Source: Bilabrum cf. latius (lineage: Eukaryota). From it: a stretch of DNA of 64,000 bases. Numbering within the stretch: the first letter of the stretch is position 1; each line of letters starts with the position of its first letter. Both the position numbers and the translations under genes were made by a program. The stretch is taken from assembly GCA_965178125.1 (NCBI GenBank), contig OZ237739.1, positions 124,001-188,000 of the forward strand, in the 5' to 3' direction. The notes beneath the pieces were generated by a model that saw nothing but the letters and a program-made list of their open reading frames with translations, searched no databases and was not told the DNA's origin. Below are positions 1 through 64,000 of the stretch, piece after piece.

Positions 1-3000
1 GTTTCTTTAAGAGCAGGCAGGCCATCAGCCGCAGCACGTCCACCTGTGTTCCCCTGCCACTATCACCACCGCCGCCACCACTCGGTGCACCAGCCTGTCC
101 TTGGCTCTCGGCACCCGCCCGCGCGCTGCTGAATCGAAGCTTGGCTGCTGATGAAGCCTGAGCGGCCTTGCCTGGCTTCAAGCGTCCCTGTTCTTGGCCA
201 GTCCTGCCACTGCGGAGCAGCTGCCTGCCCATGCCCCAGTCGATCGGGGCCTCTGGACGGCTGGCCGCATCGCCGCTGTCCATCTGCAGCAGGGCACCCT
301 CTCCGCTCGTGAGCTCGTGCCAGCACCGCGCAAGCTTGTTACTGCTGCTCAGAATGGCGCCTTCCTTCCGTAGGTGAGCCGGGGACAGCTTCTTCAAGGT
401 GGCTCGCACCTCCGCCGTATACGCCGCCGCCCTGGTCTCCTTGGTCTTCGCGTTGGCACTGGAAATGAGCTATACCGGGGACAATGCCAGTGGCGGTGTA
501 GTGGTTGCAGTCCTGCCGCTCGGCTAGGAGCAGAACGGACCCGAGTACCCGCTTTCGCACAGGCACACCCACTCCATGTGCAGCATGGACTCGGTGTGAT
601 CGCTGTCAGGTGCCTGCTGCCTGACTGCGTGATCACGAACCGGGCTGTCGAGATCTAGCGACAGAGAGCACGCGCCATGCCCGCTGCAGACTGGTGCTTC
701 GTGGTTGCTGCCCGGTTCTCTGCAGGACTCTGCCCTGGTGCGTCCCCCCAGGCCCAGCACGGCACCGGCATGGCCTCTGAACTGCTCGCGGATCTTTGCT
801 GTGCTGGCCTCGGGGCGCACGACGTAGTTCTTGGTGACGATCAGGCTGAGCTCTTCGTACGACTACTTTGACCAGCCGTGCTTGCCCAAGCCACACCCGT
901 CGAACGGGGCCGCCTGCATGAGCTTCTTGCCCGTTCGCGTCATTGGCGGCAGGCACACCTGCCCCGTGGCATTCCCTCGGTGCGTGGAGGACGGCGCCGG
1001 CAGAACGACTCGCAGGGAGTAGGACAGCTTGCCTGCCTTAGACAGCTCGAGGAGCTCATCCCGCGTGGCCCCGATGCTTGCAGCGGGCACCATGTGGGCA
1101 GGGCTGGACCCGTCCTGCGGCAGCTCGCCGTGCCTGTTCACCTCCATGCCTGGGTGTGCGAGCAAGATGGACTCCAGTGGCGCCCCACCCCCACTTTGCG
1201 AGTACAAGAAGGCTCGTGCCTCGTATTTGGAGTTGTTGGTGCCGATCGTCTTGCCGCATCCCTCTATCAGACCTTCGAACGGCTGACTGGGCAGGGCAGG
1301 AGCATGCCAGCCGCCGCCAGCCGCAGGCACCACACCAGACGGCACCGCCATCAGCCCGGGCTCTGCAACCTCTCCCAGTTCCTGCTCCCTGGCCCATTCC
1401 TCCACTCTCTCCAAGTCCCAGTTGTATCTCTCGATGATGTCCTTGGGCTGCTCCCCGATCCCGTAGTACTCCGTCTGCGACCACTGGGAAGCGCCGGCTG
1501 CTGCCTGATCGGCCCCGCACGCCACCCGAGCGACCCGGAAATCGAAACTAGGGATGATCTGTCGCTTCAAGAAGGACTGCTTATGATAGGCCTTGCTTCG
1601 TGCCGTCAATATACCACCGTACAATCCTGTCACGGATGCTTCCGCATCCGTGCTAGCGCTGTAAGCAATCTGCAGCACGCCGAGCACGGCAGGCGAACCA
1701 CCCAACCCGTTTCCTGGCTGCGGCTGGTCTGAGTCAAGCAGTGCGCCGCCCACATGATCTGCAGGTGCGGCGAGGAGCAAGGATCGCTATTGCACGCCCT
1801 CGGTCCTAGCAGTCGCAGGAGGCCGGGTGGCTTCGCATGACAGCCCGGCTCCGTGCGGAGCCTGCGTGCAGGTCACCATGTTCCGCAGCGTGACGCCAAC
1901 GACCACCTGCTGTGGCGCAGTGACTCCATTTCCCTCCGGCCGCACAAAGACAGGCAGCTGCGAGGGTCCCTCGGGCTGTTTCCCGAGGCACTCTGCACTT
2001 GCGAGTCCCTTGTCGAGAGCGAGGGCCATCTCGGTGAGGCCGTCGGCCGCAGCGGCGGTTAGCACGTCTCGCGAGCGGGGAGGTAGCTCCCCAATGATGG
2101 TCTGAGTGGCGGCTGCAGTGACCATGAGTGACTCTCTCTGGTCGCGCAGGATGTTGCACGCAACGTAGAGGGCGTCGTTGTACTGCTTCGTGTGCTGCAG
2201 AGGGGCTGCCGCGTGCATGGCGTGCTGCGCCAACCGCTCTCTGTGCAGCTTGTAGGATGCCACCACCAGCTTGCCCAGGGATCGTAAGAGTCCAAGGACC
2301 GGAAATATCTTGCTGCCCAGCACGTCGTACTTGGTGGCCAGGGCTAGCTCTGCCGCCTTGAGCCCCGGTCCCTTTGCCAGCCACAGGGCGCCTGCACCTG
2401 CTGAGCGGAGCAGCTTCTTCCATGAGAACCCCTTGCTGCGAGCGCCGGCATCGATCTCGTCCTGGCTCGGCACGAAGTTCCCTAGTGCCATCACCACATC
2501 GCCGCACTCGTCACCTTGATACGGATCAATGCCCCCAGGCACCTGCACTGCACCCCGCTGCGCCGTGTCTCCGTCGGCGAAGCGAAGCACCCTTGCAAAG
2601 TCTCCCAGCACCACCCTGGACAAGGGATAGCCGTCTCGCATGGCCCGACTGCACCGCTGCAGACTGTTTAGGAGCGCGACAGCGGGATATTCCACAGCAT
2701 CGCTCGCCCCCACGATCCCTTGTATCTGCTCGATGAGTTCAGGGGTCTCGCTCACGGACTCCACCGCGATCTTGCCCGTGGAGCGCCAGAACTCGCCCTT
2801 GTCCCCCTCCGCGCTGATCCCCGACATGGCCTCCCCCGCTGGCGCCCCCAGGGCTCCGTGACTCAGCAGCACCAGCACCGCGTCAAGACCGCCCTCTCCG
2901 GTCTGCTGCAGCTTCTTGAGCGTCTCGCGGCCCTCTCTATCAGAGAGCGCGTACGACGTGGATTGCAGGAGGGAGAGCACAGTCAGAGTGGAATACTTGG

Positions 3001-4642
3001 CTGCCTCGCTGCCCCCTGCTGCCTCTGCCAGCTAAAAGGCAATGCTGTCGCCTTCGTTCGCCAGCAGGAATGCTTTGGAGATCGTGATTGACGCGATTCT
3101 AGTCAGATCGAGGGCCATCTGCGCCTTGGTCCATCGCTTCATGACCCGCTTGATCTTGCCACTCTTCTTGTGCGCCGCGATCGCATCTGCCGCGGCCTGG
3201 GCATTGAATGCGAGACGGGCCAAGTTCTCTGTCGGGTCAAAGTAGTCGGACGGGCGCCGGCGTCGCTCAAATGTGTCAGCCCGAGCGGCCACCGCGATCT
3301 GAATCAGGGCCAGCACGTCGTTGACAGCCTCGGGGATCGCAACGGAGAGCGGGTCGAATGCCTTGCCCTTCTTCTACGCTTTCTTCGCGCCCTCCTTCAC
3401 GCTGGCGCGCATAACCTGGTGGGCCTCCCCGAATATGTCGTGCGCCGGCACCTGAACGCCTGCCTGGAACAGCAGCGCGTCGATGGACATGGGCGCCTCG
3501 ACGATGTCGCGCCCCAGAGCCGCTGCCTGCCCCGGACTCAGGAGGCCGAGCTCTGCCAGGGACACTGCGCCCAGGAGGCCGGTGCTGTCCTGGTCCTCTG
3601 GGAGAATCTTGGACCGCTCCCCGAACATGAGGCACTGCTGCATCGCCTGCACGGTCCCTCGGTGCTCGGGCCGCGCGTGCTTCACGTTCTTGGACCTGTC
3701 CCGACTGAGGCTGTGGCCCGGCTGGAGGAGCCCCTGGAAGGCCCGCTGCTTGGTCGTGTCCGTCCAGAACACCCCGCGGGTCGTCAGCTTGGCGCACCAC
3801 GAATCTACCCAGTTGGACGAGGCGCTCCGTCGCACGAAGGGCAAAAAGGCCGCCATGCCCCCGGACCGAAGCACGTTGCGCAGCGGCGCCACGTTGCCGG
3901 CGCGCATGGCGTGCTCCGCCAGCGGGATCGTGGCATTTGTCCTGCTCTCGTAGTCAAATCGCACGTGGGTTTTCTTTGCATCATCCGAGATCGCTGCCTG
4001 CAAGTCTTCGTCCGGGAGCAGCTTGGAGGCGCAGGTGCTCGAGGCCCGCAGTCGCTTCGTTGGAGCAGCGCCAGGTTCGTACTAGCACGCTGGAATCGCC
4101 GCAGACGCCAGAATAGCGGCTACTTGTCCGTGGAATAGCTCCTCTTTCGCGGCCTGGCGAATACCATTCACGATCGTCTGCCGCACAGCGTTTCGCCACG
4201 TTCCTGAAGATGCAACTGCAGTGCCTTGCCGAGCTTCAATCAAATCAGAAGCCATCAAGTCCGGTATGGGGGCCAAGAATGCCTGGGGACACATACTTAG
4301 CACTAAATCAGACGGTTTGGTGATGCCGTCGCCGAACTATCCGCTTTCTGAAGACTAGTTTGCAGCAGCGACCACGGCATGCTGAAGCGGCTAGCAGACC
4401 TTCTGGCTCTAGACGCGCTGCGCGTCACTCAAGCGCGCATAAAGAGACAACGGCACCTTTGATATCTACTGATGCTCCCCTGCACGCTGGTTCTATTTGT
4501 GGGTCTGAAGAAGTTTGGTCATTTGCTCGATCATCAATGTCACTGCATCGGTTCCGATAGACGCAGCGGTAGCAGCCGTATTTATGGCAAACGCATGAGA
4601 TGACTGCATACTTGATTGCGTCTGAAGCAGCATTCCTTCCAT
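1..4642 (-). CDS. Large hypothetical protein (>1,500 aa, 3'-truncated by the window edge), read with TAG=Gln
   Basis: ORF-track pieces ending at 4493, 4082, 3374, 3032, 1787, 863 and 524 are in one frame and separated only by TAG. There is no TAA/TGA in this frame from 4852 down to position 1. First in-frame ATG is at 4642; an upstream exon is possible. No domain recognised. Confidence 0.75.
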
Positions 4643-5530
4643 GGGCGTGCTCTTGTCGGCTTCTGACTGGCGTTGCTTGCTCTCAGAAGCAGTTGCACTT
4701 GCTGCCGACAGGCTGCGCACGTGCGTTTCATGGCTTATCCTCGGGAGTATGTCGCTGAAACTACCGGAGCTGGCTAACACTATAGCAAGAACTACAAGGC
4801 CCTGCGACGATAGTGATTTCTACGGCGAAACATTGTCTCGGCTGAGGGGCCGTCATCGGCTGTTACCACAAATAGAAAGGCCGCACGAATCCGGCGATTT
4901 CACCGATGCCTCCGAGTCATTCTGATTCACACTCGCACAAAGAGAAACAACAAGGGCAATGTATCGCATCAATCGCCTCGAATGTCTGCTACGCCTCTCA
5001 CGATGACTCCTGCTAGCACCCGCACCTTGCTGCTCGTGGCCGCCGCACGAAGCCAGCGGCTCGCAGCAGTCATGCTGGCCTCCTGCTGGCGGACCCAAGG
5101 TCGTGCAGTACCCCCCTAGGATATATGCAGACTTTGGAATCGATGCTTGGACTGCGGGCAGGCTGCTTGTGTTCCGATTCAATGCGCGCAGCTGGGTCGC
5201 ACGCGAAATGAGACTCTTGGGGTGCAGTCGCACGCTACAATAACTCGAGTGGCTAGGCCCCAGCTGCATCAAATCAATACATGAAGTCCAGTGGACTGCA
5301 TGCTGCACCGCTGCGTTGCTAGGAGACGCGATGACGCGGGTGTGTGATACCTGGAAGCTGGCTCGCCTGACCCTGCGTAGTCTAGCGTGCCAGTGGGCCA
5401 GCGGAGGGAACGGGTAGGTGTGGGTGGGCCGGCGGTGGGAACAGGAAGGTGTGAGTGGGGTTGAGTGGGGCATCGAGGCAAGTCAGGCTGAAGAGCTTTG
5501 GAGGCTGGGGTCACCCCACACCACCGGCAT

Positions 5531-5700
5531 AGGAACGCTGACTCAAGGACACCGGCAAGGGCCAGTTGCAGAGGAACGCTGACTCAAGGACACACCGGCA
5601 AGGGCCAGTTGCAGAGGAACGGGCGATTGCGACTGCGAGGCGGCCACTGGCCAGGCAGAGGAACGGGCGACTGCGAGGCGGCCAGGCAGAGCAGGCAGAG
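5531..5700. repeat. Short degenerate tandem repeat (41-44 bp units around GCAGAGGAACG)
   Basis: AGGAACG recurs at 5531, 5572, 5615 and 5659. The first two units are near-identical (gctgactcaagga[ca]caccggcaagggccagttgcagaggaac). Confidence 0.6.
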
Positions 5701-6012
5701 GAGCCACCCGACCCAGAGCGAATGAGCAGTGGCAAGGATGCGTGATGGCTGGCGTGATCCTGATACAACTACAGGCTACTCGACTCTTTGAAACGTGCTC
5801 TTCGCAGCGCAACCTAGGGTGGATGCAAGGCAATGGCAATGCGTGGGGAGGGCGTGCCCTGCCCCACCGCGATCCGATCTCTCTCCATCCACTGGCAGCT
5901 GCCTGTTCAATCCAATCCAAGCCAAAGAGCAATCGGAGCGTCACCCAAGGAACCGATTTCAAAAACCTCCTGTGTTCCCTGGCCGTCTGCTCCAGCCCAC
6001 TTCAGTTCCTCC

Positions 6013-7329
6013 TCAGAATGCGCCTAGCTCGGACAGCTTCTTGTGCGCGGCGGCGTAGTCCTTGAAGAAAGCCTCCTGGTCCTCGGCGTACTTCTCCACG
6101 AAGGGCTTCATCTTCTCGTCCTCCACCATGGCCGCGTCCGTGGGCAGCACCAGCAGCCCGTCGGCGGGTGCCAGCAGGTTCTTGAAGTACGTGTTGTCGA
6201 ACTTGTTGGGCTCGGCCGTCCACGCGCCCTCGAAGCCGGAGCGGTCCTTGTGGCACCGTCCCAGGGTGTGGGCCCCGCTGAGGGCCACGATCTCCTGGTC
6301 GTTGAAGCCCATGCGGTAGAAGACGTCCCGGAGGTGGCCCGACTTCTTGGTCGCGTCGGGCAGGCGGCCCTCGGGGGCACAGTCGGCCTTGGTGGCGTCC
6401 TTGCGACCCGACTTGAACTCGATCGTGGGGCCGCCGGCATGCTCGATGGCCACGTAGCTCGCGAACTGCGGCACAAAAGAATCGAGGCTCAGGGCTCTGG
6501 CTATCAATGAATGACGAGGCATGGGATGGCGAAGGTGCTTCTTCTCGACTCCGGTGCTGACGTCATGCACGCAGAGGGGACCTTGCAAGGGCACTTTCGG
6601 ACTCACCTGGTATAGGTCGGCGTAAGAAATTCCCTCATACTTGGTCTTGAATGGCTCAAGTTTCTCCTCCGCCCACTTCAGGCCGGCGTTCGCGGCGTGG
6701 CCCATCTCGTCGAAGCGGATCGACGCGTTGGCGCCGCCAGTCTTGGTCTCCTTGTCAAAGGTACCGGCATCGTGCCTGCACAACAAAGTGGGAAGCAGAG
6801 ACACAATAATAGTAGCTGGAGCCTGTGCTCTCTGACCCCGGAAAGACATCGCTTATCCAGCTGACATGGCTGCATTGCTCGGAGAAGGCGCTGGCACCTT
6901 TGCACGCCTTCTGCGGCCAGCGCAGCACCCAGTAGTATCATAGCGGTGCATGTTTAAATCCAGGCACACAAAGTTGAGTCAGCTCCCGCGCGATATGAGA
7001 GCGCATCGTGTCCACGTGGTCACACCTAGCAAGCACGAACACCGGCGGATATCGCGCAGCGTGCCGCCCGCACCGATACAAGCAGAGCACGGTAGTGAAA
7101 TTCAGGACATGCATGAACGATATGTTCAGGAAAGCCAGCCGTTTGCCATCCCAAACGCAACATGTATCCGTGAGAGCAGGGCACCTGGCGTTGCACAGAC
7201 GGCGAAATCAAGCGAAACTCACCACCCAAGGCGCACCATGATCGGCTGGCAAGGCACCTCGTCGTACATCTTCTTGAGATCGGCGCGAAGGGCATCGAAA
7301 TCAACGGCGGGGGCGGCGGCAGCGGCCAT
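6013..7329 (-). CDS. APX: Class I heme peroxidase, cytosolic ascorbate peroxidase-like (3 exons: 7329-7223, 6775-6607, 6465-6013; 242 aa)
   Basis: Distal motif RLGW|HDAGT is split by intron 1; also [14 protein letters not shown], and proximal [40 protein letters not shown]...CAG introns; TGA stop; no in-frame TAG. Confidence 0.93.
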
Positions 7330-7532
7330 GGTTCTTGACAGTCGGCTGGGACACTTGAATGCACGGCGGCAGGCAGCTGCGGATCGGCGGAGCATTTGTA
7401 ATGTGCAATAGTTCCAGGGGAATTGGGGGTGCCCCCGCTGTTCCCAAGGGAATTCCCCTGGTGGGAATCGTGTGACGAGGACGCCTACCACCACCACAGC
7501 AACTGCGAAAACCTCGCCGTTACTCTCGAACC

Positions 7533-8267
7533 ATGCCAGTTGTCAAGCAGAAGAAGCGAGGCAACCGAGGGAAAAACAAACCCTCATCGAATGCAAAGGC
7601 GTCAGCCGGTGAATCTGGGTATGCGCAGCCAACATCCAGGAAAAGTGAATCCAACGAGGGAAGCGACAGCTGGAAGTCTCCGTTGAGCGAAGAAGCCAGG
7701 GAACGCAGAAAGCCTAAGTCGATACTCGCCGTGCTATCAATGGCATTTGATTTTTCCGTGGAAGAAGAATGGACCAGGGTTACTTTCCCGGAGCTGCCCA
7801 CCTTCATATTTTGGATGCGCCAGCTCGTTGCGATTGCCGCAGCCATCGCGTGCGGTATCGCACCGGTGACTGGGCTCCCTGCGATTGCTCTATGGGCAGC
7901 ATTGGATCTTGGTGGCGTTTGGCTGTACCTCCACAAGCTGACGATGGTGCAGCTGGCCCAGGGGGACGACGACGAGGCCGGAGAGGGCAGCGAGGGATCG
8001 AGCGATTTCGAGAGCTTTAAGCTGCAGTCGCTCATGATGGAAGGGGTCGGTCCGTCGATTGCGAATTTCTTGTTCTTCTGGACGTTTTTCTACAACCTGC
8101 TGCACGCCCCAGTGGGTGGTTCGGCAGTCGGGGGGGGAGGATCGGGGGCAGTCACCGGGGGCGATGTACTCGAGGAGGCGGCGGGTGTAGACGAAGAGGA
8201 AGCGGGGGAGTACGGTGAGGAAGATTATGGAGAGGAAGATGTGGGTGGCGGCGGGGATGAACTGTGA
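7533..8267 (+). CDS. Rab5-interacting protein family membrane protein (RAB5IF/OPTI-like) with acidic tail
   Basis: FWMRQLVAIAAAIACGIAPVTG ... EGVGPSIANFLFFWTFFYN matches the Rab5ip pattern (WxRQ...G..P.TG...EG...F...W...Y). TGA stop. Confidence 0.75.
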   Translation: MPVVKQKKRGNRGKNKPSSNAKASAGESGYAQPTSRKSESNEGSDSWKSPLSEEARERRKPKSILAVLSMAFDFSVEEEWTRVTFPELPTFIFWMRQLVAIAAAIACGIAPVTGLPAIALWAALDLGGVWLYLHKLTMVQLAQGDDDEAGEGSEGSSDFESFKLQSLMMEGVGPSIANFLFFWTFFYNLLHAPVGGSAVGGGGSGAVTGGDVLEEAAGVDEEEAGEYGEEDYGEEDVGGGGDEL

Positions 8268-8662
8268 TGGTTGATGCATCAATGGCGTACTTGAATCTAC
8301 ACGCTTGCTTGGGGTGCAAATGGCTCCCGCGGCTCCAGTCATTGCGCGAGGAAGTACGCATTGAGCGGCCTAATGCCCGCATGGGTATTGCAGATCATTG
8401 CAGCTCGCTCCTGTGTTCAGATCATGCGTAATGGTTAGGACAAGGCAGCAAAACGCAACTGGAAGTGCACTCGTCATGCCAGTTGGGTCACCGGCTCGAT
8501 GATGCCGAGCGACTTCCGAAAGTAGAACTTGACAAGCACGCGCGAGCAGTCCCGAGCATTATCGCTTCTCTGCATCACTGCGCGTAAAGGCTTCACCTTA
8601 TTTGAGTTCCCGCCTCCCCTGGCACCACAAAGCTCTACCAATTAGTCTGCATTCAGGCGTCG

Positions 8663-9838
8663 ATGTCAAATGCTAAACCAGCGCATAGTGGGCTAAATCA
8701 CTTGAATTGGCAAAGAACTGGCCTCTTTGCCGCTGGATTCTTGCTCGTTACCATCCTGTCATGCCCATTCTTGGGGCTCATGCAAGATGTGTCGGTCGCA
8801 TACACCAACGCGCTTGCACGGCTGCGAGGCACTGGAGCGGAGGGACGCTGGCAGGGCAATCAAACCGTACTGGACAGCGGCGTCACCATCGTGCTGCTGA
8901 ATTATAAAAGACCAGACAACATCAGGAGCATCGTTAAGGCATACCTTGGCATGCCAGAGACCCTGGTTCGCAGCGTGCTGATTTTCAACAACAACCCCAT
9001 GGACGACCTGTCTGCCCTGACGGACCCTGGGCGAGGAGGCAGCTCGAGAGTGACTGTGTTGGGCGCGTCTGAGAACGTGGGTATCGGCAATAATCGTTTC
9101 TTCGCGGCATCGCTGTCCAAGACGCGCGCGGTCGTGTCGCAGGATGACGACCTGCAGCTGTCGCAGCGTGGCCTGGAGCAGCTGCTCATGCGTTGGCAGC
9201 AGGAGCCGGACAGGGTGCACGGGACATTCTGCAGAGGACCTAGACCGGACCCAGACGCCCGAGCACCCGCTCTGCCCGAGGGAGCGACCGAGGAAGTGAG
9301 GAGGAGGAGCAGGCCTTTCAGGTATGCGTGGGGCGAGCAGTCTCTGGCTGAGGAACAAGTGGCCCGGCAGAGGGGGCGGGTGGAGGCGTTGCAACGACTG
9401 GCCGGGGACAGCAGCGGGGCCATGGTCGACGGAACGTACTGGACGGCGCCGCGCGATCCGCTGCGGGCCCCCGGCATGTCGGACGCATAGGACCGTGCGT
9501 CTGCGTGCCCTGTGCTGATCACCCGGATTGTTGCTTTCGACCGCACGCGGGCGTACCAGTACTTCCGTTGGGTGCTCGAGATGCAGGACACAGTTCCAAA
9601 GCAGAAGCCGTTTGGGCACGGGGAGGACCTGCTGCTGTCGCTGCTGTCGGTGCGGGAGTCCGGGGGCAAGCTGAACCGGGTGTGGAGGGATCTGGTGGCG
9701 CAGGATGTCGCGGAGTTGCCAAGTCTGGGAGTGGGCGTGTCGGCCGTGAACAACGACCATGTTGAGTTCAGGAGCATGTACATGCGGCTGGCGTGCAACC
9801 GACTGGGGCTGCCTTGCTGGGACTGGATCGAGGGGTGA
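8663..9838 (+). CDS. Glycosyltransferase family 64 (EXTL2-like) type II membrane protein, copy 1 (391 aa, one TAG=Gln at 9488)
   Basis: N-terminal TM helix; TIVLLNYKR, IFNNNP, NNRF, AVVSQDDDL (DxD), W.QEPDRVHG and GHGEDLLLS motifs. The C-terminal half (9512-9838) is in frame across the TAG. Confidence 0.8.
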
Positions 9839-10116
9839 GGGGCGAGCGTGGCTCTCTGGCAGCCAGATGCCAATGGTTACGGAACCGCCATCCTGTAATT
9901 TTGCTTGCCTGTCTCCGATACCAGATGGGACGTTGATCGGTACCGGAGTTCAACAAGTTGCGTGCAATTTGATTTTCTGCGACATGTTCGTTGGGGAAAC
10001 CACGCAAACGCGCAGCTTTGGCGGCAATACGAACACACACCGCGGGTAATTCTGGATTCTGCGTATATTTTGGGTTGTTGGCTAGAGTACAAAGGCACAC
10101 ATTGGTCGCGAAAGTG

Positions 10117-11292
10117 ATGCCATCGAATAGCAAACCAGAGCACAATTGGTGGGTTCAGTCTAATTGGCGAAGAACTGGCCTTTTTGCCGCTGGATTCTTG
10201 CTCGTTGTCATCCTGTCATGCCCATTCTTAGGGCTCATGCAAGATGTGTCGGTCGCGTTCTCCAGTACACTTGCCAGGCTGCGAGGGGCCGAAGTGGAGG
10301 GACGCTGGCAGGGCAATCAAACCGTGCTGGACAGCGGCGTCACCATCGTGCTGCTGAATTATAAAAGACCAGACAACATCAGGAGCATCGTCAAAGCATA
10401 CCTTGGCATGCCAGAGACCCTGGTTCGCAGCGTGCTGATTTTCAACAACAACCCCACGGACGACCTGTCTGCCCTGACGGACCCTGGGCGAGGAGGCAGC
10501 TCGAGAGTGACTGTGTTGGGCGCGTCTGAGAACGTTGGTATCGGCAATAATCGTTTCTTCGCGGCATCGCTGTCCAAGACGCGCGCGGTCGTGTCGCAGG
10601 ATGACGACCTGCAGCTGTCGCAGCGTGGCCTGGAGCAGCTGCTCATGCGTTGGCAGCAGGAGCCGGACAGGGTGCACGGGACTTTCTGCAGGGGTCCCAG
10701 GCTCGATCCCCACAGGAAGCCACCCGCTCTGCCCGAGGGAGCGACCGAGGAAGACCGGAAGAAGAATGTACCGATCAGGTATGCGTGGGAGCATCAGATG
10801 TCGAACGAGCAAATGGCCCGGCAGAGGGGGCGGGTGGAGGCTTTGCAACGACTGGCCGGGGACAGCGGCGGGGCCATGGTCGACGGAACGTACTGGACGG
10901 CGCCGCGCGATCCGCTGCGGGCCCCCGGCATGTCGGACGCATAGGACCGTGCGTCTGCGTGCCCTGTGCTGATCACCCGGATTGTTGCTTTCGACCGTAC
11001 GCGGGCGTACCAGTACTTCCGTTGGGTGCTTGAGATGCAGGACACAGTTCCAAAGCAGAAGCCGTTTGGGCATGGGGAGGACCTGCTGCTGTCGCTGCTG
11101 TCGGTGCGGGAGTCCGGGGGCAAGCTGAACCGGGTGTGGGAGGCGCTGCTCGAGACCGAGGTGACGGAGCTGCCCGACCTCGGGGTGGGCGTGTCGGCCG
11201 TGAACAAGGACCACGAGCAGTTCAGGAGCATGTTCATGCAGTTGGCGTGCAACCGACTGGGGCTGCCTTGCTGGGATTGGTTGTATGGCTGA
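10117..11292 (+). CDS. Glycosyltransferase family 64 (EXTL2-like), tandem copy 2 (391 aa, TAG=Gln at 10942)
   Basis: Near-identical paralog of 8663-9838 with the same length, the same motifs and TAG at the homologous codon. Confidence 0.8.
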
Positions 11293-11301
11293 GCCAGGGC
11301 T

Positions 11302-11456
11302 TGATTCAATGGCACCCCTACTGACGAATACAGAGCATCCATGTACAGTGATGTTTGGGCCGATAGTGGTATACTGATCGGATCAATTCCGAGTACGAGC
11401 TGAGCGAGACCAGCGCTCTCACTTAGGGGAATTCAGAAGAAGATAAAGGAAATAAT
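11302..11456 (+). repeat. Split direct repeat A1
   Basis: tgattcaatggcacccctac...gataaaggaaataat, repeated at 17821-17975. Confidence 0.95.
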
Positions 11457-13995
11457 GCTCAGCCAGCAGAGTGCGCAATGGAAGCAAAGCCGGGCGATCG
11501 TGGCGCGAATGACCACTCGTATGGCCCCAACGGTGAGGCGGAGGGTGAACGCTGTGGGTGGTGTTTTCGATGTGTTTCAAGGTATGGCTGTTGAACACAT
11601 GTCGAGCTTCTCGGAGCCTGTCGTACGCGAGGCTGTGAACATGCTAAACAAAGAAGGGGCAGATGCGCAGCGGGCTCTGTTGGGCAGCTGCGTACGCGGC
11701 CACACGCCGGTCGCTTCCCTGGGCGCAGGGGCTGCCGTTATGGGCGTGTTCAAACCGACCACGACGCCAGACGTGGAATCGGGCCTGCGTGGCGCTCTGG
11801 AAGTGGCAGCAGGGTTCTCAAAGGACGATCTGATGCCCGAGGACCATGGTGAGCTCTGGAAATGCCTGCAGCAACCACTACAGAGTGGTGTAACGCCACA
11901 GCAGGCAGCGTGGGCAGCACGTGCGGCCCTGTTCGGCTATGCCCGGGTGGCACCGTGGACGATCCCCTTCCTCGACGAAATGTTCGATGCTCTGTTGCCC
12001 AACATGCTGATCCATGCGATGCCGAAGCCAACATGCAGCAGTTCGTCGGCGAGCGCGGCGACGGGTGGAAACTCAGACCAAGATGCGACGGGCAGCAATG
12101 GGGTGCTCCCACTCTGGGGAGCACCGGTGATCCCGCTACCATCCGGGGCATCAACAACAGCACCATTCACGGGGTCAAGGCCTGAACGTGTAGCCGGGGG
12201 GCCGATGGGAGCGCACTCACTGGGCCGGGGCATCATGGACGGTGGCGGGTTTGGGTGGAAACTGCCTGCCCCAAGCGGGGGGGCCGGTGCAGGGGCGACT
12301 GCTACCTCAGGCCATCCGCTGAGCGAGCTGGGCCTCTTTGATTTTGGGGGCGGATTCAGCCATGGTGGAGTGACTGCGGCCGATGCTGGGGCGGGTGGCA
12401 AACCAGCGGGAGGTCCAACGGCAAGCCGCGGTGCCAGCGCGGTGTTTGGGGCGCAGGCGTCGATGGGCACCATCTCGGGCGCAACGCTGGGAAAAAGGGG
12501 GAGAGCGGAAGAGGTGGGGGAAGCACAAGCTCCCTGGGAGGCCATTGTGGCGGATTCGGAACGTCGCACCAAGGCGGCAAGGCGCGAGCAAGAGGTCGAG
12601 GGAGCATCCGCGGGAGCAGGAGAGGCGACCGCGAGTGACGCGATCGACAAGCGAATTCAACAGGCGGTTGCGGCCATGGCATCGGGTGAGCCCAATGGTA
12701 CGTTGTAGTTGCTCCGTGCCCTTGCGCTTGAGTTAAATGCCCGGCCCGAGCACTCCACCCAGGCGATTAAGTCGTCAGCCGGCGCCTGCAAGAAGTCACC
12801 ATACCAGGGCCAGGTCGGAGCAGACGATGGAGACGGCGCCAAGGAAGTGCATAATTCCATTCCCACGGCGAAGGGAGTTGACTCTTTGTTCTACGACACC
12901 GTACGGTCTTAGGAGGTGCTTCAATTTAGGGACAGTGCACGGTATTTGGCCGAACTCGGGGAGGAAGGCGAGAGAGCTAAGGACTTGGCCTCAGTGGCGC
13001 TGACGAGTGCGGACAAGGCAAAGATTTCGTTACTTCGGATTGAACGCCCCGCGCAGATAATGTTCGCTTCTATGGCGAGTGCGGCTGGTTTTCGCCGGGA
13101 GTCAGGATCTGGCCGCAGCTTTCATGTGGCACCGGTGCTGGAGGAGGCGGGTGATTTGCTCATGCCGGACGGGATCAGGCAATTTGCGAGTAAGTGCGGG
13201 TAGCACGTGTTGTCGGGAGTGGCAGAACTGGAACAAGGCAACATTTTTCGATTACCCACGATATTGACCAGATCGGTGTGTGGGGCGCTCGAGTGGGTCG
13301 TGGCAGGGAGCACGTCGTTGCTGAAGGTGGTTATCACACTTGCGACACTGCTGCACCAGGATAAGCATGCGGAAGCCAGGGCAGTAATGAGCAAGCTTCA
13401 CGAGGCGTTGGAGATTGCAGTGCGAAGAATGTTCTTGGGCTTAGGGATGGTCCTTCATGCGGCAGCAGTCCGCACGGCAGGTGGAGGCAACGGGGACACA
13501 GCCAATACGGGTCAGCATTTCGTGTTAGCAACTGCTCTGCGCATGATTTTGATACATAGGGTGGCACCAGTGGGGAGAATGGATACTCCTGCGGTGCTTC
13601 GACTGTGGTAGTTGCGGAGCGAGAACGAGACCCCGCTGCGGATGACGCAGACTCAGGTGGGGCCCACGTGGGAATTACTGGGACTGAATCCGGCAGGCAA
13701 CCATAGCGCTATGGCGTGGGAGGATGTGACAGCCGCGATAGACAAGTCAGCATTGGAGCGAGCGAAGCGGGTGGCAAAGGAGCATGGGGCCGCAGCTGGA
13801 GGAGCGGGGGCAGCGGCAAAACGGTAGTCAGCGAAGGCCAGCAGCAGCAGCAGCAGCAGCAGTAGCGCGAGTGCGGGTGGACAAGAGTCGCAGCAGGAGT
13901 CAGAGCGCCAAAAAGGGACGACATCGGGGCCCAAAACGTAGGCGGAGCACCGTACCTCCCCAAGACGAAGTGGCCGACTAGCGGGGAATGGGTGA
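11455..13995 (+). CDS. Retrotransposon ORF1, putative Gag-like (846 aa; TAG at 12706, 12910, 13201, 13609, 13825, 13939)
   Basis: ATG at the end of A1; one frame broken only by TAG until TGA at 13993. Gag assignment is positional only; no CCHC knuckle seen. Confidence 0.7.
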
Positions 13996-16387
13996 CGCGG
14001 CCCGAGCCAGGGGAAGGGCTGCAGTAGTGTAGGCATGTGCACTATCTTCGGAAGCAGCGCAAAAAATCCTGGCTCAGCAGAAGACTCCGACCCTACAGCG
14101 TGGTGAGCCGAGCCTGCGGACACTGGATGGGCGGTGCATTGTGACGGACATCATGGAACACGCGGACGAATTGTTGGACTAGGTTGCATCTGCAGGCCCC
14201 TCGAGACGATGGCACGAGGTGCAGATGGAAGCAGCCGGCTATTCTGTGGACAATGACGGTGATGCGGGAGCGGGGATGACTGGGGATGCGCCGTCAGCAT
14301 TGGGTGCGGACGGGATGTGGTAGGCTTGGGCACGATGCCTGGCAAAGCGGGACAAGATTGACTTGCGGTCATTCCCACCGGGCTAGGCACCATCATCTGC
14401 TTTGGACGTCTGGTATGGAACGTTGTCACACTGGGAGCGTAGGGGCGAACTGCAGCAGGGGGAGCGATGGGCAGCACGCTAGCCGTGTACGCTGTCACCT
14501 CGTGGAGCATGGCAGGCACATTTGGCTCGTTGTCGACGCTGCGGGGCGCGGGGCGCAGTGGAGCCCGATTGTGTAGCGGGCCGGGGGTTTGTTGGACTGG
14601 CACGACATGGGCTTCGGGCGGAGGCAGTCTTGAAGGTGTTGGGGGCGCAGCCGGTACGGGCTGACCCGAAGGACTTGCCGGCGGACGAGGAGGATGTAGT
14701 CCCGTTCGTGGAAGCAGCAGCGAGTGCAGGCAAGATTCGACCGGTGGAGGGCGCCGCGGTCTAGGTGACGCCTATGTTCGTTGCCAAGAGGACCGCAATC
14801 GAGGTACAGCAGCGGGAGGGTCAGACACCACGCTTGGTGCAGCGGGAGGACACGACTGGCAAGCAGCGCCTAGTCACGGATATGAAGCGCTCGGGCGCGA
14901 ACGAGGCATTTCTTGACTTGCGTTTCCGGTATGGTGATTTTGCTCGGCATTTAGCAGAGCGCGTGGGACGTGACAGGCACGAATGGGGGGCAGCCTTCGA
15001 TTTCAAGGCGGCATATCATAGTATAGCGATGGCACCGGGGCTGCAGCGATGGATGGCAGTTCGCGGAGTGGGTGGCAGCATGTTTTAGTTTGTGGTCTTG
15101 TCGTTTGGTTGCAGAATGGGCTGTTTTGTCGCATCAGTAGTGTTGGCAGAGTGTCTAGCGGGGGTGCGACTGCGCACCGCACATTGGGCTTTTGGGTACA
15201 TTGACGATGGCTTTCTGTCAGCACGTACGGAGGCCCGCACTATGTAGTTGTTGTGGTGTGCCGTGCTTGTAGCGCGGGGGATTGGCATGAGGATATAGCC
15301 TAGCAAACTTACCTTTCCAACATAGGTGATTGAGTTCCTTGGGCTAAAGATTACCCTGGGAGCCCACTTGAAGGTGACACTGCGCTCGGATCGATGGCCA
15401 CGGATCCACGCAGTGCCGAGGACCGTTGAGCGAATGCGAGCTTTCAACATGCTAGCAACGAGTGCGCTGGCGGTCAAGGCTGTGGAGAAACTGGCAGGAC
15501 AGTTGGGCGCGGCTGCGGCAGTAATCCCCCACGCTTCGCAGCACGTGTTTGCGATATACTAGGCGGCTGCAAAGGCTCGCAAAGGTGGTAGGCACATCTG
15601 GACGGCAGAGTTCAACGAGGAATTTGAGTGGTGGCTGACATGTAGGGACCGCGGTATCTTGACAGCGGCAGCAGCTGCACCGATATACCCGTTGCCGGAG
15701 GGGAGAGCATCCGTGTTTTGTGCTGACGCGTCAGCCCATGGGCTGGGTGCAATGTGGCGCCGAGGCAATGGTGATTCTGGCTTGATGCAAATGGGTTTCC
15801 ACGAGGACATGCAGTTACTATCCAGTACGGCACGCGAACTAGCATCACTACGAGCTTTTTTGTCAGGACCAGGCTAGTTGGCGAGGAGCCAGACTTGCCC
15901 AGAGGCGCTCTTCGTGCTGTCAGACAATCAAGCCCTGCCAAATTTGCTGCGGAAGGGCGGCTCGATGAAGGCTGGGTAGCGAGATGAGCTGCGAGAGATT
16001 GGAAGGCTGGCTGAGAACTTGGGATACGTTATCTTCCCCGTGTGGTAGAGGCGAAGTACACCGATCATGGTGGCATGCGATAGATTGAGCAGGGTGGAGG
16101 ACGGTGCTGGTCAACTGGTGTAGACGGCGGGGCAGCGCGTGGGCGAAACGGGGTTTGTCTCGGCGGCAAGGGCGACATCTGACTCAACTTTTCATGCACC
16201 ATTTCATCTTCGCAGGACCATTTGGGGAGCTGATCCCAGTGACTGGACGAGCAGGCTCAAGTGCTGCGGCACAACGGCGAGCAGCGGTGGCGGCGACTAG
16301 GACCCTGATGCTGTAGGAGAGTCAGCAGCTCGGCAAGGGAGCTCTGGACGCGCGCAGGCGGAATCTGACCATGCAGGCGGAACTTGA
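13988..16387 (+). CDS. Retrotransposon ORF2, reverse transcriptase plus RNase H (~800 aa; alternative ATG at 13784)
   Basis: RT motifs KQRLVTDM, FDFKAAYHSI, F*FVVLSFG, GYIDDG, PT*VIEFLG. RNase H motifs FCADAS..GLGA, STAREL, LSDNQ, ACDRLSR. About 16 in-frame TAG and no TAA/TGA until 16385. Confidence 0.92.
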
Positions 16388-17432
16388 GGTCGGGGATCCG
16401 GTGGAGGCCATGTGGGCTTTGCTGACGGAGTAGTGCGCCGCCGGGTTGAAGTATGCCACAGTGTTGCGATTGTTCCAAGCGCAAACGGCGTGGTTCAGGT
16501 CAGCGGAGTTCCCGCGTACCCCACTCGCAGACGTGGAGTACAGGCAGGTCAAACTGGCCCTGCTCGGCTACAAGCGTAGATGTGCCGGGGCGACGGATCC
16601 GGACGCGGTACGTGCCCTACGTGTCCTGGTGGACAACCCTGTAACGTTGCGAGCACTAGTGATGATGGCCTGGTAGCTGCAGGCAGAGTGGGATTCGATG
16701 TGGCAAGGCCCAGCTGCGCTGGCCCGTGCGGACTACAACTCAACACCAGCGGTTCTCGATACATTTATGTGCTGCTATGTGGGGACATTCTGTGGCTTGG
16801 CCCGGTGGCCAGATCTGGTGCATCTGGCAATAGGGGAGATAGAGTGGACTGCAGCGTCTGATGACAACGAGGTTGTTCCCGTGGCCCTGATTGGGTGGCA
16901 GCGGTACAAGTCGCGGGTGCTCGGCGGCAACCCCGAGCAGCGCCCGCCAGCGGTCATTCCATGCTTGCCGGATGGATTCGAGGAGTTGTGCCCGTATCGG
17001 TGGCTGAAGTGGTGGGTATCAGTTCGGTAGCCAACACAAGGGCAGCGCGGGGAAGTATTCGCCTCTCGAACACGGGCTGCGCACAGTGCCACGCTGCAGT
17101 GGATAACAGCGCAAGGGATTCCTGTGCACCGCAAGGGGGAGGGTGTGTACGCCTTCAAGAGTGCGGGAGTGTCAGCATTGCGCCAGACGGACCCAACCAA
17201 GGACGAGAAGTACGTGCACGGCCAGGCTGGGTGGTCTCTGCCCAACATGCCAGCGGTGTATGATCGTTACTCATTGATGGAAGCGGCAAGGGTTACGAGG
17301 AGTGGGATTCTTCGGGCTATGGTGGGAGCTGGCTCCATCCCAGAACTTCTGAAGATTTGGGAATCCCAACGCAGGGAGCTTCACCGGAGCCCAGTGAGCA
17401 GTGGTGGGGGTGAACGGGATTCAGGGCTCTAA
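16194..17432 (+). CDS. Retrotransposon ORF3, tyrosine recombinase (412 aa; TAG at 16314, 16431, 16674, 17028)
   Basis: GTFCGLARWPDL (Arg), RYKS (Lys), LCPYRWL, GVYAFKSAG (HxxR position), AGW....MPAVY (Trp, Tyr nucleophile). Overlaps ORF2 and ends in TAA. Confidence 0.85.
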
Positions 17433-17440
17433 CTGGGCCA

Positions 17441-17822
17441 GTGGGTGTTCCTTGCGGCGTTCGATGGGCGAACAGCCAAAAGGGGGGCCCAGTGTAGATC
17501 CCGTGGCCAGTGGCAGGTAGTCCCCATAGCGGCTTGAAAGGTCCGTGCCGCCTGCCCAGTGCCCGGGGAAGCACCAGCCAAAACCAAAGCGCCACGGAAG
17601 GAGGAGATTACGAGGAGCGGGTACTAGGTACGAGAGTGGAAGCTGAGGGCAGGACAAAGCGGCCAGCCGGGCCTAGGCGGCACGGAGACGGCCGTGCTAG
17701 CGACAGACGAGTGGGCGACGGTGGGTAGCGGCGCACGAGTGGCGCGTGGCGGGAGAGGGAGAGTGCTGGGGGAGCGAAGCATTGAGCGGTTGATCGACAG
17801 ATCCACATTACCAACCATCATG
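17441..17822 (+). repeat. Split direct repeat B1
   Basis: Repeated at 19259-19640 with one C/G difference (17664 vs 19482). Confidence 0.95.
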
Positions 17823-17975
17823 ATTCAATGGCACCCCTACTGACGAATACAGAGCATCCATGTACAGTGATGTTTGGGCCGATAGTGGTATACTGATCGG
17901 ATCAATTCCGAGTACGAGCTGAGCGAGACCAGCGCTCTCACTTAGGGGAATTCAGAAGAAGATAAAGGAAATAAT
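17821..17975 (+). repeat. Split direct repeat A2
   Basis: Copy of 11302-11456. Abuts B1 and shares the TG dinucleotide. Confidence 0.95.
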
Positions 17976-19258
17976 TTTTACTTTTATAGAATTGTTTCTT
18001 GTCTTGTTGGCCCCATTTCCTTCGGATATGGATGGGGCGGCATCGCGGCGGAGGCCGGGAGGTGAGGGGGGACCAGTAGTTGGCGGACAACAGAGGGGCC
18101 TACAGCTGAAGGGAGGGGTGCCAGGCGGATAAGGTTTACTCAGCGAGACAGGGCGTCTTAGGGGCGGGTAAGTGTGTGTGTGTCACTGCTGCCCGGTAGT
18201 GTGTGTAATATTCTCTTGGGAGGGGGGCGGAGGCAGACCGCTCCTCCTCCCTCCGCACTCAGTACCAGCATGAACCAGCCCTCTTTTCTGTTCATGTGGA
18301 CCCCCTGACAACGGGGGGACCACGTGGCACCCACGCAGGATGGCGGCGCAGATTCGGAGGGTACCAACACTCATACCTAGCTACCAACATTTAAGCGTTG
18401 CGGAGGGCAACGGAACGGGGCCAGGGAAGCTGCGTGCGTCTAGCCATCTAGAACACGTGGACGAACTGGTGGTGGCCTTTGCCACCATCCCATTTCACCA
18501 ACCAGATGAGGCTCCGTGGTCGCATCTGGTGCCGATGGCCACTGTTAGCAGGACCGTTGGTGGGTGGCTTGGGGGGCCAGGGACTTGGCTGAGTCAAGTA
18601 GGCGTGGGAGTAGGGGTGGGTGCGGTCAGTATGAGGTCCGTGCCTCATGTTGATCGCTGTAAATCCGGCTATAGGTCGGAAGCAACCCACCCTCCCGGTT
18701 GCAACAGTGGGGACGGGTGTGAGGTGGCCACGCGTGAGGTGGTCATGAGACTGGGAGCAGAGGTGTGGTCCGTGCCGTAAAATCCCCCATGTGGAGCACC
18801 TCTGTTTTTCTGGAAGCACAAAGAACCGCGTTGCGGGCCCAGGAAACTTCTGTCCTTTGGATGGCTCCGTGGCCGAAGGGGGACAGAGTGACCTGCACAG
18901 CCGAGAGGAGAGCCTGAATCTCGGATCGACCCTGGGACAGTCGCACCGGCGACACCCACCGAGAGAGCGAGGCGAGATCCTGCACAGCGTACGCTGCAGT
19001 GGAGGACCACTGTGGTGCTGCAAGAGGCACGGCAACGTGCGGACAGCAGCCGGACCCCGTATCCTCACAGAGGGTAAGGCAATGGGAGCCTGAATAGGAG
19101 CGGACCGGGTGACGACTGTGCTGGGGCTGCGGTGAGCATACAGGACCGTGTCGAGCGTGGTGGGCTGGGCGGGATGTGCGAGCGGTGATGCCCTAACTCG
19201 ATCGAGTTCAAGATTTTTTCTTCTTTTTGCGTGGTGGCGTCCCCTAGGTCGGGGCGGC

Positions 19259-19640
19259 GTGGGTGTTCCTTGCGGCGTTCGATGGGCGAACAGCCAAAAG
19301 GGGGGCCCAGTGTAGATCCCGTGGCCAGTGGCAGGTAGTCCCCATAGCGGCTTGAAAGGTCCGTGCCGCCTGCCCAGTGCCCGGGGAAGCACCAGCCAAA
19401 ACCAAAGCGCCACGGAAGGAGGAGATTACGAGGAGCGGGTACTAGGTACGAGAGTGGAAGCTGAGGGCAGGACAAAGCGGCGAGCCGGGCCTAGGCGGCA
19501 CGGAGACGGCCGTGCTAGCGACAGACGAGTGGGCGACGGTGGGTAGCGGCGCACGAGTGGCGCGTGGCGGGAGAGGGAGAGTGCTGGGGGAGCGAAGCAT
19601 TGAGCGGTTGATCGACAGATCCACATTACCAACCATCATG
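19259..19640 (+). repeat. Split direct repeat B2
   Basis: Copy of 17441-17822 at the right end of the element. Confidence 0.95.
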
Positions 19641-19759
19641 GATTCGAACGCGCATCAGCGAAGGTTCGGGGCAGCAGCGAAACTCTCCCCGGAATCCGCA
19701 GAATCGCAAGATCTATCTGAACCAACCACGGACAAAACGAGCACGGCTACTGTACAAAT

Positions 19760-21182
19760 ATGCCCACTAAAACGATGAATATGACGCCGCAAGAGGCGCA
19801 AGCCTACCTCAAAGCACGAGGAGGGCCCGACATTTCAATTTCGTACGGTAACTCATCAGGTAGCGCCGCCGTTCCTGGTTTTGGAGTAGCAGCTTCTTCT
19901 GTGCCTGGATTTGGATCAGATGGGTCATTCAGTAGTGCCCCGGCTCCGGCACCAGCGCCAGCTCCGGCACCGGCTGCCGCGACTGCAGCTGCTCCGGGCG
20001 GTTTGTACGGAGGCTCAGCACCATCATACGGCGGGTCCACCCCTTCGTATGGCGGATCTGCGCCATCTTATGGTGGAGGAGCTCCATCGTATGGTAGCGC
20101 TGCGCCATCTTATGGCGGATCTGGTGGCGCTGCTCCGTCGTACGGAGGCGGCGCCGCTTCCTACGGCAGCGGAGGCGCAGCGCCTCCTCCAGCGCAATAC
20201 GGTGGTGCGGGGTCTGGTTCCGGAGGAGATTACTATGGCCAAGCACCGGGCGGTTACGGGCAGCCTCATGAATATTCGGCCCCGGCTCCCGCCCCGGCCC
20301 CCGCCCCAGCACCCACTCCGGCCCCTGCGACCTCCGACGTGGACGCACTCTTTGCCGCTGTGGACACGGACAACTCGGGCCAGATCGACTCACGGGAGCT
20401 GCAGGCCGCCCTCTCACACGGGGGCTACTCCCGGTTTAGCCCCCGCTGCACGAACCTTCTCATCAGGATCTTCGACACGTCGGGGAGCGGAACCGTGGGA
20501 AGGTCAGACTTCACCCAGCTGTGGAAGTACCTGCAGGAGTGGTCGGCCAGCTTCAAGCAGTTCGACAGGAATGGGGACGGTGAGTGCATCGCATTATTGT
20601 GCAGTGGAGGTTGTGCTTTGGACTGGCATGCGGCAGCGTACAGCATTCACAGGCCACCCAGAATCGCAGTGCCCGATGTGCAGCCCCATTCGTTCCCTCG
20701 TTGCCCCATCCTACTCCCGTACACCGCAGGCTCCATCACCTTTGCCGAATTCTCGGACTCGTTGGCCAGGGCGGGGTACAGACTGAGCGCCGCCACTGTG
20801 GGCCGCATCTTCTCCAACTACGACGAGGACAAGGCAGGCACGCTTTCCTTTGACGAGTTCGTGCAGGCCAACGCGGAGATTTCCATCATGACCTCGGCAT
20901 TCCGTACCCATGACACGTGAGACATATAGCCGTTTCTGCTGCCGTGTTTGCTGTGCTACTTACGAGGTGACTGGCCTGAGCTCCTCCGTGTCTTTAGGTG
21001 TGCCTGTCGCCTGGCGCCAGAGGCAGCGAGCGAGAGGTTGCGTGCCCCGTAATGATGTGCTTGCTACTCGAATACCATTTCACCAATGACCAATCCTTCT
21101 TCGCAGTGGCATGCGAGGCGTGATCACCATAAACTATGAGCAGTTCCTGCAGCTCATCATGGGCCTACCGCTTAGGGACTGA
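19760..21182 (+). CDS. Penta-EF-hand Ca2+-binding protein (peflin/ALG-2-like) with long Gly/Pro/Tyr/Ala-rich N-terminus (exons 19760-20579, 20730-20916, 21107-21182)
   Basis: EF hands DTDNSGQIDSREL, DTSGSGTV, DRNGD|GSITFAEF, DEDKAGTLSFDEF and HD|TGMRGVITINYEQFL, preceded by APSYGG repeats. GTGAG/CAG introns; TGA stop. Start could be 19760, 19775 or 19781. Confidence 0.88.
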
Positions 21183-22006
21183 GAGTGGTTGGTCCGGCAC
21201 GGCGCGGTGACCAGGTACGGTGATACCAGGAGGCATGGAATCGTTGGCAAGGGGCCAACAATCTACCCTATATTTCTCTATATGTGGTGACGAAACATGG
21301 ATTCGTAGAAGATTTAGATCATAGTATCAATCACACAATTACTTTCCTTTTGACTTCCCCGTTGCTTTCTGTGCTTGCGGGTACCCACTCGCGCGCATCC
21401 CCATGTCCTTGGCATACGATACTACTGAGTCGTGCACAAAATCCAGCTGGGGATTGTCCTCTCCGAGCGGCTGCGGTGTTGACGACATGTTGCAATTTGT
21501 TTACGAGGACATCGGAAGCATGCGCAGGAAATAGCACAGGAAGTCGCACTGGCAAAATTAATTCTTACCTCAAGTATACTGGCAAGTTGCTGCACGCGGG
21601 ATGCGAGTCGGCTGACCTATGTCGCAATCCGGGAGCGAATGCGCTGCTGTTGCATCTCATCAGCAGACATACCGATGCCACACAACGAACTCAATTTCGG
21701 GCGCTGACCACCACAAGGATATTTTTAAGTGGATGGCGGTATCGTGTAGACTTCTTGGTTCCCTAAAGCGGCGGTTTTCTGCTGACCTACCGTTTTGAAT
21801 CAAAACCGGAAGTGCACTCAACGCAGCGCTCGCCGCATGAAGAGAGCAAAGAAGTGCGTATGCATCCGGTAGCCAGTGAATACCAAAGACACAAAGCTTG
21901 AAGCCTATACTTGTCAGCTTTTCGCGACACTGTTAGCAACCGGATTCCTGCTGCATTCATTAGGCAACGCGCCACAGCAACAGCAGCTTCAGATCATTGG
22001 CTTGTC

Positions 22007-25000
22007 ATGCTGCTGCTCCTGCTGCTGCTTGCTTCCATAAGTTACGTTGAACCAACCTTAGATACATGTGAAATGCAACTGTGGGGCCTATTACGGTCAA
22101 GACTTGATGATCAAGGTGCGGAGCTTGCCCGAGGTATTCATGTGTCCGCCAGTGCTCTTGACAGCCAAGCTTGTGAACACTTCATTTCGATCAACTCGAA
22201 CATGCACTCAAATTAGGTGAGTTTATATCTTGCGGGTTATCTGTGTGCGTTTATGCATTCACGGATTCATTGACGCGTACTTTGTAGTGCTCCGTGGCAA
22301 CCCTCGCAGACCTTGATCCGAGTACCATACTCTGCCGTTCTGGCAGTTGACAAGAACAATCCGATTGGGCCAATTGCAGAAAAACATAGAATTGCATAGG
22401 ACTGGTCTCTCGCGCTGATGATATTAGAAGAAAGGAATCTAGGCGAATCGTCGAGGCACGCTCGGTACCTAGGTTGGCTGGCCACTGACTAGAGTAAGCG
22501 CATCGGGGCGTGCTCTCCCGACACCACCTCTGCAGCAGCAGCAGTGGCACCGTAGACATCTTCCCTGGCGCCCGTACTTGCTTCTTTGGATCGACTAGAC
22601 GGCGAGCTGCACACCCATGCAGACCATGGCGAGCTGCAGCAAGCCGCGGGGCGTGTCGTGGGCGCCCTGTCCGTGACCCCCATGCATGCGATCTGCTGGA
22701 CGCCATCGCAGCTGTCCATGGTGCGGGGATCCAAGGCGGCACAAACCGCCGTCACTGCTGTAGTGGACTTTCTCCAGTTTGCGGCGAGCTCCGAATCGAT
22801 CGCCGAAGAGGCGGGCCTGTCGCCAGGGACCCTTGAAGCGTGCAAGCACGCGGCAGCGATCGCAAAGGAACTACTTGCGGTTGACGATGCCGATAGATAC
22901 GAAACGGCCATGCAAGCGCTCGAACAGATGCAGGAAGAGACAGACGGTTAGGGCTCGCGCGCCGCCCTTGTTCGGTGGGCCTACGCCACTGTGCACACGA
23001 GGGCCCTGGAGCTGAGTGAGCTAGGGGAGGATGCCACGGTGCTGCGTGGGGAGCCGCGTGCAAAACAGGCCAGGATCAATGGGCCAGAGAGCACTGACGC
23101 GCCAACACGGCTTGTGTTGGCCCCTCTGGCAGACTTGCTGCTGGGTGCTGGGGCGGTGGTAGGCGCCAGGTAGGTGCCGGTCAGTGCCGCTTTGTCTGTT
23201 TCGACGCGCGCTGCGCCCGCGCCTAGCGAGGAAGATGGCGGCTAGGATGCAGAAGATTCGAGTTATTTCATTGAGGTGCGGGCCGCTGGTCGCATCGCAG
23301 CGGCAGTTGGCGTTCCTGTCGTAGCAAGCCACGGCCAGTGGGCTAGCAACAGCGAGCTGCTTGCGACCACTGGCGCATCGCTGGAGGACAGCCCCCACGA
23401 AGCGCTGGACGTATACATGGAGGCACCATCGACGGACATGGAGCGCCGCAGGATGCAATCAGCATAGTTGAATAGGCGGCAGATGCTGCATAGGCTGCTG
23501 CAGGACGTGCGCGCGGTGCGGCAGCACCATGATTCAGGCACGCTGGCGCTGGAAGGAGCCTCGGCGCTTGGTGCGCAGGGTGCCCACCTCGAGGCCAGTG
23601 TTCTGCGCGTTCTTGCCAAAGGCATCGGGGCCGGCGACAGCTTGTCAGGCACGGGATCTGGATCTCGACCGGAGCTGCGCCAGCTCCTGCAGCACGAGCT
23701 CCGTGTACCGTCCTTCTGCCGATCTTGGAGCGCAGGGCATCCAGGCGGCGAGTCAGGCGCGTACTCCATTCGCAGAGACGACCCCGTACCCGTAGAGCTA
23801 TTGAATGCGGCCCGTATAGCATTCCTGGACTCGGAGGCGCTGGCTCACGAAGGCCTCGCCGTGCTGCTGGTGCGGCAGCAGGTGCTGCTGAGCGAGGCGG
23901 GCGAGCTCGGACTGGTCGCGATGGAGCCGCAGCACCTGGCGCAGGGGCCGCTCGCGATCGCCCGATTCATGAGTACTGAGGCGTACGCTGCGGCTCTTGA
24001 GATGGTGCAAGACACGGGTGCCAAGCTGGGGGCGCCTGGCATCGCTGTCGGGGTGGCTGCCGTGCTGCATCGAGTGCCGCTGGCTCGCGTGGCTGAGCTG
24101 GCTGCGTCGAGCGATACAGTCCAGGATTTCATCCGAGCCATCCACGGCGATGTCGGCCCCTGCCTGCGACCCGCACCGCTGGCCGTGTCTGCGAGCACTG
24201 AGGAGATGGCCTCGCGGCAGCTCCTCGCCGCACTGAGGGGCCTCGAGCAGCAGTATGCCGTGCATCTGCAGACTAGTGTGCCGGCCACGGAACTTTTGCA
24301 TCTGCACCCCGAGGCTGGGCTCTCTGCCAGCGATGAGGATCGCTTGGACGCAGGTGCCATGCATGAGCTGCGGGCCGCCTCGCACGATCTTGCGAGGCAC
24401 CTGCACCTCCTAGAGGAAGTGAGGGACATTGCAAGCGGATCCATGCACCACCATGTCCTTCAAGCCGTCGCCCAGCCTCCAAAGCAGCTGCACCAGTTGC
24501 ACTAGGTGCATGGATCGGGGCGGAGGCAGAGGGCTGCAGCCGCTCCGGCGAAACATTCGGGCCCCGCACCAGCTGACTACTTCGAGTATCACGCCGTCCG
24601 GGTCTTGCTGTCCGAAGTGACGGTGCTGGAGCGCAGCATGCGCGCGACCAGCACGATGCACGCGCTCGCCGAGAGCAGGCTGGAAGCGGTGGAGGCGCTT
24701 GATCGGGAGTTGCTCAACCGGGTGTAGCGTACGGTACTGCGGGCCATGGAAGAGCAAGCCGCGCAGCCTCAGGAGGATCAAGGTGCCTCGCGCGAGGGTG
24801 AGCACGACGCGAGGCGAGCGTAGACAGGGCACCATAGAGCTTCAGACGCGGGTGCAGTTGGACAGGGAGGTGCAGAGACGTTGGAGGTGCTGCCTGACGG
24901 GAGCGTGCGAGAGGTGACGGCGCAACGGGGTCCGCGTGGCGACAGTGGGCAATCGGACGGCAGGTCGGTCCAGCCACGGAACGATGATAATTCCAGGCCG

Positions 25001-25075
25001 GACACGAGGCAGGACGATGCCAGGCCTCGCCGCAGCATAGGCAGGCGGAGATTCAGAAGCGACCGATTCGGATGA
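22007..25075 (+). CDS. SET-domain (SETD3/Rubisco-LSMT-like) protein with degenerate active site and N-terminal hydrophobic signal (exons 22007-22216, 22310-25075; ~990 aa)
   Basis: Single frame broken only by TAG. LSMT-like motifs LIRVP, LALMILEE..LGESS....YL, WTPSQLSMVRGS, WAYATVHTRAL, LVLAPLADLL and SNSELL. TGA at 25073. Confidence 0.65.
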
Positions 25076-25248
25076 GCACGCCGAGCAGCAATGGTCGATG
25101 GGTGGGGCAGGCGTCCCAAGCATGAGACGGAGCTCGGGCGCATCTAAGGGCAACACATGTCTGAATTGACCGCAACAAGAATGTGCCGTTCGTTAAAGTA
25201 CCACATCGTACCGGCAGACCCATCCATGACTCGATTCATGCATAAAGG

Positions 25249-25298
25249 TCATCCAGTCGCTGGACACTCCAGCAGCAGAGCTGTAGCAGGCTTGTCAT

Positions 25299-25330
<32 letters not shown>

Positions 25331-26979
25331 GCAGCTGTGGCTTCGCTTCCCTTGGCGCTGGGAGCAGCGCCAGGGCTAGCTGCACCATCGTCCACACTGC
25401 AGAGAGCCTCGATCGCTGCTGCGGCGAACACTTCCTGCAGTCCAATCTCGTACGCTCGAATTGGGACCAGCCTCGTCTCAGCTGTGCCGCTAGCTGTCGG
25501 CCTGCCCGTCGCATGTTCTGCCCCTGCACTGTCCTAGCATCCAATGTCAGCAGAAGAGCTGCTCTCATGTTTATCTGCAGCAGCACCGTCGGCCAGCAAT
25601 CTTTTTGCCGCAGCTGCAGTCCCAGCAATGACCCCAGCATCTGCCGCGCTGCACACTGCACCCAGCACAGTCTCCACAGTGTATCCCCCCGGGTCATTCA
25701 AGTTCACCGCCACTTCCCATCGCCCGCGCCCATGCGGGAGCGCCATACTCTCGCATCGGGGAACACCACCGCCCCGCTCGCTCGCAGCCCGCGCGATGCG
25801 CCTGCACACTGCGGGCAGTCGGCGGCGAGCACCAGCACCAGCACCAGCACCGGATGCGGACTACGAAGCTGCCCCAGAAATCGCCCCTACGGATACAGAT
25901 GCAGCCCCTTTCCCCGGCCCTGCATCGCGCGCACCAGCACCTTCCTAGGGAGCATATGCCTTGCTTTGCCAGCCCTGCGGCGCGTCGCCACGTTTTTCTA
26001 CTCCCGTTGTGGCCCGGCCGTCCCACACGTCCGCGTCCGCGAACTCGATGTTGAGGTTCGTGATCAGGGGACACGCGCCCACCACCACTGTGGGCTAACG
26101 GGCGTCTCGGCCTGCTTCTGAATCGATAGCTCTCCCCTTAATGGGGGGTTTGCCATGCTATCCACCGGCAGACGACGGCACGGTCCCATCCTGAAAGTAC
26201 CCGCGCATGCGTCGCCTAACCGACACGAGCGATTCACCGGTCGTGCTCGCCCACCCGTACATCTCACATCGACCCAGCGGAACTTGTCCAGAGCTTGCAT
26301 TGTTTGTCATTAATGCACTGGAGCCCCGCCCCTCGATGGCCTCGGCAATGAACCTCGCGATGGCTGCGCCCTCGCGCTTGACCACGCTCGCCTCTCGCTC
26401 CCCGATGGCATCCAGCCAGGACCACTGCGAGCTGGCGCTCGGCAAGGCGGGGCTATCTTTGCTTCTGTCGATCGCTGTTTCTATGTCGATCGTTCTAGCA
26501 AGATGCTATTTGGCGAGATTCCATGCTGTTCTGGCCGGTCCAGTTGCCTCAGGCGTGGATGACGTGCGTGCCGTCAAACGCACAGGCTGAACAGATATGT
26601 GATCAAGAAACGACACAGCTGGATGTACGGAGTCTTCTTTGGGACTAGAAATTGTGCGGGTGCTACTTGGCGCTATGCTGTAGCTCTCAAGTGAACGCTC
26701 AGCTCGGAGCACCTGATCAACTCCCTGTTCGGGCAAGGCAGGCTCCGGCCCCAGAATCTCGCGACTCAGCGACGCTGCTGCAGAGCGTATCGAAACAGAA
26801 TCTAGAGCGCCAATTGTGATTGACGTCCTGGCATAGACTGGATCTCTGAAGCTGTACAGCAAAGCTGCAGATTCCGTGGTGTTGCAACAGCGCATGGCAG
26901 AGCGGCGTATTCGTGCTGCCGTCCGAGCTCCACCGACAGACACATATAAATGTACCAGCCATCCAATTCGTAGTGTCAT
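25249..26979 (-). CDS. Formiminotransferase-domain protein (FTCD N-terminal subdomain / FTCDNL1-like; 576 aa)
   Basis: LLYSFRDPVYARTSITI, HPAVSFLDHISVQP, MYGWAS...LVSVRR...YF, VVGACPLITNLNI, RRIARAASERGGG...MALPH...EVAVNL. One frame across several TAGs; TGA at 25249. Confidence 0.8.
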
Positions 26980-27091
26980 TTCACGATAGACATGTTTGTT
27001 ATCTGCGCGGCGAAAGCCCCAGTGCAGCTGCATGCGATGCACCTGCACGAAACCCGAAAATGATCACTTAAACGTACATTCACGCAGTTAT

Positions 27092-27794
27092 ATGGCAACA
27101 ATGGCTCTGTCTCGGCGTTCATAGGTACTAAGACTGTATATGGATGCAATAAGGACGATACGGCGCGTGAGATCCCCGCGGTTGGGCGATACTATTTGTT
27201 GCATCTCCAGACTGTATCGGGTTGTTGTACAGAACCATCGATGCTTCGCTCCCTGCAGGTATTCCATGGCGATTCTAATGCACTCAAGATGAGTATGCAG
27301 CAAGCCAGGTAGATGTTTGAGGCAAACCGAAATGTCGAAGACGAGGGACAGATTGGTGAGGCCATGCATGCCAATGGACCGTGGCAGCACCCGTAGCAAC
27401 CTCGTCACTGGCCAAATTTGCTTATAGATGCGCCATTTTCGCAGACTCTGCTATTTGTGAAGGCTAGGATGGAGTTGCATTTTTGAGCCAGCACATAGTA
27501 CAGGGCAAAATGGAGAAGGAGAATACGTATTCCATCAAGGTTGAGCCGCACCATGGCATGGGCGAAGACCAGGACGCAGATGACGACCTCGCCGCGTTCG
27601 AATCAAGCAGTCCAGACGTGCGAGACAGCGGCCCGCACACGAGCACGCTGCACATCCGCTCCGCCCAGGATAGCCTGAAGCCACTGCCGGAGGAGGACGG
27701 CTGCTGCGGGGGGCACCACCACGACGGAGACGGGGAGGGGCATGGGCACAGCCACGGGGGAAGTGCAAGTAGCAGCACAGAGGGGCGATAGTAA
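27092..27794 (+). CDS. LYRM7: LYR-motif complex III assembly factor LYRM7/Mzm1-like (exons 27092-27166, 27259-27355, 27445-27794; 173 aa)
   Basis: S*VLRLYMDAIRTIRR|VFHGDSNAL....AR*MFEANRNVED...I|DSAICEG*DGVAFLSQHIVQG, followed by a Cys/His-rich tail. Ends TAG-TAA. Confidence 0.78.
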
Positions 27795-27989
27795 AGCTGC
27801 TTCCTTCCATTTGCAATGAGTGTACAGACGAGTTCACGTTCACAGAGTGCAAGCAGCCACCGCAACCGCAACCGCCACCGCTACCGCAAGTGTTCTAGTC
27901 CACCCTAACCCGCTGCAGCATCCCACCTGGCTGTGCTGCTGTAGAGCAGAGCCCAACTAAGAAAGCTCCTAACTCTCATGTCCCGCCTG

Positions 27990-28383
27990 CACCCTCGGTT
28001 CTTCTCCTCTTGGCCACAGGGCCCTCAGGATGCCCCCCCACGCCCACCCTCGGTTCTTCTCCTCTTGGCCACAGGGCCCTCAGGATGCCCCCCCACGCCC
28101 ACCCTCGGTTCTTCTCCTCTTGGCCACAGGGCCCTCAGGATGCCCCCCCACGCCAACCCTCGGTTCTTCTCCTCTTGGCCACAGGGCCCTCAGGATGCCC
28201 CCCCACGCCCACCCTCGGTTCTTCTCCTCTTGGCCACAGGGCCCTCAGGATGCCCCCCCACGCCCACCCTCGGTTCTTCTCCTCTTGGCCACAGGGCCCT
28301 CAGGATGCCCCCCCACGCCCACCCTCGGTTCTTCTCCTCTTGGCCACAGGGCCCTCAGGATGCCCCCCCACGCCAACCCTCGG
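27990..28383. repeat. 55-bp minisatellite, ~7.1 near-identical copies
   Basis: Unit caccctcggttcttctcctcttggccacagggccctcaggatgcccccccacgcc; ACCCTCGG recurs at 27991, 28046, 28101, 28156, 28211, 28266, 28321 and 28376. No unique spacers. Confidence 0.95.
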
Positions 28384-30489
28384 ACACGCCTTCTCGTTGT
28401 CCCTGCCCCCACCTGCGCGACAACCAGAACTAGATTCACCTGGGGGCTAGGAAGCTCCCACGGGCTTCAAGTCGGGTGGAAGTGTTCCATGCTGCTGCTG
28501 CTGCTCTGTGGTCTAGAACCCTGTGCTACTGCCGCTACGCACCCCTGCCCCTGCCCCTCCTCCTGCTCCGGCTCCTGCTCCTGCTCCTGCTCCTGCCCTC
28601 ATGGCGCTGGCTTCACTGCGATTCAGGGTCTACAGGAAGCTGGTCAGCCGACCAACAGCTCCACTAGCGGACTGCTACCGGCTGGTCCGGCCATCTGATC
28701 CAGAGCATGCCACTGCCACTGGACCGCTGGTCCTCGTCGTCATCGCCGTAGTGCTCGCTTCGCACGCTGACGAAGCCGAACTTGCCGCAACACTGTTACC
28801 TTTTGATGCTTGCTATGAAGCAACTTGTTCCCTGGCTTGAGGTACGGTCTAGCGCACGACCGCCTACTGGCTCAGGAGGTACTGGAGGGCAGCACCCTCG
28901 GCTGCCCGTGCAGCCGCGTCGTCGTTATCCGCGATGCCCGTGTCGCTTGTCCATCCGCGTGCAACTCTTGGGGTGCCTGGCTGATCTGCAGTTGAATTTA
29001 AGGTTCCGCCAAGCGGCTGCATCGCCGCATGCCCACTCATTCTTGCCATGGCCATCGAGGCGGCGGCCACCGCGGCCCTTGCTGCTGCCGTGGCGGGGTC
29101 CTAGTCATCGTCACACTGGGCCTCTCCTTTCGCTGCGCCTGTCTCTGTCTTTGCTTCTGCTTTGTGGCCGCTGGGAGCTGACCCCGCTTGCACGCCCACC
29201 TGTTGACTTGAGGTGGAGGGTACGCCCGACAACGACGACCCGGTTGTGCTCGGTGGCAGCCCCCCGCTGCTGGTCGAGCTGAAGCCGCTATGGCCCCCAC
29301 GGGAGGTTGCCAGGCCCCTAGCCCAAGGAGTCAGCTGCAGTGCACTGCTGTGCGCGGGTGGGGACAGACCAGCCAAAACGGAGCTGGGTATTGAAGGGGT
29401 GAAGAGCGGGGGCGGTCGCTTGGATTGCAGAGACAAGCCTGTCGAGGATGATGACGAGCTCGAAGATGAGGAAGAGGCATTCTAGCCACGTCCACTTGTC
29501 ATTCGATCGCCGCAATCACTGCTTCCACTCTCGTCTCCATCGCGTTGTAGAATACTTGAGTCGGCGGCTGCAGCCGCAGCCTCTCGCTACGGCCCGATCG
29601 AGGTATACGCCCTAATCGCCGCGATCTGCTGCATGCTGCGGGGCTCCAAAAGACTTGGCCTGTGTTCGGACGGGACTTCCTGCATGGCAGCAATCCCATG
29701 CTAGGCACTGCTCGAGCCACGAGTCATGGCACTTGAGCCGGCAGCGCTAGCAGCAGCTGTAGCAGCACCTGCCGCAGCCGTAGGGCCAGGACCACCGCGA
29801 GCTATTCTACTCTCCGATTGCGCCACTATCCCTGCTAGGGCCACTGGGTTCATGGGCTGCACAGTCCGAAGGAGGGCGAGGATGCCCTGAGTGGAGAGGC
29901 ACAGCGGCGCTCGGCCGCCCAGGGCACTTGCTTCGGCCTCTGCTCGCTTCGAGTACTTGCCCCGCATGACTTCGCCCTAGATTGCCGGCGTATAGATCTA
30001 GAGAGAGTAGTTGAAAAACGCTCCCGGTTGGTCCAGCACGCACCACATCTGCAGCAGGTCGCGCGGCTCGACCTGGCACGATTCTCCCGGTCGCACGTGC
30101 TGCAGGGTCGACCCAGCCGCTGCTGGAGATAGAGCAACACTCAGGGGCTCAGACTTCAATTTGAGTATCCACCTATCGAAATGGTTCCCCAAGTACGGCA
30201 CCCTGCGAGCTGCAGCTGCTCTCCTTGACACTGTGTCTTGCGCACCGTCCTGCAAGTGAATCGCTGCGTCCGCCTCCTTTTCACTTTGAGACAGCCTCTT
30301 GGCCTCTAATCGTCCCAATAATCGTATTCTCGGTTCTACCTGCTCCTCAAGAACAACGTATATCATACCGAAGAACTTGCGACTGTTTGAAACGTCCGCG
30401 TCCGAGCATCGAATTGCGAAGCTTCCCTCCCCGCCAGCAAACGAACATCGGAGCAAATGCTGCTGCATCTACTGCTACATGGTACTCAT
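28300..30489 (-). CDS. Hypothetical protein (729 aa) with low-complexity C-terminal half and C-terminal NLS-like PVAKRRRT
   Basis: One frame with only TAG interruptions, from ATG 30489 (MSTM*Q*MQQH) to TGA at 28300 inside the minisatellite. Confidence 0.7.
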
Positions 30490-30670
30490 CTCATTGTCGT
30501 GCGCTTCTCATGCTTTATACCGATCTGAATCGTTACAACTTGCGTCTACTTTTTCGTGCTCGGTTCTGTCGACCATCGTACAGTGCAGTGCACCTTCCTC
30601 TGCGGGAACGCGGGGAAGCTTTTCACGTCCGACCAAGGGTCTGTTAGTGGATTTCACACGAAATCGTGCG

Positions 30671-33600
30671 ATGGAAGCGGTTTTAAACTAGACTGAAATT
30701 GTCGGCCAGGCGCGAGAGGAGCTATTGGAGGCATGGTGGCGCTTACAGACCATGTTTCTATCGCAGTCCACCCATGTATCCGTGATTGACTCACCCAGAG
30801 CACTAGGGTCCATGCTACTGGCTGCAACCCTGCTTCCTATGATGTTATTGCTACCAATGATTCTCGCTGGGGGGTTTATCCCATTTCGAACCGTCACTCG
30901 TTTCTTTGACGAAGGGAGCGGGCCAGACTGCTGCTGCAGGCTATACGTGTGCCACAGTCAAAAGATGGCGAACGTTAGGCAGCGATGTCACGCCGGGTGT
31001 CCAAAATGGCTATGTTGGATATTTGAGGCGCTCTGTTGTTGCGGACGTCCCCAGGGATGGCGAAATTTGTGCTGGTTTGGAGTACTGTGTTGCGATCGTG
31101 GAGGGCGGTGGGCTCTCGCTGAGCGCCGCAAAAGCGGTTCTCGCAGCGAGCCCGTGTGGTCGATGATCCTGTGCTACGCAGGCCGCACCATCCAGTTCGA
31201 GCACTGGGTCGTGTCCAGCATATCCGAGTACGGCTCCCCGCGAGGCACCACTGCCGCCAAGCTGCTCATCGGCATGTCCATCGCCGTATCGTGCCTCGGA
31301 ATGGCCTCCGTCCTGCTGAGCGACCATAACTCTGAAAATCATACGTAGCATGGTCGATCATATCGCGATCTCTCTTGCCACGGACTCAAATCGGTGGGCA
31401 GAGGGCATGCGCCACTGGGGGAAGCTGGGGCAGGCCCAGGCGCAATGAGGGCACACCAGGCGTCTGAACTCAATATTGCGAAATAGAATACGTCTGAGGT
31501 GAAGTTCTTGGCCCCGCTGCACGAGATGGCCTCATTGGAGCTCGGATGTACCACTCCCACGCCAAGCACTGGCCAGGTGGCACCTGAGGGCACGGGCACT
31601 CCACAAGGCGATGGGGCTGCCGGTGAGGTGGCACCTGAGGGCACGTGCACTCCACAGGGCGGCGGGGTGGGGGCGGTGGACAGCAGCGAGTAGAGCCTCA
31701 AAGAATGTCGCGCGCCTGATAACCATCCCCCAGCTGCCGACAGAGCGTTTTGGTTCTGGGCCTACCGCCCCATGATGCTGATCGCCTTCGGCTGCCTCCT
31801 CTTCGTCGGCCTGTACGAGATCAATAATGACGCCGTGCCGATTTTCGACGCGCTGCACACTCTCGGTGCCATCGCATACGTCGGCCTGTCCACCACCGCG
31901 CTGCTGCTCGAGGCTGGCATCCGCGAGAGCGCAGTCTGGGTGCACGGTACCGGATCCCAGGGTGGCGTCGAGATGCAGGGCCTGCTATCTGGCATCTCGG
32001 GTCAGGACGTGGTTGTTGGTCGTGCCGTTCATGCGCTGGCCGCGCTGACACTGCTGCTTTTCCTGCTGTTCTGCGTGCTGAATGCGCTAACGGGAAGGTA
32101 CTGCGAAGGCGTGGACGATCGGCTGAAGCTGGGTTTCGCTCGCACGCAGGGCAGGCACTTTGTGAGGCTCGCCTGCATCGAGACGACGTGCGAGTACCGG
32201 CCACCCAAGGAGATATACCACCCCCAGGGCTCACTTGGCGTGTTGCTGGCCGCCCGTCGGCTGGTAGAGCACGTCGGGTCGCTCGGGCTGGACAATGACA
32301 GCACGGTAAGCAGGATCGTGGCGAGGCAGGTGGTGCGGCTGTCTGACGAGGGGCTGAGGCTCGCCCGCCGATTCGGGTCGGATTGGGTGAGGACTGACGG
32401 GGTCCCGAGGCTGGTGCTGACTCTTAGCGACTGGGGCCGAGGCAGCCGCACACAGCCCTCGAATGTCGCGCGGGGCGGGCGAGGGTCACGGGGCGATCGT
32501 TCGAGCGGCGCCACTGCAGGTACAGCCAGCGAGCAATCCGTGGAAGCCGACTCGAGCCAGGCCATGGAGTCGCCACGAGTGCATGGATCGAACCCTGAAG
32601 CCGCGGCGCTCGACCGTCAGGATCGTTCCGATCTGGTCGCCAAGGCACCCTCGGCATCTGCGTGCGCTCGCGCCCAAAAGGTGCTCAGCACCAGAACCAC
32701 GAGCGTCACCCCCGACGGAGGCGGCATCATGCATGCCCTGAACCCGGTGCTGTGGTGCTGCTGCAGCTGCTGCTCGGTGCGCATGCGTTATGATGCTGGG
32801 CTTGTGTACGCAGTCAATCCCGAGCTCATCCTGAAGGAGGCAGGCGCAGGTGGTTCGCCCCGAGCACTGTGGCTGTCAGATCTGCCCTGCTTCTCCTTCC
32901 CCGGTGACTCGCTGACGTGGCGGAAGCCGGTGTGGTGCGGAGGCCGGCCGCTACCAGGGTCGGCTCGTCGGCGGTTCGGAGCGGCGTGGGATGCCGGTGG
33001 GCCGCAGCAGCGCTGCAGAGCGTGCTGCTGCGGGCTGGGGTCAGAGACGAGGGACGGGGCGAGGGCCAGCTGGGAGGAGCTGGGCGTGCCCGACGTGGTG
33101 TGGAGACCTGGAGACCAGGTGTTCACGGGAGACCGGTTCTGGATCGCGAACGCAGACATGCACGCGGACACAGACACGGACGCGGGCTGGGGCCTTGTGG
33201 GGCTGCTGAAGCGGGAGGTGGAGCTGCTTCGTGACGAGGCAAGGGCGGGGCCCTCGCTCGCTGTGGAGCCTACGTACGAGGTGCGCGCTTTGTACGGGCG
33301 CGAGCAGTGCGTGCGGTGGATCAAGTGCGAGGGCATGCCGCAGGACGAAGACGACGGGGGCGACGAGCACGGAGATGAATCACCTGTGGAATCCCGCGAG
33401 GCAGCGTTCGGTGAGAGCTCGGCTGGAAGGCAGTTGACGGCGCCATCCGCACCGTCGATGCAAGTGTACAACAGCAGCAGCAAGCGCACGGCCAAAACAT
33501 CGACGGTGGAACCGGTGGCTGTGGCGGGTGTGCCCACGCGCGGAGAGATGCTGCCAGTGCCCGGGGGCCTGTTCCCTCCTCCCGCCAGCCGAGCGAGTGC

Positions 33601-34537
33601 CTTTGCCCTGGGGAGTTTCCTCGACACGGGGGCGGCGACGGCGGCGGCGATGGCAGGGAGGCAGGCCGCGGCGGACCGCCGTCTTAGGGCAGAGACAGGT
33701 GCGTCAGGCAGCGGCAGCAGCAGCGGAAATCTGCTCGGCATGCTGTCAGGGGCTGGTGCTGGCGCCTCCGAGTCGGACCCACTGTCCGAGTCAGGCCCGG
33801 TCACCAACGCACACGGGCATTCCCAGGAGGCTGGGTGGGCGGGGCTGCTGCGGAGGAGGGCAAGGGGGAGGGCGGCCCGAGCTGCAAGGAGACGGGCGGC
33901 GGAGTGGGCGGTGTGGAGGGACGACCCGTCCGACCTGGCAGTGGCAGAGGCAGAGGCAGAGGCAGAGGCACCAACGGGCGGGAGCGGGAGCAGGAGCGGG
34001 AGGGGGTCCATGGTGCCGGTGGCCGGGCCTGCAGATGTGCCCGGCAGTGGAGTCGGGGTGGTGACTCGGCGCGGGGAAGCCGCATCTGACGCGGTGACCA
34101 AGGCAACCGGGGGCAGGAGGCAGGGGTCTGTGGGGAACACAGGGGGGTTAGAGGAGGAATCGGGCGGGGCAGCCAGGAGGTCTAGCAAGGGGGGTAGTGC
34201 GGGTGTGCGCTACCTGGGCTGTGGCAAGGGGAACGGGAAGGATTCGGACGATTCGGAGGAACCTTCGTCAGACTCGGACTCGCCTTTGTCGGGCAGCGGG
34301 GCGGGGTCAGACCCGGCCTTTGACGCGGCCCTGCGGTTCAGGAACGGGTTCCCTGGTCACTCGTCACTGCGGCCACACCTTGCTCGCGTGCGCTGGGAGT
34401 ATCACTGGCGCCGCCTGCTCCGGTCCATCCTGTTCGTGGGGGTGGAGGCTGTGGCATTCGCCGCCCCGGTTGTGGCTCACGTGGTGCTGTTGCTGCACGC
34501 GCCAGTGAGAGGTGACTTTGGCTTGCTTGATGAGTGA
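30671..34537 (+). CDS. Multi-pass membrane protein, Frag1/DRAM/Sfk1 (or DUF998)-like, with very large insertions (1,288 aa)
   Basis: About six hydrophobic segments; SSISEYG after TM1, LHTLGA in TM4, Glu in the last TM (VGVEAVAF). In frame across TAGs at 30689, 31346, 31484 and 31691; TGA stop. Confidence 0.6.
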
Positions 34538-34954
34538 ACGACGGGACACGCGGCAGATTTAAGCCTAGTCCACGCTCCAGCGCCTCTCCTGGACAGAGGG
34601 ATGGGTTATCGACCACTGGTCTGCTCGCCTGAGTGATCGAGGGCATTACGGGGCACCTTGAAGTCTTGGTATTGTCTTTTTCGGCGCACAAAGCGCTTGG
34701 GTTGCGGCTCCGAACGAATTTTGGTTACAACCGGCTGGTCATCTCGCTTTGGATTTCAACTCTGACGGCAACAGACCGCCAGATAGCGGTGCGGCTATCT
34801 ATAAAGTCTTTTTAGTATTAGAATCTTAGCTCCCCCCTCGTCTTTTCGTGGTAGGGTACCGAGAGCGAACTGGTTGGCGGTCGTCCGCGTACAGCATCGT
34901 GGTGCCATTTTCAAAGGATCGATCAGCACACTAACCACCTGACGGGTTCGTGCC

Positions 34955-37900
34955 ATGGAAAGGTGAGACCATATAGTCGATATTTATGCAGCAGTTGAGT
35001 ACGACTTGCTGCCGCCCAGAGGAATGTAACTTTAGTATGTTATCCACGTGCAACACATTGCTGAACCATCCAATTGCAGGACATCGAAAGCTGCTCTGCA
35101 ATTTTTGGAGGCAGCTCTATCAGCGAGTATCTCTGATGAGTACCGTGGCCAGCTAGTGGATTCCCTAAAGTCTCCTTCGGCCTCTTCGGCAGCGAGCGAA
35201 TTCGAAGACGGCGAATCGTCAGTGCTGCTGGCAGAGGTCGAAACAGGATCCACAGGAGCCGCAGCAGTCCATTTATCGAATAAACTGTCACCAAGCCCGC
35301 ACGCAAGCGCATCAGTGGCGCTCATTAAGCTATCGGGAGGAGCCCTGGATCCCGCCCGCTCGGTCCCGTCCTAGGTGCTCGCACTCACCCTGCGATCCTC
35401 GGCAGAGGACGGCTCGAGGGCCGGCGACGAGGGCGATCAATCCGGTGGACGGGCGACCTTGGCGGACCCGGCTGCAGCAACTGGCCAGGACTAGGATGTC
35501 TCGGGGGCTGGAGGCCCCGCAGGGGGCGCGAACGGCGGCCCCCGACACGCTGGCGTGCTCCTGGGCCTGACGAGGCACGTGCTCGCCCCCCTCCTCAGGG
35601 CCCTGGGCCAGACGGGGGAGGGGGAGGGCGCGGGCCCCGACGGGGGGTCGGGGGAGAGGGATGCAGCGGCGGCAGGCAGGATCCACGCCGCGCGGCGCCG
35701 CCTTGCGGAACTCGAGAGCCTCCTGGCGATGTTCGCGGAAACGTCCGCGGTTCCGGAGGTCAGGCTGGCGGCGGATGGGGTGCCTGAGGTGGCTGCGGCC
35801 GCTGCGGAGTGCGCGCTGCAGGGCCGGCGGCTTCGGCTGGGTGACCTCGGCCTGGAGGAGCTGGCCAGCTCGAGCGGATCCGCGGGGGCTGGTGGTGCGA
35901 CCGAGCCGGAGTCGTCCGGAGGTGTGGCAGGGAGTTTCCTGGACCGGTGCGTGGCGGCCGTCTCCCAGTGGGGGAGGGAGAGCAGGAGACTCACCCGGTG
36001 GCCGCAGCTGAGGGCAGCGCGCGCAGCCACCGAGGCACAGGCCATGATCTCAGGGGAGGGAGTGGAGCCCGAGGCGGCGTCCGACGGGCGGCAGGCAGCC
36101 TCCGAGGTGGCCCAGTGGAGGCAGGCGGACGCCTCCCTGAAGCGGCTTGAGCAGCAGCTGGAGGGATACGCGGTTCACCTGACGCTCGAGTGCCTGCAGC
36201 GAGGCAAGCGCACAGTGGTGGCCGCGGGATTCATGGATACCACAGGGGCGCGGGGGGCCCGCCAGCGACTGGACCAGGTGATGACACTGGTGCGCGATGT
36301 GCCGGTGGACTCGATCGCCGTGGCCGACAGGCTGCCCGCGCTGAGGGGGGTGGTGGCGGACGCGCTTGCAGCCATCGGGCGCGTACCCGCCCCGCTGGTG
36401 GACATGCCGTTCCTGTCGGTGCTGCTGGCCCGCATGGCTGCAGACGTGCGGACGGGAGTGCTGCGGTGCCTGGCGCACATGCCACCGGCCCCTGAGTTCG
36501 CCGGGAAGCTCTCCGCCGAGGAAAAAGAGGCATCGTCCGACAGCGAGCTGGCGGGCCCCGCCCTCGCCGCCGCTGCCGCCCGCAGCCTCATGTTCGCGCC
36601 CGTCGAGGCCTCCTCTGCCGCCATGCAGGAGCTGCACGCTCTCACCACGGAGTGGTCCGCAGAGGTGCAGCGCATCCAGACCAACGTATCAGCCAAGCAG
36701 AGGCAGGGTGACGAGACCCAGGCAGCGGCCAAGCGGCTGATGCGGCAGGTTGTCGGTGCGCTGGATCCGCTGCGTGGTCGGTGCCAGGGCCTGGTGGAGG
36801 TGCGCACCTCCTTCGTGGCGCTGTGCGCGGTGCTGGGGGAGGCAGCTGCCAGCAAGAAGAACGCGGCAGCCGCAGGGGAGCAGTCCCAGTCCAAGGATTA
36901 GAACGGAAGCAAGAAGAGAGCGGCAGGCGGCGATACAGGTGACGGAGAGGACAACGAAGACGACGAGGAAGAGGAGGAGGAGAGCGGGCTGGTGGGCGAC
37001 CTGCGAAGGTCCTACGAGCGTGTGGCGAGGGCGAGCTGCCTGGAGCGGGGGCCCGCGGGAGACGCGCGCTGGGCGTCTGAGAAGCGAAGGTTCGCCGCGC
37101 AGCTAGAGAGGGCCGAGGGCGCGGCCGTGGCCTCCGCCCGCCGTGCCCTGGAGCACGCGGAGGAGGCCGGGCCCGCTGCCCTGCTGCGGGTGCTGAGGCA
37201 GTTTGCACCCCTCCTGGAGAGGCCGCGGGTGGAGGCGGCCGCGGCACCCATGCAGCGGAGGCTGCTCGCCGCGACGGCTGCCGAGATGCACGGGATCGCC
37301 GCCGCGGCCAAGTCGAGCTACTCCAAGGCGCCCGCGGCTTCCCTCGCTGCCCTCCGCGGCATCGCCCCCGGCGGGGCTGCGCAGAGCTGGGTCAACGTGC
37401 TGCGGCGCAGGCTGCAGACCTCGATCGCCCGCGCCCTGCTGATCGTGGGCGGGAAAGAGGACAGGCTGCGAGGCTCGGAGGAAGGCAGGGCCCTGGTGGA
37501 GGCCCAGGGGGAGGCGCAGCGCGCGCTGGATGAGGACAGGACGTACGAGCGCTGGCTCAGGAGCATGGCCACGGGGGATGCTCTGGCGGTGTCCTCGGAC
37601 GGTGCCGGCGGCTCGACTGTGGCCGGGCTGGTGCTGCCTTTGGTGGTGGTGGGGCAGGTGGGTTCCTCTCCCAACGGCCCCGTGGGGCTGCAGGTGTCCT
37701 TTGCTCGAGAGCTCGCCGCCCTGCAGCAGGAGGTGAGGGCATTCGTCTGGCTGGGGCAGGCAGTGAACGGTTTCCTGCGGCTGCAGGAGGACATTGTGGC
37801 CGAGGCGAGGCCGGCCGCTGCCACCATGTCTGCTGCACTCAGGGCCTATGCGCAGGCGACCGCCAGCGCGGGCGCGACAGAGCTGATGCTGGCGTCCACC

Positions 37901-39667
37901 CACAGAGCGGCCGTGCGGGGCCTCTTGGCACAGGCGGCCGGCGTGGACCTCCTCGGTTGCAACCGGTCCGCGTTCGGGGACGCCGGGGGTGCCTTCCGCA
38001 AGGCAACCAAGGGGCACGACTTTGCCCTCCTGGCCGCCTGCCTCGGCGCCACTGCCGCGCCCCTCCCCGGTGCAGGCGTGCCGCTGGCGGGGGCGTCTTC
38101 GTGGGGGCAGATCGCCGGCCTAGACGCGGCGCTGGCTGCGGTGCAGCGGGTTGCAGAGGGAGAGGGAGAGGGACAGGGAGGCGGCAGCGGGGCCGATTCG
38201 GAGGCCAGATCTGCCGCGGAGAGTGCCTTGCAGCAGGCCCTGGCGTCGTTGTCAACGAGCGAGTCACCACCCCGGCTTGTTCTCGCCGGCACCCCGCCGT
38301 CTGCAGAGCCCCCCACGTGGCAGGCGGTGTCCGAGGGTGCTTCTGACCTCCCAGCCGTGCTGGAGGGCGCGGTGCAGGCACTCAGGGGCAGGATCGGCAA
38401 GGCGGCCGCGCTGACGGCACGGTGCCGGGGCCTCGTGGCTGGCCTGTACGAGGACATCGCCTCGGTCGGGAAGCAGGGAGCCAGCGCGGGGCAGCTGAGG
38501 AATGCCCTGTCGCGGGCGGTGTCGCGGGCGGCCGGGCTGTTGGCCGGGGCGGCAGCCGACCAGCTCTGGAACTTGGGCCGCCTGGGACGCGTGCTGGCCC
38601 GTTGCATCGCCGCAGCGGCGGCGGCGGGGCTGCGCGAGCTTGCCGCGGCTGGTGCCGCCACTGTGGCTTCTGACACGGGCCGGTCTTCCGGCGCCGCGCC
38701 GCTAGGTTCCGCAATGGTTGCTGGGGCTCTCGACCCGATCAACCGGTTGATGGCGGCGGGGGCGGCAGATGCGTTGAGGAGTGCACATGCGGGCGCATGG
38801 GGAGCCGTCGGTGGCGGCGCAATGGGGGGAGAGCCGCTGTACGTGCAATAGCAGCAGCAGCAACAATAGCAGCACCGGCAAGGAGGCACAGAAGCGACCC
38901 AAGGGGGCCGGCTGGCCAGCGGTCGACTGCTGGTTCGACTCATGCCAGGGAATGCCGGCGAGGTGCAGTGCGAGCCGCCCCTCCCTGCAGTGCGAGCCGC
39001 GCTGCTGAGCGCCGCTGCCGACGCGGTGGAGGCCTGCCTGGACGTGGAGTCCGCTGCGACTGCGAGTAGCGTGCTGCCCCACGGGTCAGTGGGGGAGCGG
39101 AGTGGCACCGGGCCGGATGATATCGACTCTGAGTCGCTGCACGTGCGAGCCACGTACGGTTTCGACTGCGAGGCCGTGCTTCCCGGCCTGCTGCCGGATG
39201 CTAGGGGGGCACGCCTGGCCCACCGGGCCAGAGAGCCGAGCCTCCCAGCCATCGCCGCCGACGAGCGAAGGGGGGACGGCCTCGGCCCCAGCGCACTCGT
39301 CACACTTGCGGGACACCATGAGGTGGCACTTCGTGCGCGCCGACACGCCGCGGGCGGGGCGCTGGCAGCCCGGGCCGCAGTGCATCGGGCGGCCGCGTCT
39401 GGCGCGAGAGCCGCCGAGCGCGCGCTGGCCGAGTGGACCGAGATTGCGCGCGCCTCCTCGGTTGACCTGTCCGGCGTGGCTCGGAGGATAGAGGCGGAGC
39501 GGGTGCGGTCCCGCGCCTCTCCCGCGCAGCACCTGGGACTCTGGAGGGCGGTGCTCGGCGAGGCCCGCAAGGTCGTGGGCCGCACTGAGTCAGGTGGTGC
39601 GTCCTCCCGGCATGGGGGCGAGCTGGGAGCAGGCGGTGCGGGTTCAAGCCTAGGAGCAGGAGCAGGG

Positions 39668-39702
<35 letters not shown>

Positions 39703-42700
39703 GGCAGGGGCAGGCTCGGAGCGGCTGGTCTGCGGCCCCGTGGTTGTTGACTGGTCCACGGTGCGGGCCTGGTGCGTGAGCCGAACGAGGCGCACCCTCG
39801 GAGGCGTGTGCAGAGGTGCCTCCGAGGCAGGCACTGCTTCCGCGGAGTCTCTCCTCGCAGAGGCCTCGCAGTGGAGGGAGAAGCTGGAGAACGCCAGGCT
39901 GGTGGCCTCGGGGCACTCGTCCGACGCCATGGTGCAGGCCCGCAGCGTGGCGGAGGTGGCATCTGCTGGGGCGGCCCTCCCCGGCCTGCAGAGGGCGGCG
40001 AGAGCGCTCGCGGGTCTTCGGAAGGCGGTGGACGAGTGCGTCAGGGAACAACGGAGGGCGGACGCCGGGGCAGGGGCGGCCTTCGCGGCCGGGGCAGGGG
40101 CGGCGGAGAGCGTCACCACCGGCGGTGTTGGCCCGGCCTAGAGCGACCTGGACGATGGTGGTGCGTAGGGGTCGGCCGAGTCGCCGGTCGCGCGCGCCGC
40201 GGAAGCCCTGGCTGCGCCAGAGAGCGCCAGCCAGTCGCGTGTGTCGGATGCCCTGGACGTGCTGCAGCAGCTCGTGGACAGGAGGCAGAAAGAGGTCCGT
40301 GACAACAGCATGGCGCTTGTGGCAGCCGTGGATGCCGCCCGCCGAGAGGCCCTTGAATCCGCCGCGGGTCTCGCCGCCGAGTGGGCCCGGGCCAAGCCGC
40401 AGGTGGAGAGCGGGGCACCGGAGAGCTGCCTGGAGCAGGCCAAGGCCTGGACGGACCGCATCGCCGAGGCGCAGGAGACTCTGGTTTCGCTTCAGCGGGC
40501 GCACGGTATCCTGTCTTCCGGAGGTGCCAGCGGGCAGGGAGGGGCGGGGTCTGCCAGCGGTGGTGCCAGCGCTGCCATGGACAGCGCCGGAGACCCCTTG
40601 GCCGACGCGGCGGAGGACGCGCAGAGGCTGCTCGAGGCTTGGAGGGGCGTGATCGGCCCGTGGCAGGTGCTGCTCTCCTCCCTCTCCGCGTCGTTCGGGG
40701 ACTTTACACCGGAGAAGGCGGCGAACACCATGCAGTCGGTGAGGGAGGGTGCCAGGAGGGTGCCCCCGCAGCTCAGGTCCTCGCGGCCCCACCGAGATTT
40801 GATCGCTGCGGTGCGTGGGGTGGAGCAGGCGCTGTCGTTCGCCAGCACGGTGGCGCTGGCCCCTCTGCGGGAGAGGCACGAGGGCGAGGTGGCTGGACTG
40901 GTGGGGCGGGCGGTGGATCGGCTCAGGCGACTCGTGGCGGAGGACCGGGGCCAGCGGCACGATGGGGGCAAGGAAGAGGGGGACGATGCGCAGGGGCAGG
41001 CTGGCGCCGGGATCGGTCCTGCTGCCACTGCCATCGCTGTCTCGCTGTCCCCGGCCGATGGGGGGCAGGAGGCGGCCAATCCTGCCCTTCAGGGAGCCTC
41101 GGGTCCCGGCAGCCAGCAGGCGGCGAGCAGCCGGCGAAAATCGTCCATGCGGAACCGGAACCAGTCCGTGGGCAGCGGGGGCGCGACCGGCCCGCTGCTC
41201 GCAAGTGGAGTCGACGGCGAAGGGGCCAACGGTATGCCGCCCGCACTGGCGGCGCTCCGGCTGGCCGATGTGCTGGCGGCCGGCTTGAGCCCCGCAACCG
41301 TGAACGCGCTGCGGGGCGTGCTGGCTCGTGCCCGTGGCGAAGGTTCCCTGGAGCGGTTCCTTGATGAGGTTCGCTCGTCGTGGCACTCGATGCGACTGAC
41401 GCTGGTACCCTTCGGCTCGGAGGGAGAAGAGGCCATGCTGGCGCTCGAGGAGGCGGCTGAGCAGGAGCAGGGGCAGGGGCAGGGGGCGGCAGGGGATGTG
41501 CCAGGGGGCCAAGGCGAGGCAGGGGAATGGGAGGGGGAAGAGCCCGAGATCGCGATGGGCGGGGGCGCTGGGGCAGGGGACGACGACGGCCTCGCGCTGA
41601 TGGGCGCGGGCGGCCTAGACCTCGGAGGGGACGTGGACCCAGCATCGCACCCCGTGCTGCTGCTGCGGGACGTAGACGCTGTGGCCGAGCTGCTGCAGGA
41701 GCACTCGCAGGGCCTGTCTGCCATGAGCAACAGCCCTTTCTACGACACCTTCCGGGACGACGCGGACGGACTCAGCCGCATGCTGGACAGGGTCAGCGAT
41801 CTGGTGGAGGCGTGGGGGGAGGCGCAGCGGCTGTGGGTCTCCATGCAGGGGGTCTTTGGGACGGGTGCGGGGAGCGGCGGGGGCGGGGGCGCCGGTGGAG
41901 GCTTCGGGATGGGCGCCGGCCGAGGGGGCGGGCAGGGGGTGTCTGAAGTGGCCGCGGCGCTGCCCGAAGCGGCCTCCCGCTTCGAGCAGGTGGACGCCCT
42001 GTTCCGGAGACGCTCCGCTGAGGCCAGTACGGATAGGCGAGCCACGAGGATCGCGGGTCTGCGCGGGTTCCGGGCGGATCTGGGTCGCATCGCGGCCGAG
42101 TGCGGGGAGGTGCAGAGTGCTTTGGGTGGGTTTCTGGCGGAGCGCAGGGGAAAGTTCCCTCGGTTCTTTTTCGTGGGCGACGAGGATCTGCTTCAGATAG
42201 TCAGCGCGAGATCGGACCCCAGGGCCCTGCAGCGGCACGCGAACAAGCTGTTTGCAAGCGTGCAGTCGCTCCGGATCGAGGCTGTCCCCGGCGGCGTGGC
42301 ATCGATGATCGCCGCCTCGTCCTCGTCTTCGTCGTCGCAGGCAGCGGGCGGGGCCGCGCTCCTGCCTCCGCCGAGCCATGGAGGGGTTTTGCAGCCTCAG
42401 CCGGCGGCGGCATCTGCGCTTCGCGGCTCGCTGGCCGTGACGGCGGTGGTGTCTGCCGCCGGCGAGGAGCTCCCGCTCGTGCCTCCGTTGGTGCTTGTCG
42501 GCGCGCAGCAGGGGTCGGGCGGCGGCGGAGGCGGCGGTCAGGAGGCTTCCGTGCTGGACTGGGGCTCGGGCTGGCTGATGCCGCTGCCCGCTGCGATGCG
42601 GCTTGATGCGGACGGGCTGTCCAGGGCCGGTCGCGAGGCGCTCCGGAGGAGGCAGCACTCGTCACAGGGTGCGGCCGCTGCAGAGGGCGAAGTGACGGGC

Positions 42701-45700
42701 ACCACCATGGCTGCGGAGCACTGGCTCTCTGCCTTGGACGCTTCCATCGCGAGGTCGGCTTCGGCGCTGGCGGCTGCGGCGCTGCTGAGCGTGCCGTCAG
42801 GCGGGCTGGCCTGGGGCGCGGATCCCGCGGGGGCGGGAGGGCCGCGCATGGAGAGCGGTGAGGACGCCTCGGCGGCCGGTGAGGAGGTGACGAGTGCGCT
42901 GGTGGCCGCTCTGGTGGGCGAGGCGGGTGACGTGCTAAGGGCTGCATCAACGGCGGCGACTGCGGTCGCCTCCGTGGGGCGGGTCCTGTCACCCGTGGTG
43001 CCGCCTGCTCTGCAGGAACAGGCGGATGCCCAGGGGTAGGACGCGTCTGCCGCTGCCGCTGCACTCGTGGCTGAGCCCGCCGGCAGCGTATCGGAGTGGT
43101 GCGTGCGGACCCCCATGCAGGGCGCCTCTGCCGCCAACAGCCTGCTCTTCACCACGGTGGCAGAGCGGGCCCTGCGCACGGCGGGGGCGCGCGCCAGCGA
43201 GGGCAAGCGGCAGGAGGCGGCCCGCGCCCTGGCCAAACCGGCGGAGGAGGTGCGCGTGCGGCTGGCGGAGATGGCCAGCGGGATCAGGTCAGCTGGGGTC
43301 CTATCTGCGCAGGCCAAGGAAGCGGCGGACAGGCATCGCGCGGGCGTGGAGGCTAGCACCGCGGGCAGATCCAGGCGGGGGGGCGGGGCCGCGGGCGCGG
43401 GGGCGGCGGCGCGCGCCCTTGCCAGCAACACGGTGCAGAGCTGCCTGGGCGTAGACACGCGAGGCGCGCGCCGTCGGCTGCAGGGCCTGATCACCGACAC
43501 TGTGTTCCACCGCGATGTGGGCGACGCGGTGGCAGGCTTTACCGGGCTTGGGAGCGGGAGCGGCGGTGGGGAGACAGCCGGTGGTGCCGTGGCCCCGCTG
43601 GATTCGTTCGAGTGGCAGCAGCGCTTCCGGTTCTACTCCGGGGCACCGGGGCCCGACGCTTGGGCCGAGTCTGTGTACGGGGGTCCTGGCCCCTACGCCC
43701 CCGCTGGTTACGAGGTGCAGGCTCGCATGGGCCAGGCCGTGGCTCGGCATGGGTGGGAGTGGCAGCCGGGCGCGGACAGGCTGGTGATCACGCCGCTGAC
43801 AGAGAGGTGCTACTTCGCCCTGCTGCAGGCCCTGAAGCTGCGGCTTGGTGGCAGTCCTTTCGGGCCCGCGGGCACCGGCAAGACGGAGAGCGTCAAGGCG
43901 CTGGGGGCGTCCCTGGGCCGGATGGTGCTGGTGGTGAACTGCGACCAGAGCTTCGACGTGGGAGCCATCGCGAGGTCACTGAGCGGGATCGCAGCCGCGG
44001 ACGCGTGGGGCTGCTTCGACGAGTTCAACCGGCTCGACGCCAACACCCTCAGCGCGGTGTCGCAGCTCGTGGTGTCTCTGCAGTCCTCCCTCGCGGCGCG
44101 CAGGGACTCCGTCAGGCTGGTCCACGGCCAGGCCCCCGTGCGGCTCAGGCCCAACGTGGGTGTCTTCATCACGACCAACCCGGGGTACAAGGGCCGCAGG
44201 GAGCTGCCGGAGAACCTCAAGGTGCTCTTCCGGTCAGTGGCCATGGTGAAGCCCGACCAGCGCGCGATCGCAACGGTGCTGCTGTACTCCCACGGCTTCG
44301 AGACGGCCGAGCAACTGGCGGGCGGGGCGGTCCTGACGTTCCAGCTGTCCGCGGACTAGCTCACGAGGCAGCGGCACTACGACTGGTCCCTAAGGGCCCT
44401 CAAGCAGGTGCTGAGCGCCGCCGGCCGGCTGCTGCAGTCCACGAGGAGGATGGAGCAGGATGAGGCACAGAGCCCGGGGCAGGGCACACAAGGAGAGGAA
44501 GGCATCTCGGGGTCGGCTGCCACTGCTGCCGTGGAGGAGTCCGTGCTCGTGTCGGCCCTGACTGCCACCCTGCAGCCGACCCTCGTCGCGTCGGATCGCT
44601 CCCAGTTCGGCCGGCTGCTTTCCAGCGTGTTCCCCAGCGCAGACGCCAGTTTGACCAGGGACGCCAGGGTGGTGGAAGCGGCGCAGGCGTGGGCGCAGGA
44701 GCGTGGCCTCTTCGAGGGGGATGCGTGGCTGGACAAAGTGGCGCAGCTGGGGCGGGTGCTTCGGCAGCGGCACGGCGTCATGCTGCTGGGCTCGCCCGGG
44801 TCTGGCAAGAGCACGCTGCTGCAGGCGTTGCAGGCGGCTCGCGCGGCAGTGGCGCGTGAGGACCTGGAGATGCTGCAGTCCAAGGGCAAGAAGACCGAGA
44901 CTGTGGTGGTGTTCGCGGACGGCGTCAAGGCGGGCAGGGGCGGGGAGGGGAAGGAGCAGGACGAGAGCGAAGAAGGAGGCGCGGCCTCTGGGGCGGGGGC
45001 GAGCGAGGGCAAAGCGAGCGACTCGGACGGGGAGGGCGGGGCGGGCGCGAGCGCCGACGAGGAGAGCAAGGTGGAGAGCCGGCAGGGGCGGGGCAGCGCT
45101 GCGGCTGGGGCAGCTGTCGGCACCGGTAGCGGCAAGCAGGGTCGGCTAGTAGAGACGGCTCGCTTCGTCGGGGCCGAGATGCACGTGGTAGACCCGAGGG
45201 CCATGGCCAAGTCGGACTTTTTGGGGCGGCTGGACCCTGTGACGGGGGAGTGGAGGGACGGCGTGCTGCCCTCGCTCATGCGGAGGTTCGCGGAGGAGCG
45301 CGCGGACGGCGAGGCGCGCTTCTAGCAGGGGGCACGTAAGGCCAGGGCGGCGCTGTCGGGGCGCAAGAAGGGCAAGGGCAGGAAGCGAGGGGCCGGGACC
45401 GGCGGGGACGGCAGTGGCGACGATCTCCGTGACGCCCTTCGGCTCGCTCGCCTAGGCGCGCACGAGAAGGAGCACTGGGTGGTCATGGATGGACCCATCG
45501 ACCCAGAGTGGGCAGAGTCGCTCAACTCGCTGCTGGACGACAACCGCCTGCTCAGCCTGCCCAGCGGCGAGAGGCTGCAGCTGCCCGAGGGAGTGTCCCT
45601 CATCTTCGAGACGGACTCGCTGGAGAGCGCCACGCCTGCCACGGTCAGTCGCTGCGGGATGGTGTGGGTCAGCGAGGACTTTGTGCCACTGGCGCGGCGC

Positions 45701-48700
45701 GTGGCTGCCGAGCTGGCGCATGCCCTGCGGTTGCAACCGGAGCCGTCGGGTCTGGCCACGCAGGCAGAGATGCAGCAGGGGCAAAGGCAGGGGCAGAGGC
45801 AGGGAAGCGGCGAGTCGAGGCAGCAGGCGGGCGCCACCTGGACGGACATCGTGGTCGGGGTCACGAGCCAGTGGTACGCCGATACGGGCGCGGGACCAGG
45901 AGGACGAGGAGGACGGGCCTCGCCCTCGAAGAGCAAGGTCAGTCGGCCCCGCGCGCTGCAGAACGACCCGAGGCCCGCTGGCGTGCAGTCCGCCATGCGG
46001 CTGGTGCTGCAGGACGACTCGCCCGTGCCTGCGGTCATTCGCGCCGCAGTGTCGGCCCAGAGGGGCAGCAGCGGCAACAGCAGCGGCGCTTCGTCCTCCT
46101 CCGAATCCGCAGGAGGCTCTGGCGGAGCCCCCGCGGCCGTGGCCACCGGCCGCCCCACGGACCCCGTGATGCCGCAATCCGCCCCGCAGCTCGCCACTGC
46201 CTGCGCCAGGCTGATCGCGCAGGGCGTGGCGGCGGCATGCGGCACCGGCGCCTCCATCGCGCAGGTGCCCGAAGACGTGGGCCGGTGGGCGCTGTGGGCC
46301 ACCCAGTGGGCATGCGGGGCGGCTCTGTCCGGCAGGGACCGCTCGGGGGTGGCCGACCTGGCCGTGCTGGCTGCGGCCACGAGACACTGCCCGCCAGGAG
46401 TGCGTGACGCCGCGGCGGGCCGCAGCGGAACCTCCGGCGGGCGCCGCGAGGGCACAGAGGAGGACCCCTCGCTCTCGCTGATGCACTGGCGGCCCGTGGT
46501 GGGCGGGAGCGGGCGCGGGGGGTGGGCCCCCTGGCTGGACGAGGGCAAGGAGAGGGCGCCCCGGGTCCCTCTGCACGCCGCGGTGCACGGCACTGCGGTG
46601 GTGCCCACGGTGGACACGAGACGGCACGAGGCGCTGCTGCAGCAGCTGCTGCGGGGCGGCCTGCCGCTGCTGCTGTGCGGGCCCCCCGGCAGCGGCAAGA
46701 CCATGACCCTCGAGGCGGTGCTCTCGAGCATGCCAGACACGGACATCCTCGGGATCAACTTCAGCTCGGGGACGAGCGTGAGGGACGTGCTGACCGCGCT
46801 AGAGAGCCGGTGCGAGTACCGGAGCACTGCCACGGGCGTGGTGCTGCAGCCCAGGGAGGGCGGCGGGGACGAGGAGGAGACGGAGGAGGGTGGAGGCAGG
46901 GGCAGCGGCGGTGGCGCGGTGGGATCGTCCGCGTCCTCGTCCTCTTCGGACCGCAAGCTCGTGCTGTTCTGCGACGAGATCAACCTGCCGTCCCCCGACG
47001 TGTTCGGTGTGTCCTCCACCCTGCAGCTGATCCGATCTCTCTGCGAGAGGGGCGGGTTCTGGAGGCCGGGCAACCGCGGGTGGGTCCGCACCCACAACAT
47101 ATTCGTGGTGGGTGCCTGCAACCCGCCCACCGACCCGGGGAGGCATCCGCTCCCGTCTCGACTGCTGCGGCACTGCACTGTGCTGTACGTGGACGCGCCC
47201 TCGCCCGCGTCCCTCCGCCGCATCTACGGATCCTACACGCGGGCCATCCTGAGACCATACCCCGCTCTCGCAGCGGCGGCAGGAGGCAGCGACACGTCGC
47301 TCCAGACGGCCCTCCCGGCTGCCATGGTGGAAGTGTACATGCGCAACGCGGAGCGATTCAGCGCCGATTAGCAGCCGCAGTACGTGTACAGCCCAAGGGA
47401 GCTGACCAGGTGGGTGAGGGCTCTGCACGAGGGACTCACCGGGCGCGTGGGACAGGCCGCGGCCGCCGGCCTGCTGGACGGGGTCGAGGATGACGAGGAC
47501 GACGACGAGCGCGCGCCCACCGCTGCCTCCCAGGACCTGGGCTCCTTCGTGAGGCTGTGGGCGCACGAGGCTCATAGACTGTTCTGCGACAGGCTGGTGG
47601 CGGACGAGGACGCGGCGTACTCCAGGGGCGTGGTGGATGCGTCCGCGAGGGAGTGGTTCGGGGCTCGGCTGGGCCGGGGCATGGGCTACCTCGAGCAGGC
47701 GCTGCGCGGACCCGTGCTGTTCTCCTCGTGGGTCAGCCGCGGGGGCAAGTACGAGGACGCAGACCCCCTGGGGCTCATTCGGTTCTGTGAGAGGAGGCTG
47801 AGGCAGTTCCAGGAGGAGGCCGCACCCATCCGGGGCCGGCTGGTGGCCACTGACGTGTTCGTGAGTCACGCTCTCCGGATCAGCCGCGTGCTGCGCCAGA
47901 AGAGCGGGCACGTGCTCATGATCGGGCCGCCGGGCGTGGGCAAGTCGGTGCTGGCTCGCTTCGTGGCCTGGTGCGAGGGCTTTAGCGTGTTCCGGGTGAG
48001 TGGCAGCAGGCGGTTCACCATCGCTGACTTCGAGGAGAACCTTCGCGAGCTCTTCCGGCGGTCGGGTGTGTCCGGCGAGAGGATCGTGTTCCTGTTCGAC
48101 GAGTCGTCCGCGATGGAGAGCAGCTTCTTGGAGCGCATGAACAGCCTGCTGGCGTCGGGAGACGTGCCCGGGCTGTTCGAGGCGGAGGACAGGGCGGCCG
48201 TGGTGCAGGCGGGCAGGGAGGCGCAGCAGGCGCAGGCGAGGTCCGCGCGGATCGGTGGCGGCAAGGGGGGGGCCGGGGGCAAGGGCGGCTCCTCCGGCGG
48301 CGGCAGTTCGGGGACAGGAGGCGGCGGGTAGCAGGCGCAGGCCGATGACGACGCCGTGTGGCGGTGGATCGTGGGGCGGGTGAGAGAGAACCTTCACGTG
48401 GTGTTCACGATGAACCCCGGGGGAGAGGGCGGGGGCTCGCTGGCGGGCAGGGCGGCCACGTCTCCAGCTCTGTTCAACCGGTGCGTGGTGGACTGGATCG
48501 GAGGCTGGGACCGCGCCACCCTGGCCCACGTGGCCCTCGCGATGCTCGGAGACTCTGACTGGAGCATGGACGCGGCGGATGCTGGGCTGGGCGACGGGTT
48601 CGGCGGCGGGCTGCTCGGTGCCGGGGAAGACGCTGGTGAGGCAGGGACGGAAGGAGGGGAGGACGGGGAGGAGGGGGGCAGGAGCGCCTTCACACCCCCC

Positions 48701-51700
48701 GACGCGGAGGACCTGCCCCCTCCCTTCCCCAAGGGTGGTCGACCCCTGGGCCCAGATGGGGGGGGGCTAGGGGAAGGCCCCACCCTGGGGGCACTCGCAC
48801 TGGTGAGGCACGTCCACCGACGCATCGCCAGCGTGCTGGGCGGCCCCTCCACCGGGGCGGGCGCGGACATCCGCGAGGCCCTGTCGCCCACCAAGGGAGC
48901 TTCGGGTGGGCGGCAGGTGGTGGCCCCTGTGACCGCGCTGGAGGCCGTGGCTGCCGCTGTGGTGCGTGCGCACGAGGTGACGGCAGGTGCGTGCAAGTCG
49001 GGTGCTGCTCGCGCGCAGGGCAGGCAGACCCTGCTGAGCGGGGTATCTCCCCGGGATTTCCTCGAGTCTCTGCAGCACGCGCAGGCGCAGCTGGGCAGCC
49101 GAAGGTCCGATCTTGAGGACAGGTTTGTCCACCTGAGCGGCGGCCTGTCGCAGCTGGAGGGCGCCGCCGCATCGGTGGCAAAGCTGCAGCAAGAGCTGGC
49201 CCGCGCCGGGGAGGAATTGGAGAAGAAGGAGAAGGAGGCCGGGCAGAAGTTGCAGGAGATTCTGCGCGACACCAAGCAGCAGGAAGAGCAGAAGAAGCAG
49301 AGCGAAGAGCTCGACAAGCAGGTGGCCCAGAAGCGGGAGGAAGTCAGGGTCAAGCAGGACACGGTGGGCACCCAGTTGGGCGAGGTGGAGCCCGAGCTGG
49401 CACGCGCCCAAGAGGCCGTGTCGGCGCTGGACAGCAAGGCGCTCGCCTCGATCCGGAACATGGCCAAGCCGCCCTTCCCAGTACGGAGGACCACCGAGGC
49501 GGTGCTGCTGCTGGCCGGGCCCTCCCTGGGTCTGGATGCCTCGGTTATGGAGGCAGCCATCCGAGCCGCCAAGAAGATCCGCAAGGAGGCCGAGAAGGCT
49601 GGTGGCGGGGCCGCCGCGGGTGCGGGTGCAGGTGCGAGGGGCGGCAAGGCCTCGGCGGGCACACCGCTGTTCGACTGGTCCGAGGTGCGGAAGATCATGC
49701 GCAACAAGGACTTCATCAAGTCCGTGGTGCGTCTCAAGAGCGACGACCTGCCTCCTCCCGTGCGGGAGGCAGCCGAGGCGCTGCTCATGGACCCCGAGTT
49801 CAACCTGGAGAGAGTCAAGGTCGCGGCCGAGGCGTGCGGGCCCATGTTCACCTGGTTCAGCAGCCAGATCAAGTACGCCAGCATCCTGCAGAGCGTGGGT
49901 CCGCTGCGAGCGGAGGCGGCCCGGCTCAACGAAGAGACGGTCGCGCTGGAGAACAAGCAGGGAGAGATCGGGGAGCAGCTGGCCCAGCTGGACGCGAGTC
50001 TCGAGGGTCTCCAGCGGGAGTACAGGGACCTCGTGGCGGAGACGGAGCGCATCCGAGCGGAGAGGGCAGCAACCGAGAAGCGGCTCGGCAGGAGCCAGTC
50101 ACTCATCGACGGGCTGGCGGGGGAGAGGCACAGGTGGTCAGCAACCCTCAAGGGGCTGGCTCGGGACACGGCGGCCATCCCGGGGGCAGTGTGCATGGCA
50201 GGTGCGTTCCTGGCGTACGCGGGGAGGTTCGACGCCGCGCAACGAGCGCTTGTCACATCCCGCTGGGCCGACGTGCTGCGCTGCCTGGGCTTCCCGGCGG
50301 TGGGCGCGGCGTCCTCGGACGTGGGTGGTTCCATGGTCCCCGTCAAGGCGCGGGACGTCTGGAGGCAGGACGGGCTTGCGACGGACCCGCTCTCGGTGGA
50401 AAACGCACTCCTCGTGGCGCAGGCGGTACGGGCGCCGCTGCTGCTGGACCCCACCGGTGACGCCCACGGCTGGCTGCTCCGTGCCCTGGCCAGGCGCATC
50501 CCTGCCCCTGCTGTCCGAGACGGGGGCATGGGCGGCGGCAGCGGCCAGGATGGGACGACTGGCGGCGGGTCGTCGTCCTCGGGGCAGCAGTAGGCAGGCT
50601 CGAGGCGAGTTGCGACCGGCGGTGCTCTGAACCTCGAGGCCCTCGCCGCCCTGACCTCTGGAGGTGCTGGGGAGGACCAGGATGGCGGCAGCGGCAGCGG
50701 CGGTGGTGGCGGTGGCGGAGCGGGGGTGGGCTTGGGTCTGTCCTCGCTGTCTTCGTCTTCCTCGTCGACCAGCGTGCAGGTGATGTCCCAGGACCAGGGG
50801 AACTTCGTGAAGGTGCTGGAGACCTGCCTGCGCTTCGGCAACGCCGCCGTTCTGACCGGGGTCCGGCTGGGCGGGCACGGCGGCATGGCGGTGGATCCCG
50901 TGCTGAACCCAGTGCTAAACAGGGAGGTATCCTCGCAGGGAGGCAGGCAGACGATCGCGGTGGGCAACCGCATCGTTGATTTCGCGGAGAGTTTCCGGCT
51001 GTACCTTTGCTCTGTGGACGAGGACCACCCCGTGCCTGCGGACGTGGCGAGCCGCTGCAACGTGGTTTCATTCTCCCTCTCTCCCGCCTCGCTGGTGTCT
51101 CGGCTTCAGCAGGAGGTTGTCTCCTCGGAGCGGCCGGAGCTTTCCACCACAATGCAAAGCGCCATCGAGAGCGTCACCAGGTCGGAAGCAAGGCTGCGGT
51201 GGCTGGAGGAGCAGCTGCTCACGAGACTCTCAGAGTCTGGCGGCAGGGGCGCGGGCAGGCACAGCCGCGGGAGCTCTCTGGGCGGCGGGGGGGACGGCGC
51301 CTCCACGCTCCTGGACAACGACGAGCTGGTGCAGCAGCTGACTGGGCTCAAGTCGCAGGTGCAGCAGCTGGAGCAGGAGGCCCAGGGCGCCAAGCAGCAG
51401 CTCAAGGAGGCGCAGGAGGCCGCCGATTCCTACCGCCCGGTCGCAGCCACGAGCGCTAGGTGCGTGCAGGCGCTGCGGGCAGGGGAGTGCCTGGACCCTT
51501 GCTACCGCTACTCGATCCGTGACCTGATCCACCAGCTGAGGGTGGTGCTGAACTGGTCCCGCCCTGAGGCGAGCGATGCAGCCGCCCATGGCGAGGAAGG
51601 CAAAGGTAATGGCGAAGGTGAGGAGCAGGAGGGCGCGGGAGGGGACGCCAGAATGCGCAGCCTCCTGCTGTCCTCTCGCATCGTGGCGCACTTCGGACGA

Positions 51701-54700
51701 ACGTTCCTGCAGGGTTCGCTGGAGAGGCACCGGCAGGCCCTGCAGCTGCGGCTGGTGCAGGCCTGGGGCGCGGCTCGGGGGGCCGCCGCGGGGAGCAGCG
51801 ACTCTGTCGGTGCCGTGCCCTCTGCCCCCGAGGCGCTGCGCGCCGAGGCAGACGCGGCCGGAGTGGCGCTACCGGGTGACTAGGGGTCTATCGAGGCGCT
51901 GGCTAGGGCGGTGGGTACTGCCACGAGGGAGTGGGGTCTGCTGGCGGGCGACTCTGCGGTGGGTGGGGAACACGGGGCGGCTCCTGTGCTGCCATCCGAG
52001 GAGGTGCTGGCTCGCGCGCGGGACGCGGCCCCCGTGGCACTGCGCGGTGCTGCGGGCGCGCCGACTCCCGAGGTCTCCCGTCTGGCAGAGCTGATCGCCG
52101 TGGGTGGTCCCGCGTGGGAAGGCCTGGAGGCCTCCCTGAAGAACCCTACCAGCAAAGAGGCCTGGGCGGGCGTGGCGGATGGCACCCGGCTGGCATCCAG
52201 CGTGGTGCTGCCCGAGTCCTTCGACCCCCTGGCCGGCCTGCCCGGGCCCATGCGTGGGCTGCCCAGCGCGCGCGTGCTCTCTGCACTCAGGACGGCGCTG
52301 GCTGTGAGGGCGCTTGCCCCTCGCATGCTGCCCATGGCACTCGATGCTCTGATCGCCGCTGCGGGAGACGTCGTGGGGAGAGCAGTCCATGAAGGGAGCG
52401 AGGAGGGCGAGGCCGGGCCCAAGTCCGTGTTCGAGGTGGACCCGAGGGCGGGAGGTGCCTCCGCCCTCTCTTTGCTCGGCAATGACGACGACCTGGCGTA
52501 CAGCGTGCTGGGAGAGGGCGCCATGCCCTCCCAGGGAACACCGGTGCTCCTCATGGGAGCACCGGGGGCCGACCCAGGTGCCGCCGTGGAGTCTCTGCAC
52601 GCTGCCTGGGAGACCAGCGGGGGCGCACAAGGTGCCGGGCTGGTGTCCGTTGCCCTGGGCTCCAGGCAGGCGCAGCAGCAGGCGCAGAGGGCGGTGAGGG
52701 GGGCGCGGCGCCGCGGCGGGTGGGTGCTCGTGCGGAACTGCCACCTGGCCCCGCAGATCGCCGAGACGCTGGCCAGTCTGGCAGAGGGAGACAGCGGGGT
52801 GTCCGGGTCCGGGGGCGGGGGCCGGGGCGGGGGAGGCGGCGCAGGACGTGCCAGGCAGTCGGCCCACGGTTCCTTCAGGCTATGGCTGGCAGCCGAGATG
52901 GCCAACGGGACGGGGACGGCTGGTGACGGCAGCGGTGTCATGCCGGCCCAGCTGGTGCGCAGGTGCAGGGTGGTGACATTCGAGCCCGCCACGGGGCTGC
53001 GCGCCTCGCTAATCCGGACGCTCAGGGTCGCGGAGAGTGCACTGCACGGTGGTGCGGCCGACGGGGATGCCGCGTCGGGGAGTGATGCAGTCGCTTCGGC
53101 GGGCGGCGGCGCTGCCCCCGAGCTGCGGCCCGCCGAGACCCACCGTCTCGTGTTCTCCGTGGCACTGGCGCACGCAGTGTGGACGGAGCGAGCCGCGATG
53201 GCCCCGCGTGGTTTCAGCCAGCCGTACCCTTTCAACGCAGCGGACCTGCAGTCGAGCGTGAGGCTGGTCAAAGAACTGGCGCAGGACACGGCGAGGCGGG
53301 AGGACGGCAGCCTGGCCCAGCACGTTGTTCCCCAGAACCTGCCCTGGGAGGCCTCCAGCGCTGTGCTGGAGCTGGCCGTGCACGGGGCGCGGCTGACCTC
53401 GTCGCACGACGGGCAGGCTCTGCGCGCACTTGCCCGAGGGCTGCTAACGGCGGGGACGTTCGAGGCGGGGCAGCCCCTGCTTCGAGCCGCCTTCGGGGCA
53501 GATGACTCGGGCGAAGCGGCGGGAGCGGAAGGCAGCGGTGGTGGCGATGACGAGTCCGGGGCCGTGGTGCTCCGGTCTCCCCCGGACGACGTGTCCACGT
53601 GGGACAAGTACGTGGATTGGGCGCGGCAGGCCGTCCCTGCGAGCGTGTCGCCGGAGTGGCTGGGCATCCCGGCGGAGGCTGCATCTCGCGTGCAGCAGGG
53701 GCGCGGGGAAGAGACGCTGGACGCGTGGGCGAGGATCCGCGCGGGCGCCGTGGCAGGGGCGGGGAGCGGGCCTGCCAAGGAGAGCTCCTCGGAAGCCAGC
53801 GGGGGGGACGGTGGCGAATTAGAGAAACAATCGGACGCCGCGGGTGCAGAAACCACCGCACGCGCTGCGTTCGGCGCGCTTGTTGGCGGTTGGCTGTCCG
53901 ACTTCCGCGGGGTGCTGCAAGGGGCCAAGGAGGCCAGTGACCGGCTGCAGGCGGTGAGCGAGGCTGCGGCTTCTGCCCTCACCACGGCATCTGGCGATGG
54001 TGAGGAGGGCAGTGGTGACGGTGCTGATGACGATGCTGACGGCAGGGCCGGAAGGGCCGGCGCCACGCAGCCGCTGCTGCAGTGGGTGTTCAGGGAACTA
54101 GATGCCGTGCGAGCGGCCGCTGGAGTCGTGGCAGCTGATCTGGCCGCCGTGGTGGAATCGAGCGCGGAAGATGAGGGCGTGGGGGTGGCTGGAGGGAAGG
54201 GTGGAGGCGACGGCAGGAGCAAAGGCAAGGCGTCTGCTGCTGCATCGGACGGACGGTCGCCACAGCAGCTGCTGGACGGTCTCAGAGGCGCGGACGGGGC
54301 CCCTGCTTCAGTCCCGGCAACCTGGGAGGACGCAGTGGCGGGCTGGCCGCTGCTTGCGCCCGGCAAGCCCGCTGACTGGGTGCAGGCCGTCCGGGTGCAT
54401 GCCACGGGATGCATCGAGGTACTCAGGTCGGTGACCGCGGCGTGCTCCGCGTGCGTTGGGGAGCAAGGCAGCAAGGGCAAGAAGAAGCGAGGGGCCAAGG
54501 GCAATGCAGCTGGTGCTGGTGCTGGTGCTGGTGCTGGTGCTGGTGCTGGTGCTGGTGCTCTGGTCCTGGGTGAGCTGGCTGTGGGTGCGGTGACCGCGCC
54601 TGCTGCGCTGCTGGCCGCCTGCCGGCAGGCTGCTGCCGGCATCACGGGCGCGCCGGTGAGCGGCCTCAGGCTCCAGTGCCGGGTGCTTAGTGGCGAGGGC

Positions 54701-55060
54701 GAGGGGGAGGGAGAGGGAGAGGCTAGTTCCGAGGGGGGCGGGTCTGGGGGGAGCAGCGCCCCCGCTTCCATGGTGGTGCCTGTGCTTGTGGCAGAGGGGT
54801 GTGCATGGGAGGGCGGAAGCCTGAGGCCGAGTGCTTCCCTGCGGAATGCGGTGAGGGGCGTGCACCTATGGTGGGAGGAGGCCTAGGGGGAGGGGGCCTA
54901 GGGGGAGGGGGGGAGCTAGTCGCAGGTGCTCACTGTGCCCATGTACGCGAACGCGACGAGGAAGGAGCCCGTGGCTGAGGTGACCCTGCCTGTAAGCGGG
55001 GATCTGGGGTAGGATGCGTGGGCGGCACGGCTGGTTGCGCTGCTGGCTTGGAGCCACTGA
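34955..55060 (+). CDS. DYNC1H1: Cytoplasmic dynein-1 heavy chain (~6,660 aa; predicted exon 34955-34962 plus one exon 35080-55060; 18 in-frame TAG)
   Basis: Linker [16 protein letters not shown]1 [37 protein letters not shown]2 [30 protein letters not shown]3 [37 protein letters not shown]4 [20 protein letters not shown]; coiled-coil stalk and MTBD; AAA5; AAA6 [17 protein letters not shown]-terminal VPMYANATR...W..RLVALLAW. All ORF-track pieces are in one frame. The first mini-exon is tentative. Confidence 0.95.
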
Positions 55061-55324
55061 GAGAAGCAGCGGTTTTATCCCCCTTGATCCGGATGCAGAC
55101 TGCATGGATTTATATGACTAGGATAGGATCGAAGCATTGGCACCCTCAGTTGAATATTATGTACGTACGGCGCCCAACGGGCTCGGCAACAGGGCCAGTC
55201 CTGCAAAGAGAACGACACGTATCCAAATGGGAACTCGCTGTTCTATGCAATACAACCACATACGACAGCCAAAGCCGCCCCAGCTGAAGGCTCTTGCTTC
55301 CACCCAACCAACCTGCTGGCACAA

Positions 55325-56162
55325 TCAGTGCCCCAGATGTCCCCGGCCAGTGCGAGTCCGCACGCGCGAGTTGCGGAGCTGGATGGCCTTGTGTGTCTGG
55401 TGGCCCCTGCCGCGGGTGGACTCGTACCGCTGCATGTAGATGGGGAGCGGTCGCACACCCATGTCCTTCACCGCGGAGCGGTACTGGTCGTAACGGTTCC
55501 TGATCATGTACCGGAGCATCTTCCTGCGCTGGGCGAGCAGGCCCTGCATGTGGTGCTTGGCCGACTTGTCATGGGGGTGCGCTCGCAAGTGTCGCTATCT
55601 GGCCTCAATCCGTTCGTTAAACATCGCTACTGCGGTACAGAATTTAAGTAAGAAAATAATTATTCGATGAGGCATTTTGCACGGAGCCCAGTGCTCGCGC
55701 GACGGGGCGGTGAGGTCACCAGGCGATAACAACAACACAGTGTTCCAGCTCACTCTATACTCGAGAAGAGCCCGTATCGTACGGGCTATTTCGGTATCTT
55801 CGGTGCAACTAGTATCTTCGGAACTATCTCAATTCTGGGATAGAGGCTGTCCGTGTGGACAATGCCCTCAGCACTTTGTCACTGCGGCCTTCCAGCTACT
55901 CTGGGAGCGTCAGAAAACGAAATCCATGGTCTGCCATCGAGGGCAGCTGCTCCGATTCATCCACATGTAGGTCCTTCGATCGATACGCGGTCTCATCCTC
56001 CGTAGGGAATCTCTGCACGGGGACTTGCACCTTGTCCTTGTACTGCAAGAACTCGTTCTCCTTTGCCACCGCTGCCACAGCTGACGAATGGAGCTTCATG
56101 GCGGATCCTAGCGATGAAACAATGGTCTTTGATCTTCTTGCAAGCCCAAACGCGCGCATCAT
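55325..56162 (-). CDS. MRPS15: Mitochondrial ribosomal protein uS15m (exons 56162-55754, 55629-55325; 237 aa)
   Basis: Presequence-like N-terminus; DTGSSRV*|IAMFNERI....HLRAHPHDK...GLLAQRRKMLRYM...Y......LG/MGVR is the uS15 signature. Confidence 0.9.
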
Positions 56163-56389
56163 GCTCTCTGAAGAGCACTGCGGGGCTACTTAATGAGACG
56201 TAAAATTTTGTGGTTTATTGTGGCGTATTGTTTACGATTTTCGATTAGGTTGCGACCAGGCAGTTGCAGTCCGTTCCAAATTATTTGCGACTCCCATTCA
56301 GCGAGATGGTGGTCTCCTTTGCAAGCTCTTGCCGCGCCTCTAAATTGAAGTGACTGTTATACAGGTTCTGACTCTAATAAATCATCCAA

Positions 56390-58666
56390 ATGGCCTCTGC
56401 AGTGTGGCGGTTTGCTCCGCCAAAGAGCCGGTTTCACCCGATACCCATCCACATGAAGTTCCTTGCGAACGGCTGCGCTTACCGTATCCAGCGACTCGTT
56501 CGTTGTTTTTTGCTATCACGGCGCGCGAGCAAGGGCGTCCGAGCCCTGATAGAGTCGCGAGTGACCAGTATCTAGAAAGTCTGGCGAGGCTTTCGAGCCC
56601 GAAGGTACTACAGGTGGCTCCAATGGAAGCGCGAGTGGGCAGCGCGCACGGCTCAGCGCCTCTGGCGCGGTCTTTTAGCTCGTCGAAACGCCGCTAGGCT
56701 TCGCGAGAAGCGGATCCGCCTGTGGGCGGCCGTGCAGCTGCAGAGCCTGTGGAGGGGCCAGAAGGCTAGGAAGGTGCTCAAGATGTGGCAGGGCAAGCGC
56801 CACGCATGCGCGACGTTTCTTCAAGTGTGGTGGAAGCGCCACTTGGACCTGTTGCTCGCAGAAGAGGACTCCAGAGAGACACTATCGGGCTGGCTGTCCT
56901 CCATCCTGGCCCTGGGATACTCCAGGGACCCCGTCGCGTTGCGAAGCACGCCCGAACTGCTGCGCAAGGCGCATTAGAACGCGCTGCGGCTGCGCTACAC
57001 CCGTGGTGCCAGCCTAGAGCGCACCGGCCGCCTGCCCCCGAGCCTTCTCGCGGCTCAGTCCGGCTCCATGGCAACGGCGGCTGCGGGGAGCGGCGGGCTG
57101 GCCCTGAACGCGCAGCAGGCCAACAGAGCGAGAGCCACGGCCCGCGTGTTGGGGGGCCAGGTGGCGGCGGCAGCCTCGGCAGGGGCCGACCCCTCGCTCG
57201 TGATCGAAGGGGGGGCGGGGGGAGGCACGGGTACAGCCAAGCTGACCATCGTGAACGTGGCGGCAGCTAAAAAGACGGCGGGCGCGGACGCGCCCGCGGC
57301 CGGCCGTCTGGTGGGTCGCCGGACGGGCCGCAAAGGCGGTGCCACCACCGTTAAGGTGTGGGGAATGGCGGCGGCGGGTCGCAGGCTGCTGGATGCGAAG
57401 GGGGGCGCCAGGGCACAAGCCAGGGAGGACGAGGAGGGCCAGGCCGGGGGCGGTGGTGAGGACGAGGAGGGGGGCAGCGGGGGCCGGCGCGCCTCCATCA
57501 GCGCCACGGCCTCGGATGGTGGCGTGTCGGAAGCGGTTGAGAAAGCCCTCGCGGATGCCGGTGACGGTTCGTTGCTGGAGAGGCAGCGGATGGACGCGCA
57601 GATGAAGGTGTTCCGGCACCAAGGCAAGACGCTTCCTGGGCCTAAGGTGCCGCTGCGGTCAGAGCCGTGGGGAACAGAGGAGGAGGGCACGCTGACGGTG
57701 TGGGATGGTGTCGATGGGAGCGGGGGCAGCCGGCTGATCGTGCCTCGTGTGCTCGTCCCCGTCGCGCCCTCGGTCTCCTCCAAGGTGCGATCCAAGGGAT
57801 CGGGGCCCGGCGGGGCCACTGATCCGTCTTCCAAGCTGTTTCCCTTTGGGCAGCCCACGCTGGAGGAGACACTCAGAGACATGCGCCGAATCGCGGACGC
57901 CATCCAGCGGTACGCGGTTAGGGGGGTGGAGAGGGAGTGCAGGAGGGCAGCACACGCCGTGCGGTCGGGAGAGAAGAAAGCAAGGGACGCTGCTGTCCGA
58001 CTGCGGGCGGACGCGGCCCGGGGAGCGGCACTGCTCCGATCTGCGCGCCGGAAACGGACCCAGCTGGGCCTGCTCAGCGACCTGGGGCAGGAGATGAGGA
58101 CCGAGCTCAGCAGGCAGATGAGGAGGCAGGCGGGGCTGCAGAAAGCCACGAGGGCCACCAGGAAGGGCGTGGGGAGGGCTGCGGATCAGCTGCGGGAGGC
58201 GCTTCGCCGCAGCGGGGGCCTGCTGGAGGTGTCTCACGTGCGTGCCGTGCTGCGCGACGGCATGAAGGGGGCCTTCAAGGCCAGGCCCGCGCAGGAGGAT
58301 GGGGGGCTGGTGGGGGGCTTAAAAAGGTCTGGGAGCAGGGGTCGGAGTCGGGGCGAGGACTTGTCCGTACGGCTGGTGAGCGGGCTGGATCTGGGCAGCC
58401 CCTCTGACGGGGGACCTCATCGTGCGTTCGGGAGCAGACGGAAGGGCCGCGGCAGCCCAGGGGGCGGTGATGGTCTCGGCGTGTTGTTTGATGACGTTGG
58501 GGTCGGACCGGGGACCCCCGGTGCTGGAGATCGGCCGGGGAGCGCTTCATCTGCTGCTTCCGCGTGGGATGGCAGGCCGGGATCGGCCGGGGTGGGGTCC
58601 GGTGCGGAGCTCGCCGCCGGGGTGCTGGCAGCGGTGGGGACACCAATGGGCTCACCGATGGGGTGA
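56390..58666 (+). CDS. IQ calmodulin-binding motif protein (5 tandem IQ motifs; 758 aa)
   Basis: IQRLVRCF, I*KVWRGFRARR, AQRLWRGLLARR, LQSLWRGQKARK, LQVWWKRH. In frame across TAGs at 56573 and 56975; TGA stop. Start uncertain. Confidence 0.78.
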
Positions 58667-58883
58667 TTGCGTGTCGATTGTTGTTGTGGATGCTTAGGGT
58701 ATGTGTGCGTCTGTGCGTAATACATGGGGCAGGGTTGGACCGTTGCCAGCAGTGCGGGCCGGTGCTGCTTCCGGTCTGCACTCGTTGGTGGCGGATCGGA
58801 AGTCGTCGGTCTACAGCGCAATCACTCCGGTAGGCTTCGGTTCCCAACTGCATTTTGTTCCATTCATACGAAATAGTGCATCG

Positions 58884-60886
58884 ATGAGTACAGAGGGGGG
58901 TGGCGTTGAGCTAGATGCTATGCAAATTGCAGGAGCGGGTCCAGTGGGTCTGCTGCTGTCCAGCGCGCAAGCCTTTGAGCACAGTGAGCAAAGTTTATGA
59001 TCGACCGCACTTGCGTTTTCTAGTGTACCATGACATCTGACGCATGCGCCTCAAGATCGCTCTGCAAATTGCCGAAACCAAAAGCACTCTATCGCATGTT
59101 CGTTTGTGGCGCAGCCGAGTTTATCGACAAGCTGAGGCATGCGATGACCTCTGATCACCCGCCAGACGAGCCTTACGTTGATCACCGTACTCCTGGTGAT
59201 GCGGCAGCGTCATCGGCTCGGCCGTGGCGAGACTCGTACAACGCAAGGTGCACGATCCGAGGCCTGGCTTGGCAAGCGCTCCTCGGCGTGGACCAGGGGC
59301 GGGAAACGGCCGCGTACGCTAGCCTAGTCGCCAGAGGTCCCAGCGAGGCGGACCAGCGCGACATTCAGAAAGACGTGTCTCGCGTGTTTGCGGACGACGA
59401 GGAGTTCGTGCGCAAGACCCCAAATGCGGTGCTCTCTCGGCTGCTGCACGCACTCTCGCACGCGCTCCGGGACGCGGATCGGGCCGCGTCCCACGAGGCA
59501 AATACGAGCGAGCAAGCGGACGAATAGGACGCTGTTGGCGGCAAAGCAGCGGGGACTGCGTCCGGAACCTCTGCGGACCCGAATCAGCTCTCACTGCCGG
59601 CCGGATACAGCCAGGGCATGGGCAGGTGGGCCGGCGTGCTGCTGACCACCATGCCGGAGCCGGGTGCCTTCGCCTGTCTCCTGCAGATGACCACTCAGTG
59701 GGCCCCGCGCTGGTTCGGCTCCCGCTCGCAGGCAGTGATGCGAGCCTGCAAGCTCGTCGAGCAGATGCTCGGGGCGGTTGACCCCGTGCTGCACGCCCAC
59801 CTCTCCTCCAAGAACCCGGGCTACGGCAGCATGGTGTGCTTCCCCCGCGTGCTGTCCCTCTACTCCAAAATGAAGCCGCTCACCGAGGTCCTACGGCTCT
59901 GGGACCTAGTGCTCGCCAAGGGGCCCCAGCACGCGCTCGTGCTCTGCGCGGCCGAGTTTGCACTCAAGAGGGAAGCCATCCTCGCGGTAAACCGGAACCC
60001 CGCGGGCCAGCTGCAGGTGGACGTGGCCCCCGAGGTGAAAGCCTCCCCTCTCGCGGCCGAGGCGGCCCGTCTGCTGCCCTCTTTGCCTGCAGGGCTCGTG
60101 GAGGAGGCGGGGGCGCTGGGGGGCGGGCTCGGGCCCAAAGTGGCCGCGCTGGGTGGAGGCGGCGGGCATGGTGTGACGAGTGCGACGGGGGATGGCCGTG
60201 GCCCCACGATGGACAAGGACCTGGGCAAAGGGGCGGCAGGAACGGCCGCGTCTGCGGGCGGAACTAGCGGGCGCACGTCCGGCCGGGCCGCGGTGAAGCC
60301 GCCCACCATCCCCACCGTCCCCAGCAGCTCGCCCAGCAGCGGCCCTGACGGGGTGACAGGAAGGGCCGCCGGCCCTGGCCCGCGGTCCCATGGTAGGGCA
60401 GGCGCGGGCGTGTCCCGTGGCTCCGGTTCGGGCCCGGTGCGTGCAGGCCACCGGGCCTTGGGCTCCTCCGTGCCCTCTGTGCCCCAGCGCTCGTCTAGGT
60501 CGCACCGCACCGGCGTTCCCAGCGTGTACCCCAAGTCTAGGCAGTGGTCGTTCGAAGCGAATGAAGACGGTGCTGTTCCCCAGGGAACAGTTTCTTCCTA
60601 TACAGGGCAACGCTCCCGAGGTCGGGGCCCATCGGGTCCCTTGCACGGCCGGCAGAGTGGCGGAGGTGGAGGAGGCAGCAGCATCGCCGAAGCCAGGGCC
60701 AGGGCCGGTCAGCGCGTGGCAGGAGGCAGCAAGACCCGGCGGGGAGGCAGGGCCCGGCCCTCGTCCCGCAGCAAGGGCCGGAGGGGCGGCACGAAATCTC
60801 ACGCGGAACGGCCGGAGCAGGCGAGCACCAGGCCGCCGTGGGACAGGTCAAGGCCTGGACACTCGCGCGGCGGGCTGGCGGGCTCC

Positions 60887-60921
<35 letters not shown>

Positions 60922-63256
60922 AGGCGCCACCAGGCGACCTAGCAGCCGGAGTCGGTCCAGGGGTAAGGGCAAGGGCAGGGGGGTGGGTGTCGCCGCGGGT
61001 CCCCGCCGCAGCACCAGAGGTCCGCACCAGCACCATCCGGCAGACAACTTGCCCAGCTACGCGCGACCAACGGCTGCCTGGATCCGACACGAGGACGAGG
61101 TCGTGGCTCAGCTGCAGGAGCTGGAGAGGAGGCGTCGCACGGACAGCGCCATTCTAAGGAAGGCAGACAAGATCGCAAAGAGAAGGCAGCGTAGGACGGA
61201 GCAGCAGGCGAGCAGGGGAGGGAGGCCGCGGTCTGCTGGCAGGAACGGGAGGTACCGCAGCAACGGGGCTGCCGGGTCCGCGACTGCCTCGGTGGGCGGA
61301 CCACAGTATGGCGCGCCCCCGCTGGCCCCTGGGACCCGAGGGCAGGACCAGGAGGACGGTGGTGGCGGTACAGCGCCCACCCCGACCGTTCGGATGATGA
61401 ATGCGACGCTCACGCGGCCGCTCCAGCGCGCTGCCAGGTCCCGACTGGACAGGGCGCGGATGGGCGAGGAGGAGGGGCGGGCCGTGGAGGCTGCCAGCCA
61501 GGCGGGGCGCCGCGCAACGCAGCGGAACCAGGACATCGACGAGGCTTTGCTGCAGTCCCGGGCGCAGACGCTGTCCAAGGTGACTGGGATCAGCACGGCC
61601 AGGGCCAGGGCGGCGCTGAGGTCCAGCAGGCGCGGGCGGAGGGGCAGGAGCGGCGCTGCCTCGGGGGCCGGCGCCAGTGCCGCTGCGATGCCGCTCGCGC
61701 GCGCGCTGGGCCGAGCTGCGGCAGCGAGGCACGGGCTTCCCTGGCCTGGGGAACACAATCCTTCTGCCCCTAGGTCAGGCGTGTCTTCCGCCTCGGCTGC
61801 CGCGTTTGTCCGGCCCAGCCAGCGTCAGTCCATGCGCCTCGACGCTGACTAGGACGAGGCCGTTGGCATCAACGGTGATGGTAATGAGGACGCAGGGCTG
61901 GGCATGGGCACGATGCACGGCCAGGGGCCAGGCAGCACTGCCACCATGCTCATGCACCCGGTGCATGGGGATGGGGATGGGCCGGACGGCCAAGGAGCCA
62001 GAGCGGGAGCGGGAGGTGCGGGTGGAGGCAGCAGAGACGGCGCACCAGGCAAGAGTGGCCAATCATGGGGTGGTCAAACCGGCATCCCCAGCCGGGGGCA
62101 GTCGGCAGTCGGCCATGTTCGGCTGGAGGAGGCGGGCCACCGCTCTGCGCGAAGCAGACAGGAAGCCATCAACGCATCTCGAAGGGCGCTGGAGGCCGCC
62201 AACCGGATCGAGAGGGAGCTCAGGGCACAGGCGGCTCGGATGCAGCAGCAGCAACAACAGCAGGGCAGCAATGGCAGCAGCAAGCACGCGTCTTCGCGGA
62301 CCGTTCCGATCCCCACCGTCGGGCTAGAGGAGGCTAGGGCTGCAGCCAGCGCGGCCCGTGCCCGCGGGGACCATGGGCCCCACTCGGCCAGGAGCGGAAG
62401 CGCCGAGGAGGCGCTGGCGCGGCTGAGGAACAGCGTGCACGGAGGTGGCATCAGCGACAGCAGCGGGGCTGGGGCTGGGGCTGGGGCTGGGGCTGGTGTT
62501 GGCGGGCAAGCCGAAGCCTCCGGACCCCCTGGCGCCGCGCAGCCGAGGCCGGGACACTCCGGCGTGCAGGCGAGCGGAGCTCTTCGTGCCTTTGCGATGG
62601 AGGGGGTGGGGCCTGAGAAAGGTGCATCGCACGGTGGTGGTAGTGGTGCCACTGCGGAAGCGACGAGCTCTGCGCGTGCCGGTTCCGCACCACCACCCGG
62701 CAGGCGTGAGGCTGGGCTGGCGGGTGCAGGGCACGGTGGTGCGCAGCACCGCGCCGGTGCAGGATCCCTCGGTGAGATAGATGCGTCGCAGGATCCCTCG
62801 GCGGGTGCAGGTGCAGGTGGCAGGTTGGCTGTGTCGGAGCCGCTGGCGCTGTAGCTGCATAGGCTCAAGCAGCTGCGGGCTGCGGGGAGCGGCCAGGGCG
62901 GGTCAGGCGACCTAGATTGGGGAGACGACGATGAGGATGATGAGGATGGTGACGAAGATGAGGACGAAGCTGATGGGGAGGATGAAGATGAAGATGAAGA
63001 CGGCGGGCTTGCCGCCCTGCGTAGCGTGACACACGGGTCCGGCGCGGGCCACAGCGCGCACAGCTCTGCCGAGTCCTTTGCAGGAGGGGGTCACGCGAGG
63101 GGCACTGCATCAGGGGCCGAGGCTGGGGGTGCCCCCGACGGTGTGACGAGTGGGTCCCTGGGCGAGCTGGACCAGGCCGGGCGTGAGCTCCTGGCGGAGC
63201 TGACGCGGAGCAGGGAAGCTCGACTTGGGCCCTCGCCTGGGGAAGGGGGCCGGTGA
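58884..63256 (+). CDS. TBC-domain GAP, Bub2/Cdc16-like, with ~1,000-aa disordered tail (exons 58884-58983, 59115-63256)
   Basis: RGLAWQALLG, Y..LVARGPS, IQKDVSR (Arg finger), LSRLLHA, YSQGM (Gln finger), DPVLHAHL, PLTEVLRLWD. In frame across TAGs at 59525, 61850 and 62852; TGA stop. Confidence 0.82.
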
Positions 63257-63624
63257 CGGTGCTGTTGGGAGCGTTGGTGGTTTCATTGGCGTTCGGCTGC
63301 TCTTGTCGAGGGAGGACGATGTCGCGGGCTCCTGGATCAGCTGACTTGGGATCTCCCAAGATTAGGTGAAGCACTGCCACGTCTGGGCGATGCTGCTGTT
63401 GCGCATTGTTCGTGCAGAATCGAATGAAAGCATGAAATAAACCCGATGCGTCTATCCGATCGTTGGTGGTCTTCCGCGTGGCTTCCATGGAAGCATTTGA
63501 TCCGATCCTCGGTGACTCGGAACCGAAAGCGAAAGCTCCAGCTTCCACGTCGCAACCTGCTGCCAAAATCAAGATTCGTTCGTTCGTTCGTTCGCTGCCA
63601 CACTTTTGGCGATAGACGGTTATC

Positions 63625-64000
63625 ATGGCGAGGCCAGTTTGCTGGAAGCAGGTTCTTTATATTACATTAGGAGTCTCGACAGTGATACTACCTCTTGGCT
63701 CGGCAGGTTTTCTCAAGTACTTTGGCTCTCTGGTTGGCCAACCTATCAGTCTGCTCATTCTCGTTCCTATTGTCGTGGGCTTGTTGCAGTACTTGATCGT
63801 TCCATTTCTATTGTTTCTGTCCAGCGGGTGGATGCTTGTGCCATTTGATCCTGACACGCGATGCGAACCGCGACGGACACTTGAGCGCGGTGTTTGCTGC
63901 TTCAGACTCGATGACGGTGTATAGCCGAACGAAATGGCAAAAATGCGGCAGACAGTTCGTGATTTGGAAAAAGAGGTTACAAGGCTAGCTGCGATTTCTG
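63625..64000 (+). CDS. Hypothetical membrane protein, 5' part (runs off the window)
   Basis: Two hydrophobic segments; the frame continues through TAG at 63922 into coiled-coil-like MRQTVRDLEKEVTRL. Confidence 0.5.

Follow-up and report, generated by a model that had tools for sequence, protein, structure and literature searches.

The 8,339-bp segment at positions 11302–19640 of the window, that is of the whole 64,000-nucleotide stretch of DNA analyzed here, is considered, with a probability of roughly three in four, to be a complete and recently inserted retrotransposon with split direct repeats, which belongs to the DIRS order, displays a Ngaro-like layout and resides in a GC-rich host where UAG is read as glutamine. 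Its parts follow one another in the order A1-ORF1-ORF2-ORF3-B1A2-[1,283 bp]-B2 (Table 1).

Table 1. Positions of the element's repeats, reading frames and spacer, and of the flanking host genes, within the window.
Feature	Positions	Strand	Characteristics
GT64-type glycosyltransferase gene, left flank	9973–11292	+	Pfam Glyco_transf_64, E 1.4e-10
Repeat A1	11302–11456	+	155 bp, 46% GC; 5' end of the element; 100% identical to A2
ORF1	11455–13995	+	846 aa, 6 in-frame TAG; Gag-like by position only
ORF2	13784–16387	+	867 aa, 17 in-frame TAG; +1 frame relative to ORF1, 212-nt overlap; predicted RT + RNase H
ORF3	16194–17432	+	412 aa, 4 in-frame TAG, TAA end; +1 frame relative to ORF2, 194-nt overlap
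Repeat B1	17441–17822	+	382 bp; 381/382 bases as in B2
Repeat A2	17821–17975	+	155 bp; abuts B1, both making the internal B|A junction
Spacer X	17976–19258	+	1,283 bp, 60% GC; unique; between A2 and B2
Repeat B2	19259–19640	+	382 bp; 3' end of the element
EF-hand protein gene, right flank	19760–20920	+	ORF and Pfam

Split Repeats and Insertion Site

Both pairs of repeats are preserved almost perfectly. The A repeats agree at 155 of 155 positions and the B repeats at all but one, where C at 17664 stands against G at 19482, which amounts to a single difference over 537 paired bases. According to the published split-repeat model, A1 and A2 as well as B1 and B2 are expected to be identical at insertion (PMC6681497); the near identity observed here is compatible with the recent insertion that the sequence-only reading of this DNA had deduced from the same repeats. 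Adjoining parts of the element share bases, TG being both the last two bases of B1 and the first two of A2, while the first two bases of the ORF1 ATG are also the last two of A1.

The element is set between two host genes, the TGA stop of the glycosyltransferase gene lying 9 bp upstream of A1 and the first ATG of the EF-hand gene 120 bp downstream of B2. A shared TG is the only identity found at both junctions, and a 2-bp identity of this kind has a chance expectation of 1 in 16. Behind a tandem duplicate of the GT64 gene no paralogous empty site was found, the similarity stopping at the stop codon. The host is a GC-rich eukaryote (~70% GC). On account of this GC content and of its published Ngaro elements, Cafeteria was considered as the host; the annotation of the Cafeteria nuclear genome makes no mention of a variant code.

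Reverse Transcriptase and RNase H in ORF2

In ORF2, the reverse transcriptase (RT) region extends over residues ~340–530 and the RNase H region over residues ~640–775, while no domain is assigned to the first ~330 residues. The Pfam family RVT_1 matches residues 397–523 (E 2.1e-10), and the RT catalytic residues D406 and Y-I-D474-D475 are kept. No direct Pfam match was obtained for residues 620–820; the RNase H residues D648, E685, D714, and D766 were located in an alignment of which 19 of the 79 members carry the Pfam family RT_RNaseH. All seven acidic residues (D406, D474, D475, D648, E685, D714, and D766) occupy columns conserved to at least 95%. The AlphaFold model of ORF2 has block-mean pLDDT values mostly between 80 and 97 over residues ~300–770, retrieves RT/RNase H structures with Foldseek (E 1.8e-17) and aligns over ~600 columns with HIV-1 RT chains of 538–560 residues, a length which we take to be that of the p66 subunit, RNase H included. 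Judged by alignment and predicted fold, ORF2 is an RT with RNase H whose catalytic residues are all kept. Pfam matches to Dam, rve, or RVP were absent from every ORF of the element and of the spacer. The element is real, probably active, and a member of the DIRS order.

Position Among the DIRS-Order Elements

A Dam methyltransferase is typical of the pol proteins of DIRS and PAT elements. An exhaustive protein search yielded 335 homologues of ORF2, and when 79 sequences (the 78 nearest full-length relatives and ORF2 itself) were scanned with Pfam, RVT_1 was found in 76, RT_RNaseH in 19, and Dam in 10, while neither an integrase (rve) nor a protease family appeared among the 18 families listed for these sequences. 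The RT and RNase H of ORF2 come from the same broad group as those of DIRS-like and PAT-like elements. However, in a tree that held no labelled Ngaro, VIPER, or PAT references, ORF2 and five close fragments fell on the Dam-free side, opposite all five Dam-bearing relatives included, and this split is strongly supported (FastTree local support 100; IQ-TREE quick SH-aLRT 99). The architecture differs likewise. Unlike DIRS-like elements, the present element has neither inverted terminal repeats nor an internal complementary region, no pair of inverted repeats of at least 40 nt being detected between 10000 and 21000. Unlike PAT-like elements, which are built as A1B1-[ORFs]-A2B2 with a methyltransferase in pol, it has no B repeat at its 5' end and no Dam domain.

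The resemblance to Ngaro elements is closer. According to the published accounts, the elements of Cafeteria burkhardae (PMC8547959) and those of Xenopus and fungi (PMC9210276, PMC3783388) have the order A1-[ORFs]-B1-A2-B2. As in Ngaro, three overlapping ORFs are present with RT and RNase H in the second, the paired repeats are near-identical, and methyltransferase, protease, and DDE integrase are lacking. The Cafeteria elements also reside in a GC-rich host (PMC8547959). In contrast, these are of ~6 kb (6–7 kb) while the present element measures 8.3 kb, and their recombinases match Phage_integrase (PF00589) and show His-x-x-Arg, whereas ORF3 does neither (PMC8547959). A further difference from Ngaro is that every ORF of the present element requires TAG to be read as glutamine. 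The name Ngaro-type, proposed in the sequence-only reading, is tentative: repeat order and the lack of a methyltransferase are its basis, but ORF3 goes unrecognized as a tyrosine recombinase and the repeat order is shared with VIPER-like elements.

The latter point leads to the strongest of the alternatives, in which the element, though of the DIRS order, would be VIPER/TATE-like or part of a split-repeat lineage without a name, and would stand outside the Ngaro superfamily. In the published account of VIPER and TATE, the same order A1...B1, A2, B2 is found in VIPER copies, the three-ORF plan is the same, and some VIPER/TATE copies have 100% identical repeats (PMC6681497). The failure of PF00589 to match ORF3, when it does detect the Cafeteria recombinases (PMC8547959), points in the same direction, as does the observation that all relatives of ORF2 with more than 35% identity are fragments. 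On the other hand, repeat order and the lack of a methyltransferase suit Ngaro equally, and the VIPER reports in the literature consulted come from kinetoplastids only (PMC6681497), whereas the window carries no kinetoplastid host signal and the best matches of its dynein gene are fungal and stramenopile. Such an affiliation is given a lower probability than the Ngaro-like reading, but a higher one than any of the other alternatives.

A Spacer Between A2 and B2

The published descriptions consulted give the layout B1A2B2 and mention no spacer between A2 and B2 (PMC8547959 among the sources). The 1.28-kb spacer X departs from this layout. It has several TAA or TGA stops in each frame, the longest open stretch being 168 codons on the plus strand and 288 on the minus strand; its seven ORFs have no Pfam match, no Rfam match was obtained at an E-value of 0.1 or better, and a two-copy tandem repeat of 12 nt is the only repeat within it.

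It can be hypothesized that the stretch is a composite, i.e., an autonomous A-ORFs-B unit joined head to tail with a non-autonomous A-X-B unit sharing its repeats, which could have arisen if the circle of one unit inserted at the B|A junction of the other, or by recombination between copies. The lack of a counterpart for the 1,283 bp of X in the layout given by the descriptions consulted would be accounted for in this way, as would the lack of any coding or RNA signal in X. However, neither a solo A-X-B unit nor a second copy of the element occurs within the window, and one difference in 537 paired repeat bases fits a single insertion event, although insertion of a composite circle predicts likewise. 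A composite origin is regarded as doubtful in comparison with a single element that includes X.

ORF3 and the Question of the Recombinase

ORF3 occupies the position expected of a tyrosine recombinase in elements of the DIRS order, and the possibility has to be weighed that it is not one, integration being performed by something else or the element being non-autonomous for this step. All profile, fold, and sequence tests for a tyrosine recombinase were negative. Tyrosine-recombinase models gave no match to ORF3 at E-values up to 10 in Pfam and PHROGs and up to 1 in NCBIfam, a PDB sequence search returned no solved recombinase, tblastn against phage records gave no match, and the hhalign probabilities were 0.6% for Cre and 0.9% for lambda Int. 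The AlphaFold model, derived from a five-row alignment, has a mean pLDDT of 34 and is unusable. Smith-Waterman scores against shuffled sequences (z = -0.32 and 0.56) have no power, since the control pair of Cre and lambda Int itself reaches only z = 0.29.

By eye, an Arg box (G-L-A-R204-W-P-D-L), Lys239, Trp347, and Tyr356 can be recognized, and Tyr319-x-x-Lys322 stands where His-x-x-Arg would be expected; the absence of the latter motif speaks against a recombinase. In favor of one, the Trp-to-Tyr spacing is 9 residues, as in Cre, and the spacing between the motif and Trp is 28, compared with 26 under the numbering of the Cre catalytic residues. The diverged relative P0177 is 57–58% identical to ORF3 over 195 aa and conserves the candidate motifs, F-K-S-A included. 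Besides, Pfam detects a DDE integrase nowhere in the element. That ORF3 is no recombinase seems rather unlikely, and it is regarded here as a candidate tyrosine recombinase.

ORF1, for its part, has no recognizable domain, no match being found in Pfam, NCBIfam, PHROGs, or PDB.

Reading Frames With TAG as a Sense Codon

Only when TAG is read as sense do the three ORFs stay open; with the standard code, the longest piece of ORF1 is 417 aa and those within ORF2 and ORF3 are ~104–110 aa. The three reading frames contain 27 TAG, 0 TAA, and 0 TGA, compared with 35, 14, and 82, respectively, in their off frames, and the probability that all 27 in-frame stops would be TAG by chance is ~3e-16. When TAG is allowed, the longest ORF reaches 885 codons; in 300 shuffled sequences the corresponding length averaged 236 codons and never exceeded 553. 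The view that the element looks dead in the standard code and yet holds three complete ORFs with TAG as glutamine is borne out by this tally.

The assignment of glutamine to TAG can be followed in both host and element. Opposite TAG3110 of the host dynein, 16 of 22 homologues have Gln; opposite TAG4114, Gln is the commonest residue, with 4 of 18; in addition, a poly-Gln run encoded by the host contains two TAGs. In ORF2, Gln is found in 86 of 130 homologues at TAG514 and in 40 of 132 at TAG435, while at TAG732 and TAG755 it is present in a 78%-identical relative. Over the nine usable TAG columns of ORF2, Gln is the top-scoring residue, and the fraction of Gln among homologues is 21% in TAG columns, 14% in CAG/CAA columns, and 3.3% elsewhere. 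These alignments support TAG as a sense codon that behaves as glutamine in host and element alike. That the element is instead a decayed standard-code retrotransposon, a pseudogene whose TAGs are nonsense mutations, would agree with the breakage of all its ORFs under the standard code but is extremely improbable in view of the stop tally, the TAGs of host genes at conserved Gln and inside poly-Gln, the Gln enrichment at ORF2 TAG columns, the near-identical repeats and the intact catalytic residues.

Regarding codon frequency, the sequence-only reading had counted about 26 TAGs in ~2,060 codons of the element against 18 in ~6,660 of dynein. A recount gives 27 in 2,125 and, for dynein (35030–55060, stop to stop), 19 in 6,676. 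Interpretation of the contrast as an adaptation of the element to the code does not hold. TAG makes up 35% of the Gln codons in ORF2, 6% in dynein, and 11% in 11 host ORFs together, but it reaches 29–35% in some host ORFs, and across host ORFs its share declines with rising GC3. Since the TAG share follows GC3 and the value of the element is matched by host ORFs, the contrast with dynein is no sign of adaptation.

As for the other stop codons, TGA closes each of the 10 complete host ORFs, and an in-frame TAA is not needed in any of them; composition alone (~85% TGA among TGA and TAA) would give this outcome with a probability of ~0.2. No tRNA gene was found within the window. A comparable nuclear code is that of Iotanema spirale, in which UAG encodes Gln and accounts for ~8% of Gln codons while UAA is still a stop (PMC5304391, PMC9161772). 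As in I. spirale, the in-frame UAG of the present host aligns with Gln and is a minor Gln codon; I. spirale keeps UAA as a stop, whereas the ten complete host ORFs of the window display TGA ends only, which is compatible with composition.

Fragmentary Relatives and Probable Long Residence in TAG-Sense Genomes

In public protein sets, close relatives of ORF2 are found only as fragments of 32–242 aa, and a search for homologues of near-full length returned 0 matches among 7,999 scored candidates. Among fragments of diverged relatives (38–96% identity), 10 of the 17 informative ones end exactly at TAG or Gln codons of the element. These ends are compatible with a long residence of the family in TAG-sense genomes, its proteins having presumably been split by gene callers using the standard code. 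They agree with the earlier proposal that such an element would be missed by annotation pipelines. Neither relatives of ORF2 nor the 30-mer spanning the B|A junction were found in prokaryotic genome contigs.

Proposed Life Cycle

By analogy with the model for Ngaro, PAT, and VIPER, a full-length RNA would start in A1 and end in B2, and a host tRNA decoding UAG would permit translation of all three ORFs. The RT/RNase H would then copy the RNA, the internal B1A2 junction serving as a template for the joining of cDNA ends, which would yield a circle in which B and A meet at a B|A junction. Finally, the protein encoded by ORF3 may recombine this junction with a genomic site, without target-site duplication. 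Because all ORFs require UAG as a sense codon, the proteins of the element would be made only in a UAG-sense host, and a barrier to horizontal transfer into standard-code hosts may follow.

Implications

Mobile elements living in ciliates, or in other hosts where a stop codon has been reassigned, follow the code of the host; the known examples are DNA transposons and non-LTR elements. It is to be expected, and in itself unsurprising, that a resident element adopts the host code. No retrotransposon with a tyrosine recombinase in a reassigned-stop code turned up in a literature search, and the present element illustrates the case in which proteins of a mobile element can be made only under a reassigned stop codon. 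Since close relatives are seen only in pieces that often break off at TAG sites, repeat and gene annotation of such genomes will under-count and mislabel these elements unless the code is set first.

It is conceivable, if quite speculative, that the element represents an old split-repeat lineage which diversified wholly inside UAG-sense hosts, with some TAGs conserved down to ~40% protein identity, a diverged recombinase carrying Tyr-x-x-Lys in place of His-x-x-Arg, and X as a regular non-coding module. If true, the lineage would add a branch to the DIRS order, and the genetic code of its hosts would limit how far it can spread. Conserved TAG positions may offer a way to date the age of the family, and hence the code change, in the host lineage, and a copy that is probably active could also serve as a tool and marker in a group of protists about which little is known.

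Host Code and Reading Frames

The cytoplasmic-type dynein heavy chain of the window is encoded by a single uninterrupted ORF with many low-complexity inserts and the complete set of dynein Pfam domains, and its TAG count (Table) is close to the 18 in about 6,660 codons of an earlier sequence-only reading. When the protein was aligned to 22 homologues with its TAG positions masked as X, TAG3110 (in-frame TAG codons are numbered by residue), in the first AAA domain, was found opposite Gln in 16/22, while at TAG4114 Gln is the commonest residue (4/18 homologues); the remaining TAGs lie in lineage-specific inserts. A stretch of nine Gln codons contains two TAGs, and several more stand beside Gln. 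The Gln residues opposite TAG in the homologues, together with the TAGs in the poly-Gln run, therefore show that TAG is a Gln codon of this host. All long ORFs presumed to be host genes, except the EF-hand gene, carry in-frame TAG (76 in 15,421 codons, 11 ORFs). The complete host ORFs all end in TGA (10/10) and none needs an in-frame TAA, but the TGA endings are not significant because composition alone gives ~85% TGA among TGA and TAA. No tRNA genes were found in the 64-kb window. A Gln code restricted to UAG is already known from Iotanema spirale, in which UAG makes up ~8% of Gln codons (PMC5304391, PMC9161772).

Although the first ATG of the dynein ORF is at codon 234, the alignment with homologues extends upstream of that point (Gln at TAG115 in 2/2); translation may therefore begin in an exon further upstream or from a codon other than ATG. 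The GC content steps from 57–64% (window 1-34000) to 70–73% across dynein (36000-54000). For five further long ORFs with in-frame TAG (604-1,617 aa), Pfam gave no match.

Features of the element and other long ORFs of the window (TAG read as Gln)
Feature	Position	Strand	Length	Remarks
Element	11302-19640		8,339 bp	two direct-repeat pairs
A1	11302-11456		155 bp	identical to A2
ORF1	11455-13995	+	846 aa	6 TAG
ORF2	13784-16387	+	867 aa	17 TAG
ORF3	16194-17432	+	412 aa	4 TAG
B1	17441-17822		382 bp	one base off B2 (17664 C)
A2	17821-17975		155 bp	identical to A1
X	17976-19258		1,283 bp	unique sequence, A2 to B2
B2	19259-19640		382 bp	one base off B1 (19482 G)
GT64-type paralogue	8606-9838			one in-frame TAG
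GT64-type paralogue	9973-11292			one in-frame TAG
Dynein heavy chain	35030-55060		6,676 codons	19 in-frame TAG, no other stop
ORF	2-4852	-		no Pfam match
ORF	22274-25075	+		no Pfam match
ORF	25249-27063	-		no Pfam match; low GC3; TAG 29-35% of Gln codons
ORF	28300-30507	-		no Pfam match; low GC3; TAG 29-35% of Gln codons
ORF	30290-34537	+		no Pfam match

The three ORFs of the element overlap, each in the +1 frame relative to the preceding one. The sequence-only reading had described an element that looks dead under the standard code and is complete with TAG as Gln, and this is borne out: under the standard code the biggest ORF1 piece has 417 aa and the ORF2 and ORF3 pieces ~104-110 aa. Recounting gives 27 TAGs in 2,125 codons (previously ~26 in ~2,060), with no in-frame TAA or TGA, whereas the off-frame triplets of the same stretches comprise 35 TAG, 14 TAA and 82 TGA; given the 27% share of TAG among these off-frame triplets, 27/27 in-frame stops would be TAG by chance with a probability of ~3e-16. 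None of 300 mononucleotide shuffles (mean 236, maximum 553) has a TAG-permissive ORF as long as the longest one here (885 codons). Among the long ORFs of the window, only ORF3 is terminated by TAA; with TAA as a sense codon, its frame would extend by 35 codons into repeat B1 and close at the TGA at 17535-17537. A (CAG)9 repeat at 13839-13866, in the ORF1/ORF2 overlap, encodes poly-Ser in the ORF1 frame and poly-Ala in that of ORF2, and has short matches at ~25305-25341 and ~60888-60918.

TAG Usage and Conservation in Relatives

TAG accounts for 27/108 Gln codons of the element (25%) and 35% of those of ORF2, vs. 6% in dynein, a contrast that had been taken as a sign of adaptation. Over the 11 host ORFs, however, the share is 76/706 (11%, range 0-35%) and falls with third-position GC (GC3; linear r = -0.68, p = 0.02; Spearman -0.49, p = 0.13). 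ORF1 and ORF3 are on the host GC3 line, and ORF2, though above that line, does not leave the range of the host ORFs, two of which, with low GC3, have shares of 29% and 35%. The contrast with dynein is therefore compositional and no sign of adaptation.

In BLAST alignments, TAG514 of ORF2, in the motif P-x-Q-x-x-x-F-L-G, is opposite Gln in 86/130 homologues and TAG435 in 40/132; Gln is also found at TAG505 in 3/3 relatives above 35% identity, and at TAG732 and TAG755 in the 78% identical protein fragment P0012. Over 9 usable masked TAG columns, Gln is the best-scoring residue (summed BLOSUM62 1.4; next Glu, -2.0), by a method that assigned six control codon classes correctly. The Gln fraction is 154/734 (21%) in TAG columns, 110/776 (14%) in CAG/CAA columns and 1,207/36,376 (3.3%) elsewhere. 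In none of the TAG columns does Trp rank with the more frequent residues, and Tyr is minor only (5/132 at TAG435).

In the databases, the nearest relatives take the form of short pieces (32-242 aa), an outcome to be expected when genes are called under the standard code. Among 21 fragments compared, 2 run to the end of the ORF; the remaining 19 comprise 10 that end exactly at a TAG of the element, 2 at CAG/CAA and 7 elsewhere, TAG sites being only 21/1,279 codons. Without two 100% identical fragments, perhaps from this very copy, the figures are 8, 2 and 7 (n = 17). The fragments stopping at TAG593 and TAG505 include P0004 and P0010, at 42% identity, and other relatives have Gln there. We infer that the fragment terminators are TAG; the comparison proposed in the sequence-only reading, made here on protein fragments, favors old, maintained sense TAGs. 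Fragments of 95-99% identity show that there are near-identical copies elsewhere in public data. Close relatives of ORF2 and ORF3 occur in public protein sets only as fragments (P0004-P0017, P0028, P0044, P0176-P0179), and at least 5 divergent sublineages (37-60% identity) can be distinguished.

ORF1 and ORF2

ORF1, without a match in Pfam, NCBIfam, PHROGs or PDB, is Gag-like by position only. ORF2 harbors a Pfam RVT_1 domain (E 2.1e-10, aa 397-523) and has 335 homologous proteins at E <=0.001 in an exhaustive HMMER search. It keeps the reverse transcriptase residues D406, D474 and D475 and the RNase H residues D648, E685, D714 and D766, all at columns >=95% conserved. Its AlphaFold model, built on the same homologue alignment (block-mean pLDDT mostly 80-97 over aa ~300-770), matches the reverse transcriptases of cauliflower mosaic virus, foamy virus, MoMLV, Ty3 and HIV-1 (E 1.8e-17 and below). 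A scan of 79 sequences (78 full-length relatives plus ORF2) gave RVT_1 in 76, RT_RNaseH in 19, RVT_3 in 13, RT_RNaseH_2 in 12 and a Dam methyltransferase in 10, with neither integrase nor protease among the 18 families listed. The Dam domain, which marks DIRS/PAT pol proteins (PMC3783388), was not found in ORF2. In two trees, both unrooted and without labelled Ngaro or VIPER references, ORF2 and five close fragments are on the Dam-free side of one split (local support 100, FastTree, 81 rows; SH-aLRT 99, IQ-TREE quick, 77 rows after removal of two long branches and two duplicates), and each of the five Dam-bearing relatives (E <=1e-5) falls on the opposite side.

ORF3

ORF3 is positioned where a tyrosine recombinase is expected, but all tests for such an enzyme came out negative or unusable. 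Nothing was found in Pfam (E up to 10) or NCBIfam (E up to 1), nothing relevant among PDB sequences and no phage match by tblastn; PHROGs returned one family of unknown function (E 0.087) and no recombinase. Probabilities by hhalign were 0.6% vs. Cre and 0.9% vs. lambda Int, the AlphaFold model is unusable (pLDDT 34), and a pairwise-score shuffle test is powerless, as Cre vs. lambda Int fails too. ORF3 was read by hand against Cre and lambda Int, using the catalytic numbering of Cre. In this non-significant manual alignment, an Arg box (G-L-A-R204-W-P-D-L), Lys239, Trp347 and Tyr356 can be seen, with a Trp-to-Tyr spacing of 9 as in Cre; Tyr319-x-x-Lys322 takes the place of His-x-x-Arg, 28 residues ahead of Trp vs. 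26 in Cre. P0177, the sole diverged ORF3 relative (57-58% identity, 195 aa), retains F-K-S-A at this site, which argues for a substitution conserved in the lineage rather than decay. The Cafeteria Ngaro recombinases were found by PF00589 and have His-x-x-Arg, unlike ORF3 on both counts (PMC8547959).

Repeats and Insertion Site

B1 adjoins A2, two bases (TG) being common to both. No inverted repeats >=40 nt were found in 10000-21000, and no coding or RNA signal in X, which may either be a module regularly present or mark a composite formed with a non-autonomous partner. As previously noted, the A pair is identical and the B pair differs at 1 of 382 bp. Given the published model in which repeat pairs are identical at insertion (PMC6681497), one difference in 537 paired bases agrees with the recent insertion proposed.

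A1 starts 9 bp past the TGA of a GT64 glycosyltransferase gene, a member of a tandem pair, so that the element has probably displaced the 3′ untranslated region of this second copy; B2 ends 120 bp upstream of the ATG of the EF-hand gene. The GT64-type paralogues share 82% DNA identity as far as the stop codon, and their TAGs align with each other. Because the similarity goes no further, the paralogue provides no empty site. TG alone is common to both outer junctions and the internal B1A2 junction, so that there is no target-site duplication; a 2-bp identity is weak evidence.

Classification and Significance

The assignment as Ngaro-type holds in part. The element fits the definition of Ngaro-like elements (PMC3783388, PMC9210276, PMC8547959) in its layout, in its domains and in lacking methyltransferase, protease and integrase, whereas the spacer X and the unrecognizable ORF3 depart from published Ngaros, and VIPER-like elements have the same repeat order. 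A literature search of main texts, with incomplete coverage, found no tyrosine-recombinase retrotransposon reported in a nuclear code with a reassigned stop. Use of the host code by a resident element is nevertheless expected, and ciliate transposons are likewise written in that of their host.

The relatives suggest a diversified family in TAG-sense genomes. The element itself belongs to a known kind of retrotransposon; the host code is the more unusual object in the window.

Follow-up and report, generated by a model that had tools for sequence, protein, structure and literature searches.

Evidence that UAG is probably read as glutamine, and UAA kept as a stop, in a protist grouping with the stramenopiles

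The locus described here raises the question of whether UAG and UAA can part company in one genetic code, with UAG read inside genes and UAA still ending them. The data set is small, consisting of one 64-kb stretch of DNA, called the window throughout, and one 4.9-kb contig (L001) of a related species. The window appears to come from the nuclear genome of a protist that has few introns, is rich in G+C and represents a new lineage with a table 15 type of code; it has a G+C content of 60-72%, GT..AG introns of 89-190 nt and a DIRS-like retroelement. We conclude, with a probability of about 0.85, that UAG is read as glutamine while UAA and UGA are kept as terminators (the table 15 pattern) in a protist that groups with the stramenopiles. 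The sequence-only reading of this DNA had taken UAG as sense and UAA as stop, and that view is upheld by conserved glutamine columns, by the complete lack of in-frame TAA, by the loss of coding character after a TAA and by the interchange of TGA and TAA between the window and L001.

Once TGA is taken as the sole stop, the window yields ORFs 400 to 6697 codons long with 1-19 TAG each, and the long ones among them hold many TAG and zero TAA; because they were drawn with TGA-only stops, the absence of TAA is not an artefact of how ORFs were defined. Codons were counted over 17 gene models comprising 17,857 in-frame codons, among which TAG occurs 107 times and TAA and TGA not once, whereas the same DNA read in its two off-frames gives 32 and 38 TAA, 293 and 249 TGA, and 88 and 90 TAG. 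L001 likewise has 10-11 in-frame TAG and no internal TAA in its coding parts. UAA is absent from the reading frames of the window (0 of 17,857 codons), just as had been claimed from its letters, and from the coding parts of L001.

These counts bear most directly on a table 6 type of code, in which UAA and UAG would both mean glutamine, TGA would be the sole stop and TAA would be missing owing to GC-richness. Glutamine for both UAR codons is cited as the common variant in the parts of the literature drawn on here (PMC5304391 and PMC11687900 among them), and TAA is scarce over the whole window, with 127 and 157 on the two strands against 362 and 333 TAG. Within the reading frames, however, A-ending two-fold codons are not rare (12-21.5%): GAA makes up 20%, AAA 21.5% and TTA 12% of their respective pairs, and the glutamine codons number 127 CAA to 605 CAG (CAA 17.3%). 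Since CAA accounts for 17% of CAA plus CAG, a TAA that meant glutamine should have turned up about 18 times beside the 107 TAG. With the TAA share p set at 0.173, 0.10 or even 0.05, the chance of drawing no TAA in 107 is 1.4e-9, 1.3e-5 or 4e-3, respectively, and a Fisher test of TAA/TAG against CAA/CAG yields 9e-9. Among the gene models, two on the reverse strand (25249-27063 and 28300-30507) are weak, with coding scores of 0.075-0.08, and contribute 21 of the 107 TAG; without them 86 TAG are left and P is ~8e-8. A table 6 code therefore seems very improbable, and the gene ends carry the case further.

Eighteen gene ends are seen in the window, of which 15 are TGA, three are TAA and none is TAG. 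An earlier tally of 15 TGA, two TAA and no TAG was right as to TGA and TAG and overlooked the third TAA end; the positions it gave for the other two are correct, TAA at 17430-17432 ending the ORF at 16089-17432 and TAG TAA occupying 27789-27794. The genes for dynein, PEF, peroxidase and EMC6 end in UGA where their homologues or orthologues end, which argues that UGA is a terminator. That UGA should be the main stop (15/18) is expected at 60-72% G+C, with UAA as the minor one (3/18). The three TAA ends belong to the following features.

17430..17432, forward strand: TAA of the third ORF (16089-17432) of the DIRS-like element; the first TGA in frame beyond it comes 35 codons later, at 17535-17537.

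21339..21670, reverse strand: small spliced gene, Dad4-like, of 78 codons; coding sequence 21670-21569 plus 21470-21339, with its TAA at 21341-21339.

27092..27794, forward strand: LYR-family (LYRM7-like) gene; exons 27092-27166, 27259-27354 and 27444-27794.

The label YR, earlier given to the third ORF of the retroelement, is unconfirmed and less secure than the codon counts: the ORF matched no Pfam family at E <= 1 and had no relevant PDB sequence match; the 34 codons past its TAA have a coding score of -0.002, and no variant at 17430-17432 is among the differences listed for contigs of 4 runs over this multi-copy element. For the Dad4-like gene, the intron is seen as a CT..AC joint (21470>21569) in contigs of three runs, exon 1 matches DASH_Dad4 at E 0.0098, under the curated cut-off, and exon 2 has a coding score of 0.299; an in-frame TGA follows its TAA by 4 codons. 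With in-frame TGA 35 and 4 codons past them, these two of the three TAA ends cannot discriminate between the readings, and to that extent they leave room for a table 6 code.

The third end is more telling. The LYR-family gene has GT..AG joints at 27166>27259 and 27354>27444, both present in run contigs, and its spliced coding sequence contains TAG in frame four times; the fourth (27789-27791) directly precedes the TAA at 27792-27794. Coding scores average 0.228 in true-frame windows (sd 0.131, n=150) and -0.173 in other frames (sd 0.135, n=750); the last exon of this gene scores 0.226, the 100 codons past its TAA -0.234, and all 495 codons from the TAA to the next in-frame TGA (29280) -0.215, so that readthrough under a table 6 code would add 495 codons that score as non-coding. 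The LYRM7 label itself, which is less secure than the codon counts, is a putative one based on a sub-threshold match of exon 2 alone to Complex1_LYR (E 0.0037, 17.6 bits, below the cut-off of 24.8) and on a reading of the LYR motif.

Independent evidence on the stops comes from the orthologues in L001 of the following window genes.

6013..6852, reverse strand: last exon of an ascorbate-peroxidase-type gene (PF00141, 9.6e-38); stop at 6015-6013.

7533..8267, forward strand: EMC6-domain gene (PF07019, 9.3e-11); TGA is the stop here and in the L001 orthologue alike.

8606-9838 and 9973-11292, forward strand: two tandem GT64-type glycosyltransferase genes (Pfam) with one TAG each, at the same codon; both end in TGA.

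The peroxidase gene ends ...GCA TTC TGA in the window and ...GCA TTC TAA, at the same codon, in L001, where the DNA is 85% identical as far as the stop and similarity ends there; the L001 frame past the TAA is open over the 46 codons that remain on the contig. This exchange of TGA and TAA at a conserved C-terminus, where similarity ceases, is again hard to reconcile with TAA as a glutamine codon. The single GT64 orthologue of L001, with six in-frame TAG and an alignment identity of 59-60% to the window, ends TAA TGA at the position of the window's TGA. Together, the drop in coding potential after the LYR-family TAA and the TGA/TAA swaps in the L001 orthologues indicate that UAA is a terminator.

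The meaning of UAG can be approached through two conserved proteins.

35030..55060, forward strand: cytoplasmic dynein-1 heavy chain; ORF of 6676 codons with 19 TAG and 0 TAA, ending in TGA at 55058-55060.

13730..16387, forward strand: ORF encoding the reverse transcriptase of the DIRS-like element; TAG is found in frame 18 times and TAA never, and the stop is TGA.

The dynein is identified by a full set of Pfam dynein domains and by PDB matches to dynein-1. It aligns with homologues over its full length, and in an alignment with 24 of them its TAG at 35372-35374 and 44357-44359 fall in columns with Q in 20/21 and 22/24 filled cells; human dynein carries Q in the latter column (44357-44359). 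Two TAG also lie within a poly-Q run (YVQxQQQQQxQ). The reverse transcriptase, the second ORF of the element, contains RVT_1 (E 7.4e-9) and has 394 homologues at E <= 0.001, of which 120 long ones were used for the analysis of columns; the TAG at 15323-15325 faces Q in 79/119 of them, and at the TAG at nt 15086 Q is the commonest residue (37/120). Among eight aligned TAG sites of L001, the four in well-conserved contexts stand opposite CAG or CAA in the window; in the EMC6 gene, a TAG of the L001 copy lies opposite a window CAG (MVQLAQGDDDE).

If UAG stood for some other amino acid (leucine, say, as it does in the rhizarian exLh) beside UAA and UGA stops, the less regular columns would be easier to understand: the reverse-transcriptase TAG at nt 16046 is faced chiefly by I, V and L (42, 23 and 15 of 100), which counts against glutamine there, a third dynein TAG column has I9/M6/Q4 in the 24-homologue alignment, and half of the L001 sites stand opposite non-glutamine codons, the other four of the eight facing window codons for Ala or Arg, while the TAG of the window GT64 genes faces GTG in L001. 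The three best-conserved columns are nevertheless mostly Q (20/21, 22/24, 79/119), leucine is absent among the commonest residues listed for them, and the poly-Q run and the four sites opposite CAG or CAA in conserved context agree with them. An amino acid other than glutamine is thus a still slimmer prospect than a table 6 code, and glutamine is the most likely meaning of UAG on this comparative evidence.

Ambiguous codes are known elsewhere, in the parts of the literature consulted, and UAG could be position-dependent as in some ciliates and trypanosomatids, being decoded within genes but ending translation close to the 3' end of the mRNA. The TAG TAA end of the LYR-family gene, where either codon might be the terminator, would allow this. 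Yet none of the 18 gene ends requires TAG, and the in-frame TAG are about as frequent as in the off-frames (107 vs 88 and 90), so there is no sign of avoidance. The dynein C-terminus, moreover, aligns with its homologues across four TAG that lie within its final 60 codons, and it ends where they end; one TAG is only 16 codons upstream of the TGA, and the conserved C-terminal block is still reached. We consider a position-dependent UAG highly unlikely.

Hardly credible is the last of these explanations, that the TAG within frames go untranslated and reflect pseudogenes, missed introns, RNA editing or assembly errors under the standard code. Public protein collections hold only short gene pieces bounded by TAG (P0184, P0194), which would fit, although short TAG-bounded proteins are what a standard-code gene caller makes of such DNA. 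Decay would hit all three stops, whereas 107 TAG are found with no TGA and no TAA, and the same pattern recurs in a second species. Contigs from the runs are informative at the following gene.

22310..25075, forward strand: unnamed gene that carries TAG in frame 10 times and stops at TGA; splice joint 22214>22308.

Two contigs that start at the 3' splice site, X5 (22308-25288) and X6 (22308-25197), have 0 differing letters over the gene. Since these spliced contigs cover its 10 TAG unchanged, the TAG are neither edited nor spliced out, and we take it, from sequence comparison, that UAG is a translated sense codon.

How glutamine UAG and terminating UAA might coexist can reasonably be put, as in the sequence-only reading, in terms of a tRNA and a release factor. 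A tRNA-Gln with anticodon CUA would decode UAG; it is proposed because that anticodon can pair with UAG but not UAA. A tRNA with anticodon UUA would be absent from the genome, and eRF1 would no longer read G efficiently as the third stop base but would still accept UAA and UGA. The 64-kb window contains no tRNA gene (ARAGORN; Rfam) and no eRF1 gene. A rare or context-dependent sense UAA may occur elsewhere in the genome.

The dynein tree, in which no ciliate sequence was included, points to a grouping of the organism with stramenopiles. An aphelid affinity, considered because TAG is read as glutamine, was rejected by the same tree (AU p = 8.9e-8 with the sister row and 0.017 without it).

It is possible, though we hold this only tentatively and at rather less than even odds, that we have here the first case of a reassigned nuclear stop codon in a lineage affiliated with stramenopiles, shared by at least two species and reached by the ambiguous-intermediate route, with a tRNA(CUA) competing against a weakened eRF1. 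If so, a GC-rich genome with UGA as its main stop would have seen the G-ending UAG captured while the A-ending UAA survived as a rare terminator; this is the reverse of what codon loss by mutational pressure alone should give and would favour the ambiguous-intermediate route.

A split between UAG and UAA is rare, and earlier cases are limited to a handful of unrelated microbes. The sequence-only reading had called a reassignment of UAG alone very rare, which is fair as to rarity; the pattern is not unique, as several other lineages are known from the parts of PMC5304391 and PMC11687900 on which the comparisons below are based. Closest in code is Iotanema spirale (Fornicata), in which UAG means Gln, UAA and UGA are stops and UAA is the primary stop (PMC5304391). 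Three eRF1 N-domain elements, GTS, NIKS and YxCxxxF, are named there as reading the third stop base, Iotanema has the change T32G in GTS, and a tRNA with anticodon CUA together with the altered eRF1 is the expected mechanism (PMC5304391). The likeness lies in UAG alone going to Gln with UAA kept as a stop, and the same mechanism would be expected for our protist; the differences are that Iotanema is of an unrelated lineage and uses UAA as its primary stop, whereas here TGA takes 15 of 18 ends, G+C is 60-72% and the dynein falls on the stramenopile side. Protocruzia tuzeti and two phyllopharyngean ciliate lineages also have UAG and not UAA as Gln (PMC11687900), the same code table having thus arisen independently several times; those are ciliates, and here we find the DIRS-like retroelement, GT..AG introns of 89-190 nt and, in a tree without ciliates, a stramenopile-side dynein. 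Codes of the table 6 type, reported for Amoeboaphelidium protococcarum, hexamitid diplomonads, oxymonads, ulvophytes and many ciliates (PMC5304391 and PMC11687900 among other sources), share the use of a stop codon as Gln, with in-frame TAG at Gln positions, but in the present genes TAA is never in frame and ends genes. UAG and UAA are likewise decoupled in the rhizarian exLh and a ciliate, where UAG means Leu, and in Scotinosphaera, where it means Ser, UAA being a stop in each (PMC5304391, PMC11687900); the conserved columns found here are Gln, not Leu or Ser. The crAss-like and Lak phages said to use 'genetic code 15' have TAG as Gln and share the table number in annotation, but they are bacterial viruses with bacterial-type release factors, and their mechanism is not comparable with that of the protist described here.

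Read with the standard stops, the window, whose G+C runs from 59 to 72% in 4-kb steps, appears broken, and reading through TAG yields long ORFs. The genes and elements are as follows.

Features of the window
35030-55060: cytoplasmic dynein-1 heavy chain, 6676 codons
8606-11292: two GT64-type glycosyltransferase genes in tandem
TBC RabGAP gene
IQ protein gene
penta-EF-hand protein gene
ascorbate-peroxidase-type gene
EMC6-domain gene
11404-17537, with a possible extension to about 19400: DIRS-like retroelement whose three ORFs overlap, RVT_1 on the second
27092-27794 (+): small LYR-family gene
21670-21339 (-): spliced gene of 78 codons ending in TAA, exon 1 a weak DASH_Dad4 match

At six places between 20.5 and 27.5 kb, contigs from three public runs carry joints bounded by GT..AG or CT..AC and 89-190 nt long, which fix the introns of the EF-hand gene, the LYR-family gene, a gene at 22310-25075 and the small minus-strand gene. 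Two minus-strand ORFs, 25249-27063 and 28300-30507 (604 codons with 6 TAG; 735 codons with 15 TAG), are partly covered by run contigs and have weak coding scores (0.075 and 0.08); they show neither a Pfam match nor a codon-position GC pattern, and both genes and their strand are putative. G+C is 70-72% over the dynein gene (GC3 0.82) versus about 60% across the window's left half. A direct repeat of about 55 bases (…ccctcggttcttctcctcttggccacagggccctcaggatgcc…) lies within 27980-28100, some 190 bases 3' of the LYR-family TAA.

As a guard against circularity, ORFs were listed with TGA as the sole stop. In that list each genuine gene contains between 1 and 19 TAG and no TAA, and the few TAA codons within the ORFs all fall at an ORF edge, 5' or 3', or in antisense frames. 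The claim that internal TAA is absent holds in the 17 gene models, at 0 of 17,857 in-frame codons, and with the off-frames of the same DNA as comparison TAA resembles TGA, and TAG an ordinary codon.

Codon counts in 17 gene models (in frame; off-frame +1; off-frame +2)
TAA: 0; 32; 38
TGA: 0; 293; 249
TAG: 107; 88; 90

Codon bias does not explain the missing TAA. A-ending codons keep appreciable in-frame shares (CAA 17.3% of CAA+CAG, GAA 20%, AAA 21.5%, TTA 12%), and the probability of finding no TAA beside 107 TAG is 1.4e-9 at the CAA proportion, 4e-3 at a 5% share and, by simple arithmetic, about 8e-8 without the two weakly supported models (21 TAG). TAG itself is unevenly used, with 18 TAG against 34 CAR in the reverse transcriptase (RT) ORF of the retroelement (13730-16387) and 19 against 286 in dynein, or 2.0% versus 0.28% of codons; its larger share in the retroelement suggests that GC3-rich genes favour TAG less. 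The 18 gene ends visible in the window are TGA in 15 cases, TAA in three and TAG in none. The sequence-only reading had given the same 15 TGA and no TAG, and its two TAA codons are where it placed them, at 17430 in the third retroelement ORF and at the end of the LYR-family gene (TAG TAA, 27789-27794), but its count of TAA ends was one short, the 78-codon minus-strand gene having been missed.

Since a TGA follows soon after two of the three TAA ends (35 codons on in the third retroelement ORF, 4 codons on in the Dad4-like gene), only the LYR-family gene, with no in-frame TGA for 495 codons past its TAA, discriminates between termination and read-through. We scored coding character by codon log-odds in 100-codon windows, validated by leaving out one gene at a time; true-frame windows gave a mean of 0.228 (sd 0.131, n=150) and other frames -0.173 (sd 0.135, n=750). 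The last exon of the LYR-family gene scores 0.226, the next 100 codons -0.234 and the full stretch to the TGA -0.215, so coding ends at TAA. Contig depth in runs X5/X6/X7, three of eight public sequencing runs (X1-X8) with contigs matching the window, falls from 89/9/12.5 in bin 27391-27907 to 0.05/0/0 in bin 27908-28424; we do not take the drop as an mRNA end, because it is an uncovered stretch in contig data for which contig ends are not given.

A related species bears on both codons. The peroxidase search returned a single close relative (P0332, 89% identity), coded on L001, a 4947-bp metagenome contig collinear with window 6012-11283; at the DNA level the peroxidase exon is 85% identical, the EMC6 and GT64 genes 69-71%. 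L001 carries in-frame TAG in the GT64 (6), EMC6 (3) and EF-hand (1) genes, and no internal TAA in its coding parts. Gene ends compare as follows.

Stops in the window and in L001
Peroxidase: window ...GCA TTC TGA; L001 ...GCA TTC TAA
GT64: window DWIEG-TGA and DWLYG-TGA; L001 DWVVE-TAA-TGA
EMC6 gene: window TGA; L001 TGA

Beyond the peroxidase stop codon the two DNAs share no similarity. By sequence comparison, the exchange of TGA and TAA at an orthologue's conserved C-terminus is how synonymous stops behave, and together with the fall in coding score past the LYR-family TAA it upholds the earlier view that UAA still terminates. The GT64-type gene is a tandem pair in the window (8606-11292) and single in L001 (884-2212); both window copies have their sole TAG at the same codon (GMSDAxDRASACP), which is GTG in L001. 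The retroelement is missing at the orthologous site of L001, where GT64 adjoins the EF-hand gene.

At eight aligned sites where L001 reads TAG, the window codons are three CAG, one CAA, two GCA, one CGC and one AGG, and the four glutamine-matching sites are those in conserved contexts (AVLSQDDDL, TIPTQKPFGHGED, MVQLAQGDDDE, DYYGQ). In an alignment of dynein with 24 homologues, 3 of the 19 TAG fall in well-filled columns (Q 20/21; Q 22/24; I9/M6/Q4) and the remainder within lineage-specific inserts; a HMMER alignment to human dynein-1 places the second conserved-column TAG on the Q of ...CDEQLSSQSHYD..., and a poly-Q run holds two TAG. Comparison of the RT ORF with 120 long homologues puts the TAG at nt 15323 in a column with Q in 79/119 and that at nt 15086 in one where Q is the commonest residue (37/120); the TAG at nt 16046 sits in an I/V/L column, a misfit with glutamine, and all others are in variable columns. 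The proposed reading of UAG as glutamine is thus sustained by conserved Q columns in dynein and RT and by the CAG and CAA codons opposite TAG in L001. In dynein the reading frame passes four TAG among the final 60 codons and reaches a C-terminal block common to the homologues, so that TAG is no position-dependent stop there, and the dynein TGA coincides with the homologues' stop. Contigs that begin from splice acceptor 22308 span ten TAG without a single changed letter, which argues against editing. The observation is confirmed, and the reading of UAG as glutamine with UAA and UGA as stops is supported; the code is of the table-15 type.

ARAGORN found no tRNA in the 64-kb window, and Rfam at gathering thresholds no RNA family. 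Anticodon UUA would read both UAG and UAA, whereas CUA pairs with UAG but leaves UAA unread, so that the simplest decoder would be a glutamine tRNA with anticodon CUA only. eRF1 would also give way at UAG and keep its recognition of UAA and UGA; this machinery we infer from the decoding outcome. Passages of PMC5304391 predict the same tRNA and eRF1 behaviour for Iotanema, and report that its eRF1 carries T32G in the GTS motif.

The eight runs carry identical DNA (0 differences outside the repeat element) under four organism labels from four studies; none is recorded as RNA, and in one DNA-like run the depth of this DNA is very low. The organism may be an associate of other organisms or a co-inhabitant of their cultures. 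Summed contig depth in X5 and X6 is about 600-6800 over the retroelement versus about 5-150 over neighbouring genes, indicating that it is multi-copy or highly expressed. One X5 contig matches window 18970-19425 with 80 changed letters and 17 gaps, so in that run the sequence 3' of the retroelement also exists as a second, diverged copy. When metagenomes were scanned with the third retroelement ORF, 32 pattern matches turned up and no relative, and the 'YR' name of this ORF found no backing from Pfam or PDB sequences.

A dynein tree built with FastTree (35 rows, 4421 columns) groups the window with a JGI protein (P0001), then with Tribonema and a cercozoan, inside a stramenopile/rhizarian cluster and apart from opisthokonts; an IQ-TREE analysis of the motor region (21 rows, 1735 columns) agrees. 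An opisthokont position is rejected by the AU test (p = 8.9e-8 with the window kept with its sister, 0.017 with the sister removed), and in the sister-less tree the window joins Tribonema (SH-aLRT 99%). Because of a very long branch and skewed amino-acid composition, we state the placement only as stramenopile-affiliated on one gene. Amoeboaphelidium had been considered as the most-cited non-ciliate protist for TAG as glutamine; an aphelid identity was dropped on these trees, which hold no named aphelid sequence, and on the AU tests, that is, on one gene with a long branch. The best full-length match to dynein is 45% identical and the best among TAG-free fragments 46%, the latter covering a sizeable part of the query, with nothing above 46% in a collection of 5.8 billion proteins. 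The best peroxidase matches are of no help for taxonomy, since plants, a choanoflagellate, Cafeteria, raphidophytes and red algae all stand at about 50-55% identity.

Standard-code gene callers split this organism's genes at each TAG, and all that the public protein collection contains of the window genes is TAG-bounded fragments; the lineage's genes are fragmented there by standard-code ORF calling. Five short public records (P0184, P0187, P0190, P0191, P0194) match stretches of the RT ORF at 72-97% identity; P0184 spans one window-ORF TAG to the next and P0194 stops just before a TAG. Table 6 would misread the TAA stops as sense, so annotation needs table 15.

According to passages of PMC5304391 and PMC11687900, UAG is glutamine and UAA a stop in Iotanema spirale, Protocruzia tuzeti and two phyllopharyngean ciliate lineages, UAG is leucine in a rhizarian and a ciliate and serine in Scotinosphaera, and both TAG and TAA are glutamine in Amoeboaphelidium; nuclear genomes with differing UAG and UAA meanings, of which passages of PMC5304391 put none before 2017, are still few. 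In the literature searched, an incomplete set, no stramenopile with a changed nuclear code was found, though the paper on the source genome may already report one, and 'code 15' appeared for phages and ciliates only. Each independent split of UAG from UAA tests the mechanistic tie of the two codons through eRF1 and wobble decoding, and finding one in a GC-rich genome that stops mainly at UGA broadens the settings in which such a split can occur. From the UAG-split cases described so far, the Bilabrum window differs in its GC-rich setting, in the predominance of TGA stops and in the lineage to which it probably belongs.
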